A stretch of DNA of 34,013 nucleotides from an uncultured Atribacterota bacterium (GTDB lineage Bacteria; Atribacterota; Phoenicimicrobiia; Phoenicimicrobiales; Phoenicimicrobiaceae), in contig CAZWFH010000003.1 of assembly GCA_964632105.1 (NCBI GenBank), forward strand, positions 1-34,013. The letters are read 5' to 3'. The position numbers were made by a program, and so were the translations under genes. How positions within the stretch are numbered: position 1 is the first letter of the stretch; every line of letters starts with the position of its first letter. Below, one piece after another: positions 1 through 34,013 of the stretch. The notes beneath the pieces are model-generated. The model was not told where the DNA came from. It made no database searches and worked only from the letters and a program-made list of their open reading frames with translations.

Positions 1-254
1 TTTATTTTCCTATAAAAGAGGGAACGAGTTCTATTTTTGCTGGTTCAGGATTTGAAATTATGAAGAACCAATATTTAGGGAGGCATGGACATATTGCTAT
101 AGCTACTAACGATATTTATAGGGCAATAGCCTACCTAAAAATGAAAGGAATTTCAACCTGTCTCGATACTGCTAAAGAAAAGGAAGGTAAGCTTAAAGCA
201 ATCTATATAGACAGGGAAGTATCAGGATTTGCTATTCATCTTTTGCAAAAATAA
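1..254 (+). CDS. VOC (glyoxalase/dioxygenase fold) family protein, 3' part; 5' end lies outside the window
   Basis: The frame is open from nt 3 through the listed ATG at 60 to the TAA at 252-254, so the ORF-track start is probably internal. [13 protein letters not shown]...[10 protein letters not shown] resembles the last beta-alpha-beta3 module of VOC proteins. This is a weak call from a short fragment. Confidence 0.4.
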
Positions 255-274
255 TTTTTAAAAAGGAAGGAAAA

Positions 275-1303
275 GTGAAAAAATATATTACTTTTGGTGA
301 AATAATGTTACGGCTTAAACCACCAAATTGGGAAAGATTTTTTCAGAGTCCTCTTTTAGAAGCTACCTTTGGAGGGGGAGAGGCAAATGTAGCCGTTGGA
401 CTGGCCAGGTTTGGCTTGAATGTTGCCTATGTTTCTGTAATTCCTAATAACCCAATTGGCGATGCTTGTGTTAAAGAGCTGAGAAGACAGGGTGTAGATA
501 CTTCGCTTATTGTGAGAAAAGGAAACAGGTTGGGTATCTATTTTTTGGAGGCCGGAGCTAATCAGAGACCCTCCAAGGTTATATACGATCGTTCTCATTC
601 AGCTATTGCTGAGGCGAGTTCTGGCGATATTAGTTGGGACAAGGTATTTGATGGGGCGAGTTGGTTTCATATTACTGGTATTACTCCAGCCATTTCCCTT
701 TCGGCCTCTGAGCTTTCTTTAGAAGCAGTAAAAAAAGCTAGAGAAAAAGGCATTAACATTTCATGTGATCTTAACTTTAGAAAAAAGTTATGGGAGCATG
801 GAAAGTCTGCCCCAGGGGTAATGGGTGAATTAGTTAAGTATATTGATATTGTTATAGGAAACGAAGAAGACTGCCAAGAGTCTCTTGGTGTTAAAGTGGG
901 TGTAGATGTTGAGTCAGGAAGACTTCAAGCAGAAAAGTATAGAGAATTGACTGACAAAGTTCTTGGCTTATATTCTAATATCAAAAAAATTGCCATAACC
1001 TTAAGAGAAAGTCATTCTGCAAACTACAACGGATGGTCAGCAGTGCTTAATAATCGGGAAGAGTTTCTTATTTCAAAAAAGTATGAAATTTACGACATTG
1101 TAGATAGGGTAGGAGCGGGAGATACTTTTGCCGCAGGGTTGATTTATGGTTTCAATAAATTAGATAATGATAAAGAAGCCCTTGAATTTGCGGTAGCAGC
1201 CTCTTGTCTCATGCACTCCATCCCTGGTGATTTACCTTTGCTTTCAGTTGAGGAAGTAAAAAACTTAGCTGGAGGAGCAACATCAGGCAGAGTACAAAGG
1301 TAA
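275..1303 (+). CDS. kdgK: 2-dehydro-3-deoxygluconokinase (PfkB/ribokinase-fold sugar kinase)
   Basis: GTG start follows AGGAAGGA. The N-terminal motif is FGEIMLRL...[15 protein letters not shown] and the C-terminal ATP/anion-hole motif is [16 protein letters not shown]. Length is 342 aa and the context is a pectin locus. Confidence 0.85.
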
Positions 1304-1314
1304 GATTATTTCTA

Positions 1315-1345
1315 AACTTAAATAGATTGAGCTTTTAAGTTTTTT
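1315..1345 (+). terminator. Weak AT-rich stem-loop plus T-run after kdgK
   Basis: AACTTAAA (1315-1322) pairs with TTTAAGTT (1334-1341) across an 11-nt loop, followed by TTTT. The stem has a single G:C pair, so it is marginal. Confidence 0.3.
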
Positions 1346-1366
1346 GGACAAATCCAGTTGTTACGA

Positions 1367-1396
1367 TTGACATAATTAAAATTTATTGTGTATAAT
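1367..1396 (+). promoter_or_regulatory. Sigma-70-type promoter (TTGACA, 18 nt, TATAAT)
   Basis: Consensus TTGACA at 1367-1372 and TATAAT at 1391-1396. The promoter at 20055-20084 in front of the intact IclR paralogue has the same architecture. Confidence 0.55.
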
Positions 1397-1417
1397 ATAA
1401 GCGTAATATATAGAATA

Positions 1418-1438
1418 TATTTCTATATTATAGAAATA
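1418..1438 (+). promoter_or_regulatory. Perfect 10-1-10 palindrome, candidate IclR/KdgR-type operator
   Basis: TATTTCTATA-T-TATAGAAATA lies about 30 nt downstream of the -10 box and just before the RBS of the decayed regulator. A degenerate copy sits at the equivalent position before the intact paralogue. Confidence 0.45.
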
Positions 1439-1444
1439 AACTAA

Positions 1445-2217
1445 AGGAGAAAAGATAAAAAAACAGAACCTAATTACACCATAAAGGTTTTAAATAAATC
1501 CTTTTCCATTCTTGAGATACTACTCCACGAAGGTTCTGCTATAAATATGACTGAAATCAGTGAAAAATTAGGACTCTATCCCAGCACCACTCACCGTATA
1601 TTAGATACCCTAAAACACTGGGGTTATGTAGAAAAAGATTTCCATACTCAGAAATACCAACTAGGTCTGAAGGCATTAGAATTAGGTATGGCCAAACTTC
1701 ACCAAATGGACCTGGCAAGAGAGGCTACTCCTTATCTAAAAGAACTAGTAAATCAGTGTAACGAAACTGTTCATTTAGGGGTCCTGGAAGAAGAGGTTCT
1801 TTATTTAGCCAAAGAGGAGCCTTCTCAAACAATAAGGATGTGCTCTTACGTGGGTAAAAGAACCCCCTTCACTGTACTGCTTTGGGTAAGGTGCTGTTAG
1901 CCTATCTCCCAGAAGGAGAAAGAAAGAAAATATTAGGCAAAAGAGAACTTCCTCACCTTACGGAGAAGACCATAACTGATAAAGAGGAATTAGAAAAAGA
2001 ACTTAATAAAGTAAAAAAACAAGGCTTTGCTTTAGATAGAGGAGAAAATGAAAAAGATGTTCAATGTATAGCTGCCCCTATTAGGAATTTTCAAGGAAAG
2101 ATAATAGCGGCTATTAGTATCTCTGGCCCTGCTTATCGGGTAGATATTGATAAACAAAATTATCTAAAAGAAGCTCTTATCGAGATGAGTAAAAAGATAT
2201 CTAAAAGATCCAGGTGA
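1445..2217 (+). pseudogene. Decayed IclR-family (kdgR-like) regulator, paralogue of 20146..20973
   Basis: ORFs 1547-1900 and 1882-2217 together align to the whole intact paralogue. A 1-nt loss in the C5 run at 1863-1867 shifts the frame (GKRTPFTVLL instead of GKRAPLHCTALGK). Codons for the first ~30 aa are present in frame from 1454 (KKTEPNYTIKVLNKSFSILE) but have no ATG/GTG/TTG; ATA sits where the paralogue has ATG. One codon is missing in EEGEVMYL. Confidence 0.8.
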
Positions 2218-2486
2218 AAAAATAGATAAAATTTAATTAAGTGTAAAGGGAAGTTTTTAGGTTATTTTTAAGAGTTCACTTTTAATTTCTAAATGACAAG
2301 GTAATTCGGGTAGGTGATGGATTTAAAATAGAATTAACTTCCGTAATATAAAATAAAAAGTTAAGTAAGATATCATAAATTGCTGATGTAATCAGCAAAA
2401 TATTACTTTTGGGGGTGATAAAAGAAGGGGAGGATTATGAAAGCTTGAGTATGTTGAAGTAATTTAGCCGAAGATGTTTTTTGGTT

Positions 2487-2501
2487 GAAAGGGGGTGATC
2501 A
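2487..2501 (+). promoter_or_regulatory. Orphan extended Shine-Dalgarno-like element in the ABC-operon leader
   Basis: GAAAGGGGGTGATCA matches 13 of 15 positions of the complement of the conserved 16S rRNA 3' tail (GAAAGGAGGTGATCC). It serves only a 4-codon ORF (ATG ACA AAT CCT TAA, 2510-2524). A related GGGGGTGAT lies exactly 80 nt upstream (2411-2419). Confidence 0.35.
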
Positions 2502-2595
2502 TATTTTTTATGACAAATCCTTAAAATAACAGGGATTTGACGATATAAATAGAAGGATTTTTGACATTACTTCAAATTAAAAAAGGAGAATTAAA

Positions 2596-3879
2596 ATGAA
2601 AAAACAAATTTTTTTGACAGTATTTGTTGTGTTTGCCTTGATAATATCTTTATCATTGTCCGGTTATGCTGGGAAGACTACCTTGAGAGTTATGTGGTGG
2701 GGTTCACAAACCAGACATGAAAGAACACAACAGGTTATTAAATTGTTTGAGGAAAAATATCCTGACATTGATGTTAAACCTGAATTCACAAGTTGGGATG
2801 GTTATTGGGATAAGATTGATGTCCAGATAGCAGGAGGAAACATGGCTGATATAGTTCAGCATGTCCGTAAATATGTAACAGAGTATGTTAATAATGATGT
2901 TTTACTTGATTTAACACCTTATGTAGAGAGTGGAGAATTAAATGTTAAAGATGTCCCTAAAGTTCTACGTGAAACGGAAAGAATTAAAGGCGTGTTAGCT
3001 GGCATACCTTTAGGAGTAAATGCGGCAGGTTTTATTTATGATTCAGAATTACTTGCAAAAGCAGGCATTAAGGAAATTGATCCTAATTGGACCTGGGAAG
3101 ATTATTTTAAAATCTGTAAGACTGTAAAAGAAAAGCTAGGTATATTCGCATCAGATACCTTAGCTGCTATGGAGACAGCTGTAGGATTTATGGTCTTCTT
3201 GAGGCAGCATGGTTTAGAATTATATAATGAAGATGGGACCGGCCTTGGATATGATGATGATAATCTATATGTAGAATTTGTTGGCATGGATATGAAAGGT
3301 ATTGAAGATGGTTTATTCCTACCTCCTTCCATAAGACAGGAAGTAACAAAAAAGGTTGAAAGTTCTGGCGTCTGCACTCAGAAGGCTGCCCTCAACTCAA
3401 ATCACTGGAGTAATCAGCTGGCTGCTTTAAGTAATTCAGCAGGAAAACAACTGGCAATTACAACATATCCTAAAGGTAAAGACCAGGTTCAGGAAGGGCT
3501 ATTTATTAAACCTTCGCAGATGTGGGCCGTAAATAAAAAGACTGATAAAGTTGATGCAGTCCTTAAATTTCTGAATTTCTGGTTTAATGATATCGAAGCT
3601 GCTAAGATACTTGGAACAGAGAGAGGTATCCCGGTCTCTACTGCCGTAAAAGAAGCATTAAAACCGACCTTAAGTGGAAACGATAAAGTAGTATTTGAAT
3701 ATCTTGACCTGGCAGCTGAACATTCCTCCCCGCTTGGTCCTCCACAACCAGCGCCACATAAGGAAATTGTTGCAATATTTAGCGAGGTGCTATATAAAGC
3801 TCTTTACAAGGTTGAAACTTTAGAAGAAGCTGCAGCAGAATTTAGAGCTAAAGCTACCGAGTTATTAGAAAATCAATAA
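2596..3879 (+). CDS. ABC transporter extracellular solute-binding protein (family 1 sugar/oligosaccharide type), probably pectic oligomer uptake
   Basis: AAGGAGA RBS. Signal peptide MKKQIFLTVFVVFALIISLSLSGYA without a lipobox Cys. Length is 427 aa, with the TLRVMWWGSQ and W.GYWDK motifs typical of CUT1 SBPs, followed by two permeases. Confidence 0.8.
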   Translation: MKKQIFLTVFVVFALIISLSLSGYAGKTTLRVMWWGSQTRHERTQQVIKLFEEKYPDIDVKPEFTSWDGYWDKIDVQIAGGNMADIVQHVRKYVTEYVNNDVLLDLTPYVESGELNVKDVPKVLRETERIKGVLAGIPLGVNAAGFIYDSELLAKAGIKEIDPNWTWEDYFKICKTVKEKLGIFASDTLAAMETAVGFMVFLRQHGLELYNEDGTGLGYDDDNLYVEFVGMDMKGIEDGLFLPPSIRQEVTKKVESSGVCTQKAALNSNHWSNQLAALSNSAGKQLAITTYPKGKDQVQEGLFIKPSQMWAVNKKTDKVDAVLKFLNFWFNDIEAAKILGTERGIPVSTAVKEALKPTLSGNDKVVFEYLDLAAEHSSPLGPPQPAPHKEIVAIFSEVLYKALYKVETLEEAAAEFRAKATELLENQ

Positions 3880-3900
3880 AAGATAAGGTGTTGCATATTA

Positions 3901-3938
3901 CCTATGGGTTAACAGAATATATTCTGTTAACCCATAGG
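3901..3938 (+). promoter_or_regulatory. Perfect 38-nt palindrome (about 17-bp stem) between the SBP and permease genes
   Basis: CCTATGGGTTAACAGAATA/TATTCTGTTAACCCATAGG, with no trailing T-run. The position fits an intra-operon mRNA-stabilising or attenuating hairpin that uncouples SBP and permease expression. Confidence 0.6.
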
Positions 3939-3982
3939 ATACTACATGTAAGGGGGATGATCAAAACTGAAAGGACAGGTAA

Positions 3983-4921
3983 GTGGTTTTGTTGTTACAG
4001 GTTAAAGCATTTTTTAGCCATAAAAGGAAAAAGTTATTAAAAGATAATTTAGCAGGATATCTATTTATTAGCCCCTGGATTATTGGATTTCTAGCCTTTA
4101 TGGCTTATCCCATGATTTTGTCATTATATTATTCTCTTACTAACTATAATTTATTTTCTCCTCCGGTATGGATTGGTCTACAAAATTATATTGAAATAAT
4201 AAAAAATGATCCAAAATTTTTAAACTCACTCAAAGTTACATTGATGTATGTAGCGGCAAGTATTCCTCTAAGACTGGTATTTGCCCTAGTTTTAGCTTTA
4301 TTGTTTTATAAGGCCAGTAAAATGATCGATTTTTATCGGGCTGTTTACTATATACCTTCTATCTTAGGAGGCAGTGTGGCCATAGCAGTAATCTGGCGAG
4401 AGTTATTCGGTTATTATGGTGCTTTAAATAATATTTTAATGGCTTCTGGATTAATGGAACAGCGCTTTTCCTGGATAGGCAATCCCAACACAGCACTTTT
4501 AACCCTTATTGCATTGGCTGTTTGGCAATTTGGTTCTCCAATGATCATTTTTCTGGCAGGGTTAAAAGCGATACCAGTTAGTCTTTACGAATCAGCTTCG
4601 ATTGATGGGGCTGGTTGGTGGCACAAATTTTACAGGATAACTCTACCGATGCTGACACCTGTGATATTCTTTAATTTAATTATGCAGATCATCAGATTAT
4701 TTCTAATTTTTACACGGGCCTATATCATTACCGGGGGTGGCCCTATGAGTAAAACAGAGGTCTATGCACTCTATTTGTTTAGAGAGGGTATACGATATCA
4801 CCGATTTGGTTATGCATCTGCCCTGGGCTGGATATTACTGATAGTAATAGCCATAATAACATTCATTATATTCAAAACATCTAACCGCTGGGTTTATTAT
4901 GAAACAAAGGGGGAATTGTAA
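3983..4921 (+). CDS. ABC sugar transporter permease (MalF/LplB-like)
   Basis: Six predicted hydrophobic spans. The EAA-type loop is ESASIDGAGWWHKFYRITLPML. The start codon (GTG 3983) is uncertain. Confidence 0.8.
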   Translation: MVLLLQVKAFFSHKRKKLLKDNLAGYLFISPWIIGFLAFMAYPMILSLYYSLTNYNLFSPPVWIGLQNYIEIIKNDPKFLNSLKVTLMYVAASIPLRLVFALVLALLFYKASKMIDFYRAVYYIPSILGGSVAIAVIWRELFGYYGALNNILMASGLMEQRFSWIGNPNTALLTLIALAVWQFGSPMIIFLAGLKAIPVSLYESASIDGAGWWHKFYRITLPMLTPVIFFNLIMQIIRLFLIFTRAYIITGGGPMSKTEVYALYLFREGIRYHRFGYASALGWILLIVIAIITFIIFKTSNRWVYYETKGEL

Positions 4922-4924
4922 CTG

Positions 4925-5782
4925 ATGAATTTAAGCATTTCAGCTAGAAATAGAAAAAGATTAGGTGGTATTGTTTTTCATACAATTGTATTTTTCTTTG
5001 GTGTAATTATGCTTTATCCTTTATTATGGATGGTAATAGGTTCTTTTAAATCTTCGGGAAATGCCTTAACTTCCACATTAATTCCAGATTACTTTAATTT
5101 CGGGAATTATGCTGATGGCTGGAGAGGGTTTGGAGGAGATGAAACATTTGCGAGATATTTTAGGAATTCATTTGTTATCTCTAGTATATCCACATTAGGT
5201 CAGGTTTCACTGGCAGCAATTACAGCTTATGGTTTTGCGAGGATTAAATTTACTGGTAATAAAATTTGTTTTTCAATAATGGTTATAACACTGTTATTAC
5301 CTGCTCAAATATTAAGGATACCTCAGTATATAATGTTTAACCAAATAGGATGGATGGATACCTATTTACCAATAATATTACCAGGGTTTTTCCCTCTTCC
5401 TTTTTTTATTTTTTTAATAGTTCAATTTATCAGGGGTATACCGAAAGAATTAGATGAAGCAGCTCGAATAGATGGTTGTGGGTATTTTGGTATTTTTTTC
5501 AGGATATTGTTGCCTAATTTAAAGCCGGTACTAATAACAGGAACAATATTTTCTTTTTACTGGAGCTGGAATGAGTTTATGACTCCATTACTTTATCTCC
5601 AGACACCTGCAAAATATCCTGTTTCTGTAGCCTTGCACTTATTCTCTGACCCCGGTACAATAACTAACTGGAGTGCTATGTTTGCTATGTCTACATTATC
5701 TATAATTCCGCTATTTTTGATTTTCCTTTTCTTCCAGAAATACTTAGTTGAAGGGGTAGTTACTTCCGGTATGAAAGGATAA
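4925..5782 (+). CDS. ABC sugar transporter permease (MalG/LplC-like)
   Basis: Starts 3 nt after the previous stop. The EAA loop is DEAARIDGCGYFGIFFRILLPNLKP and the profile is hydrophobic. Confidence 0.8.
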   Translation: MNLSISARNRKRLGGIVFHTIVFFFGVIMLYPLLWMVIGSFKSSGNALTSTLIPDYFNFGNYADGWRGFGGDETFARYFRNSFVISSISTLGQVSLAAITAYGFARIKFTGNKICFSIMVITLLLPAQILRIPQYIMFNQIGWMDTYLPIILPGFFPLPFFIFLIVQFIRGIPKELDEAARIDGCGYFGIFFRILLPNLKPVLITGTIFSFYWSWNEFMTPLLYLQTPAKYPVSVALHLFSDPGTITNWSAMFAMSTLSIIPLFLIFLFFQKYLVEGVVTSGMKG

Positions 5783-5809
5783 TTTGTAGATTAACAGGTT
5801 CCATTATAG

Positions 5810-6144
5810 ACTTCTCCTGGCTGGAGAGGGAGGGACTTGTGCTCTTTCTCTAAGGAGCTATCAAATCCCCTGAGGTAGAAAACGATAAGCTTTTAGGAGA
5901 TATAATTATCTCTATAGAGATTGCTCAAAGGCAGGCAGATACCTTAAATCATAGCATGGAAAAAGAATTAACGGTATTATTAATTCATGGCTTATTACAC
6001 TTAACGGGTTATGATCATGAAAAAGACAAAGATTATAAAATTATGCGAGAAAAAAAGAGTGAAATGTTGATAAGATTTGCTTGTTATTTACTTTTTTTAG
6101 GTTATTTTAACACAAAAAGTAAATATGTAGAAAAAAATACTTAG
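5810..6144 (+). pseudogene. ybeY: Fragment of ybeY (endoribonuclease YbeY), N-terminally truncated and disrupted
   Basis: The zinc motif HGLLHLTGYDH (5986-6018) is preceded by LLGDIIISIEIAQRQA in the same frame, which is stopped by TAA at 5851-5853. A WRGRDLCSFS stretch resembling the yRGkD.pTDVLSFP block lies in another frame. About 55 N-terminal residues are absent. Confidence 0.65.
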
Positions 6145-6267
6145 CATAAATTTGCTGAACGAAAAGAGATAAAAAATTGGGGGGAGGTGAGTTGTAAGCC
6201 TACTAAAATATTTGCTTTTAGTTAGTATGTAAAATTTTATTTTAAAAAATAAAAGGAGAGATTATTA

Positions 6268-9200
6268 ATGTTAAAAAGCAAGACAATATTAATTTTAATA
6301 TTAGCAATTAGTTTAGTAATGGTAATGTTTAGTTTTGGGTTTGCTGCTGAAAAGCAATTTTTGGCTACCGCTACTGGTGATTGGGAAGATAGTTTCTTTG
6401 GCGATGTTGGTGGAAATGACAAAATCACCGAAGAAAACTATGAAATCACAGAAAATGAAGATGGAACTGTTACCATGAGAGTTTCTAATAACAGAGGTAA
6501 GATTGCTAGTAGTACAGAAGGATTAGCTTATTATTTCAAGGAATTACCTGCTGATTTGAATTTTGAAATGTCAGCAACAGCCACTGTTGAATCCTTTGAA
6601 ATTAATAATCAAGTATCTTTCGGCTTAATGCTTCGAGATGAGGTATTGATAAATGAATATAACAAGGATACCTTTGGGAATTCTCTTGCTGTAGGACCTA
6701 TCAATGTAAAGAAAGATATGCCCCAAATATCATTTAACAGAACTGAATCAGGATTAGTAAAACAAGGTGATATGATAAATGAAGTCGTACCTGGTCCTGG
6801 AAGTGTCTATGATCTTAGTATCAAAAAATCTGGAAATATTTTTATATTAACTTTTGGAAATGAAGAACCTGTTGTACTTGAAAACTTTGTTTTTGAAGGC
6901 GATAAGCTCTATGCAGGTCTTTATGCTGTAAGAAATACGACAGTTGTTTTCAGTGACTTTGATATTAAAGTTAATGCAAGAAAAGTAAGTGAATTGAAAA
7001 TGGATACAAGTTTGATGAAAATAGAATATCTACTTGAAGAAAGCTTAGATTTAACAGGTATAGAAGTTGCAGCTGTATATTCTGATGGCAGTGAAGTAGT
7101 TCTTTCAGAGGAAGATTATATAGTGACTGGTTTTGATAGCAATGAAGCAGGAATCAATACAATATCAATTAATTTTAACGGAGTAACTAAAACTATTGAT
7201 CTTACAATTAATTCTTTAACTTGTACAGGTTTGGAAATTAAATATTTCCCGGCAAAATCGGATTATTATATAGGTGATCAATTCGATCCAGAAGGTCTTG
7301 TTGTAATAGCGGACTATAATGATGGATATAAAGCTGAAGAGCTTACAAGTGAGCTATATACTTTATCTATCTCAGGAGAAGATGTATCTGATTATGTTTT
7401 TGATACTTCAGGAACAAAATCTGTTACAGTAACATCAACAGAAACACCTGAAACGTCTATAGCATTTGACGTAGAGGTTAGTGATGCTGTTATTACTGGC
7501 TTAGAAATTATAAAATTACCAAAAGTAACACTCTATTATTTAGGCGATGAATTAGACCTTGATGGTATGATCGTATATGCAAGTTACAGTGATGGTAATG
7601 AAGCAAGACTCATGAAAGATGAATACACAGTATCTGCTCTAGATACAACTAACCCAAGTGAAAAAGAAGTCATTATTTCACATAAAGGCAAAACGGCCGT
7701 ATTAACTCTTACAGTTAAAGAAAAAGAGTTTGTAGGTATTGAAATAACAAACTATTCTAAAACGACTTATTATACAGGTGAAGCTTTTGGTGTTGCTGGA
7801 TTAGAAGTTTCAAAAGTTTATGATAATCTTGACAAAGAAGTTCTAAATAAGAATGATTATACAGTTGATTCATCAGCTTTTAATGGATCAGAAGTTGGAA
7901 CATATGATATCGTAATTGTTCCTAATGATACTAGTATAGACCCTATTGTTTATAAAGTAACAGTAAGAGAACAAACTGAATTTGAATGGAACTTTAGATT
8001 TTTTGGTCAATCTTCATCAAGTAGTAAAAATTTCTGTGAAGAAAGAGAAGATGGAACCATTTGGCTTCAAGCTTTAGAAGGTGGCGGTAAAGTTACTGGA
8101 GACCACGACGGTATCTCTTTCTACTATACTGAAATTGATGCCGCAAAAGATAATTTTGTATTATCTGCAGATATAAAGGTTGTTGAGTATGCAAAGAAAC
8201 CCCATGATGGTCAGGAATCCTTTGGAATTATGGCAAGAGATGCAACCAATAAGCATGGTGATTCCAGTGTATTCGCTTCTAATATAGTAGCTATTGGTGG
8301 CTATAGTGGCCGCACAACAAATCCTAATGGAACTCAAGTATTCATTAGAACAGGTATAGAATCTTCTGACGGTGCAGGTAGTCAAGGCATCCAAAGCATT
8401 ATGTTAAAAGATGAAAAACCTGTAACAAAGAATACATATCCTGCTGCAGATTACAGACTTAGACTTGCTAAAACAAATAGTGGGTTCACAGGACAACTTA
8501 ATGATGGAGAAGAAGTCATATTCTTTGAACCAGAAATATTAAATGTTCAAGACTCCAAGATATATGTAGGTTTCTATACTGCTCGTATTGCAACGATTGA
8601 AGTAAGCAATATAAAATTTAATGTAACAGCAGCAAAAACAGATGCTCCGCAAATTGAGCCTCCAGTAGAAGCAGTTACACCTGAATTTGAATTTTTATCT
8701 CTCGATAAAGTTTCAAAGACAGAGTATGATTTGATGGTTAGATCTAATGTAAAAGGAACTGTTACAGTTAAACAAGATCAAGAAGTTATTGCTCAAGAGG
8801 TAGAAGTTGAAGCAGGAAAAATTCTTGTTATACCTACAACAATTGGTGCAAACAGCGATAATGGTTTTAGTATAACATTCTTACCAGAGGATACACAATA
8901 TTTAACATCTTACGATAAGATAGTTAATAACTACACAGTAACTATGAAAACATTTGTTGAAGGTGGAGATATCTATGTATCACCAGCAGGTACAAGTGAG
9001 GGGAACGGTTCAGAGGAAAATCCTCTTGACATTGATACAGCTATTGACTTTGTAAAAGAAGGTCAAAAGATCATTGTACTTAATGGACATTATGTACGTA
9101 ATTCAAATATTGAAATTAGAAAATACAATGATGGTAGAGTAGATGCAATGAAATACCTCGTTGCAGGTGAAGGTGCAAAACCTGTTTTTGACTTTGATAA

Positions 9201-10047
9201 AAGAACAGAAGGTGTTATCCTTAGTGGTAATTACTGGCATGTAAAAGGTATTGATTTTACTCGTACAGCAGGCAATACTAAAGGTTTTGTTGTAGGCGGA
9301 AGTTATAACATTATTGAACGTTGTAGATTCTTTGAAAATGGTGACACAGGTCTACAAATAAGCCGTACAGACATAACTGAAAACGATAAGTCAAAATGGC
9401 CATCAAATAACCTTATTTTACACAACATTTCATTTGATAACCGTGACCCATCTGAGAATAATGCTGATGGATTTGCTGCAAAACTTACATCAGGTGTAGG
9501 TAATGTGTTCAGAGGTAATATTTCTCATAACAATATTGATGATGGTTGGGATTTATACACTAAAGCAGGTACTGGTGCAATAGGAGCAGTTATTTTAGAT
9601 GATAACATCTCATTTAATAATGGTTTCTTAACAGATGGTACTGTAGGTAGTGGTGACAAAAATGGATTTAAACTTGGTGGAGAAGGTATTCATGTACCTC
9701 ATATTATTAGAAACAGTATAGCTTTTGGTAATGGTGCGATTGGTTTCACAAGCAATAGTAATCCTGGTGTTATAGCTGAAAACAACATCTCATTTAATAA
9801 TGATAGTGGAAATTTAGTCTTTACAACATATTCAAATATAACCCCAGATTTTACAATTGATGGATTTTATTCGTACCAACAAGAAAGCACTGCAAAAGAT
9901 AATTATCCAGCCGATTTAAGTTCAGATTCTAATTATTTTTTTAATGGAACTCATTCTGAAAACAAATCGGGTAAACAACTTAATTATGATGATCTAATGA
10001 AAATGGTATTAGAAATGGTATTAGAATTAATAGAGACTATTCTTTAA
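6268..10047 (+). CDS. Secreted multidomain pectate lyase (PL9-like right-handed beta-helix) with two ConA/LamG-like modules and four Ig-like repeats
   Basis: Sec signal MLKSKTILILILAISLVMVMFSFGFA-AE. The C-terminal region IYVSPAGTSEGNGSEENPLDIDTAI..., NADGFAAK, DDGWDLY and GDKNGFKLGG resembles the PL9/DUF1565 beta-helix. The family was assigned from memory of motifs. Confidence 0.65.
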   Translation: MLKSKTILILILAISLVMVMFSFGFAAEKQFLATATGDWEDSFFGDVGGNDKITEENYEITENEDGTVTMRVSNNRGKIASSTEGLAYYFKELPADLNFEMSATATVESFEINNQVSFGLMLRDEVLINEYNKDTFGNSLAVGPINVKKDMPQISFNRTESGLVKQGDMINEVVPGPGSVYDLSIKKSGNIFILTFGNEEPVVLENFVFEGDKLYAGLYAVRNTTVVFSDFDIKVNARKVSELKMDTSLMKIEYLLEESLDLTGIEVAAVYSDGSEVVLSEEDYIVTGFDSNEAGINTISINFNGVTKTIDLTINSLTCTGLEIKYFPAKSDYYIGDQFDPEGLVVIADYNDGYKAEELTSELYTLSISGEDVSDYVFDTSGTKSVTVTSTETPETSIAFDVEVSDAVITGLEIIKLPKVTLYYLGDELDLDGMIVYASYSDGNEARLMKDEYTVSALDTTNPSEKEVIISHKGKTAVLTLTVKEKEFVGIEITNYSKTTYYTGEAFGVAGLEVSKVYDNLDKEVLNKNDYTVDSSAFNGSEVGTYDIVIVPNDTSIDPIVYKVTVREQTEFEWNFRFFGQSSSSSKNFCEEREDGTIWLQALEGGGKVTGDHDGISFYYTEIDAAKDNFVLSADIKVVEYAKKPHDGQESFGIMARDATNKHGDSSVFASNIVAIGGYSGRTTNPNGTQVFIRTGIESSDGAGSQGIQSIMLKDEKPVTKNTYPAADYRLRLAKTNSGFTGQLNDGEEVIFFEPEILNVQDSKIYVGFYTARIATIEVSNIKFNVTAAKTDAPQIEPPVEAVTPEFEFLSLDKVSKTEYDLMVRSNVKGTVTVKQDQEVIAQEVEVEAGKILVIPTTIGANSDNGFSITFLPEDTQYLTSYDKIVNNYTVTMKTFVEGGDIYVSPAGTSEGNGSEENPLDIDTAIDFVKEGQKIIVLNGHYVRNSNIEIRKYNDGRVDAMKYLVAGEGAKPVFDFDKRTEGVILSGNYWHVKGIDFTRTAGNTKGFVVGGSYNIIERCRFFENGDTGLQISRTDITENDKSKWPSNNLILHNISFDNRDPSENNADGFAAKLTSGVGNVFRGNISHNNIDDGWDLYTKAGTGAIGAVILDDNISFNNGFLTDGTVGSGDKNGFKLGGEGIHVPHIIRNSIAFGNGAIGFTSNSNPGVIAENNISFNNDSGNLVFTTYSNITPDFTIDGFYSYQQESTAKDNYPADLSSDSNYFFNGTHSENKSGKQLNYDDLMKMVLEMVLELIETIL
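6985..7970 (+). repeat. Four tandem coding repeats (about 75-90 aa each) of a bacterial Ig-like domain
   Basis: Recurrent pattern Y.GD/E..D..GL.V.A.YSDG.....L...DYTVSG.D....G...V. Approximate units are 6985-7215, 7216-7490, 7491-7725 and 7726-7970. Confidence 0.7.
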
Positions 10048-10063
10048 AATTCCAGCGGTAAAT

Positions 10064-10083
10064 CCCCGTCCGTAAGGGCGGGG
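10064..10083 (+). terminator. GC-rich hairpin with GTAA tetraloop after the lyase gene
   Basis: CCCCGTCC-GTAA-GGGCGGGG (one G:T pair) lies 17 nt after the stop. A T6 run follows only about 20 nt later, so terminator function is uncertain. Confidence 0.4.
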
Positions 10084-10124
10084 AGCTTCATTACAAGAAT
10101 TTTTTAAAAAATAGGAAGGAAAAG

Positions 10125-11558
10125 ATGAAGATGATTAAAGGCATTTATAATATAAATGATTATGGCGCTGTGGCTGATGATAAAACTCTGAATAGTGATG
10201 TGTTTGCTGCAGTAATTCGTGAGTGCTCTCAAGCCGGAGGTGGGACTATCTATATTCCGGCAGGCATCTTTCTTACCGGGCCAATTCAACTGAAAAGCAA
10301 TATTACCATTTACCTGGAAGCAGGAGCCAGGGTTAAATTTGTACAAAATATAGAGCATTATAATGTAATTATTGATAGATGGGAAGGTCTGGAGCAGGAG
10401 GTATATGCCCCTATGATAAATGGTCAAGGGCTGGAAAATATCACTATTATCGGCCGGGGTATTCTGGATGGTCAGGGTGAATACTGGTGGAACCTCTTTA
10501 ATAAAAAAGAGTTAAAGTATCATCGCCCCCGTTTTATTGGGTTTTTAAACTGCAATAATGTATTAATTGAGGGTATAAAACTGATTAATTCCCCAAGTTG
10601 GACTATTAATCCTATTAATTGTCGTAATGTGGTAGTAAATAAAGTTACTATCGAAAATCCTGCTATCTCACCCAATACTGATGGTATCAACCCGAGTTCT
10701 TGTAAGAATGTCCATATATCCGATTGTCATATAGATGTAGGGGATGATTGTATTGCCATTAAATCCGGTACAGAGCAGTGTAATAATTTAATACCTTGCG
10801 AAAATATTACTATTAGTAACTGTACTATGGTCCACGGCCATGGAGGTGTTGTTATCGGAAGCGAGACGAGTGGTGATATAAGAAATGTTGTAATATCCAA
10901 TTGTGTTTTTGAAGGAACTGATCGGGGAATAAGAATAAAGTCCAGAAGGGGTCGGGGTGGTGTTGTTGAAGACATCAGAGTAAATAATATAGTTATGAAA
11001 AGGGTTATCTGTCCCTTTATCATTAATTTGTATTATTATTGTGGAGAGGGTGGTAAGGATAAAATAGTCTGGGATAAGAATGAATACCCGGTAAATGAAG
11101 GGACTCCGGTTATCAGAAGAATACATTTTAGCAATATTACAGCCAGGGGTATAATTGCTACTGCTGCCTTTATATACGGACTTCCTGAAATGCCTGTAGA
11201 AGATATTACCTTTGATAATGTATCAGTTAATCTTGCAGAGGATTCAGCGCCTGCCATTCCAGCCATGATAAGTCATTTAAAACCCATTAACCATCAGGGT
11301 TTTTATTGTAATAATTTCAGGAATATAAAATTTAATAATATAAAGATTGGTGGGCATGAAGGACCTGCTTTTGAAATGATAAAGGGTAAAAATATAGAAT
11401 TTACGGGATGTGAGGTTGAAAATTGTGGGAATAGTAATCCGGTTATTGTTTTAGAAGAGATTGACCAAGCTTATATATTCAGCAATAAACAGTCAAAACA
11501 AAATGATAATTTTCTTTATTTGAGAGGTTCCGGGAATAAGGGTATTGATTTTGGCTAA
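10125..11558 (+). CDS. GH28 polygalacturonase (probably exo-acting, cytoplasmic)
   Basis: All four GH28 signature blocks are present: NTDGINP, GDDCIAIKSG, GHGGVVIGSE and RGIRIKS. There is no signal peptide. Confidence 0.85.
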   Translation: MKMIKGIYNINDYGAVADDKTLNSDVFAAVIRECSQAGGGTIYIPAGIFLTGPIQLKSNITIYLEAGARVKFVQNIEHYNVIIDRWEGLEQEVYAPMINGQGLENITIIGRGILDGQGEYWWNLFNKKELKYHRPRFIGFLNCNNVLIEGIKLINSPSWTINPINCRNVVVNKVTIENPAISPNTDGINPSSCKNVHISDCHIDVGDDCIAIKSGTEQCNNLIPCENITISNCTMVHGHGGVVIGSETSGDIRNVVISNCVFEGTDRGIRIKSRRGRGGVVEDIRVNNIVMKRVICPFIINLYYYCGEGGKDKIVWDKNEYPVNEGTPVIRRIHFSNITARGIIATAAFIYGLPEMPVEDITFDNVSVNLAEDSAPAIPAMISHLKPINHQGFYCNNFRNIKFNNIKIGGHEGPAFEMIKGKNIEFTGCEVENCGNSNPVIVLEEIDQAYIFSNKQSKQNDNFLYLRGSGNKGIDFG

Positions 11559-11705
11559 AAGAATATGGCCGTTAAGACAACTTACTCTTGTTTCCAGGAA
11601 ATATAAATAATTCATTTGACAGTGGAAGAATTATAATTATTCCTGTAGATATGATTGAAGCAATCATTATGTTTATGAAATTGCTTAAATTAGGGGGTTT
11701 AGTCG

Positions 11706-12899
11706 ATGAAACCTATTACCATTGTGTTAATCGGTATTGGTGGTTATGGAAATTTTTATGTCCGGTCTTTACTGGATAACAAAGGAGTATGCAACTTTAA
11801 GATTGCAGGAGCTGTAGACCCCTATCCAGAAGGCTGCCAGAGATTGCACGAGTTAAAGGAATTAAACATCCCTATTTTTTCTTCCATGGAAGAATTTTAT
11901 AGCAAGGGCAATGTTGACCTGGCTATTATTTCTACCCCTATCCAATATCATACCGAACAAATTTGTTATTCACTAAATAGGGACTCTCATGTCTTATGTG
12001 AAAAACCTTTATGTGCTACAATTGAAGATGCAAAGGAAATAATTAAGATTGAGAAAAGTAAAAACAAAATTGTTGCTATAGGTTACCAGTGGTCTTTTAG
12101 TGAAGCTATTCAGGAGCTAAAACATGATATAATATCAGGTAAATTTGGGAAGCCTAAACGGTTAAAAACACTGGTACTGTGGCCCAGGGATTTTGCTTAT
12201 TATAATAGAAATAGCTGGGCAGGCCGGAAGCAGGATAGTGCAGGAAACTGGGTACTGGATAGTGTGGCCAGTAATGCAACATCCCACTTTCTGCATAATA
12301 TGTTTTATCTATTAGGAAAAGAAATTAATCAAAGTACACATCCGGCTCTGGTACTGGCAGAACTATACCGTGCTAATAAGATTGAAAACTATGATACTGC
12401 TTTTGTCAGAGTAATGACTACGGAAAATGTAGAACTCTTCTTTTATGCAACCCATGCTGTCGAAGAAAGAGTAGGGCCAAAGTTTTACTTTGAATTTGAA
12501 AAGGCTTCTGTTATTTATAACCAGAATTCAGATAATAAAGAGATTATTGCCATATTCAATAATGGAGAAAAAAAGATATATGGTGACCCCTTCAAAAATA
12601 AGGATAGTAAATTATGGTCTACTCTTAATACTGTTAGTGAGGGCGGGAAAACGGTTTGCGGTCCTCAGGCTTCTCTTGCTCAGGTTATCTGTATAAATAA
12701 AATACAGGAATCGGCTCCTGAGATTACAAATTTTCCGGATAATCTAATTAAACCGGTAAGTAAAAACGGAGAAAAGGTTGCTATCTATGTAGAGGGTTTA
12801 AAATATGATATGGAATATTGTTATGGTAGCTGGAAATTACCTCATGAATTAGGTATATCCTGGTCTCGTACCGGTAGGATAGTGTCAAGTAAGCTATAA
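11706..12899 (+). CDS. Gfo/Idh/MocA family NAD(P)-dependent oxidoreductase
   Basis: N-terminal Rossmann motif IVLIGIGGYGNFY, EKP motif HVLCEKPL, 397 aa. Substrate unknown. Confidence 0.7.
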   Translation: MKPITIVLIGIGGYGNFYVRSLLDNKGVCNFKIAGAVDPYPEGCQRLHELKELNIPIFSSMEEFYSKGNVDLAIISTPIQYHTEQICYSLNRDSHVLCEKPLCATIEDAKEIIKIEKSKNKIVAIGYQWSFSEAIQELKHDIISGKFGKPKRLKTLVLWPRDFAYYNRNSWAGRKQDSAGNWVLDSVASNATSHFLHNMFYLLGKEINQSTHPALVLAELYRANKIENYDTAFVRVMTTENVELFFYATHAVEERVGPKFYFEFEKASVIYNQNSDNKEIIAIFNNGEKKIYGDPFKNKDSKLWSTLNTVSEGGKTVCGPQASLAQVICINKIQESAPEITNFPDNLIKPVSKNGEKVAIYVEGLKYDMEYCYGSWKLPHELGISWSRTGRIVSSKL

Positions 12900-12994
12900 A
12901 AAATATGAATTTAGTTATGTTAATGAATGTTCAAAAGGGCTTCATTCCTATAGTGAAATAGAGTTTAAAAAGACAATTTGTAAGAGGTTTGACT

Positions 12995-14023
12995 ATGTTG
13001 GAAGATGACAGGGAAACAATAAGAGTTTGCATTATTGGTGATACCGGCCATACCGGTTATGTTTTAGAAGGAATAAAAAAGGATTTGTCAATAAGAATAG
13101 CTGGAATTGCCAGGGGTTCAAAAGGAGAGGAAATAAAGGATTTTCATAACAAACTAAATAAGGAATTTGATTATGATATTCCGTTATATGATAATTACCG
13201 GGAAATGTTAAGGGTTGTAAAACCGGATATTGCAGCAATTGCTTGTTACTTTGGAGATCATGCCCGGGTTACAGTGGAAGCATTAGAAAGGTCTATAAAT
13301 GTTTTTGTAGAAAAACCTATTGCTACCACCTTTGAAGAATTAGAGCAGATTAAAAACGTTTATAAAAAAGCCGGTGTAAATCTGGCTGTAATGTTTGGTA
13401 CAAGGTATTACCCCTGGTTTTATATTGCCCGGGAGAAGGTGCTGGAAGGGGCTGTGGGTACGATTCGTCTTCTATTAGCTCAGAAATCATATAAGCTTGG
13501 TTCACGTGGAACTCATTATCAGAAACGTGATACATATGGAGGGACAATACCCTGGGTTGGTAGTCATGCCATTGATTGGCTTTACTGGTTTAGTGGTGAA
13601 AAATTTGAATCGGTTGTTGCTCATCATTCTAAAAAGTATAATCGTAATCATGGGGAGCTAGAAGTCACAGCTGTCTGCCAGTTTAAAATGACCAATGAAG
13701 TTTACGGAATGGTATCTATAGATTATCTCCGTCCGAAAACGGCACTTGGTCATAGTGATGACCGGCTTCGGGTAGTCGGTACGAAAGGAATAATAGAAGT
13801 GGCCAACAATAAGGTTTTTATTATTAATAAAGACTGCCAGGGGCTTCAGGAACTACCTGTACCCTCTGCTGGAGGGCAAATCTTTCTGGATTTTGTTAAG
13901 CAAATAAGGGGCAGAGGTAGCTGTCTGGTTAGTGCTGAAGATGCTTTTTACATTACTGATTCATGTTTAAAAGCCCGACAATCTGCTGATGAGCAGAGGA
14001 TTATATATTTCAATAAAGATTAG
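12995..14023 (+). CDS. Gfo/Idh/MocA family oxidoreductase
   Basis: IRVCIIGDTGHTGY Rossmann motif and VFVEKPI motif. ATG 12995 is preferred over the track start TTG 12989 because AGAGG lies 7 nt upstream. Confidence 0.7.
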   Translation: MLEDDRETIRVCIIGDTGHTGYVLEGIKKDLSIRIAGIARGSKGEEIKDFHNKLNKEFDYDIPLYDNYREMLRVVKPDIAAIACYFGDHARVTVEALERSINVFVEKPIATTFEELEQIKNVYKKAGVNLAVMFGTRYYPWFYIAREKVLEGAVGTIRLLLAQKSYKLGSRGTHYQKRDTYGGTIPWVGSHAIDWLYWFSGEKFESVVAHHSKKYNRNHGELEVTAVCQFKMTNEVYGMVSIDYLRPKTALGHSDDRLRVVGTKGIIEVANNKVFIINKDCQGLQELPVPSAGGQIFLDFVKQIRGRGSCLVSAEDAFYITDSCLKARQSADEQRIIYFNKD

Positions 14024-14068
14024 GAAAAATTAAATAAAAAAGTATAACATCTTATATAAACAAGTAAA

Positions 14069-14230
14069 ATTTCACCGCCATTCCCAAAATATCAAAATGA
14101 AGTACTGGATTCTTATGCAAAGATTCATCAAAAGGTAGCATTTAGAATGATGACTGTTGATGAAGCTGCAAAACAGGTTAGAGAGATGAATGAGGCAGCT
14201 GCGATTAGGGTTATATTAGATTATAATTAA
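14069..14230 (+). pseudogene. Relic of the 3' end of an ABC solute-binding protein gene
   Basis: The open frame ISPPFPKYQNEVLDSYAKIHQKVAFRMMTVDEAAKQVREMNEAAAIRVILDYN* has the typical SBP C-terminal helix (...TVDEAAKQ...). It has no upstream body and is preceded by TAA at 14066-14068. Confidence 0.5.
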
Positions 14231-14247
14231 AGGAAGATTAATTAAAA

Positions 14248-15648
14248 ATGAAATATATTAAAGATAAAGTAGAGAATATAAATATTGCATATATTGGTGG
14301 AGGTTCAATGGGATGGGCCTGGGGAATTATGAGTGATCTGGCATTAGAAGAGAGCCTTTCAGGTACTATAAAATTATTTGATATTAACTATGAAGCTGCG
14401 TATGCCAATGAAATTATTGGTAATAAACTTTTAAAAAGAAATGAAGTTAAAGGAAAGTGGAAATATAAAGCAGTTAAAAGTCTAAAAGAGGCAATTTTAA
14501 AGGCTGATATTGTTTTTATATCTATACTCCCTGGGACATTTCAGGAAATGAAGAGTGATGTTCATTTACCAGAGAAATATGGTATTTATCAATCAGTTGG
14601 AGATACCGTTGGTCCTGGTGGCATTGTCAGGGCATTAAGAGCTATACCTATGTTTATAGAATTTGCCAGGGCTATTAAGGAATATTGCCCTGAAGCATGG
14701 ATTATTAATTATACTAATCCTATGTCTGTCCTGGTTAGAACTCTTTATAAGGTATTTCCAGAGATAAAAGCCTTTGGATGCTGTCATGAAGTATTTGGGA
14801 CACAAAAACTTCTAACTATGATGTTAAAAGAGATGCGGGGAATAAATGGGATTAGCAGAGAAGAAATTAAAGTAAATATACTAGGTATAAATCATTTTAC
14901 CTGGATTAATAGAGCTTCATATAAGGGTATTAATTTAATACCATTGTATTCAGAATTTGTAGATAAATATTATGAAGATGGTTATGAGCAATCAGAAAAG
15001 GGATATTGGATGAATGATTATTTTTCTTCGGCTGAACTTGTAAAATTTGACCTTTTTAGACGTTTTGGATTAATAGCTGCTGCAGGAGATAGGCATCTGG
15101 CCGAGTTTGTACCGGGCACATGGTATCTAAAGGATCCAGAAACCGTAAAAAGATGGAAATTCAGCCTTACCCCAGTAGACTGGAGGATAGAGCATAAAAA
15201 AGAGTTAAAGGAGAAGAGTAGAAGACTTGTTAATGGTGAGGAAGAATTTGAATTAAAACCTTCAGGTGAAGAAAATGTTAAACAAATTAAAGCTCTGTTA
15301 GGTTTAGGCGATTTAATTACTAATGTAAATATTCCTAACATCGGGCAAATAAATAATTTGCCCGATAAAGTTATTGTGGAAACAAATGCTGTATTTAGAA
15401 GGGATAGAATTGAACCGGTAATAGCTGGGAAACTACCAGAAGAATTACTAAACTTAATTATTACTCATGTTTTAAATCAAGAAACGCTATTGAAAGCTGT
15501 TTTGACCAAAGATAAGGAATTAGCATTTAGAGTATTTTTAAATGATCCCCAGATAATGAGATTAGACATTAGTGATGCTAGAGATTTATTTATAAAAATG
15601 TTGGAAAATGTAAAAGAATATTTAATTTTTAAAAAATTAAAATTATGA
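14248..15648 (+). CDS. GH4 NAD+/Mn2+-dependent glycosidase, LplD-like (alpha-galacturonidase candidate)
   Basis: IAYIGGGSMGWAWGIMSDL, GIYQSVGDTVGPGG and INYTNPMSVLVRTLYKVFPEIKAFGCCHEV closely follow the GH4/LplD pattern. Confidence 0.75.
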   Translation: MKYIKDKVENINIAYIGGGSMGWAWGIMSDLALEESLSGTIKLFDINYEAAYANEIIGNKLLKRNEVKGKWKYKAVKSLKEAILKADIVFISILPGTFQEMKSDVHLPEKYGIYQSVGDTVGPGGIVRALRAIPMFIEFARAIKEYCPEAWIINYTNPMSVLVRTLYKVFPEIKAFGCCHEVFGTQKLLTMMLKEMRGINGISREEIKVNILGINHFTWINRASYKGINLIPLYSEFVDKYYEDGYEQSEKGYWMNDYFSSAELVKFDLFRRFGLIAAAGDRHLAEFVPGTWYLKDPETVKRWKFSLTPVDWRIEHKKELKEKSRRLVNGEEEFELKPSGEENVKQIKALLGLGDLITNVNIPNIGQINNLPDKVIVETNAVFRRDRIEPVIAGKLPEELLNLIITHVLNQETLLKAVLTKDKELAFRVFLNDPQIMRLDISDARDLFIKMLENVKEYLIFKKLKL

Positions 15649-15660
15649 AAAGTTGGTAAA

Positions 15661-17661
15661 ATGAAAAAGAAATATATTTCTATCCAGGGAATAACCCTTC
15701 CTTTCTATCGCTGTCATACTTTAATTATTGGTTCAGGAGCTGCTTCCTTAAATTGTGCCCTTCATCTGCATAATTTTGGCCTTAAAGATATAGTAATCGT
15801 TACTGAATGTTTAGGAGGAGGTACTTCTAACAATTCTGGATCGGATAAGCAAACTTATTATAAACTTTCTCTTTTTGGCCAAGAAAGAGATTCAGTCTAC
15901 GCCATGGCCCAAACTCTATTTTCGGGTGGCTCTATGCATGGAGATATTGCTTTAGTGGAAGCTGCTCTTTCCCCCCAAGAATTTTTTCACTTAGTAGAGA
16001 TTGGTGTTCCCTTCCCTCATAATGTTTATGGTGGATATGTAGGATATAAAACTGATTATGATCCAAAACAACGAGCTACCTCAGCCGGTCCCTGGACATC
16101 TCAACAAATGTTTAAAAAATTATTAATACAAGTGCAAAAGGAAAAAATCCCTATCCTGGATAAATACGAAGTAATTTCTCTTCTAACCAACGGAAAAGGA
16201 GCGGAAAAAAGAGTAGTGGGGGCAATAGCTATTAATAAAAAGTTAGCTTCTACTGGGCTATCCTCTTTAGTTATTTTCCAAGCAGAGAATATTGTAATGG
16301 GAACTGGCGGTCCCGGTGGTTTATATAAAACTTCAGTTTATCCGGAAAAACATTTAGGTAGCACAGGTATCGCTTTGGAGGTGGGGGCAAGGGCGGTAAA
16401 TTTGACTGAATGGCAGTATGGTATTGCCTCTACTAAATTTCGTTGGAATTTATCCGGTACTTATCAGCAGGCTATTCCTTGTTACATTAGTACTAAATTA
16501 GATGGTTCAGACGAAAAGGAATTTTTAAATGAATATTTTCCCACCATGGGAAAGTTAGCTACTGCAATATTTCTCAAGGGGTATCAGTGGCCATTTGCTG
16601 TAGAGAAAATAAAAAATTACGGTTCCTCTTTAATCGATATTTTAGTGTATCAGGAAAATATTATTAAAGGACGTCGAGTTTTTCTTGATTTTAGAAAAAA
16701 TCCTACGGCAAACCAGAAATTAGAAGAGTTTAATCTAAATAATTTAGATGCCGAAGCTTATACTTATTTAAAAAAAGGAGAAGCACTTTTAGATACTCCT
16801 TTTGATCGTTTAAAACAGATGAATCCTTTAGCAGTGAATATTTACCGACAGCATGGGATTGACCTAAGTAAAGAACCTTTAGAAATAGCTGTTTGTGCCC
16901 AGCATAATAATGGAGGTTTAGTCGGTAATATTTGGTGGGAATCCAATATTAAACATTTATTTCCCATAGGAGAGGTAAATGGTAGCCATGGAGTTCATCG
17001 TCCCGGTGGTTCTGCTTTAAATTCTGGACAAGTAGGAGGTTTGCGAGCAGCGGAATTTATCTCTCAAAAATATTTTGATTTTACTTTAAATAAGAAAGAT
17101 TTTTTAGATCAAACTAAATTACAGATAGCCTCCAAATTAGAATTAACCCAAAAAGCCTTGCAGGGTGTACATAAATCAGGGCAAGATATGTCTTCTTTCC
17201 GTAGGGAATTTCAAGAAAGAATGACTAAATATGCCGCTCATATCAGGAACTTACAAGATATTAAAAGGTCCTTAAAAGAAGCCCAGACTCAATATAAGCA
17301 CTTAAATTCAGGGGAAATAAGTTTAAATGATAAGGCAGAAATAGTAGAATTTTTCCAGAATAGGCAGTTGTGCTTAACCCAAGTAGCAGTATTAAAGAGC
17401 ATAGAGGCCTACCTGGAGGGAGGCGGGGGGAGCCGAGGTTCTTATTTAGTTTTAGATAAGCAAGGAGAATTTATAAGTGAAAAATTAAATAAGCAATGGA
17501 AATATCGACCTGAGTTAGTGAAATGGCGAAAATTTATTTTAGAATATCAATATAGGGAAAGAACTCAGAAAATAAATTGGATTCCCGTGAGAGAAATTCC
17601 CCAGGATAAATTTTGGTTCGAAAAAGTATGGAAGTCCTATATAAATAAAGAAATTTATTGA
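15661..17661 (+). CDS. FAD-binding oxidoreductase of the SdhA/FrdA/NadB/AprA flavoprotein fold; substrate unknown
   Basis: LIIGSGAASLNCAL dinucleotide motif, GGGTSNNSGSDKQ, and the C-terminal block CAQHNNGGL...GEVNGSHGVHRPGGSALNSGQVGG. It starts 13 nt after the GH4 stop. Confidence 0.6.
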   Translation: MKKKYISIQGITLPFYRCHTLIIGSGAASLNCALHLHNFGLKDIVIVTECLGGGTSNNSGSDKQTYYKLSLFGQERDSVYAMAQTLFSGGSMHGDIALVEAALSPQEFFHLVEIGVPFPHNVYGGYVGYKTDYDPKQRATSAGPWTSQQMFKKLLIQVQKEKIPILDKYEVISLLTNGKGAEKRVVGAIAINKKLASTGLSSLVIFQAENIVMGTGGPGGLYKTSVYPEKHLGSTGIALEVGARAVNLTEWQYGIASTKFRWNLSGTYQQAIPCYISTKLDGSDEKEFLNEYFPTMGKLATAIFLKGYQWPFAVEKIKNYGSSLIDILVYQENIIKGRRVFLDFRKNPTANQKLEEFNLNNLDAEAYTYLKKGEALLDTPFDRLKQMNPLAVNIYRQHGIDLSKEPLEIAVCAQHNNGGLVGNIWWESNIKHLFPIGEVNGSHGVHRPGGSALNSGQVGGLRAAEFISQKYFDFTLNKKDFLDQTKLQIASKLELTQKALQGVHKSGQDMSSFRREFQERMTKYAAHIRNLQDIKRSLKEAQTQYKHLNSGEISLNDKAEIVEFFQNRQLCLTQVAVLKSIEAYLEGGGGSRGSYLVLDKQGEFISEKLNKQWKYRPELVKWRKFILEYQYRERTQKINWIPVREIPQDKFWFEKVWKSYINKEIY

Positions 17662-17673
17662 AAGAGAGAAATA

Positions 17674-19029
17674 GTGAGTAAAAAATTTAATTACCATAGC
17701 CTCGAAGAATTGCAGAAAGAAGTTCATCAGGATAATATTGAGCTTGATTTTTCAGAGAGCACGGAGGTCTTAAATCAAAGTTTGATAATAAATAATCACC
17801 GAATTCCTAACAGATTAGCTATTCAGCCTATGGAGGGATGTGACAGTGATGAGCAAGGTAGTCCGGGAGAATTAACTTTTAGAAGATATAAACGGTTTGC
17901 CCAAGGAGGAGCTGGCTTAATCTGGTTTGAAGCAACTGCTATTTTACCTGAAGCCCGCTCTAATCCACATCAACTTTTATTAAATGAGTTTACAGAACCA
18001 GCCTTTGCTGAATTATTAAGGATGACCAAAGATAGAGCTATGCAAGAATACGGGGCACATCATGAGCCTTTTTGTGTTTTACAATTAAACCATTCCGGGA
18101 GGTTTAGTAAACCTGAAGGGGTACGAAAACCTTTAATTGCAGTTCACCACTCTGCCTTGGATAAAGTAGTAAATATTGATGATAATTATCCTTTACTAGA
18201 AGATGGACAGTTAAAATATATTCAGGAAAAATTTGTAAAATCTGCGAAACTAGCTTATAAGGCGGGTTTTGATGCGGTAGATATTAAATCATGCCATGGT
18301 TACCTGATATTGGAATTATTAGGGGCTAAAACCAGAAAGGGAGAATACGGAGGCTCTTACCAAAACAGGACGAGATTTTTAAAAGAGACTATAGAATTAA
18401 TTAAACAAGAAGTACCTCAGCTAATTATTACCACTCGTTTGAATATTTCTAATGTAATTTTTTCGGAAAATAATTGGGGTATTAGCAAAAATAATAATAG
18501 CGGTGAATGGGAGGTTAATTTAAGTGAGCCCAAAAGATTAGTAAAAGAATTGGATGATTTAGGTTTATCTTTAATTAATGCAACTGCTGGTATACCTTAT
18601 TTTAATCCTCATGTAAATCGACCTTATGATCGGCCCATAAAAGAAGGTTGTCCCGAACCAGAACCTCCTCTAAAGGGAGTAGAAAGAATGTTTAAATTTG
18701 CCCATCAGATCCAAGAAGAGGTGCCTGATTTGCCAATAATAGGAACGGGTTATAGTTGGCTACGCCAATTTGGAGGAGCTGCTGCTGCGGCAAATATTGA
18801 AAAAGGCTATCATTCCTTAGCTGGATTCGGTCGACAAGCTTTTGCTTATCCTAATTTTGCCCGCGATCTTTTAGAAAAAGGTCAAATGAAGGATAAGAAG
18901 TGCTGTATTACCTGTAGTAGATGTTCCCAGCTAATGGTTTGGGGTTCAAAAACAGGCTGTGTTGTTCGTGATGCTGACCTCTATGCCAATGTGTATAAAG
19001 AGGTATCAGCAGTGTCAAAAAATAAATAA
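17674..19029 (+). CDS. Old-Yellow-Enzyme-type FMN oxidoreductase with C-terminal 4Fe-4S cysteine cluster (enoate/2,4-dienoyl-CoA reductase N-terminal module only)
   Basis: PNRLAIQPMEG, LNHSGRF, DAVDIKSCHGYLILELLGA...EYGGSYQNRTRF and CCITCSRCSQLMVWGSKTGC. GTG start 12 nt after the preceding stop. At 451 aa it lacks the FAD/NAD(P)H domain of full-length family members. Confidence 0.65.
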   Translation: MSKKFNYHSLEELQKEVHQDNIELDFSESTEVLNQSLIINNHRIPNRLAIQPMEGCDSDEQGSPGELTFRRYKRFAQGGAGLIWFEATAILPEARSNPHQLLLNEFTEPAFAELLRMTKDRAMQEYGAHHEPFCVLQLNHSGRFSKPEGVRKPLIAVHHSALDKVVNIDDNYPLLEDGQLKYIQEKFVKSAKLAYKAGFDAVDIKSCHGYLILELLGAKTRKGEYGGSYQNRTRFLKETIELIKQEVPQLIITTRLNISNVIFSENNWGISKNNNSGEWEVNLSEPKRLVKELDDLGLSLINATAGIPYFNPHVNRPYDRPIKEGCPEPEPPLKGVERMFKFAHQIQEEVPDLPIIGTGYSWLRQFGGAAAAANIEKGYHSLAGFGRQAFAYPNFARDLLEKGQMKDKKCCITCSRCSQLMVWGSKTGCVVRDADLYANVYKEVSAVSKNK

Positions 19030-19147
19030 ATGAGTCTGAACAAATACAAATAAAAGCAGTTGTTTAAGGGAACGGGAAAAAGGAGAAACCTTTTTAAACT
19101 ATAAGTAAGCATATTATTAAATTCTATTAAAGGAGTGTGGAGGAGAT

Positions 19148-19924
19148 ATGATTGAGCAGAAGGTTGCTGTTGTTACAGGAGCTGCTCGAGGAATTGGGTA
19201 TAGTATTGCTCTGCAGCTGGCAAGGGATGGCTGTGCTATTGCTATATTTGATATTTTGGAGCCAGAAAAAGTTGAGGAAAACATGAAAGAGCTTAAAAAA
19301 GAATGCCAACCAGTACTTTATTTTCAGGGAGATCTTGCTCAGAGTAAAGATCACGACAACTTCTGTAAGCAGGTTATGAAAGAGTACGGGAGGATTGATT
19401 TTTTAATAAATAATGCTGGGGTTGCCCCCAGGGTAAGAATGGATATTCTGGAAACAAACGAGGAGAGCTTCGATTTTGTACTAGATATCAATCTCAAAGG
19501 GACTTTCTTTTTAACTCAGGCTGTTGCGAATATAATGGTCCAGCAGATGGAGGAGAATTCCGATTTTAAACCTAAAATCGTCAATATTGGGTCCCTATCC
19601 TCTTATACATCATCACCATCAAGGGGAGAATATTGTATCTCTAAGGCCGGGGTTAGCATGATAACTAAGCTTTTTGCTGACCGCCTCTCCGAATACAGGA
19701 TTAACGTTTATGAAATCAGACCAGGAATAATTTATACAGATATGACAAAAAGTGTTAAAAATAAATACGACAAACTGATTGATAGTGGTATTACTCCAAT
19801 TAAGCGATGGGGATATCCTGAGGATGTAGCAAAAGCAGTATCTGTTTGTTGTTCAGGGAAATTAGATTTTTCTACCGGCGAAATAATTAATGTGGATGGA
19901 GGTTTCCATTTAAAAAGACTTTGA
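19148..19924 (+). CDS. SDR family oxidoreductase (classical, FabG-like)
   Basis: VAVVTGAARGIGYSIA, NNAG, S...YCISK catalytic triad pattern, 258 aa. Specific substrate not assignable. Confidence 0.7.
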   Translation: MIEQKVAVVTGAARGIGYSIALQLARDGCAIAIFDILEPEKVEENMKELKKECQPVLYFQGDLAQSKDHDNFCKQVMKEYGRIDFLINNAGVAPRVRMDILETNEESFDFVLDINLKGTFFLTQAVANIMVQQMEENSDFKPKIVNIGSLSSYTSSPSRGEYCISKAGVSMITKLFADRLSEYRINVYEIRPGIIYTDMTKSVKNKYDKLIDSGITPIKRWGYPEDVAKAVSVCCSGKLDFSTGEIINVDGGFHLKRL

Positions 19925-20054
19925 TTTTTTAATCATATGATAAATAAAACATCATTTGATATATATTCTTTAGCAGTAAAATTGTTTCGTATAATTTTTT
20001 TAAGCAAGAAAATTTATAACGATTTTTTGACACAAATTCATGGTAAGTAAAAAT

Positions 20055-20084
20055 TTGACAAGATTAGAATGCCTTTTATATAAT
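20055..20084 (+). promoter_or_regulatory. Sigma-70-type promoter (TTGACA, 18 nt, TATAAT) of the intact IclR gene
   Basis: TTGACA at 20055-20060 and TATAAT at 20079-20084, with the same spacing as the promoter at 1367-1396. Confidence 0.55.
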
Positions 20085-20110
20085 GTAAATTGAATTGTAA
20101 ATAAAAAAAA

Positions 20111-20128
20111 ATTCTACAATATAGAAAT
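20111..20128 (+). promoter_or_regulatory. Imperfect palindrome related to the 1418-1438 operator
   Basis: ATTCTACAATATAGAAAT shares the right half TATAGAAAT exactly; the left half has 2 mismatches. It occupies the same position between the -10 box and the RBS. Confidence 0.35.
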
Positions 20129-20145
20129 AAATAAGGAGATACAAT

Positions 20146-20973
20146 ATGGAAAAAATACGTCCCAATTACCCTATAAAAGTTTTAGATAAATCCCTCTCCA
20201 TTCTCGAGACCATGCTTCGACAGGGTTCTGCTATGAGCATGACTGAAATCAGTGAAAAATTAGGACTCTATCCCAGCACCACTCACCGTATATTAGATAC
20301 TTTAAAACATTGGGGATATGTGGAGCAAGAACCCAATAATCAGAGATACCAGCTAGGTCTAAAAGTTATAGAATTAGGCATGGCTAAACTTCACCAAATG
20401 GACCTGGCAAGAGAGGCTACTCCTTATCTAAAAGAGCTAGTAAATCAGTGTAACGAAACTGTCCATTTAGGAGTTCTGGAAGAGGGAGAAGTTATGTATT
20501 TAGCCAAAGAGGAGTCTTCTCAAACAATAAGAATGATCTCTTACGTAGGGAAAAGAGCTCCTCTTCACTGTACGGCATTGGGGAAAATACTATTAGCCTA
20601 TATGTCAGAAGAAGAAAGAGAAAAAATCTTAGAAGATAGAGAACTTCCTCGCCTTACCGAGAAGACCATCACTGATAAAAGGGAATTAGAAAAAGAACTT
20701 GGTAAAGTAAGAGAACAGGGTTTTGCCTTAGATAGAGAAGAAAACGAAAAGGATGTTCGCTGTGTAGCTGCCCCCATCAGGAATCATCAAGGAAAAGTTA
20801 TAGCTGCTATTAGTATTTCAAGCCCTATTTTCAGGATAGATAAAAATGTACAAAATAATCTAAAAAAAGTTCTTATAGAGACAAGCGAAAAAATATCTAA
20901 AAGATTGGGATATAAAGAAAAATCGCAAAAAGAGGAAAAGAAGGAGGTGGAAACTAGAGAAAAATTTATTTAG
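20146..20973 (+). CDS. kdgR: IclR-family transcriptional regulator (KdgR-like pectin/hexuronate regulator)
   Basis: N-terminal wHTH (MSMTEISEKLGLYPSTTHRILDTLKHWGYV) and C-terminal IclR effector domain (GFALDREENEKDVRCVAAPI). The symbol is inferred from context only. Confidence 0.7.
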   Translation: MEKIRPNYPIKVLDKSLSILETMLRQGSAMSMTEISEKLGLYPSTTHRILDTLKHWGYVEQEPNNQRYQLGLKVIELGMAKLHQMDLAREATPYLKELVNQCNETVHLGVLEEGEVMYLAKEESSQTIRMISYVGKRAPLHCTALGKILLAYMSEEEREKILEDRELPRLTEKTITDKRELEKELGKVREQGFALDREENEKDVRCVAAPIRNHQGKVIAAISISSPIFRIDKNVQNNLKKVLIETSEKISKRLGYKEKSQKEEKKEVETREKFI

Positions 20974-21075
20974 TGGGGTTAAATAGACAAAATTACTGGC
21001 TTAATGATCAGAATATTATTATTTTTAAGGAGAAAGAATATGTCCCTCAAAGCTATAATAAATTCCAGTAGATAG

Positions 21076-21135
21076 ATGAATTTAGTAAATAAAGTAGCTA
21101 TAGTTACTGGTACAGGTCGAGGTATAGGCAAACTT
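21076..21135 (+). pseudogene. Stub of an SDR gene (first ~20 codons only)
   Basis: MNLVNKVAIVTGTGRGIGK is a canonical SDR N-terminus. It then runs into AT-rich non-homologous sequence and a stop. Confidence 0.5.
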
Positions 21136-21196
21136 ATTTTTAAGAACTTCATATTTATTTTTTATTATTTATTTTAAACAGGAGAGGTTTGTAATT

Positions 21197-21888
21197 ATGG
21201 AAAGTCCCATTCGTGTTGGAATTGTTGGTAGTCGTTTTGCTGCTGAGTTTCATTATACCGCCTATCAGCGGGTAACTGGTATATAGGTAAGAGTTGTCAT
21301 CCTTTATCAGCTATACTTTATCTGAAACAGGTAGAAGGAATTGCTCGTAATGGCAAGGCAATTCGTCCGAAAGCAGTTAGTGCTCGAACTCATAAGATAA
21401 CCCGAAACCCAAGATTTATCGATAAAGGTTTTCTAAGAACCGATTATGAGGATATCGAGGATTACGGTAATATTCACGTAATTTTTGATGATGGGATGAT
21501 TGCTGATATTTTTGCTTCAGAATTGGTGATGGGAGGTGTGCACAACTGGCTTGAAATCTTTGCCAATAATCATCATAGGACTCGTTGCAACCTGAGTCCT
21601 ACTAATGCAATGGAACTTTACAATCCACAAGAGGAACAGTTGGCAGATGTTTATGTGATGGAGAAAATCGGAACCAAACAAGGTTGGTCTAACCCTTCAC
21701 CAGATGAAAACTGGATGTTTGGCTATCCTCAGGAGATTTAAGACTTTATGGAGGCAATTGCTACTAATCGGGAACCTAAGTCCGGAATGTTGGCAGCAAG
21801 TGATACAGTAAGCGTTCTTTATGCTGCCTACCTTTCAGCAGAGCGTAAAGGGGAGGAAGTTGAGATACCGCTCGATTCTTCGTTCTAA
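21197..21888 (+). pseudogene. Gfo/Idh/MocA oxidoreductase remnant with internal deletion and in-frame stop
   Basis: The N-terminus MESPIRVGIVGSRFAAEFHYTAYQRVTGI stops at TAG 21284-21286. The frame then switches to GNWYIGKSCHPLSAILYLKQ..., so about 130 aa of the Rossmann domain are missing. A TAA at 21739-21741 is in frame between GYPQEI and DFMEAIATNREP. The homologous end is at 21888. Confidence 0.7.
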
Positions 21889-22173
21889 GTATAAGAGCCT
21901 ATAGAAATTCCCGCAGTTTTTATAGAAAAATTCTCCCTTAGATTGATTTACTTATACAATGTTTAGAGAAAATTTTACTTTATCTTAAAATTTCGCTAAA
22001 ATATTTAAGATTAGTAAAAAGTTTTAGTAAGTGCATTTGTAAGTATATTAAGGGCATTCTACACCCTTCTTTAAAATTCTTTAAATATTAGGTTAATTTA
22101 CTAAAAAATAAAGGTTATACAAAAATAAAATGTGATAAAAAAGTATTTATAAGTCCTTCCAAAGGAGATTATT

Positions 22174-23631
22174 ATGAAAGATAAAGATGGCTTTTTAAGT
22201 AAAGATTGGTTATTAGATACAACTGAAGGAATAAAATTATATCATGATATCGCTGTTCCCCTAAGAAAGGAAGTTGGAATTATTGATACTCACACTCATC
22301 ATAATTTAAGACAGATTGTAGAAAATGAACCTTTCCCCAATATTTGGAGGGCTGAAGTTCTGGAGACAAGAGAAGAATATAAAAATTGCGATCATTATAT
22401 TATTCAATTGGCAGCAAAGCTCCCCGGTTTCTCTCAAGCTTTAGCCAGGGATCCTCAAATTTCAGATTATGATAAATGGGTAGCCTTGTGCAAGGTATTT
22501 CCTCATCTCGAAGGCAATCATGTTCATCAATGGATGCATTTGGATTTAAAGAGGATGTTTGGAATCGAGGAATTATTGAGTGCAGAGACCGCAGATAGAG
22601 TATGGAAAAAAGCAAATGATTGTTTAAAACAAAAGGACATGTTGCCCCAGGCAATACTTAAAAGAGTTAGAGCGAGGATTATCTGTACGACCGATGATCC
22701 AGTAGATGATTTATACTATCACAAAATGGCTAATAACATAGAAGGTATAAATTTTTTGCCTACTTTTAGACCTGATGCTTATTGTAATATCTTTATTGAT
22801 AAATGGAAATCGAATGTGGAAAAAATCTGTCAATTAACTGGACAAGAAACAACTCTTAAAGGTCTTGTGGAAGCTTTAAGAATAAGACATACTTATTTTG
22901 CCGAAAGGGGAGCAAAGGCAAGTGATCATGGTTTGTTGGAGCCTTATGGTTTAACAATTAGTCAGAAAAGAGCTGAGGAAATTTTCCAACAAGCTTGTAA
23001 TAAGGGAGAAAAATTTAGTCTCAGATCACCAGAGACTAAAGAATTTATTTCTTATATGATGCATCAATTCTGTGCTATGAATCAAGAAAAAGGTATGGTT
23101 ACCCAAATCCATTATGGAGCAATCAGAAATGCTAATGAATATTTATTTAAAAATTGGGGGACTGATGTAGGAGGTGATATTTCAACAGAAAATGTAAATA
23201 TTATTGAAAACTTACAACCTTTGTTAACGAGATTTTTTAGTGGAGAAGATAAAAATCAAAGTCATTTAATATTGTATCCAATGAACCAGATATTTGCCCA
23301 TACTAATGTGATGTTAGAAAGAGCTTTTCCTAACGTTCATTCTGGTTTCCCTTGGTGGCATAATGATAATCCTTATATTATGGAACAATATTTGTTGCAT
23401 ACTGCAAACTCTTCTTTACTTACTTCAAGTGGTGGTCCAGTCTGTGATGGAAGGAAGATTTTGTCGGAAGGAAGTAGATTTGAGGTTTTTGATAGAATAA
23501 TATGCAAAGCTGTAGGAAATCTTGTTTCGAGCGGACAGATGTCCTATAATGGAGGGGTTAGAACAACAAAAGCGTTGATGTGTGAAAATCAAATGCGGTT
23601 ATTCAATTTAAAAGGAGAAATTAATGAATAA
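22174..23631 (+). CDS. uxaC: Glucuronate/galacturonate (uronate) isomerase
   Basis: AAAGGAGA RBS. FLSKDWLLDTTEGIKLYHDIA...IIDTHTHHNL matches the UxaC N-terminal metal-binding HxH region. Length is 485 aa. Confidence 0.8.
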   Translation: MKDKDGFLSKDWLLDTTEGIKLYHDIAVPLRKEVGIIDTHTHHNLRQIVENEPFPNIWRAEVLETREEYKNCDHYIIQLAAKLPGFSQALARDPQISDYDKWVALCKVFPHLEGNHVHQWMHLDLKRMFGIEELLSAETADRVWKKANDCLKQKDMLPQAILKRVRARIICTTDDPVDDLYYHKMANNIEGINFLPTFRPDAYCNIFIDKWKSNVEKICQLTGQETTLKGLVEALRIRHTYFAERGAKASDHGLLEPYGLTISQKRAEEIFQQACNKGEKFSLRSPETKEFISYMMHQFCAMNQEKGMVTQIHYGAIRNANEYLFKNWGTDVGGDISTENVNIIENLQPLLTRFFSGEDKNQSHLILYPMNQIFAHTNVMLERAFPNVHSGFPWWHNDNPYIMEQYLLHTANSSLLTSSGGPVCDGRKILSEGSRFEVFDRIICKAVGNLVSSGQMSYNGGVRTTKALMCENQMRLFNLKGEINE

Positions 23632-25123
23632 GCAGGGAATTTTAAAGTATTTTAATAAATATTATTGGGATAGGTATATTGTTTACACTTCTTCTATAAA
23701 AAAGTTAGAGAAAGAAAATTATTTTTTTATGGTAAAAGATAAAAAGAAAAAGTATCTTGTAGTATTTGCTGTAGATGCTGTTGCGCAAAAATTTGAAGGT
23801 AGCGTTTTAGAAGAAAAAGAAGTAAACCAGAATGAATTGATCATCAAGATATGTAGTTTAAACCATAATAATCTTACTCTACTACGAGAAATATTCCCCC
23901 ATCTCAATCCTTCTTTTTGTGGTCTTAAACCATCTTTTGGTACCGGAGACCGTTTAGGAATAGCTACTCCTGCTCATCTTCAGGCCTTTAAAGGAAAAGA
24001 TATTTTCCCCATTTTAGCTCAGCAATCAGTTAGAGAGATGTCCAGAATGGAAAGAAATTGGCAAAAAGTTTTAGATGATGCAATTTGGGGTTGTTTTGAG
24101 GCAGGTTACATTGGTCCTTTTGGGGCTGATGCAGATCATGTAAAAGAAATTAAGGAGTTAAAAGAAGCAGCAGATTGCGGCTTCACCATGTTTACTTTAG
24201 ATCCTTCTGATTTTATAAGAAATGATATTGAAAGGTTAAGCAAACAAGAATTAGAACAACTTTATAAACAGATTTCTAATGGTAAAGAATTAGAAAATTT
24301 ATATTTAAATAAGAAGTATAAAATCGGTGAGCAAGAATTAATATTCGATGAAGAATCATTGAAAGAAATTATACTTACTTATTCTGAAGCCTTAAATCAT
24401 GTGGTGAAATGTTATAAATTTTTAAAGGATTATAAAAAAAATAATTTTGATTTAGAAATATCTGTAGATGAAACTCCCACAGTTACATCTCCTTTAGCGC
24501 ATTTATTTATTGTTTTGGAACTACAAAGAAGGGGAGTAGATTTTCAGAATATCGCTCTTCATTTCTTGGGAGATTGGCAAAAAGGAATAGAATATATAGG
24601 TAATGTAAAGGAATTTGCCAGGGAATTTTCTTTACACGCAGCTATCGCAAAAAATATCGGAGGATACAAACTTTCTCTTCACACCGGAAGTGATAAGTTT
24701 TCTGTTTATCCTATTTTTTCTCAGGAGACAGACGGTCTTTGCCATATAAAAACTGCCGGGACCAGCTGGTTAGAGGAAGTAAAAGTGGTTGCCATGAAAG
24801 ACCCGTCTCTTTATCGAGAGATTCATCGATTTGCTTTGGAGAATTTTGCAAAAGATAGAGCATCTTATAATTTAACTACTGACCTTTCTCGTATACCCGA
24901 TATAGATACAATTGCAGATGATGAATTGGTAAATTTTTTCAAACAGAATGACTCTCGACAGCTTATCCATATAACTTATGGTTCTATTCTAAGAGCAAAG
25001 GATGATGAAGGAAAATATATCTTTAAAGATAGAATCTACAAAATATTATTTGAGTATGAAGAAGACCATTATCGGGAACTTTCTAATCATATTAGGAAAC
25101 ATTTGGAGCTTTTAAATAAATAA
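23624..25123 (+). CDS. uxaE: Tagaturonate/fructuronate epimerase-like protein (UxaE family candidate)
   Basis: Overlaps uxaC by 8 nt (ATGAATAA). About 500 aa with FGTGDRLGIATPAH and GADADHVK blocks. The synteny uxaC, this gene, SDR, gnd mirrors the Thermotoga maritima TM0438-TM0441 neighbourhood as I recall it. Confidence 0.55.
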   Translation: MNKQGILKYFNKYYWDRYIVYTSSIKKLEKENYFFMVKDKKKKYLVVFAVDAVAQKFEGSVLEEKEVNQNELIIKICSLNHNNLTLLREIFPHLNPSFCGLKPSFGTGDRLGIATPAHLQAFKGKDIFPILAQQSVREMSRMERNWQKVLDDAIWGCFEAGYIGPFGADADHVKEIKELKEAADCGFTMFTLDPSDFIRNDIERLSKQELEQLYKQISNGKELENLYLNKKYKIGEQELIFDEESLKEIILTYSEALNHVVKCYKFLKDYKKNNFDLEISVDETPTVTSPLAHLFIVLELQRRGVDFQNIALHFLGDWQKGIEYIGNVKEFAREFSLHAAIAKNIGGYKLSLHTGSDKFSVYPIFSQETDGLCHIKTAGTSWLEEVKVVAMKDPSLYREIHRFALENFAKDRASYNLTTDLSRIPDIDTIADDELVNFFKQNDSRQLIHITYGSILRAKDDEGKYIFKDRIYKILFEYEEDHYRELSNHIRKHLELLNK

Positions 25124-25130
25124 ATATTTA

Positions 25131-25229
25131 GGTAGGAAGTATTCAGAAGCCAGAAGCCAGAAGCCAGAATGAGAGATAAGATAGATAGTATCTCATATAT
25201 CGAATATTAAAGAACAGATAACGAATAGA
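25131..25229 (+). repeat. 7-nt periodic array (AGAAGCC x3, then degenerate units)
   Basis: In register: GGTAGGA AGTATTC AGAAGCC AGAAGCC AGAAGCC AGAATGA GAGATAA GATAGAT AGTATCT ... It starts 8 nt after the uxaE-like stop. Confidence 0.7.
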
Positions 25230-25257
25230 GTAGGGGCGTATTGCAATACGCCCCTAC
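25230..25257 (+). repeat. Perfect 28-nt GC-rich palindrome GTAGGGGCGTATTG/CAATACGCCCCTAC
   Basis: The two halves are exactly complementary. It lies 6 nt upstream of the AAGGAGG RBS of the next gene, with no T-run. Confidence 0.85.
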
Positions 25258-25277
25258 AACTCAAGGAGGAAAAATAA

Positions 25278-26102
25278 ATGGAGGAAAATTTGAAGATGTT
25301 TAGCCTTGAAGGCAAAATAGCGGTAATTACCGGAGGTGCTGGGATTTTAGGTTCTGCTATTGCCCGAGGGTTGGGTAAAGCGGGAGCTAAGATAGCCCTA
25401 TGTGATATTGTAAATGCCGATGAAGTTGCCCAAGAATTAAAATCAGAAGGGATAGAAGCTAAAGGTTATTATTTAGATGTGATGGATATTAAAAAGATTA
25501 AGATCTGTCGAGATGAAATAATGAAAGATTTTGGCAGGGTTGATATCTTACTTAATGCCGCCGGAGGCAATACAAAAGGGGCGACTACCTCAGAAGAATT
25601 AAAATTTTTTGACCTTCCTCTTTCCGCTTTAGAGAAGGTGGTTGGACTTAATCTTTTTGGAGGAGCTATACTTCCTTCCCAGGTTTTCGGGAAAATTATG
25701 GTGGAAAATAAAGAAGGGGGTTCTATTATTAATATTTCTTCTATGAACGCCTTTCGTCCACTTACCAGAATTCCCGGCTATTCAGCTGCCAAGGCAGCGG
25801 TAAGTAATTTTACCCAATGGTTGGCAGTCCATTTTGCCCAAGAATATAATAAAAACTTGCGAGTCAATGCAATTGCTCCGGGATTTTTTCTTACTGCCCA
25901 AAATCGTTTTTTACTTACTAATGAGGATGGCAGCTTGACACCCAGAGGCAAAACTATAATCGCTCACACTCCTATGGATAAATTTGGTGACCCGGAAGAT
26001 TTAATCGGAGCGTGTGTTTGGTTGGCCTCTGATGCCTCAAAATTTGTAACCGGAATCATTGTTCCTGTAGACGGAGGATTTAGTGCGTTTTCGGGAGTCT
26101 AA
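25278..26102 (+). CDS. SDR-type D-mannonate oxidoreductase / fructuronate reductase candidate (YjmF/UxuB-like)
   Basis: GKIAVITGGAGILGSAIARGL, NAAGGN, SSMNAF...YSAAKAAVSNFTQWLAV, APGFFLTAQNRFLL and PVDGGFSAFSGV follow my recollection of the SDR mannonate oxidoreductase subfamily. Context supports the call. Confidence 0.55.
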   Translation: MEENLKMFSLEGKIAVITGGAGILGSAIARGLGKAGAKIALCDIVNADEVAQELKSEGIEAKGYYLDVMDIKKIKICRDEIMKDFGRVDILLNAAGGNTKGATTSEELKFFDLPLSALEKVVGLNLFGGAILPSQVFGKIMVENKEGGSIINISSMNAFRPLTRIPGYSAAKAAVSNFTQWLAVHFAQEYNKNLRVNAIAPGFFLTAQNRFLLTNEDGSLTPRGKTIIAHTPMDKFGDPEDLIGACVWLASDASKFVTGIIVPVDGGFSAFSGV

Positions 26103-26104
26103 TT

Positions 26105-26139
26105 CGTATCGCGTATCGCGTATTGCGTATTGCGCTTGG
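26105..26139 (+). repeat. 7-nt tandem array CGTATCG x2, CGTATTG x2, CGCTTGG
   Basis: Begins 3 nt after the SDR stop. The opening TTCGTATC is shared with the array at 30983. Confidence 0.8.
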
Positions 26140-26142
26140 TAG

Positions 26143-26191
26143 AGACACGGCGTGCCGTGTCTTCTCTGTTCATCACGGCAACGCCGTGATG
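26143..26191 (+). repeat. Two adjacent GC-rich hairpins sharing a CACGGC/GCCGTG core
   Basis: AGACACGG-CGTG-CCGTGTCT (26143-26162) and CATCACGGC-AAC-GCCGTGATG (26171-26191). Confidence 0.8.
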
Positions 26192-26282
26192 CTACTGATA
26201 ACTGAAAACTGATTATCTTTATCTAAAAACTAAAAACGAAAAACTATAAACCTATTTTTTTACACTAACGACTAAATAAGGA
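26192..26282 (+). repeat. 7-nt periodic array (nnACTGA x3, then AAACnAA-type units)
   Basis: CTACTGA TAACTGA AAACTGA TTATCTT TATCTAA AAACTAA AAACGAA AAACTAT AAACCTA ... It runs into the gnd RBS. Confidence 0.65.
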
Positions 26283-26291
26283 GGAATGTAA

Positions 26292-27782
26292 ATGAAAAAA
26301 CAAAATATTGGATTAATTGGCTTGGGTCCTATGGGACAAAATTTAGTTTTAAATATAGAAAGCAAAGGTTATAAGGTAGCAGTATTTAATAGAACAAGTA
26401 GTAAGACTGAAAAATATACCGAAGAAATGGCTAAAGGAAAAAATATATTACCTACCTATTCTTTAGAGGAATTTGTAAATTCTTTAGAAACTCCTCGAAA
26501 AATAATACTACTTGTAAAGGCAGGTAAAGCTGTAGATAGCTTTATAGAAAAACTTATTCCCTTATTAGATAAAGGAGATTTAATTATTGATGCTGGAAAT
26601 TCTTTTTTCAAAGATACGATAAGACGCAATAAAGAGTTAAATGATTTAGGATTATTATTTATCGGAACAGGCATTTCTGGAGGAGAAGAAGGAGCCTTAA
26701 AAGGGCCGGCTATAATGCCTGGCGGACAGAAAGAAGCTTATGCTCTGGTAGAAGATATATTCAAAAAGATTGCGGCCAAAGCCTACGATGGTGTTCCTTG
26801 TGTATCCTATATTGGTCCAGATGGAGCTGGCCATTTTGTTAAGATGGCACATAATGGTATCGAATATGGGGATATGCAATTAATTGGAGAATGTGTTTGG
26901 GTATTTAAGAATGCTTTGAATATGAGTTCGGAAGAAATTGCAGGGATTTTAACCGGTTGGAATAGCAGCGATGATGTTCTTCGCTCTTATTTAGTAGAAA
27001 TAACCGGAGAAAGTATGAAAGAAAAAGATAAAAAAACTGGCGAGTATCTGGTTGACCGAACAGCTGATATTACCAGAATGAAAGGGACAGGGACCTGGAC
27101 AGTACAAAGCGCTTTGGAATTGTTAGTCCCTATTCCTACTATTACTGCTGCGGTTTTCTCACGAGAGATGTCTCAAGATAAAGATTTGAGACTGAAAGTA
27201 TCTAAAAGATTATCAACTTTCAAGGAAAAATATGTGGGAGAAAAAGAACGGTTTATCGAAATTGCCCATGATGCCCTGTATCTGGCTAAGATTTCTTCTT
27301 ACGCCCAGGGTATGGCTTTATTACAGGCTGCTTCCAAGGAATATAAATGGAACCTTAATTTAGGAGAAATTGTTAAGGGATGGCGAAGTGGGTGTATAAT
27401 TCGGGCTCAGTTTTTAGATGAAGTTACCAAGGCCTACGAAAAAAATCCAGAAATACCCAATCTTTTAACTGCTCCTCGATTCGCTGAAGTGGTTAAACAA
27501 TATCTTAACAAATTAGCCAACTTTATCGAGATTGCTCATTGGGTAAAAGTACCTGCTCCGGCTATGGATAATGCTTTTGATTATATTCTTCAACTGGTCA
27601 GTCCGGTAATGATTTCTGCCCAGATATCAGCCCTACAACGAGATTATTTTGGAGCCCATGGTTACTTTAAACTCAAAGGATTAGATGATCCGGAAGTAAT
27701 AACTACACCAGATGGAAAAATGAGAGAGTTTCATACTGAATGGATGCTACCCGGACGACCGGAAGAGGAATGGACTGAGTAA
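26292..27782 (+). CDS. gnd: 6-phosphogluconate dehydrogenase, decarboxylating
   Basis: IGLIGLGPMGQNLVLNIESKGY Rossmann motif, GISGGEEGALKGPAIMPGG, HFVKMAHNGIEYGDMQLI and QRDYFGAHGY. Confidence 0.9.
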   Translation: MKKQNIGLIGLGPMGQNLVLNIESKGYKVAVFNRTSSKTEKYTEEMAKGKNILPTYSLEEFVNSLETPRKIILLVKAGKAVDSFIEKLIPLLDKGDLIIDAGNSFFKDTIRRNKELNDLGLLFIGTGISGGEEGALKGPAIMPGGQKEAYALVEDIFKKIAAKAYDGVPCVSYIGPDGAGHFVKMAHNGIEYGDMQLIGECVWVFKNALNMSSEEIAGILTGWNSSDDVLRSYLVEITGESMKEKDKKTGEYLVDRTADITRMKGTGTWTVQSALELLVPIPTITAAVFSREMSQDKDLRLKVSKRLSTFKEKYVGEKERFIEIAHDALYLAKISSYAQGMALLQAASKEYKWNLNLGEIVKGWRSGCIIRAQFLDEVTKAYEKNPEIPNLLTAPRFAEVVKQYLNKLANFIEIAHWVKVPAPAMDNAFDYILQLVSPVMISAQISALQRDYFGAHGYFKLKGLDDPEVITTPDGKMREFHTEWMLPGRPEEEWTE

Positions 27783-27862
27783 GTGATGAGTGATGAGTAA
27801 TAAGTGACCAGTAATAAGCAGTAAAGAAACGACCAAGAATAAGAAGCAGGGAGTGAGTAGCA
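27783..27862 (+). repeat. Left heptamer array and inverted-repeat arm (GTGATGA GTGATGA GTAATAA GTGACCA GTAATAA ...)
   Basis: Eleven 7-nt units lie between the gnd stop and the ATG at 27863. Positions 27783-27800 are the exact reverse complement of 28259-28276. Confidence 0.85.
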
Positions 27863-28222
27863 ATGAGCAAAGAAATAAGGAATCATAAAGATTTGGAAGT
27901 TTGGAAAAAAAGTATAGATTTGGTCAGTAATATTTATAAAATTACTGAGTCTTTTCCAAACAAAGAACTTTATGGTTTAACAAATCAAATAAGAAGAGCA
28001 GCGGTTTCTGTTCCTTCAAATATTGCTGAAGGTGCTGCAAGAAACTCTAAAAAAGAATTTATTCAATTTTTATACATAGCCTTAGGATCATTATCTGAAC
28101 TCGAGACGCAAATTATTATTGCAAGCAGGTTAGAATATTTAAATAATTTAGATACTTTATCAGAGGACCTTAAATTTGTACAAAAATTGATAAATGGATT
28201 AATATATTATTTAAAAAAGTAA
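27863..28222 (+). CDS. Four-helix-bundle protein (23S rRNA intervening-sequence protein family)
   Basis: 119 aa. LEVWKKS...FPNKELYGLTNQIRRAAVSVPSNIAEGAAR.SKKEFIQFLYIALGSLSELETQ is the hallmark pattern of this family. Confidence 0.85.
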   Translation: MSKEIRNHKDLEVWKKSIDLVSNIYKITESFPNKELYGLTNQIRRAAVSVPSNIAEGAARNSKKEFIQFLYIALGSLSELETQIIIASRLEYLNNLDTLSEDLKFVQKLINGLIYYLKK

Positions 28223-28237
28223 TTTTAAATACAATTT

Positions 28238-28286
28238 TTCCTTATTTCTTGTTATTTGTTACTCATCACTCATCACTCATTACTAT
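28238..28286 (+). repeat. Right heptamer array and inverted-repeat arm (TTCCTTA TTTCTTG TTATTTG TTACTCA TCACTCA TCACTCA TTACTAT)
   Basis: Reverse complement of the left array (18 nt perfect, about 14/21 beyond). It ends just before the RBS AGAGGGAGG. Confidence 0.85.
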
Positions 28287-28307
28287 ATTTAAAGAGGGAG
28301 GATTAAT

Positions 28308-29585
28308 GTGCTATCCATTGAAAATCTCCAGGGAGAATTAACTAAAGAACAGTTAAAAGAAATCGTAAAAGAAAGTCTGAAAAATATTTCTTCGGTAAAA
28401 AAAGTTCTTTTAATTCATCCTGATTATACCCGGACAGACTTTACCGATAAATTAATTCCCCTTATATATCAAGAGCTAAAAAATAAAGGAATGACTCAAA
28501 TTGATTCTTTAAACGCCGGTGGTACTCACCGAGCAATGACGGAGAAGGGAATTCGGGTTAAGTTAGGACTTTCCAACCAGATTAATTTTACTCATTTTTA
28601 TAATCATGAATATAACGACCCTCAACAACTGGTGACTGTAGGTGAGATTTCTGCTTCTTTTGTAGAAAAAATGACTAAAGGCGAGTTGTCACAATCTATT
28701 CCGGTAGTGGTAAACAAGCTGGTTACAGAAGATTATGATTTGATTATTGCCTTAAGTGGAACCTTGCCCCATGAAGCCGCTGGTTATGCGGGAGGTTTAA
28801 AGGTGTTTTTACCGGGTATCTCCGGACCAGAGGTGATAGATTTATTCCACTGGGCAGCGGTGCTTGTAGGAATCCCCCAGATTATTGGCACTGTCAATAA
28901 TTCTGCACGAGAAGTTATAAATAAAGGTTCTTCTTATGTTTTTAATAAAATAAAAGTGCCAGTCCTCTTATTTAATATGATCTTTGAAGAAAAAGAACAT
29001 CAGGTAATACCAAAAGGTCTATACATAGGTGTGGGGTTCGATGGTTTTATCGAGGCCTATAAACAAGCAGCAAAAGCGAGCTCTCAACTCCATGTAGTTT
29101 ATATAGATAAACCTCTTGAGTGTGCTGTCCAGGTTATTGATAAAAGTTATGATGAGATTTGGACTGCCGGGAAAGGTTCTTATAAACTGCAGAGTCCTGG
29201 AGTTATGGCTCCAGGTGGGGAGATTATTATTTATGCACCTCATATTAATTGTTTTCATTCTCGCATAGAGATGGACTTTGCCTTAAGACAGATAGGATAT
29301 CATTGCAAAGATTATGTAAAAAAATATTTGAAATTAAATCCCGATTTTAGTAAAAATATAGCTGCTCATGTTATAAATGTAAGAGGGGCGGGAAGTTTTG
29401 ATGTTAATTCCTGGAAAGAAGAATTTGACTTTAAAGTTACTTTGACTACCGGAATTCCTCAAGAAGTTTGTAAATCAGTCGGATTGGGTTATCGTAATCC
29501 TGATTCAATTCGTAAAGAAGATTTTATTGGTCCAGAAAAACTTTGGATACAAAATGGAGGAAAATATCTTTACAAAATAAAATAA
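28308..29585 (+). CDS. LarA-superfamily (nickel-pincer-nucleotide dependent) 2-hydroxyacid racemase/epimerase homologue; D-mannonate/D-gluconate 2-epimerase candidate
   Basis: GTG start 7 nt after GGAGG. DYTRTD and GGTHR blocks are present. The H155-x9-K165-x15-H181 spacing is identical to LarA His174/Lys184/His200, and H100 is the candidate His108 equivalent. Confidence 0.65.
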   Translation: MLSIENLQGELTKEQLKEIVKESLKNISSVKKVLLIHPDYTRTDFTDKLIPLIYQELKNKGMTQIDSLNAGGTHRAMTEKGIRVKLGLSNQINFTHFYNHEYNDPQQLVTVGEISASFVEKMTKGELSQSIPVVVNKLVTEDYDLIIALSGTLPHEAAGYAGGLKVFLPGISGPEVIDLFHWAAVLVGIPQIIGTVNNSAREVINKGSSYVFNKIKVPVLLFNMIFEEKEHQVIPKGLYIGVGFDGFIEAYKQAAKASSQLHVVYIDKPLECAVQVIDKSYDEIWTAGKGSYKLQSPGVMAPGGEIIIYAPHINCFHSRIEMDFALRQIGYHCKDYVKKYLKLNPDFSKNIAAHVINVRGAGSFDVNSWKEEFDFKVTLTTGIPQEVCKSVGLGYRNPDSIRKEDFIGPEKLWIQNGGKYLYKIK

Positions 29586-29666
29586 AATATCGAGAGATTC
29601 CAAATTTAATCTGAGCAATCTTCTTATAATCGATGTAATAAATTATAAAAGTAGGAAGTTAAACAA

Positions 29667-30980
29667 ATGAAAAATGTAGTTATCGCACAATCAGGCGGCC
29701 CCACCTCGGTAATAAATAATAGTATCAGAGGAGTGATTGACGAATTAATTTCCTTTAAAAAAGTTGATAAAATATATGGAGCGAGGATGGGTATTCTTGG
29801 GGTTTTAAAAGAAGAATTAATAGACATCTCTTCTCAGGAGCCCCAGCAAATAGCCTTATTAGCAGAAACTCCATCTGCGGGAACAATAGGTAGTTGTAGG
29901 TATAAAATAAAAAATGATGAGGATTTAATCCGTATTGTCGAGGTCTTTAAAAAACATAATGTGGAATATTTCTTTTATTGCGGAGGCGGAGACTCCATGG
30001 ATACAGCTAACAAAATAAATAAATTAGCCCAAAAAGAAAATTTAGAACTGATTTGTACCGGTATCCCCAAAACCATTGATAATGATGTAGGAGGACCATT
30101 GCAAACTGATGGAACATTCGCAGTATGTGATCATGACCCGGGGTATGGGAGTGTAGCCCGGAATTTAGCTATTAATATACTGGAAGCAAATGAAGAGAAT
30201 AAAGCGAGTTATACCAGTGATCCTGTTTTAGTAATCGGCGTAATGGGGAGAAAAATTGGTTTTATTCCCGCTGCAGCACGGTTGGCTGATCCCAAAAGAG
30301 AAATTCCTTTATTAATGATTCTTCCTGAATCTCTATCCAAAGATGATTATCAGAGTAATTTAGAATTTATTAGCGAAAAAGTTAATGAAAAATTAAAAAA
30401 ACAGAAAAGATGTATTGTGGTTATAGGAGAAGGAGTAAATGTAGGGGATTTGGGAATACTGCGAGATAGCTTTGGACATGCTCAATTCAGCGCTTCTGAG
30501 AAAACTGTAGAACAGGTACTTACTAATTACCTTAACGGAATAGACAGGAAAGATAGTCAGGGAAGAGCGCAAAGTAGATTAATAGGTAAAGGAATAGCTC
30601 GCTCGGAAAGGCCGGGTACTCGTCAGAGGAGAGAGATTGCCTATGTATCTGAAATTGATAGGGATGAGGCCTATCAGGTGGGAGTATATGCCGCCAAAAT
30701 TGCTTTATCGGGGGAAAATGGTTTTATGTCGACCATTGTAAGAAATCCTGATTTACCTTATAAAGTAAATTATGATAAAATACTTTTAGATACTGTAGCT
30801 AATTCAGAAAGGGAATTCCCTAAAAAATGGATTGCTTCCAATAGAGTAGATGTAACTGATGAATTTATAAATTGGGCTTTGCCTTTAATCGGAGGTCCGC
30901 TTCCTGAATTTGCAAAATTTAGAAAAATATATGTTCCCAAAAAATGTGAAGAATATATACCAGTGGAGTATAGAAAGTAA
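29667..30980 (+). CDS. Phosphofructokinase-family (PfkA fold) kinase, PPi-type signature; substrate and donor not certain
   Basis: QSGGPTSVINNSIRG, CGGGDSMDTA, GIPKTIDNDV (Lys as in PPi-PFKs), VMGRK, VVIGEG and FGHAQ. Length is 437 aa. Confidence 0.6.
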   Translation: MKNVVIAQSGGPTSVINNSIRGVIDELISFKKVDKIYGARMGILGVLKEELIDISSQEPQQIALLAETPSAGTIGSCRYKIKNDEDLIRIVEVFKKHNVEYFFYCGGGDSMDTANKINKLAQKENLELICTGIPKTIDNDVGGPLQTDGTFAVCDHDPGYGSVARNLAINILEANEENKASYTSDPVLVIGVMGRKIGFIPAAARLADPKREIPLLMILPESLSKDDYQSNLEFISEKVNEKLKKQKRCIVVIGEGVNVGDLGILRDSFGHAQFSASEKTVEQVLTNYLNGIDRKDSQGRAQSRLIGKGIARSERPGTRQRREIAYVSEIDRDEAYQVGVYAAKIALSGENGFMSTIVRNPDLPYKVNYDKILLDTVANSEREFPKKWIASNRVDVTDEFINWALPLIGGPLPEFAKFRKIYVPKKCEEYIPVEYRK

Positions 30981-30983
30981 AAT

Positions 30984-31039
30984 TCGTATCTCGTATCTCG
31001 TGAATCGTATTTCGTAAAAAAGAAGTCCAGGTGCCAGAA
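30984..31039 (+). repeat. 7-nt array TCGTATC x2, TCGTGAA, TCGTATT, TCGTAAA, AAAGAAG, TCCAGGT, GCCAGAA
   Basis: Begins 4 nt after the PFK stop. The last unit, GCCAGAA, is the unit repeated at 25145-25165 in a different register. Confidence 0.8.
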
Positions 31040-31130
31040 GTAGGGGCTCGATTTATCGAGCCCGCTAATCGTAGGACAGGCGTCTCGCCTGTCTATTAAA
31101 TAACCCGGGGCTGATAAATCCGCCCCCTAC
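31040..31130 (+). repeat. GC-rich composite element bounded by GTAGGGGC ... GCCCCCTAC, with two internal hairpins
   Basis: Termini match the palindrome at 25230-25257. The internal hairpins are GGGCTCGAT-TT-ATCGAGCCC (31044-31063) and GACAGGCG-TCT-CGCCTGTC (31075-31093). Confidence 0.75.
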
Positions 31131-31256
31131 ATAAAAAACAATACATTATCTGAAAAAGTTTTGAATTTTGAATTATGGTTTTTAATTTTTCGCTGTAAGT
31201 TTTTAGTTTGATAAATAATTTATTCTATACGCTAAATGCTACCCGCTATATGCTAT
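31131..31256 (+). repeat. 7-nt periodic array (TTTTGAA x2, TTATGGT, TTTTAAT, TTTTCGC ... ACGCTAA ATGCTAC CCGCTAT ATGCTAT)
   Basis: Eighteen units stay in a constant register up to the RBS of the HAD gene. Confidence 0.7.
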
Positions 31257-31280
31257 AATTTAAAGAAAAGAGGAGAAAGA

Positions 31281-32324
31281 ATGGCCTTGCCTAGACTTAC
31301 AGAAAAGCAGATAAAAGAAGATTCGGAACAACAATTAAGAAATTTTCGTAGAACCAAGGATTTTTTGGTAGCTATCGATACCGATGGCTGTGTTACTGAT
31401 AATATGAATGGAAAACAGATGTTAATCTTTCACCCCCAATTTATGGAATTTTATCAGTTGTGGGGGATTGAGTCTTATTTTAGAGAAGTTGCTGAATACT
31501 ATAATCTATTTTCTGTGGATAGAGGCTGTAATAGGTTTATTGCCATTCAACTTACTCTTACTGCTCTTCAAAGCAGAAAAGATGTTCAACAAGTTTTACA
31601 GGAAAGGCATATAAAATTACCTAATATAAAACCCCTAAACGAATATATTGCCTATACAAAAGAGAATAAATTAGGATTAGGTAATCCAAGTTTGGAGGAA
31701 TATTTAAATCAAAATCCTCTTGATTTGTCTTTATATAAACTTTTAGGTTGGAGTGAAGCAGTAAACAGAACTTTTCCTCATATTTCTGCCAAGATTCCTC
31801 CCTTTGACAAAGTTAAAGAATGTTTAAAATTAATGTCTCAATATGTGGATATATTAATTGTTTCTAAAACTCCATATGCAGATTTAGCAAATTACTGGGA
31901 AGATCAGGGAATTGCTCAATATGTTCAGATTATTGCTGGCCAGGAAATGGGTTCAAAGGGACACCATATCGAAGTAGCTAAAAAGGCAGGTAAGTATGAA
32001 GACGAACAGGTGTTAATGATTGGTGATGGAGGAGGTGATTTAAAAGCGGTTAAGATAAATAAGGGACTTTTTTATCCTACTCCACCTGGTCAAGAACAGG
32101 AAGCCTGGGATAATTTTCCTGATGCATTTCAACGATTTATAAAGAGAGAATATAAAGGAAAATTTGAAGATAAACTTTTAGAGGCATTTAATAAAGCACT
32201 ACTTACCTCTCCTCCTTGGCAGGAAAATGGTTATGACCACATAAGATCCTATAGGGAAAAACAGGAGATAAGAAAAGCGTTGTATGCTAAATTTAATCCC
32301 CAGGGGAGACTTCTTATTTTATAA
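31281..32324 (+). CDS. HAD-superfamily hydrolase (probable sugar-phosphate phosphatase); specificity unknown
   Basis: ATG 31281 (8 nt after AGGAG) is preferred over the track start 31236, which lies inside the heptamer array. HAD motifs are I DTDGCV, II VSKTP and IV GDGGGD. Confidence 0.6.
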   Translation: MALPRLTEKQIKEDSEQQLRNFRRTKDFLVAIDTDGCVTDNMNGKQMLIFHPQFMEFYQLWGIESYFREVAEYYNLFSVDRGCNRFIAIQLTLTALQSRKDVQQVLQERHIKLPNIKPLNEYIAYTKENKLGLGNPSLEEYLNQNPLDLSLYKLLGWSEAVNRTFPHISAKIPPFDKVKECLKLMSQYVDILIVSKTPYADLANYWEDQGIAQYVQIIAGQEMGSKGHHIEVAKKAGKYEDEQVLMIGDGGGDLKAVKINKGLFYPTPPGQEQEAWDNFPDAFQRFIKREYKGKFEDKLLEAFNKALLTSPPWQENGYDHIRSYREKQEIRKALYAKFNPQGRLLIL

Positions 32325-32483
32325 AATACTCTCTACCTTATTTTTTTTAAAAAATTTTTTTAAAAAGAAGGATTTTGGTGATAAATGTAGTATTTATAAA
32401 ATAGGTATTTAAAAAGAGGATTTAAAATTAACTAAGTTTACGTTTAATTACCTAATAAAAATTAAATGAGGAGGTTTTTTATT

Positions 32484-33488
32484 ATGAAAAGATTAACTTT
32501 CATATTTTTGCTTGCTATAGTTATAGTATGTATTGTTTTTACAACAGGTCTGGCACAAAAGAAGGTTCTTCACCTTTATACCGCACATGATACAGAAGAG
32601 GCTAAATATTATATTGATGAATTTGAGAAAGAAACCGGAATTGATGTAGAATGGGTGAGATTGTCATCTGGTGAGATTCTGGCCCGGATAGAAGCAGAAG
32701 CTGCAAATCCACAAGCAAGTGTTTGGCATGCTGGTTCCAATACATCTCATATAAATGCAGCATCAAAAGGGCTGCTCGAACCTTATAAACCTAACACAGA
32801 TTTCGAACTACCAGAACTATTCCATGCCAAAGACTGGGCTTGGACAGGATTCTATACCGGTGCGATTGGGTTTGTCTCCAATAAGAACTTCTTGGAAGAA
32901 CATGGCGTAGAAGCTCCAACTTCTTGGTCTCATCTTTTAAATCCTGCTTTTGAAAAAAATATTGCCATGGCTTATCCTTATACTTCAGGTACTGCTTATA
33001 CTACTTATGCCACCCTCGTACAAATGATTGGGCTTGAGAAAACTCTCGACTGGTGGGAAGAATTTGATAAACATAGCATTCACCAGTACACTAAATCAGG
33101 AACTGCCTGTATAGCTATGGTGGGATTAGGTGAAGAAGCGGTGGGAATTGCTTTTTCTCACGACATTCTTGCCAAGGGTATAAATAGAGGCTATCCTGTG
33201 GTTATGTCTTTCCCCTTAGAGGGAACTGGTTATGAAGTCGGTGGACTCTCCTTAATAAAAGGTGGACCTGAGCCTGAATTAGGTAAACAATTTATCGACT
33301 GGTGTTATACCAAAAAAGCTCAAGATCTCTTCCAAAAATGGAACCGTCTACCCGTTAATCCTGCAGCAACTGTTGCAGAAGGCGCAATTACTCTGGATAA
33401 GATTAAATTAATCGATTATAACATGATTTTGGCTGGAGAGAGTAAAGATGAATGGGTCACAGCCTGGAGAGATAGAATAGGAAAATAA
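32484..33488 (+). CDS. ABC transporter periplasmic binding protein (Fe3+/thiamine/polyamine-type, family 1)
   Basis: ATG 32484 (7 nt after GAGGAGG) is preferred over 32466. Signal peptide MKRLTFIFLLAIVIVCIVFTTGLA. LHLYTAHDTEEAKYYIDEFEKETGIDVEWVRLSSGEILARI is typical of FbpA/AfuA-like SBPs. Confidence 0.65.
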   Translation: MKRLTFIFLLAIVIVCIVFTTGLAQKKVLHLYTAHDTEEAKYYIDEFEKETGIDVEWVRLSSGEILARIEAEAANPQASVWHAGSNTSHINAASKGLLEPYKPNTDFELPELFHAKDWAWTGFYTGAIGFVSNKNFLEEHGVEAPTSWSHLLNPAFEKNIAMAYPYTSGTAYTTYATLVQMIGLEKTLDWWEEFDKHSIHQYTKSGTACIAMVGLGEEAVGIAFSHDILAKGINRGYPVVMSFPLEGTGYEVGGLSLIKGGPEPELGKQFIDWCYTKKAQDLFQKWNRLPVNPAATVAEGAITLDKIKLIDYNMILAGESKDEWVTAWRDRIGK

Positions 33489-33521
33489 TTAAAGTTTGTT
33501 AGCAAGCTAAAATTAATATTT

Positions 33522-33570
33522 ATAATAATCCCTACTATTAGTTGATTATTTTAATAGCAGGGATTATTAT
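33522..33570 (+). promoter_or_regulatory. Long hairpin (19-bp arms, 1 mismatch, 11-nt loop) between the SBP and permease genes
   Basis: ATAATAATCCCTACTATTA pairs with TAATAGCAGGGATTATTAT. No T-run follows. The position is analogous to 3901-3938. Confidence 0.55.
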
Positions 33571-33598
33571 ATTATAGTAGAAGTATTCGAGGTTTAGT

Positions 33599-34013
33599 AT
33601 GACCAAAACAAACAGAAAAATTCAGGAAATCATAGGCAACTTACGATTAATATGGAAGGAACCCTTACTATTTATATCTATACTTGCAATATTCTATTTC
33701 TTATTGACTTTTGTGACGTTTCCCTTATTTCAGGTTTTCAAAAACAGTTTGATTATTAATAAACAGTTAGATTTTTCTAACTATTTAGCTATTTTCTCTA
33801 AAAGGTATTATTTTCAACCTTTCTTAAATAGTATGATTTTAGGCATATGTACAGCTACTATAGGAACTATCGTAGGATTTATTTTTGCTTATGCCCTTAC
33901 CAGAACTACTTTACCTTTTAAGAATTTCTTCCGATTGACCGCAATATTTCCCATTATTTCTCCTCCCTTTGTAGTTGCTCTGGCAGCTATTCTTCTTTTT
34001 GGAAGAGCGGGGA
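33599..34013 (+). CDS. ABC transporter permease (FbpB/ThiP-like), 5' part; continues beyond the window
   Basis: ATG 33599 follows GAGG, and the frame is open to the window end. The sequence is hydrophobic: ...LLFISILAIFYFLLTFVTFPLFQVF...ILGICTATIGTIVGFIFAYAL... It is not in the ORF track because no stop is reached. Confidence 0.65.
   Translation, partial: MTKTNRKIQEIIGNLRLIWKEPLLFISILAIFYFLLTFVTFPLFQVFKNSLIINKQLDFSNYLAIFSKRYYFQPFLNSMILGICTATIGTIVGFIFAYALTRTTLPFKNFFRLTAIFPIISPPFVVALAAILLFGRAG

Follow-up and report, generated by a model that had tools for sequence, protein, structure and literature searches.

A conserved FAD protein, OYE and SDR gene trio in an Atribacterota pectin locus, a probable undescribed route into sugar-acid breakdown

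The window analysed here, a 34,013-nt stretch of a contig from an uncultured Atribacterota bacterium, contains a FAD protein gene, an OYE-family gene and an SDR gene in a locus with pectin-degrading enzymes. The three genes lie outside the textbook hexuronate pathways, as a preliminary description had pointed out, and no published description of a FAD/OYE/SDR module was found in the literature. What do these three enzymes do, and does pectin explain them? The trio is probably an undescribed route into sugar-acid breakdown.

Genes of the window and of its genome

As shown in Table 1, the GH4, FAD, OYE and SDR genes are arranged head to tail, with spacers of 12 nt (GH4-FAD), 12 nt (FAD-OYE) and 118 nt (OYE-SDR). 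An ORF check placed them where the preliminary description had, but its term "translationally linked" is too strong, the genes being tightly packed without overlaps. The intergenic spacers from the GH28 gene to the SDR gene yielded no terminator-like call, and the consensus promoter before the IclR gene suggests that the trio operon ends after the SDR gene. UxaC and UxaE are encoded 2 kb downstream of the trio.

Table 1. Features of the window that bear on the trio
Feature	Position	Strand	Basis or remark
PfkB kinase, presumed KDG kinase	275..1303	+	492 bits to kinase half of NF041633
PL9-type (PelX/Pel9A-like) pectate lyase, 1259 aa	6268..10047	+	homology to Halanaerobium protein
GH28 polygalacturonase	10125..11558	+	PF00295 196 bits; PglA model 359 bits
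GFO1, GFO/IDH/MocA dehydrogenase	11706..12899	+	PF01408; occasional fourth module member
GFO2, second GFO/IDH/MocA dehydrogenase	12989..14023	+	Pfam; homologue in Halanaerobium pectin locus
GH4 alpha-galacturonidase, LplD type	14248..15648	+	PF02056 + PF11975; directly 5' of FAD gene
FAD protein, FrdA/SdhA/NadB fold, 666 aa	15661..17661	+	PF00890 E 3.9e-15; core of conserved module
OYE-family short-form FMN protein, 451 aa, GTG start	17674..19029	+	PF00724 94 bits
Predicted [4Fe-4S] ligand codons, C411-x2-C414-x2-C417-x11-C429 of OYE	18904..18960	+	translation
SDR, classical, 258 aa	19148..19924	+	adh_short + adh_short_C2
Sigma-70-like consensus promoter 5' of IclR gene	20055..20084	+	TTGACA-18-TATAAT, 12/12 matches
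IclR/KdgR-like regulator, 3' of SDR	20146..20973	+	IclR_C + HTH_IclR

The lyase is 54% identical over 1252 aligned residues (full length) to a Halanaerobium protein carrying PelX_N, PelX_Ig and Pel9A-like beta-helix domains, which confirms the pectate lyase reported earlier and assigns it to the PL9 type. By homology, this lyase would be the source of 4,5-unsaturated galacturonides. Like the window, the homologous PL9 locus of Halanaerobium saccharolyticum includes FAD and OYE genes; the two loci share PL9 (54%), ABC permeases (about 60%), GH28, GFO, OYE, FAD, UxaC and UxaE. With B. subtilis LplD (PDB 3FEF, whose deposited name is 'alpha-galacturonidase') the GH4 protein scores 542 bits. The linkage of the GH4 gene to the FAD/OYE pair is local, with just one further case (L104). 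The IclR regulator reaches 226 bits with the KdgR model (cut-off 275), and homologous IclR genes adjoin the FAD gene in L009, L010 and L066. GFO1 homologues directly adjoin the FAD gene in L012, L061, L065 and L104 (45-56% identity) and, at 29% identity, in L079/L096.

KduI, UxuA, GH88/105 and PL22 were not found in the window or in its own genome (79% complete); for KduI and GH88/GH105 in the window this had been observed before. The same assembly, 79% complete, has two RpiB/LacAB-family genes, so that a DhuI-type isomerase is possible, and a split UxaA-family dehydratase. For DKI/DHU, the described enzymes are limited to KduI or DhuI with KduD or DhuD (PMC12838403). An anticorrelation of the pair with KduI, which had been proposed as a check, is not clean, since a KduI/IolB-family gene occurs in 12 of 50 FAD-bearing genomes; FAD and KduI/IolB-family genes occur together in 6 of the 11 genomes with strong GH88/105 hits. 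Of 151 genomes from the Aminicenantes-type class, none had KduI, 42 had FAD, 31 had GH88/105-family genes and 17 had both FAD and GH88/105. The odds ratio of this association is 4.6 with a naive p of 5e-4, and both relatedness and genome size confound it.

Properties of the three proteins

The AlphaFold model of the FAD protein (pLDDT 90) is closest in the PDB to FrdA/SdhA (TM 0.65-0.8, 16-18% identity), followed by AprA and NadB, and the protein misses all NCBIfam equivalog cut-offs (NadB 89 vs 453, SdhA/FrdA 73 vs 567). Compared with fumarate reductases it has lost the covalent-FAD His, at whose aligned position N58 stands, and one catalytic His, whereas H415 and R447, the equivalents of FrdA H355 and R390, are retained and invariant. 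The 'QFHPT' motif is 'QYG', with an invariant G254. The FAD is probably bound non-covalently. No FMN_bind domain was detected by Pfam search.

The OYE protein shares its start with its orthologues (M-x-x-KFNYHSLEEL at the same position) and ends 22 residues past the four-Cys motif. All four Cys residues are invariant across 17 orthologues, as are HSGR and K205-x-C-H208-G-Y210. Unlike YqjM-type OYEs, it has K205 in place of the first His of their His/His pair. The bilirubin-reductase N-domain model aligns with it end to end, far under cut-off (86 vs 425). Its truncation after the Cys cluster, noticed earlier, is real, as a Pyr_redox_2/FAD-NAD(P)H domain did not turn up in the Pfam search. Roughly every second orthologue is a long form with a fused GltD-like Fer4_20 + Pyr_redox_2 NAD(P)H module. 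The earlier suggestion of a "split" FadH, 2,4-dienoyl-CoA or enoate reductase was rejected, because the domain that is missing has no relation to the FrdA-fold protein and because, in the long forms, it is the GltD-like module that takes over electron input.

The SDR exceeds the cut-off of NF009386 (337 bits vs 250) and stays under that of the KduD models (160-167 bits). Among solved structures its nearest matches are uncharacterised SDRs, with KduD at 122 bits.

A gene neighbourhood shared across phyla

The scan patterns were matched by more than 600 species, and 80 loci from many phyla were kept. In 45 of these, all from other species, at least 3.5 kb was available on either side of the FAD gene (full-flank set). 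An SDR orthologue (45-69% identity) adjoined the FAD gene in 33 of the 45, OYE was near it in 31, both in 25 and PfkB in 11; reciprocally, the FAD gene was nearby in 14 of 22 full-flank OYE loci. Because the same neighbourhood recurs in dozens of species of many phyla, the arrangement is not due to chance. In many loci the stops and starts of OYE/FAD and SDR/FAD either overlap or are separated by a few nt, and two assemblies encode a natural 1084-aa OYE::FAD fusion that is followed by an SDR. All module carriers are anaerobes. Conserved adjacency, overlapping stops and starts and the fusion bear out the earlier view of the FAD protein and the truncated OYE as true functional partners. The pairing is not obligatory, the OYE orthologue having been absent from 4 of 5 FAD-bearing genomes tested. 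Where OYE occurs without FAD, it adjoins GFO/IDH/MocA and xylose-isomerase-like TIM-barrel genes.

The commonest extra neighbour of the module is a KDG kinase/KDPG aldolase, a kinase or aldolase being present in about a quarter of the loci only. In 15 loci a 582-aa KDPG-aldolase+PfkB (KDG-kinase) fusion directly follows the SDR. The kinase halves of these fusions are 48-55% identical to the window PfkB, which itself matches the kinase half of NF041633, a KHG/KDPG aldolase/sugar kinase fusion. The gene order is TRAP transporter-FAD-IclR-KdgK-Eda in L010 and ZnADH-FAD-PfkB-Eda in L090. The module usually adjoins the final enzymes of sugar-acid degradation. Some FAD genes have a non-sugar context: the one in L001 follows cdaA, and that of Bacillus sp. 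V3-13 has CoA-transferase, enoyl-CoA hydratase and acyl-CoA dehydrogenase genes as neighbours.

Candidate reactions

The reading that we favour, with a probability of about 0.5, is that a conserved redox module for catabolism is made up of the FAD protein, the OYE/[4Fe-4S] protein and the SDR. It would convert an oxidised C6 sugar acid to 2-keto-3-deoxygluconate (KDG) or a very close analogue, to be used by dedicated KDG kinase and KDPG aldolase. KDG is the proposed end point because of the 15 aldolase+PfkB fusions after the SDR, the orders in L010 and L090, and the window PfkB, which is of the same kinase family. From their sequences, the PL9 lyase, ABC importer, GH28 and LplD-type GH4 may supply cytoplasmic galacturonate and 4,5-unsaturated galacturonate, the latter opening to 5-keto-4-deoxyuronate (DKI/DHU). 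The best single guess at the substrate, DKI or the unsaturated uronate, is tentative and falls somewhat short of even odds. The FrdA-fold protein would hold the carboxylate end of the acid via His415/Arg447, and the C-terminal [4Fe-4S] cluster of OYE would wire it to the OYE FMN site. This coupling is proposed because of the overlapping stops and starts, the OYE::FAD fusion and the fold family, since FrdA/SdhA and AprA normally pair with an Fe-S partner subunit. The two flavins might then jointly perform the C-C/C=C or alpha-carbon redox step done elsewhere by KduI isomerase or a sugar-acid dehydratase, the SDR might perform a last KduD-like ketoreduction to KDG, and PfkB would complete the pathway together with an Eda aldolase from another part of the genome. 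The reading also draws on the uronate and lyase links (the PL9 locus type shared with Halanaerobium, the BNR_4 neighbour, the KdgR-like regulators) and on the canonical enzymes missing from the window's own genome and from the Aminicenantes-type class. Against this reading, DKI to KDG takes only one isomerisation and one ketoreduction, in which a role for an ene-reductase is not chemically obvious. FAD genes that lack an OYE or lie in a non-sugar context, genomes with both FAD and KduI/IolB-family genes, the small share of loci with kinase or aldolase, and the RpiB/LacAB-family and UxaA-family genes of the 79% complete genome also count against it.

Replacement of the reductase and dehydratase pair UxaB/UxaA or UxuB/UxuA by the module, which would then turn a 5-keto-hexonate (tagaturonate, fructuronate or 5-keto-gluconate) or an aldonate into KDG, is unlikely but agrees with several observations. 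UxaC and UxaE lie downstream of the trio and UxuA was not found in its own genome; in L094, OYE and FAD lie among IolG-, IolM- and IolO-like genes of a Thermotoga-type inositol route ending in tagaturonate; L010 has an aldonate-operon layout with the FAD protein in the dehydratase's place. Such a route could consist of oxidation-assisted beta-elimination of the C3 hydroxyl, ene-reduction by OYE, C2-hydroxyl oxidation by the FAD protein with electrons passing via the Fe-S cluster, and 5-keto reduction by the SDR, and the stoichiometry fits (one oxidation, two reductions, one water lost). However, UxaC is absent in 30 of 50 FAD-bearing genomes, including those with a compact OYE-FAD-SDR-aldolase/kinase operon, the pectin locus of Halanaerobium has retained FAD and OYE although this organism has two UxuA and one UxaA, and the window's own genome has a UxaA-family gene. 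Moreover, aldonates undergo alpha,beta-dehydration easily, in a reaction for which no need of flavins is known.

Less probable again is a soluble terminal reductase like NADH:fumarate, acrylate or cinnamate reductases, in which OYE with a ferredoxin or GltD-like module would be only the electron input and the FrdA-fold FAD site would reduce an alpha,beta-unsaturated carboxylate, e.g. C4=C5 of unsaturated uronates, as electron sink or detoxification. In Klebsiella FRD and Vibrio ARD an OYE-like domain oxidises NADH and a FAD_binding_2 domain reduces the substrate (bioRxiv 10.1101/2022.01.20.477176); the natural fusion, the FrdA fold with its conserved His415/Arg447 and the anaerobic carriers also fit. 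The lack of FMN_bind speaks against it, as does an OYE that retains the catalytic Tyr210 and a substrate-type pocket and whose long forms are fed by a fused NAD(P)H module, so that its FMN is the catalytic end point rather than the entry point. SDR and kinase/aldolase partners indicate a carbon pathway, not a sink, and several genomes have the FAD gene without OYE. That last fact suits independent action of the three enzymes on enones and ketones from GFO/IDH/MocA dehydrogenases and GH4, in an oxidative '3-keto-glycoside' route without FAD-OYE complex, as do GFO1 homologues beside the FAD gene in several loci and FAD-less OYE genes beside GFO/IDH/MocA and xylose-isomerase-like genes in neutral-glycoside loci with GH31, GH130 and MGH1-like genes. 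We regard this as improbable, because the fusion, the overlap of stops and starts and the neighbourhood enrichment seen in both directions favour coupling, and the short OYE forms lack an evident electron donor. The earlier idea that the pair reduces hydroxycinnamates from pectin side chains is very improbable. Some OYE/Fe-S and FAD_binding_2 enzymes do reduce cinnamates, but about 160 inspected loci contained no feruloyl esterase or phenolic-acid gene, the neighbours being sugar-acid kinases, aldolases, SDRs, GFO dehydrogenases and LacI or IclR regulators.

Of the tie to pectin proposed earlier, the link to sugar-acid catabolism and to pectate-lyase loci, here and in Halanaerobium, stood; pectin is just one of several contexts. 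In at least L177, a BNR_4 gene lies between the aldolase and FAD genes, and ORFs of similar size (about 490-530 aa) take this position in L127, L128 and L145. BNR_4 is an ulvan-lyase fold (PMC13193363, PMC10868263).

Gene order and predicted transcription unit of the island

All long ORFs of the window (34 kb, GC about 35%) lie on the plus strand, and the nearest homologues of its proteins are labelled Atribacteria or Atribacterota. It forms contig C3 of a MAG of 2.2 Mb with 79% completeness. The coordinates, lengths and spacers of the trio (FAD protein, OYE and SDR) were correct as first described, with gaps of 12 nt between the GH4 and FAD genes, 12 nt between the FAD and OYE genes and 118 nt between the OYE and SDR genes. 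The term "translationally linked" used in the preliminary description is too strong for genes that do not overlap. No terminator-like site was found in the spacers from GH28 through the SDR, and a perfect sigma-70 consensus (TTGACA-18-TATAAT, 20055-20084) is located 62 nt upstream of the IclR/KdgR-like gene. These two features would fit a single transcription unit ending after the SDR.

Features of the window in order along the contig
Feature	Position (nt)	Strand	Remark
PfkB kinase	275-1303	+	
Frame-broken IclR	1547-2217	+	two frames, 117 + 111 aa
CUT1-type ABC sugar importer	2596-5782	+	
PL9-type lyase	6268-10047	+	1259 aa
GH28	10125-11558	+	
GFO/IDH/MocA dehydrogenases, two	11706-12899, 12989-14023	+	
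GH4	14248-15648	+	
FAD protein	15661-17661	+	
OYE	17674-19029	+	
SDR	19148-19924	+	
IclR, KdgR-like	20146-20973	+	
UxaC, UxaE, second SDR, 6PGD-like gene		+	in this order after IclR
23S rRNA intervening-sequence-family gene	27863-28222	+	small; after the 6PGD-like gene
LarA-like, PFK-like and HAD genes		+	after the intervening-sequence-family gene

The GH4 protein and B. subtilis LplD are clearly orthologous: it scores 542 bits to 3FEF (LplD, deposited as alpha-galacturonidase) over residues 9-455 and matches PF02056 and PF11975. Two Eda (KDPG aldolase) genes are present in the same genome, outside the window. On another contig of this genome (C86:915-1694), an IclR gene with 85% identity to the intact IclR of the window adjoins an Eda aldolase gene that is cut by the end of the contig; the window kinase may thus have its aldolase partner just beyond the window start. 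A truncated ORF at 3-254, considered as the tail of an Eda aldolase, showed no similarity and was rejected.

Like the window, a single large locus of Halanaerobium saccharolyticum (L093/L099), a cultured organism of another phylum, holds FAD, OYE and PL9. This locus starts with SBP, two permeases, GFO, OYE, a mannitol-DH-type reductase, UxaE, UxaC and UxaA, and continues with GFO, GH28, an esterase-like gene, a membrane protein, FAD, AraC and a 1255-aa PL9 lyase. Positions 2596-11558 and 15661-25123 of the window are shared with it almost gene for gene, at identities of 54% for PL9 (over the whole length), about 60% for the ABC permeases, 53% for FAD, 46% for OYE and 43% for UxaE. The FAD gene is accessory in Atribacterota: about 5 of the 86 species have a true orthologue, as do 2 of the 19 species in the same genus. 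The likeness to Halanaerobium and this narrow distribution suggest lateral transfer of the whole pectin island.

The two flavoproteins and the SDR

PF00890 is the only Pfam match of the FAD protein, which falls far below all curated cut-offs for SdhA, FrdA, NadB and TfrA (72.7 bits against a cut-off of 567 for TIGR01812, SdhA/FrdA; 89 bits against 453 for TIGR00551, NadB). An AlphaFold model built on a 107-sequence alignment reached pLDDT 90, whereas a 12-sequence alignment gave pLDDT 61 and was not usable. The model has the four-domain FrdA/SdhA fold (Foldseek E 1e-31; TM 0.65-0.8 to 1KF6, 5VPN and 1NEK), with AprA and NadB as the next-best Foldseek folds. Like SdhA/FrdA and NadB, the protein has a Rossmann FAD site and keeps the flavin-side His/Arg pair (FrdA His355/Arg390, here H415/R447, both invariant); like SdhA/FrdA and AprA, its likely partner bears an Fe-S cluster. 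It differs from SdhA/FrdA and NadB in its low identity (16-18%) and at two active-site positions. The His that carries the covalent 8-alpha-FAD (SdhA His45) is replaced by a near-invariant Asn58 in a profile alignment with 1NEK_A, and the His of the 'QFHPT'/'HPT' motif (FrdA His232, SdhA His242) is lost from a segment reading Q252-Y253-G254, in which G254 is invariant in the 107 sequences and is also the equivalent of the NadB catalytic His244. Unlike SdhA/FrdA, the protein has sugar-acid genes as neighbours and comes without SdhB/FrdB or a membrane anchor; no gene for an SdhB/FrdB iron-sulfur subunit was found in the window. A fumarate reductase is ruled out by the scores and by Gly254 in place of the active-site His, and L-aspartate oxidase NadB by its score and the same glycine. 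The protein keeps one carboxylate-binding half-site beside the flavin, and from this we infer that its substrate is probably a monocarboxylate.

The OYE protein is an FMN barrel (PF00724, 94 bits against a cut-off of 27) with invariant HSGR and H208-G-Y210-L motifs, the latter containing the HGYL-type catalytic Tyr210. Lys205 occupies the first His position of the YqjM-type His/His pair. Behind the barrel, the four invariant residues C411, C414, C417 and C429 are predicted ligands of a [4Fe-4S] cluster, and the chain ends at residue 451, 22 residues past the final Cys, with no match to Pyr_redox_2. Like FadH, the clostridial 2-enoate reductases and BaiCD/BaiH, OYE combines an FMN TIM barrel and a Tyr proton donor with CxxCxxC...C after the barrel. 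Unlike these enzymes it lacks the FAD/NAD(P)H domain, has Lys205 for the first His and scores far under the family cut-offs. Its extended orthologues also depart from them: about half of the OYE orthologues (43-48% identity) are about 880 aa long and end in Fer4_20 and Pyr_redox_2 domains of the GltD/DPD/Nfn type, as in the surveyed loci L122 (7992-10631) and L177 (7956-10679), two examples among L102-L180. We found no published description of an OYE/[4Fe-4S] barrel fused to a GltD-like module. In locus L090, which has no OYE, a DHODH-like barrel fused to a module of the same Fer4_20 and Pyr_redox_2 type is encoded nearby, upstream of the ZnADH and FAD genes.

The GltD-like fusion of the long forms makes the FMN barrel a genuine catalytic terminus, reached by electrons from NAD(P)H by way of Fe-S, and the short forms, including that of the window, must receive electrons or hand them on in trans. 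The preliminary description had proposed a split or re-wired ene-reductase. The idea of a split FadH fails on two counts: the FAD protein has no homology to the domain that OYE lacks, and in orthologues the GltD-like module makes good the truncation. The pairing of OYE with the FAD protein stands, given a natural fusion of the two.

Bilirubin reductase BilR, which has an HGDR motif, also occurs in short and long forms in different genomes and has the flavodoxin-like partner BilS (PMC10769871). Like short-form BilR, OYE is barrel-only, has short and long versions across genomes and has an electron-transfer partner encoded next door. Unlike BilR, it carries HSGR and reaches only 86.5 bits against a cut-off of 425 for NF045592 (BilR N-domain), to which it aligns end to end; it is partnered by a FrdA-fold flavoprotein of 666 aa where BilR has a flavodoxin-like protein, and its context is sugar acids, not tetrapyrroles.

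The SDR passes the cut-off of the provisional model NF009386 only. Its likeness to KduD and FabG is at family level only, with 166.6 bits against a cut-off of 369 (NF005390) and 160 against 339 (TIGR01832) for the KduD models. Proteins of the trio families are labelled 'succinate dehydrogenase flavoprotein', '2,4-dienoyl-CoA reductase' or 'FAD-binding protein' in the source databases.

Conservation and neighbours of the module

When one genome per species was scanned, relatives of the FAD protein were found in more than 600 stretches, of which the best 80 were kept. These best 80 show 50-67% identity to the window protein and come from Bacillota, Aminicenantes, KSB1, Fibrobacterota, Spirochaetota, Halanaerobiales, Chloroflexota, Armatimonadota, Bipolaricaulota, Bathyarchaeia and others. 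Whatever its substrate, the trio is a very widespread enzyme family, highly conserved at this identity across phyla, and a literature search found no published description of it as a module. Neighbours were tallied in the 45 loci whose FAD gene is flanked by 3.5 kb or more to either side: an orthologous SDR (45-69% identity) stands beside it in 33, an orthologous OYE in 31, both in 25, and a PfkB kinase in 11. The usual orders are OYE-FAD-SDR or OYE-SDR-FAD, frequently with stop/start overlaps of a few bases, and the order of the window, FAD-OYE-SDR, is a variant. A reverse survey from OYE in metagenome contigs found the FAD gene close by in 14 of 22 full-flank loci. There are exceptions to the pairing: in four of the five FAD-bearing genomes that were tested, no OYE orthologue was found.

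A search of 1.8 billion representative proteins recovered a natural OYE::FAD fusion of 1084 aa (P0250), with OYE and its Cys cluster at residues 4-426 and the FAD protein at 446-1079, joined by a linker of about 20 residues. Its gene (L184:8001-11255), present in two assemblies, shares an operon with genes for a xylose-isomerase-like TIM-barrel protein and an SDR, the SDR following it. This fusion is good evidence that OYE and the FAD protein act together. Short OYE genes without FAD lie in glycoside loci beside GFO/IDH/MocA and xylose-isomerase-like TIM-barrel (AP_endonuc_2) genes, which suggests an ene-reductase step on an oxidative pathway of the 3-keto-glycoside type. Two loci of this kind (L100:8712-12112 and L136:6727-12531) are neutral-glycoside loci with GH31, GH130, MGH1-like and DUF2264 genes.

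In 15 loci a 582-aa fusion of KDPG aldolase and PfkB (NF041633) directly follows the SDR. The PfkB of the window scored 492 bits against the kinase half of this model (positions 243-580), whose cut-off of 700 requires both halves, and by this match it would belong to the same kinase family. Compact layouts with KdgK, PfkB or Eda are TRAP transporter-FAD-IclR-KdgK-Eda (L010), ZnADH-FAD-PfkB-Eda (L090) and OYE-LacI-SDR-FAD-GFO-KdgK (L096). From the aldolase/kinase fusion and the compact KdgK/Eda layouts, the product of the module is very probably KDG or a close 2-keto-3-deoxy-hexonate. The nearest structures to the TRAP binding protein of L010 are 4NX1 and 4OVP, which we take to be taluronate- and mannuronate-binding. 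KdgR-like IclR regulators are found in the window, L009, L010 and L066. Locus L177, annotated with Pfam, reads OYE-GltD, SDR, Eda-like aldolase, BNR_4 protein, FAD and IF-2B-type isomerase; L127, L128 and L145 repeat this ORF pattern by size, with a PfkB kinase in last place in L128. BNR_4 is the fold of the PL24/25 ulvan lyases (PMC13193363, PMC10868263).

Candidate role in uronate metabolism

The only enzymes described for the conversion of 5-keto-4-deoxyuronate (DKI/DHU) to KDG are KduI or DhuI together with KduD or DhuD (PMC12838403). As first noted, the window has no cupin KduI, and no KduI, UxuA, GH88/105 or PL22 gene was found in its genome at 79% completeness. No RpiB-type isomerase was found in the window; the genome has two RpiB/LacAB-family genes elsewhere, neither beside an SDR or kdgK, which could provide a DhuI-type isomerase. 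Contig C159 (729-2191) carries a split UxaA/GarD-family dehydratase with a 101-aa SAF part and a 386-aa catalytic part. With this dehydratase and the two RpiB/LacAB genes, KDG could arise in the organism without the module, for instance by altronate-type dehydration.

Counting against the anticorrelation with KduI that had been proposed for the pair, 12 of 50 FAD-bearing genomes carry a KduI/IolB-family gene. The two kinds of gene, GH88/105 and KduI/IolB, occur together in 6 of the 11 FAD-bearing genomes with strong GH88/105 matches. Among 151 genomes of the Aminicenantes-type class (at least 80% complete) no KduI-family gene was found; FAD is present in 42, a GH88/105-family gene in 31 and both in 17 (odds ratio 4.6, naive Fisher p 5e-4). 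This association lends weak support to a link with unsaturated uronates, as relatedness and genome size confound it. GH3, intended as a neutral control, is near-universal (144/151) and so has no control value.

Like KduI/KduD and DhuI/DhuD, the module sits between genes for uronate lyases or hydrolases on one side and kdgK/kdgA on the other, with a KdgR-type regulator, and like KduD it includes an SDR, at family level. It differs in having two flavoproteins in the place of the isomerase and an SDR under the KduD cut-offs, and functional equivalence of the two systems is a hypothesis. By homology, PL9, the ABC importer, GH28 and the LplD-type GH4 would supply galacturonate and unsaturated galacturonate. 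Synteny, fusion and fold point to the FAD protein and OYE as an Fe-S-bridged pair, and by analogy with FrdA/SdhA and AprA, which reach Fe-S subunits, the bridge would be the [4Fe-4S] cluster. We propose that the pair shifts the oxidation state of a uronate-derived C6 acid, the FAD protein oxidising the carboxylate-proximal carbon and the FMN site carrying out ene-reduction; the SDR would then reduce the remaining keto group to yield KDG, for PfkB and Eda (assigned by homology) to consume. We assign this reading, conversion of a uronate-derived C6 acid to KDG by an Fe-S-bridged FAD/OYE pair with the SDR, a probability of about 0.5.

Bile-acid 7-alpha-dehydroxylation, a redox-assisted hydroxyl removal, uses BaiA (SDR), BaiCD/BaiH (OYE/Fe-S) and BaiJ/BaiP (FAD_binding_2). 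Like the Bai toolkit, the module combines these three enzyme classes, which offers a mechanistic analogy for forming a deoxy position. Unlike it, the module consists of other subfamilies, would act on C6 acids and not steroids, and has no BaiE-type dehydratase.

That DKI or an unsaturated uronate is the feed in the window is tentative, with the odds somewhat against it, and an ene-reductase is not obviously needed chemically to turn DKI into KDG. Doubtful, too, is the broader proposal of a new flavin route in anaerobes of many phyla, in which FAD oxidation coupled via Fe-S to OYE ene-reduction, plus a ketoreductase, would convert DKI/DHU or keto-hexonates to KDG and replace KduI/DhuI or metal-dependent sugar-acid dehydratases. 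A keto-hexonate or aldonate as the feed is unlikely. UxaC stands in the island itself, but it occurs in only 20 of the 50 FAD-bearing genomes and is missing from those with compact operons, and a UxaC-derived keto-hexonate was therefore rejected as the general substrate.

It is quite improbable that the module is an electron sink of the fumarate-reductase kind. The soluble NADH:fumarate reductase of Klebsiella and NADH:acrylate reductase (ARD) of Vibrio harveyi consist of OYE-like and FAD_binding_2 domains bridged by a flavinylated FMN_bind domain (bioRxiv 10.1101/2022.01.20.477176). Like them, the module joins OYE-family and FAD_binding_2 domains in one electron-transfer unit, of which a fused form exists. 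Unlike them, it has a predicted [4Fe-4S] link and no flavinylated FMN_bind (neither the FAD protein nor OYE matched PF04205), its halves belong to other subfamilies and are separate polypeptides in the window, and an SDR and a KDG kinase/aldolase accompany it. Independent action of the three enzymes, for which the loci with FAD or OYE alone might be cited, is very unlikely beside the fusion protein. Reduction of hydroxycinnamates, an idea of the preliminary description, is extremely improbable.

Lyases that act on pectin, glycosaminoglycans, ulvan and gums share unsaturated uronates as their end product, and many of the surveyed anaerobes have lyase or unsaturated-uronyl-hydrolase genes and KDG kinase/aldolase without KduI but with the module. 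If the module is the missing link to KDG, carbon flow would have to be predicted differently for sediments, digesters and guts, a new reaction type would enter the FrdA and OYE superfamilies, and thousands of genes labelled 'succinate dehydrogenase flavoprotein', '2,4-dienoyl-CoA reductase' or '3-ketoacyl-ACP reductase' would get a correct annotation.

Some FAD genes lie in other surroundings. In L001 the gene follows cdaA, a non-sugar context. In Bacillus sp. V3-13 (L018:5636-12019) a homologue with 55% identity is the last gene of an operon that encodes a CoA-transferase, an SDR, an enoyl-CoA hydratase and an acyl-CoA dehydrogenase; sugar ABC permeases lie upstream of the operon, and this arrangement matches none of the sugar-acid readings. 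In one MAG (L024:7072-13096) the FAD gene is flanked by genes for an aldehyde:ferredoxin oxidoreductase, a DUF4432 (aldose-epimerase-like) protein and a PfkB kinase, which hints at ferredoxin-linked aldehyde chemistry around the FAD enzyme.

Follow-up and report, generated by a model that had tools for sequence, protein, structure and literature searches.

Heptamer arrays in the spacers of a sugar-acid operon

The window, a stretch of 34,013 nucleotides from an Atribacterota bacterium, covers a pectin/galacturonate locus. It includes a sugar-acid operon with SDR, 6PGD, LarA-like and PFK genes and, between the 6PGD and LarA-like genes, a small ORF encoding a four-helix-bundle protein. Five spacers of this operon (25124-25277, 26103-26291, 27783-27862, 28223-28307 and 30981-31280) display a periodicity of seven nucleotides. 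Identity at lag 7 amounts to 0.42-0.54, against 0.26-0.32 in dinucleotide shuffles (z = 4.6-5.8, with 4.7 in the first spacer; 0/500 shuffles reach the observed value), and no other lag stands out. Ten further spacers of the window, including 29586-29666 of the same operon, lack the period-7 signal (z = -1.1 to 1.2). A sequence-only reading of this DNA had described the arrays as non-coding and restricted to these spacers, and both statements are borne out. It had also counted four consecutive spacers, but there are five once the small ORF is considered, and the series is interrupted by the LarA-like/PFK spacer, which has no array.

TRF delimits nine period-7 arrays within these spacers, typically of 4-6 units whose sequence drifts along the array. 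Two of them (27782-27807 and 28261-28284) belong to the cassette arms described below. The first of the others, all given on the + strand, is CAGAAGC x3.7 (equivalent to CCAGAAG; 25144-25169, 100% matches), with a degenerate tail to about 25200; drifted tails such as 25170-25229, which had been included in the original description, are weak. The second spacer contains CGTATCG x4.3 (26105-26134), which begins 2 nt past the SDR stop codon, the exact string CTACTGA TAACTGA AAACTGA (26192-26212; 26194-26212 according to TRF) and CTAAAAA x4.1 (AAAAACT type; 26223-26251). The last one bears TCGTATC x4.7 (30984-31016), 3 nt past the PFK stop codon, the degenerate TTTTGAA x4.6 (31159-31189), which with 72% matches is the weakest array, and TATGCTA x5.3 (TACGCTA type; 31221-31257). 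Recurrence of units between spacers is exact as cited: AGAAGCC at 25145, 25152 and 25159, with GCCAGAA also at 31033; CGTATTG at 25237, 26119 and 26126; and TTCGTATC at 26103 and 30983 only. Their placement relative to genes had been drawn too tightly. Left arrays were said to start 1-8 nt after the stop codon, which suits three spacers (0-3 nt) but not the first, where the clean array starts 21 nt after it, and right arrays, said to reach the RBS, end 11-23 nt before it.

Related genomes were compared, as the same reading had suggested. Orthologous spacers in 10 Atribacterota genomes bear arrays with reshuffled modules, homologous arrays are present in 15 other genomes, and window modules reappear at non-orthologous spacers elsewhere with 90-100% identity. 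In L010, L012, L016 and L018 the TCGTATC module occupies the 6PGD/LarA-like spacer, which is not orthologous, with 92-100% identity; L010 and L017 carry the CTAAAAA module in their 6PGD/LarA-like spacers, and L107 and L112 have it too. The orthologous spacer of L012 bears the CGTATCG array as well. The TACGCTA type is the complement of the TAGCGTA arrays of relatives, the array at 31221-31257 being 90% identical to L015 4774-4813. Since modules are reshuffled between spacers, these are dispersed elements and not local accidents. The arrays constitute a lineage-wide, modular set of repeat elements that in Atribacterota sit in spacers separating co-directional genes, the array-rich spacers sampled being for the most part those of a single operon and its orthologues. 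Period-7 arrays number 35 in 120 kb of Atribacterota loci versus 71 in 1.17 Mb of Bacteroidales loci.

In form, the arrays resemble the STRR, TAACTGA (MacGregor 2015, PMC4679880) and Geobacter MTYCTGA (PMC2700814) repeats, which are likewise tandem heptamers of 2-6 copies with related units mixed, lying in intergenic regions near start or stop codons; Geobacter has such sites, of five MTYCTGA units, in pairs (PMC2700814). The array at 26192-26212 includes TAACTGA itself. The likeness to STRR proposed earlier ends with form: the host is not a cyanobacterium, the window has no STRR unit in tandem and one exact TAACTGA only, and many unit families stand side by side in its spacers. A possible parallel is offered by the Nostoc SDR that Elhai et al. 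(2008, Genome Res) reportedly described, small hairpin-forming mobile repeats often located inside tandem heptamers and giving rise to nested insertions; they differ in phylum and sequence from the Atribacterota elements.

GTAG-tagged hairpins amid the arrays

The arrays flank either GC-rich hairpins or an ORF, as had been claimed. The hairpins amid the arrays outside the cassette are six GTAG-tagged REPs, single or in inverted pairs, that form BIME-like mosaics with the arrays. The first is a perfect 28-nt palindrome, GTAGGGGCGTATTG/CAATACGCCCCTAC (25230-25257, without strand; inverted repeat I19, 100% complementary), which provides the dominant stem of the RNA fold and is followed by no T-run on the + strand. 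In the second spacer, GTAGAGACACGGCGTGCCGTGTCTT (26139-26163, +) and an inverted hairpin (26170-26195, -; reverse complement GTAGCATCACGGCGTTGCCGTGATGA) make up a REPIN/BIME-like doublet, and the CTAC tag of the latter coincides with the first unit of the array that follows. The last spacer holds GTAGGGGCTCGATTTATCGAGCCCG (31040-31064, +), GTAGGACAGGCGTCTCGCCTGTCT (31071-31094, +) and a hairpin inverted with respect to 31040-31064 (31106-31130, -; I5, arms 76% complementary). L017 and L112 hold variants of 26139-26163 that carry compensatory changes, three different spacers in L009 and L013 contain copies of 31040-31064, and L010, L017 and L018 have copies of 31071-31094 in opposite orientation (97-100% identity).

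Twenty-nine GTAG-plus-hairpin instances were collected in 189 kb, 20 of them at most 60 nt from an array. All 19 distinct variants have the GTAG unchanged, and the stems show compensatory changes in 8/8 pairs, with 92% of cells paired and a covariation score of 0.89 versus 0.27 in shuffles (0/500 reach 0.89). These features match the definition of the GTAG-REP superfamily, taken from a survey that lists 8 phyla (Di Nocera 2013, PMC3733652). As in GTAG-REPs, REPINs and BIMEs (Bertels & Rainey 2011, PMC3116915; Nunvar 2010, PMC2817692), 22-26-nt GC-rich palindromes, which terminate on one side in an unpaired, invariant GTAG and have variable, compensated stems, lie 3' of coding regions between co-directional genes, are frequently arranged as inverted doublets (26139-26195; 31040-31130) and are dispersed over different spacers and genomes. 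Unlike them, the Atribacterota hairpins are embedded in heptamer arrays whose phase continues into the GTAG tag (for instance, AGTAATTT directly followed by GTAGGGG), and the searched part of the available sequence revealed no RAYT gene. The heptamer-repeat literature searched describes no tie of such arrays to GTAG hairpins or to the cassette presented next. Neither + strand terminators nor an excess of promoter-like sites were detected in the window spacers.

An intervening-sequence-type cassette within the operon

The 119-aa ORF (27863-28222, +) lies in a cassette devoid of a promoter, whose two inverted arms are the arrays that flank the ORF. The left arm (GTGATGA GTGATGA GTAATAA GTGACCA GTAATAA ..., 27782-27829, +) is complementary to the right one (...GTTACTCATCACTCATCACTCATTACT, 28237-28284, +) over 48 nt at 79%, which makes them the longest inverted repeat in 25100-31300. 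In the minimum-free-energy structure of 27770-28310 (z = -5.2) they form the closing stem, and in RNAduplex they pair with -50.7 kcal/mol (z = -6.5). The cargo protein belongs to the 23S rRNA intervening-sequence proteins (IVP, or S23p), with matches to PF05635 (E = 8.6e-41), TIGR02436 (137 bits) and PDB 2GSC (E = 8e-30), deposited with five chains. A dN/dS of 0.09-0.33 versus other Atribacterota copies indicates purifying selection on the ORF. The Avd accessory protein of DGRs, a distant homologue, was also considered; bAvd is a pentameric four-helix bundle. Scores against the bAvd Pfam model (22 bits) and NF033474 (25.6 bits) fall far below the family cut-offs and no reverse transcriptase was matched among 20 window ORFs scanned, so that a DGR identity was rejected.

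A PF05635 gene inside a long imperfect stem of tandem heptamers is the build of an ORF-containing 23S rRNA intervening sequence (IVS), here placed in an mRNA operon. Like the IVSs of Leptospira and Coxiella burnetii, the cassette carries a cargo of the PF05635/TIGR02436 family between terminal inverted repeats whose pairing gives a long stem, and the ORF lacks its own promoter and points the same way as the host transcript. In Coxiella, the IVS combines an S23p ORF with a terminal stem of 28 bp that RNase III cleaves in vitro, and its 5' arm contains tandem heptamers (GACAGAT x2-3), RNase III cutting at the first repeat; the homologue 2GSC is described as a homopentamer (PMC4990558). The Atribacterota cassette differs in lying in protein-coding operon spacers instead of 23S helix 25 or 45, in arms made almost wholly of 6-7 tandem units (48 nt at 79% versus 28 nearly perfect bp), and in an ORF under purifying selection, whereas that of Coxiella is decaying. 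Cleavage by RNase III, observed in Coxiella, is predicted for the Atribacterota cassette.

All six independent Atribacterota cassettes carry GTRAYNA/TNRTYAC arms (RNAduplex z of -2.6 to -6.9) and occupy two loci, 6PGD/LarA-like and RtcB/SerS, copies at the second locus being 86-91% identical. An internally deleted copy that keeps the leader and 12 codons (85% identity) is present in L012 and an ORF-less copy in L099, while ten relatives lack the IVP gene at the 6PGD/LarA-like site. The association extends across phyla. Among 53 IVP loci drawn from Atribacterota, Bacteroidales, metagenomes and IMG/VR, which are phylogenetically non-independent (30 represent one lineage), 44 have inverted flanks at z >= 3 versus 15/250 control genes, and 27 have tandem arrays on both sides versus 3/250. 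These flanks are mostly 6-8-nt tandem arrays of 3 to more than 30 units, with lineage-specific units such as GGCNNA, AGTGGAG, GGTAAGA, GGCAGAA or CAGTTGC whose sequence and length co-vary with the IVP lineage. The GGCNNA unit is retained across 48-83% protein identity, and arms stay complementary even though arm sequences are entirely different from one IVP lineage to the next. On the sense strand, purines predominate in the left arm in 13/16 unit lineages. The left and right arrays of the three REP-containing spacers show no pairing with one another, and predicted folds leave them mostly single-stranded; therefore, the stem model explains the cassette arrays only.

Origin and possible function of the elements

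The earlier interpretation stands in part: periodicity, recurrence and flanking were right, and the cassette arms, the IVP and the GTAG-REPs were missed. The explanation that we favour, with moderate confidence for the whole including its mechanism, takes the arrays at 27782-27829 and 28237-28284 as IVS-type cassette arms and the other arrays as the surroundings of REP-type hairpins. Its main competitor, possible but clearly less probable, interprets the arrays as the terminal inverted repeats of MITE- or REPIN-like non-autonomous DNA elements, or as footprints of their excision; such elements would be moved in trans by a transposase encoded elsewhere (for example a RAYT), the ORF being a passenger and any RNA effect incidental. 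Arm mismatches comprise 56 G·U and 53 A·C (p = 0.85), with no G·U excess, and terminal inverted repeats at the DNA level would fit the arms equally well. Inverted arms with ORF-less and internally deleted derivatives, the second-locus copies, the GTAG tag in phase with heptamers, and an invariant GTAG with covarying stems, as in RAYT-mobilised REPs (PMC3116915), agree with mobility, and the "MITE-like element family" of the sequence-only reading came close in this respect. However, the annotations of the loci with gene calls include no transposase or RAYT, and no transposase, RAYT or reverse transcriptase gives a Pfam match among the window genes scanned, about half of the 189 kb being covered in all; no target-site duplication was seen. 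The purine/pyrimidine asymmetry of the arms relative to the ORF and the selection on the ORF also speak against it, as does the co-orientation of the ORF with host genes in every locus with gene calls, which is unexpected for a pure DNA transposon.

An unlikely proposal is that the units are putative landing pads, that is, multivalent RNA or DNA sites for an oligomeric regulator of neighbour translation or stability, such as the pentameric four-helix-bundle protein or an S1/Csp/CsrA-type protein of the sort put forward for TAACTGA repeats. Arrays of typically 4-6 units, the five chains of the homologue, the co-variation of units with IVP lineage and the 11-23 nt left before the RBS would suit this role, and MacGregor suggested translational regulators for TAACTGA arrays 5' of start codons (PMC4679880). 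Yet arrays range in length from 3 to over 30 units, most window arrays do not adjoin the IVP gene, and TAACTGA arrays do not either: 679 kb of IMG/VR contigs with TAACTGA x3 arrays hold one IVP gene, at a distance of 1.27 kb from the closest array.

Similarly improbable is a mutational by-product, in which replication slippage yields simple-sequence repeats in unconstrained spacers, without function or mobility. Heptanucleotides are the most abundant class of long simple-sequence repeats in most genomes (Mrazek 2007, as cited in PMC4679880), units drift inside arrays, period 7 also dominates in unrelated Bacteroidales loci, the arms show no G·U bias, and array presence varies by lineage. Against this stand the near-identical multi-unit modules at non-orthologous spacers, the oriented and non-random placement of arrays in the loci examined (43 GTA-type versus 13 TAC-type on the sense strand), arm complementarity that outlives sequence, and a tie to GTAG hairpins and IVP genes far above control rates. 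Copy number is also constant: seven independently assembled contigs, 99% identical, show zero differences in any array spacer while differing elsewhere by 25-106 substitutions or indels (only 4 in one short contig), and an eighth (L008, 1.1 kb) is 100% identical over the SDR gene and parts of both flanking spacers. Together with the homologous arrays of other genomes, these assemblies refute the assembly or sequencing artefact that had been contemplated.

Under the favoured explanation of IVS-type arms and REP-type hairpins, the spacers would be transcribed within the polycistronic mRNA and the cassette arms would form an approximately 45-bp duplex. By analogy with the 23S IVS, RNase III would cut this duplex, separating the upstream from the downstream mRNA segment and freeing the mRNA of the small gene. 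Stabilisation of mRNA segments, a role already suggested, is reasonable for the hairpins: GC-rich and without T-runs after them, they may block 3' exonucleases and determine how stable each segment is. The arrays would grow and drift through slippage in 7-nt steps, their common units supplying homology for module exchange or deletion between spacers. The function of these elements in the Atribacterota operon would probably consist of RNase III processing and the stabilisation of mRNA segments.

Heptamer arrays in the window

The period-7 arrays of the window are real, and the finding is richer than the sequence-only reading had described when it proposed heptameric arrays in the spacers of one operon. 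The locus is best filed as an intervening-sequence (IVS)-type four-helix-bundle cassette located outside rRNA, with tandem-heptamer arms, beside GTAG-REP mosaics embedded in heptamer arrays; its function we infer. Tandem Repeats Finder detects nine period-7 arrays at the sites singled out by that reading; the rest of the 34 kb yields a single one, a run of TTTATTT at 21154 made up of A and T only. Confirmation is also provided by lag-7 autocorrelation, which reaches 0.42-0.54 in five spacers (25124-25277, 26103-26291, 27783-27862, 28223-28307 and 30981-31280) versus 0.26-0.32 in dinucleotide-preserving shuffles (z = 4.6-5.8, the observed value being reached in 0/500), and no other lag competes in these spacers. 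Ten other spacers give lag-7 z values of -1.1 to 1.2, including 29586-29666 in the same gene row, and the array spacers, which had been called consecutive, are not strictly so. The recurrences of AGAAGCC/GCCAGAA, CGTATTG and TTCGTATC between spacers are all exact. As to placement, left arrays had been described as starting 1-8 nt past the upstream stop codon; the offset is 21 nt for the first clean array and 0-3 nt for the others. Right arrays, said to run up to the next RBS, do extend towards it and end 11-23 nt short.

An origin of the arrays in assembly errors was dismissed by comparing seven independently assembled contigs that are 99% identical to the window. Substitutions or indels number 4-106 per contig (six contigs have 25-106 and the 1.9-kb L007 has 4) and none of them falls in an array spacer, so the arrays are not artefacts, nor are they hypervariable on this scale. 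Phase-variation-like changes in copy number are absent among these 99%-identical strains, every difference lying within coding sequence. The differences are packed in three short tracts (22178-22512, 26401-26678 and 26909-27105) in UxaC and the 6-phosphogluconate-dehydrogenase-like (6PGD) gene, which look like recombination tracts. Many units contain stop codons (G TGA TGA, G TAA TAA, TAG TATA), both at 27783-27830 and in the post-stop arrays of the Atribacterota relatives L010-L017; since the period is 7, any three such units put a stop into each reading frame right after the upstream gene.

The host operon

The window carries a locus for the utilisation of pectin/galacturonate, with all genes on the plus strand: GH28, GH4, an ABC transporter, IclR, UxaC, UxaE, an SDR, the 6PGD-like gene, a LarA-like gene (nickel-pincer hexonate-epimerase-like), and PFK-like and HAD-like genes. 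The nearest genomes are Atribacterota MAGs, with 87-92% identity in the 6PGD-like protein. No plus-strand terminator-like sites were found in the array-bearing spacers and promoter-like sites in spacers do not exceed shuffles, which makes it plausible that the array spacers would be co-transcribed with the operon. An Rfam scan of the whole window at E <= 1 returned nothing relevant and no rRNA. An IclR-family regulator at 1547-2217 is split in two overlapping ORFs (1547-1900 and 1882-2217) and probably represents a pseudogene with a frameshift. A second IclR gene, at 20146-20973, is intact. It is followed by a gene-poor stretch of ~1.2 kb upstream of UxaC (20974-22173), with only an 81-aa ORF, which has no NCBIfam match, and a 46-aa ORF; period-7 signal is absent from this stretch.

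An IVP cassette bounded by inverted tandem-repeat arms

The ORF at 27863-28222 (plus strand) encodes a 23S rRNA intervening-sequence protein (IVP, or S23p), the four-helix-bundle protein of PF05635 (138.9 bits, cut-off 33.8) and TIGR02436 (137 bits, cut-off 24). It matches PDB 2GSC, deposited with five chains, at E = 8e-30. The gene is enclosed by two arms of 48 nt, 27782-27829 and 28237-28284, which are 79% complementary; no inverted repeat in the region is longer. They close the predicted minimum-free-energy fold of the cassette segment (z = -5.2), with a predicted arm duplex of -50.7 kcal/mol (z = -6.5).

The cassette sits between the 6PGD-like and LarA-like genes. Its IVP gene is missing at this site in ten related genomes and present there in L099, L107 and L112, and further copies lie between RtcB and SerS in L089 and L111 (protein identity 86-91%). 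All six Atribacterota cassettes have left arrays of the type (A)GTRAYNA and right arrays of the type TNRTYAC. Deleted derivatives also exist: the PFK/HAD spacer of L012 holds a cassette copy made of left arm, leader, first 12 codons (85% identity) and right arm, the remainder of the IVP gene being lost, and L099 contains an ORF-less version. The IVP ORF is under purifying selection (dN/dS 0.09-0.33). At the second IVP site, the upstream RtcB of L089 (6907-9900) contains an intein (PF14890) that is absent from the L111 orthologue (485 aa).

Modularity and dispersal of the arrays in Atribacterota

Loci fetched by the same query and scanned with one detector yielded 35 period-7 arrays in 120 kb of Atribacterota versus 71 in 1.17 Mb of Bacteroidales. 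Periods other than 7 are rare, save some period-8 arrays. In ten Atribacterota genomes the orthologous spacers measure 27-500 nt and are mosaics of common kinds of module: the heptamers TAGTATA, GTATCGC, TAGCGTA, GTAATNA and CAGRAGC with their complements, the octamers TGGTTAGC / TAACCAAC in inverted pairs, and GC-rich hairpins. The octamer arrays, located at L012 1356-1454, L014 8886-8929, L015 4691-4771, L016 2850-2878 and L017 1258-1296, would form hairpins by virtue of their inverted pairing; the window has no period-8 array.

Modules of the window are found again, with 90-100% identity, in non-orthologous spacers of other genomes. The TCGTATC array, in the PFK/HAD spacer of the window, occupies the 6PGD/LarA-like spacer in L010, L012, L016 and L018, and the hairpins at 31040-31097 recur in either orientation, spread over three spacers. 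Arrays are also present in a second operon, archease-RtcB-SerS (L089). Among 63 arrays in 189 kb the sense-strand core is GTA-type in 43 and its complement in 13. The arrays have therefore dispersed with an orientation bias, beyond what local slippage alone would give.

GTAG-REP hairpins

Every intergenic GC-rich hairpin of the window begins with GTAG or ends with CTAC, and nearly all intergenic GC hairpins examined are likewise tagged. The window has six: a perfect palindrome with both tags (25230-25257), three on the plus strand (26139-26163, 31040-31064 and 31071-31094) and two on the minus strand (26170-26195 and 31106-31130). All six lie in intra-operon spacers and inverted doublets are formed at 26139-26195 and 31040-31130. 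The 189 kb of Atribacterota DNA contain 29, 20 of them within 60 nt of an array. Across 19 distinct variants GTAG is invariant, 92% of cells are paired and all eight stem pairs have compensatory changes; the covariation score is 0.89, versus 0.27 in shuffles (0/500 reach it) and at most 0.20 in slid controls.

The hairpins fit the GTAG-REP superfamily of palindromic repeats in that the tag is unpaired, the flanking genes are co-directional and inverted doublets are frequent (PMC3733652; for the REPIN concept, PMC3116915). GTAG-REP, REPIN and BIME elements are GC-rich palindromes of 20-40 bp that bear an unpaired terminal GTAG and lie outside genes, mostly where the neighbours are co-directional or convergent, and the window hairpins conform to this. 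A Pfam scan of 20 window genes turned up no cognate transposase (RAYT, TnpA-REP). A high genomic copy number is at most suggested by the six copies in the 34 kb of this contig. In several copies the GTAG tag keeps the phase of the preceding heptamers, as in AGTAATTT followed by GTAGGGG (L009 2040-2099, L013 9300-9362) or, in the reverse complement of window 26171-26212, TCAGTTT TCAGTTA TCAGTAG followed by CATCACGG. This phasing makes the arrays resemble tandemly copied sequence from just 5' of the REP tag, possibly footprints.

IVP genes and repeat arms in other lineages

IVP genes are associated with repeat arms in several phyla. All four IVP genes in the Bacteroidales control loci are bordered, on one side or both, by short tandem arrays (periods 6, 7, 7 and 8), clearly inverted in three, with a clean array only on the left in L083. 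In a Bacteroidetes MAG (L081 18585-18800) the right arm consists of more than 30 copies of AATTATC and the left one of ~5 complement copies. A metagenome scan with one Bacteroidales IVP gave 45 loci (48-83% identity), nearly all with GGCNNA hexamers on the left and their complement on the right. In IMG/VR, the window IVP retrieved 15 loci (42-67% identity), nearly all with inverted arrays of quite different units (AGTGGAG, GGTAAGA, GGCAGAA, CAGTTGC, AGGGTGT, GAGAACT and others); viral-contig scans with two Bacteroidales IVPs retrieved 0 and 1 loci. Overall, inverted complementary flanks (z >= 3) occur at 44 of 53 IVP loci versus 15 of 250 control genes, and tandem arrays on both sides at 27/53 versus 3/250, the 53 loci not being phylogenetically independent and representing at least 16 unit lineages.

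The homologue search returned thousands of IVP relatives. IVP genes have been counted among CRISPR-associated genes (PMC3936711) and reported as scattered within cas loci and between housekeeping genes, and the function of the PF05635 'four helix bundle' family is not known (PMC4990558). In the literature searched, neither tandem-repeat arms flanking IVP genes outside rRNA nor a PF05635 cassette class with inverted tandem-repeat bounds was found described. Bacteroidales IVP cassettes lie directly upstream of a LarA-like gene, clustered with SDR and 6PGD homologues, in L059 (6994-8597), L076 (5529-7261) and L124 (1001-2348). A LarA-like gene likewise neighbours the Atribacterota cassette, which could be coincidence or old linkage. 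The raw count of 4 IVP genes in 1.17 Mb gives no sign of enrichment in the Bacteroidales sugar-acid cluster.

Relationship to known systems

The closest relative of the cassette is the IVS of 23S rRNA, with which it shares the PF05635/TIGR02436 protein and terminal inverted repeats forming a stem around the ORF. The 23S IVS of Coxiella burnetii encodes S23p and ends in a stem of 28 bp that RNase III cleaves in vitro, with 2-3 tandem GACAGAT heptamers at the cleavage site in strain-variable copy number (PMC4990558). One difference lies in location: 23S IVSs reside in helix 25 or 45 of the 23S gene, whereas the cassette stands between the 6PGD-like and LarA-like genes. MITEs are defined by terminal inverted repeats, lack of coding capacity, multiple copies and a target-site duplication. 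The cassette may be MITE-like: its arms are inverted, and copies lacking the ORF or most of it occur in L099 and L012; inspection by eye revealed no target-site duplication at the cassette, and no transposase was found for cassette or arrays.

Tandem heptanucleotides in intergenic DNA also characterise the cyanobacterial STRR repeats, described around 1990, whose STRR1-3 units in heterocystous cyanobacteria are CCCCAGT, TTGGTCA and CAACAGT. The likeness that had been drawn to them stands for this form and fails for membership, as these units occur nowhere in tandem in the window and the host belongs to Atribacterota. To our knowledge, intergenic tandem heptamer arrays such as STRR and the TAACTGA repeats have no accepted explanation. 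Membership in the TAACTGA direct repeats (MacGregor 2015) was rejected, no tandem exact copies being present; the sole exact TAACTGA of the window, at 26199, lies between CTACTGA and AAACTGA in an array that stops 79 nt before the start codon. That all heptamer arrays are IVP arms was likewise discarded, with 1 IVP gene in 679 kb of contigs with TAACTGA x3 arrays. In the IMG/VR contigs L187 (2453-2905), L189, L202 and L216, direct TAACTGA x3 arrays 432 nt apart flank a minus-strand ORF of ~120 aa, which does not match the IVP profile. PF05635 is related to Avd, a protein of diversity-generating retroelements, in which its gene adjoins a reverse transcriptase with template and variable repeats; such an element was rejected, Avd models scoring under cut-off and no reverse transcriptase being found among the 20 window genes scanned.

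A possible mechanism and its implications

The analysis establishes the anatomy of the locus, the dispersal of its modules, the structure of the cassette and of its deleted copies, the association across phyla and the covariation of the REP stems. A mechanism may be proposed as follows. The spacers would be transcribed together with the operon; the cassette arms would pair into a duplex and, by analogy with the 23S IVS, be cut by RNase III; and the REP hairpins, which are followed by no T-run, would shield upstream segments from 3' exonucleases. A role at the RNA level is favoured by the constant co-orientation of the IVP ORF with the host genes and by the purine-rich sense strand of the left arm in 13 of 16 unit lineages. 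An excess of G·U among arm mismatches, considered as proof of selection on RNA, is absent (56 G·U versus 53 A·C). The arms could instead be DNA-level inverted repeats. Predicted folds give no support for pairing of left with right arrays in the three spacers that contain REPs.

A broader reading, which we consider rather unlikely as a whole, takes PF05635 genes as cargo of a widespread cassette class bounded by inverted, lineage-specific 6-8-nt arrays, of which 23S IVSs would be only the rRNA-resident subset. The pentameric IVP would putatively recognise its own arms, as RNA or DNA, controlling cassette processing or movement, and solo arms and ORF-less derivatives would seed part of the Atribacterota spacer arrays. 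The structural part of this reading is well supported by the 44/53 IVP loci with inverted flanks.

No reports of either such cassettes or such GTAG-REP mosaics in Atribacterota were found. The arrays may disrupt assemblies, since many IVP homologues are found on very short contigs. Arms of tandem repeats, a cassette of IVS type that lies outside rRNA, and GTAG REP hairpins are brought together at this locus. If the arms are processed, cassettes would split polycistronic mRNAs into segments, and a selfish element would thereby have a means of changing how an operon is expressed.

Follow-up and report, generated by a model that had tools for sequence, protein, structure and literature searches.

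The window analysed here, a stretch of 34,013 nucleotides from an uncultured Atribacterota bacterium, contains a gene for a 119-amino-acid four-helix-bundle (4HB) protein of the PF05635 family that is lodged in a sugar-acid operon (uxaC-uxaE-SDR-gnd-4HB-larA-like-PFK-HAD) and bracketed by inverted arrays of tandem heptamers. This element is probably one copy of a multicopy cassette of the intervening sequence (IVS) type that lodges in operons and would be transcribed, processed and propagated as proposed below. It is considered a widespread IVS-like cassette because copies were found in several contexts and because the bracketing is general in the PF05635 family.

The upstream host gene, gnd (26292..27782, on the plus strand as are all features given here), encodes an NADP-dependent 6-phosphogluconate dehydrogenase (PF00393, PF03446; NF006765, 603 bits). 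Its stop codon TAA (27780-27782) adjoins the core of the left arm, GTGATGAGTGATGAGTAA (27783-27800), and the core of the right arm, TTACTCATCACTCATCAC (28259-28276), is the exact reverse complement of the left, as an earlier note on this DNA had claimed in describing a perfect 18-bp inverted repeat around the orf. The core positions in that note stand, but the left arm begins at the base directly after the stop codon rather than one nucleotide beyond it, and the extended right arm ends 9 nt before the ribosome-binding site (RBS) of the larA-like gene, a distance that the note had given as about 20 nt for its 18-nt arm. An inverted-repeat search extended the arm pair to 27782-27829 and 28237-28284 (48 nt, 79% complementarity; a shorter extension of the same pair is 37 nt at 86%), and TRF identified period-7 arrays at 27782-27807 and 28261-28284. 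The left arm (27782..27829) consists of about six heptamers, AGTGATG AGTGATG AGTAATA AGTGACC AGTAATA AGCAGTA, and a homologous arm was aligned in the copies found between rtcB and serS; the right arm (28237..28284), recognized by the inverted repeat, TRF and duplex energy, consists of reverse-complement heptamers ending in ACTCATC ACTCATC ACTCATT ACT. With up to two mismatches allowed, GTGATGAGTGATGA was found at the two arms alone in the 34-kb window, where its four matches compare with 0.13 expected and at least four were obtained in 0 of 100 shuffles. Heptamer arrays also trail other stop codons of the window, at 25144, 26105 and 30984.

Between the arms are a Shine-Dalgarno-like sequence, AGGGAGTGAG (27848..27857), kept in every cassette copy of the alignment and also in an ORF-less relic (L040), and the 4HB gene itself (27863..28222). 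The right arm is followed by a spacer, TATATTTAAAGAGGGAGGATTAA (28285..28307), recognized from the alignment and from empty-site spacers, which contains the RBS GAGGGAGG (28294-28301) of the downstream host gene. This gene (28308..29585), with a GTG start at 28308, encodes a LarA-like protein with a Lar_N domain (PF09861, E = 1.1e-24), for which the nearest model is a nickel-dependent putative hexonate epimerase (NF052594; 201.6 bits, below the cutoff of 500). Because TATTTAAAGAGGGAGGA is common to the window and the copy between rtcB and serS, the boundary of the cassette is placed in or next to the downstream Shine-Dalgarno sequence.

The 4HB protein contains QIRRAAVSVPSNIAEG and GSLSE and matches PF05635 (E = 8.6e-41; 138.9 bits, cutoff 33.8), TIGR02436 (137 bits, cutoff 24) and NF008911 (153.7 bits, cutoff 137), which together with its fold bears out the original assignment to the IVS-protein/four-helix-bundle family. 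Both motifs described for PF05635 (PMC3936711) are present: G-x2-R-x3-S-x3-N-x2-E in helix 2 spans GLTNQIRRAAVSVPSNIAEG, with its G in YGLT, and GS-x-SE in helix 3 occurs as GSLSE. Among 37 relatives, residues Q42, R44, S49, P51, S52, N53, A55, E56, S76 and E79 never vary, and G75 is nearly invariant (at least 90%). The AF2 model (pLDDT 93.1) is a four-helix up-down bundle (helices 12-28, 39-58, 63-89 and 96-118) that Foldseek aligns with XCC0516 (PDB 2GSC; TM 0.90, rmsd 0.8 Å; sequence match E = 8e-30) and with Avd of diversity-generating retroelements (4DWL/8UBE; TM 0.78). The deposited entries of the solved homologues 2GSC and 2RLD contain five chains each, and XCC0516 has been described as a homopentamer (PMC4990558). 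Comparison of sequences gave dN/dS values of 0.07-0.27, which indicates purifying selection on the protein. Membership in an anti-phage defence system was considered and rejected, as a PADLOC search with the 4HB protein matched no defence family at E <= 0.01 and PHROGs returned a weak Avd match (phrog_3206) alone.

Versions of the cassette with 79-97% protein sequence identity occupy three intergenic contexts in Atribacterota. The gnd/larA context of the window copy is also occupied in distant Atribacterota, by intact cassettes or relics; the rtcB/serS context accounts for dozens of independent contigs with 91-97% amino acid identity; and the copy in the pfk/HAD context is 79% identical. Homology of DNA between contexts comprises the arm, RBS, orf and arm together with the downstream Shine-Dalgarno sequence and stops at the host genes, so the copies have conserved ends, as those of a transposon or MITE would. 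The orf of the window is 96.6% identical in nucleotide sequence to an rtcB-context copy (dS 0.14) versus 85% and 83% to its gnd-context orthologues L014 and L157 (dS 0.64); because identity does not track context, exchange between loci is indicated. The three contexts were drawn from different metagenomes and metagenome-assembled genomes (MAGs), and a single assembly has two sites, one of them a relic: contig set JAUVOA01 (MAG CSMAG_624) contains an intact rtcB-context copy (L183) and a gnd/larA relic (L007). A search for an assembly with both contexts intact gave only this MAG and a hybrid contig, gnd/4HB/serS (L184), which may be either a true recombinant or a chimera produced during assembly; metagenomes can be misassembled at repeats of about 500 bp (L184, L146).

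The gnd/larA junction of relatives, where the earlier note had proposed looking for an empty site, presents a series of states: an intact cassette (L014), an orf cut after codon 66 (L006), an ORF-less stem that retains the RBS of the 4HB gene (L040), the left arm alone (L007, L010, L042), other repeats (L001, L002, L004, L005 and others) and a clean 20-nt spacer (L003). Presence of the cassette among related genomes is sporadic, as it is for an IVS, and arms and orf are neither unique to this site nor fixed in all relatives. Because copies exist in other contexts and the same junction exists in empty, decayed and ORF-less forms, the suggestion in that note of a mobile IVS-like unit outside rRNA is favoured; the cassette at gnd/larA could alternatively be ancestral there, with losses and gene conversion, instead of a new insertion. 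No known mobility mechanism was found for the cassette: its sole orf encodes the 4HB protein, in which neither Pfam nor NCBIfam shows a transposase domain, and no direct repeat indicative of target-site duplication was seen by eye at the outer ends in the window, L045 and L177. The left end always abuts or is near the upstream stop codon.

The position of the cassette exactly between a stop codon and an RBS, the strong stem predicted for it, and the occurrence of cassettes or relics at gnd/larA in distant Atribacterota (L014, L157-162, L171-176) would also fit a host-domesticated device of the sugar-acid operon, in which the stem sets the levels of gnd-proximal versus larA-distal mRNA and the orf is a passenger. 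Such a device is improbable, however, in view of close relatives that have the same operon without the cassette (L001-L005) or with the 20-nt spacer (L003), the same cassette at rtcB/serS and pfk/HAD, purifying selection that acts on the orf and not on the stem alone, and PF05635 family members in unrelated operons (cas, RNR and tRNA clusters). A host-specific role for the cassette is unlikely because the same cassette is found in unrelated operons and is absent from closely related bacteria that share the sugar-acid operon.

The generality of the bracketing was assessed with 67 diverse, unrelated PF05635 genes from metagenomes and 110 of their neighbour genes as controls. Flanking inverted repeats with a score of at least 25 were found for 44 of the 67 PF05635 genes (66%) versus three of the 110 neighbours (2.7%; Fisher p = 5.5e-21), an enrichment of about 25-fold that holds in loci of 30-68% GC and in many phyla. 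The flanking arms are almost always built of heptamers in tandem, usually of the form AGTNNNN: period-7 arrays are present in 72 of 134 flanks, versus 2 to 10 for periods 5, 6, 8 and 9, and 37 of the 72 arrays have an AGT core where about eight would be expected (p = 2e-17). The heptamer differs between lineages (AGTGATG, AGTGAAC, AGTGGTG, AGTGGTC, AGGGGYC, AGTAGGC, AGTACCC, AGTAGGG, GACRGAG, GGTTYAA), the number of units per array ranges from 2 to 20, and the well-conserved part of the arm spans 3.9 units at the median (IQR 3.4-4.9). In Nostoc, Riemerella and Azospirillum, finished genomes likewise have PF05635 genes bracketed by heptamers. What is conserved across phyla is that the arms are made of heptamers, not the 18-mer of the window. 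A function of the heptamers as stop-codon insulators in all frames was considered and rejected, with a stop trinucleotide in 37 of the 72 arrays versus 31.4 ± 3.6 expected; the arms of the window, taken by themselves, do carry TGA or TAA in all three frames.

Location outside rRNA, which the earlier note had found surprising, is the norm for this family. Co-directional orfs are present on both sides of 43 of the 67 members (43 of the 51 for which both neighbours could be determined), and none of 20 loci scanned with Rfam was located in rRNA, one copy being situated between two tRNA genes.

The heptamer arrays after three other stop codons of the window, and the orthologous spacers that are filled likewise, raise the possibility that slippage-generated arrays, which are common in Atribacterota spacers, flank an ordinary small gene by chance. 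Coincidence is disfavoured, and indeed very improbable, given that one motif makes up both arms and is inverted between them, that their 14-mer occurs nowhere else in the window, that the gene has these arms with it in each of three contexts, and that inverted repeats are enriched over neighbour genes as described above, in loci of 30-68% GC and of many phyla.

When the RNA of 27770-28300 was folded, as had been proposed, the arms were predicted to pair into a closing stem (MFE -126.7 kcal/mol versus -93.9 ± 5.2 in shuffles, z = -6.4) with a duplex energy of -48.0 kcal/mol (versus -16.8 ± 4.0 in shuffles), and the 18 core pairs had a pairing probability of 0.66 in a 901-nt context. The terminal inverted repeats are predicted to form a long stem around the orf, as those of an IVS do, and the stem-plus-orf layout between protein-coding genes was upheld in each of its parts, the arms, the orf and the flanking gnd and larA-like genes. 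Selection on a sense-strand RNA helix was ruled against by the mismatches between arms, which show no G-U bias (47 G-U versus 62 A-C, p = 0.18); the absence of a G-U excess is what neutral decay or homogenization at the DNA level would predict, instead of selection on such a helix. Furthermore, the arrays are direct rather than inverted in eight of the 67 loci and between cas6 and cas4 of Pseudanabaena, so that a stem cannot form there.

Because G-U mismatches do not exceed A-C mismatches, the complementarity of the arms is not visibly selected at the level of sense RNA, and the heptamer arrays may instead be sites of protein binding. One explanation built on this premise is that the arrays are putative cognate sites, in RNA, single-stranded DNA or double-stranded DNA, for a pentameric 4HB barrel, with complementarity as a by-product; the complex of protein and array would either control the cassette (by autoregulation or protection) or mediate its propagation. 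The constancy of period 7 across phyla while the heptamer varies by lineage, the AGT core, the length of the well-conserved part of the arms, the direct-orientation variants, the unbiased mismatches and the strong purifying selection on the protein are all consistent with binding sites, as are the five chains in both homologue entries, the homopentamer described for 2GSC, and the structural relative Avd, whose pentamer carries positive charge and binds one defined RNA element (bioRxiv 10.1101/2023.10.23.563531). In a study of Nostoc, binding of heptamer repeats by an unidentified protein was also postulated (bioRxiv 10.1101/2022.06.06.494920). On the other hand, the number of units varies from 2 to 20 instead of being constant at five, a protein so small and so strongly conserved would have to co-evolve its specificity with the different heptamers, and Atribacterota spacers contain many other heptamer arrays (TAGTATA, TCGTATC, CAGAAGC) that have no 4HB gene next to them. 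This explanation is judged rather unlikely.

The preferred reading is that of the IVS-type cassette, which comprises left heptamers (AGTRAYR), its own RBS, the PF05635 gene, and right complementary heptamers ending by the next RBS. The cassette occupies the spacer of two co-directional genes and, by analogy, would be transcribed by read-through from the host operon. Promoter-like sites exceed the shuffle mean only slightly (27 versus 21.8 ± 4.3) and include none specific to cassette spacers, terminator-like sites are below the shuffle mean with no cassette-specific terminator, and an Rfam scan of the window matched no family, rRNA included. The one strong hairpin of the window is a REP-like element outside the cassette. 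In the read-through transcript, a long stem would form between the arms and place the orf in its loop, as in ORF-bearing 23S IVSs, and the stem would be a candidate for cleavage by RNase III by analogy with those sequences, a step given somewhat less than an even chance. The cut would release the message for the 4HB protein without damage to either flanking cistron, and the insertion would thus do the host almost no harm. Cassettes in different spacers may exchange sequence or reinsert at the DNA level. They also degenerate, through truncation or loss of the orf or reduction to a single arm. Selection keeps the protein, an Avd-like, probably pentameric and putatively nucleic-acid-binding barrel.

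Among known systems, the cassette resembles the ORF-bearing 23S IVSs (Leptospira, Coxiella burnetii S23p) in that the orf belongs to the same PF05635 family and sits in the loop of a terminal-repeat stem, with a sporadic distribution and decay of the orf in some lineages. RNase III excises the Coxiella IVS, in which tandem GACAGAT heptamers, two to three in number depending on the strain, precede the S23p orf and the cut site is at the first repeat (PMC4990558); the window likewise has tandem heptamers ahead of its orf. In contrast to 23S IVSs, which are inserted in helix 25 or 45, the cassette of the window occupies an mRNA spacer between protein-coding genes, gnd and larA-like; excision by RNase III, shown for rRNA IVSs, is for this cassette predicted by analogy. 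With its good Shine-Dalgarno sequence and a dN/dS of about 0.1, the orf of the window also differs from that of Coxiella, which is in decay and probably not translated.

Likeness to Avd, a pentameric, positively charged, RNA-binding barrel (bioRxiv 10.1101/2023.10.23.563531), extends from the four-helix fold to weak HMM similarity (PF22296, E = 1.9e-4; NF033474, 25.6 bits; phrog_3206). Unlike Avd, the protein of the window scores far below the equivalog cutoff of 80 bits (NF033474) and has the invariant R-x3-S-x3-N-x2-E-G motif typical of the PF05635 branch. Membership in a diversity-generating retroelement was rejected on the basis of this score and of the window, in which no template repeat or variable repeat was found, nor any reverse transcriptase among orfs of at least 100 amino acids compared with Pfam.

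The arrays themselves resemble the cyanobacterial STRR, the GGGAATC repeats of Xanthomonas, of which 70-75 pairs are convergent, i.e. inverted (PMC4692102), and the TAACTGA repeats of Beggiatoaceae (PMC4679880), a complement orientation of the AGTNNNN-type unit: all are 7-nt tandem units in transcribed spacers, often near start or stop codons. The arrays of the window differ in bracketing a PF05635 gene specifically and with fixed polarity, and the studies of those repeats draw no link to PF05635. With MITE/autonomous pairs and REP-RAYT systems, the cassette shares inverted termini, several intergenic sites, ORF-less hairpins (L040) and single-arm relics; it differs in lacking a transposase or Y1-type domain, in showing no target-site duplication by eye, and in having arms that are variable numbers of short tandem units instead of a fixed TIR.

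For the association of PF05635 genes with heptamer brackets, usual for the family in many phyla, a literature search found no paper that links heptamer arrays to a 4HB gene, and isolated hints of a link exist for Coxiella and Xanthomonas only. The association ties together two puzzles that are decades old, the function of the IVS/S23 four-helix-bundle proteins and the tandem heptamers of bacterial spacers. A broader interpretation, offered tentatively and with more doubt than confidence, is that PF05635 genes and inverted AGTNNNN arrays constitute an unrecognized class of selfish cassettes across phyla, of which rRNA IVSs would be a special case; the 4HB protein would bind the heptamers, and orphan arrays in the spacers of cyanobacteria, Xanthomonas, Beggiatoaceae and Atribacterota would be relics or satellites. 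If true, it would give a function to the PF05635 family, roughly 25,000 clusters at 50% identity, and would account for where the heptamer repeats of bacteria come from, which has lacked an explanation since their first description. Where PF05635 genes are found in cas, R-M or catabolic operons, they may be lodging there and not be components of those systems, which bears on functions assigned by guilt by association.

The genes of the window all lie on the + strand and make up a pectin/hexuronate locus that includes GH28, GH4 and an ABC transporter, and the four-helix-bundle (4HB) gene is found in an operon of the order uxaC-uxaE-SDR-gnd-[4HB]-larA-like-PFK-HAD. Orthology of its LarA-like protein assigns the window to Atribacterota. 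The gnd gene (26292-27782) is identified by PF00393/PF03446 and NF006765 (603 bits); its TAA stop codon occupies 27780-27782, and the 18-nt core of the left arm, GTGATGAGTGATGAGTAA (27783-27800), follows directly; the core of the right arm (28259-28276) is its exact reverse complement, as the earlier note had claimed in describing a perfect 18-bp inverted repeat around the ORF. The repeat search extended the arm pair to 27782-27829 and 28237-28284 (48 nt with 79% complementarity; a 37-nt version reaches 86%), and both arms are period-7 arrays by TRF. Four matches to the 14-mer GTGATGAGTGATGA with at most two mismatches (0.13 expected) are confined to the arms in the 34-kb window. Between the arms are a Shine-Dalgarno-like AGGGAGTGAG (27848-27857) and the 119-aa ORF (27863-28222); 3′ of the right arm, GAGGGAGG (28294-28301) precedes the GTG start of the larA-like gene (28308-29585), which encodes a Lar_N domain.

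The 119-aa protein matches PF05635, the "23S rRNA intervening sequence (IVS) protein" family (E 8.6e-41), and exceeds the cutoffs of both TIGR02436 and NF008911. Among solved structures it matches XCC0516 (2GSC, E 8e-30) and 2RLD, each deposited with five chains, and its AlphaFold model has four helices (pLDDT 93.1), with superpositions giving TM 0.90 for 2GSC and 0.78 for Avd of the DGRs (4DWL, 8UBE). Avd, which forms a pentameric barrel, binds a defined RNA element (bioRxiv 10.1101/2023.10.23.563531). The window protein scores far under the cutoff of the Avd equivalog model, the window yielded no reverse transcriptase, and a PADLOC search with the protein gave no match. At 50%-identity clustering, the family comprises 24,958 clusters (E <= 1e-3) or 10,301 clusters (E <= 1e-10). 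The dN/dS ratios of 0.07-0.27 in all pairs of cassette ORFs compared indicate that the 4HB protein is functional.

A protein-based scan of metagenome contigs yielded 80 loci (48-71% identity, 30-68% GC), and the 67 PF05635 genes with sufficiently long flanks were analysed. An inverted repeat between upstream and downstream flanks (Smith-Waterman score >=25) accompanies 44 of the 67 (66%), compared with 3 of 110 neighbouring genes at the same loci (2.7%; Fisher p 5.5e-21). A chance origin of the bracket was excluded by controls. Tandem heptamers make up the arms, with period-7 arrays in 72/134 flanks and arrays of period 5, 6, 8 and 9 in 2, 2, 10 and 4, respectively. Within 160 nt of the ORF, 22.3% of 60-nt windows have period 7, versus 1.3% elsewhere at the same loci. 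The heptamer varies by lineage (AGTGAAC, AGTGGTG, AGTGGTC, AGGGGTC, AGGGGCC, AGTAGGC, AGTACCC and others), and the unit includes AGT in 37 of the 72 arrays (p 2e-17), ACT in just three. Over its conserved portion, an arm comprises a median of 3.9 units. In 43 of 51 determinable cases, the PF05635 gene runs in the same direction as its two neighbours. An Rfam scan of 20 loci placed none of them in rRNA. What the earlier note observed holds, and its interpretation is supported in part; the non-rRNA location that it singled out is ordinary for the family. One PF05635 gene (L087, 867-1241) lies between co-directional tRNA genes (699-772 and 1278-1350), a stable-RNA operon context midway between the rRNA IVS and mRNA-spacer situations.

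Finished genomes contain such arrays in Nostoc edaphicum (AGTAGGG x8 / CCCTACT x5, between RNR genes), Riemerella anatipestifer (GGTTYAA) and Azospirillum lipoferum (GACRGAG), and GGAGATA-type units form a short inverted repeat (score 29) between cmr2 and cmr3 of Picosynechococcus. On Pseudanabaena galeata plasmid pPg_01 (L167, 1300-1980), a 4HB gene between cas6 and cas4 is preceded by 15 GCTAAAA units and followed by 10 GCCAAAA units, long arrays in direct orientation. PF05635 genes within cas loci have been interpreted as functional associates (PMC3936711). Nostoc PCC 7120 plasmids gamma (L163) and alpha (L164) encode an identical protein (WP_010994075.1) with a right array only; the downstream CYTCTGC array is common to both, the adjacent transposase genes differ and the upstream sequences are unrelated.

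In RNA of 27770-28300, the arms form the closing stem of the predicted fold (z = -6.4), with an arm-arm duplex of -48.0 kcal/mol versus -16.8 +/- 4.0 in shuffles and a pairing probability of 0.66 for the 18 core pairs in a 901-nt context. The searches gave no cassette-specific promoter or terminator, and the window has no Rfam match. The anatomy of the locus gives good support to read-through transcription and stem formation; cleavage of the stem by RNase III is proposed by analogy. The Coxiella 23S IVS contains an S23p ORF preceded on its 5′ side by tandem GACAGAT heptamers in strain-dependent number, and RNase III excises it at the first heptamer repeat (PMC4990558). At the family loci analysed, A-C mismatches are as common in the arms as G-U mismatches (62 versus 47) and the arrays are direct instead of inverted at 8/67 loci, which argues that the selected feature may be other than an RNA helix and leaves room for the arrays to be putative binding sites for a pentameric 4HB protein. 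An unidentified heptamer-binding protein has been postulated in Nostoc (bioRxiv 10.1101/2022.06.06.494920).

The gnd|larA spacer is polymorphic in relatives and presents a complete decay series. The cassette is intact in L014, where larA is just 69% identical and 4HB 83%, and in L153-156 (95%), L157-162 (80%), L171-173 (85%) and L174-176 (78%). The ORF is cut after codon 66 and fused to the right arm in L006; L040 has both arms and the 4HB ribosome-binding site without the ORF; and only the left arm is present in L007, L010 and L042. Other heptamer arrays (TAGTATA, TAGCGTA, TCGTATC, CAGAAGN) and GC-rich GTAG…CTAC hairpins occupy the spacer in L001, L002, L004, L005, L011, L016, L031, L036 and L037. 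The spacer is 20-60 nt in L012, L013 and L015 (non-Atribacterota or unassigned MAGs) and a clean 20 nt in L003, which is closely related but unassigned to a phylum (larA 83% aa).

Spacers of the window operon contain further tandem heptamer arrays (25144-25169, 26105-26134, 26194-26251, 30984-31016, 31159-31189, 31221-31257) with motifs CAGAAGC, CGTATCG, ACTGAAA/CTAAAAA, TCGTATC and TTTTGAA; two begin no more than a few bases from the stop codons of SDR and PFK, and the uxaE array about 20 nt past the stop. The same motifs occur without an adjacent 4HB gene in orthologous spacers of other Atribacterota. GC-rich perfect hairpins of REP-type appearance (25230-25257, 26143-26162, 26170-26191, 31040-31131), several of the GTAG…CTAC type (e.g. 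GTAGGGGCGTATTGCAATACGCCCCTAC), stand out in this AT-rich genome and populate orthologous spacers too. Overlapping ORFs at 1547-1900 (HTH_IclR and partial IclR_C) and 1882-2217 (the remainder of IclR_C) encode the two halves, N-terminal and C-terminal, of one IclR regulator, which probably reflects either a sequencing error or a pseudogene with a frameshift; the window has an intact IclR gene at 20146-20973.

The closest relatives of the window 4HB protein are located outside the gnd|larA junction. Clusters in the rtcB|serS spacer, represented by dozens of independent contigs of several origins, are 97%, 97%, 96%, 96%, 92% and 91% identical to it, and a 79% relative sits between the PFK and HAD genes of the same operon type. 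Homology between the window and rtcB|serS cassettes runs from the left heptamer array through the ribosome-binding site, ORF and right array and stops in TATTTAAAGAGGGAGGA, immediately 5′ of the downstream start codon; the flanking host genes are unrelated. These other contexts and the empty sites make a host-specific regulatory role of the cassette unlikely. Nucleotide identity of the ORF is independent of context: the window copy is 96.6% identical to an rtcB-context copy (dS 0.14), 85% to L014 and 83% to L157 in the gnd context (dS 0.64 each), and two rtcB-context copies (L054, L064) are 88.5% identical to each other (dS 0.56), which suggests that cassette copies at different sites exchange sequence or have been re-inserted. 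The number of arm units varies among close relatives, and in MAG CSMAG_624 (JAUVOA01) the rtcB-context copy (L183) is intact and gnd|larA retains just the relic L007. L184 (GCA_048634305.1, JAIWAO010000031.1, 986-4263) has the hybrid context gnd-[4HB]-serS: from the left flank through the left arm and most of the ORF it is 97-100% identical per 50-nt window to gnd|larA-type L154, its 3′ flank is of the rtcB|serS type, and the changeover lies within the right arm or the 3′ portion of the ORF. Either two cassette copies have genuinely recombined or the assembly is chimeric at the repeat. In L146 (2300-2500), the left arm has grown to >10 AGTAATR units and the sequence 5′ of it is unrelated to rtcB, reflecting either array expansion together with a break at the arm's outer edge or mis-assembly. 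In one Atribacterota lineage (L055-L064 and L180), the upstream RtcB contains an intein (RtcB-Intein_splicing-RtcB, 997 or 968 aa); other lineages have a 485-aa RtcB with archease upstream.

Published heptamer arrays include GGGAATC in 70-75 convergent pairs of Xanthomonas (PMC4692102) and TAACTGA ahead of start codons in Beggiatoaceae (PMC4679880). The literature search found no statement that inverted heptamer arrays generally bracket PF05635 genes; the generality of the bracket and the evidence that loci exchange sequence appear to be new. A widespread cassette of the kind seen in ORF-bearing rRNA IVSs has one of its copies in this window, lodged in an mRNA spacer.
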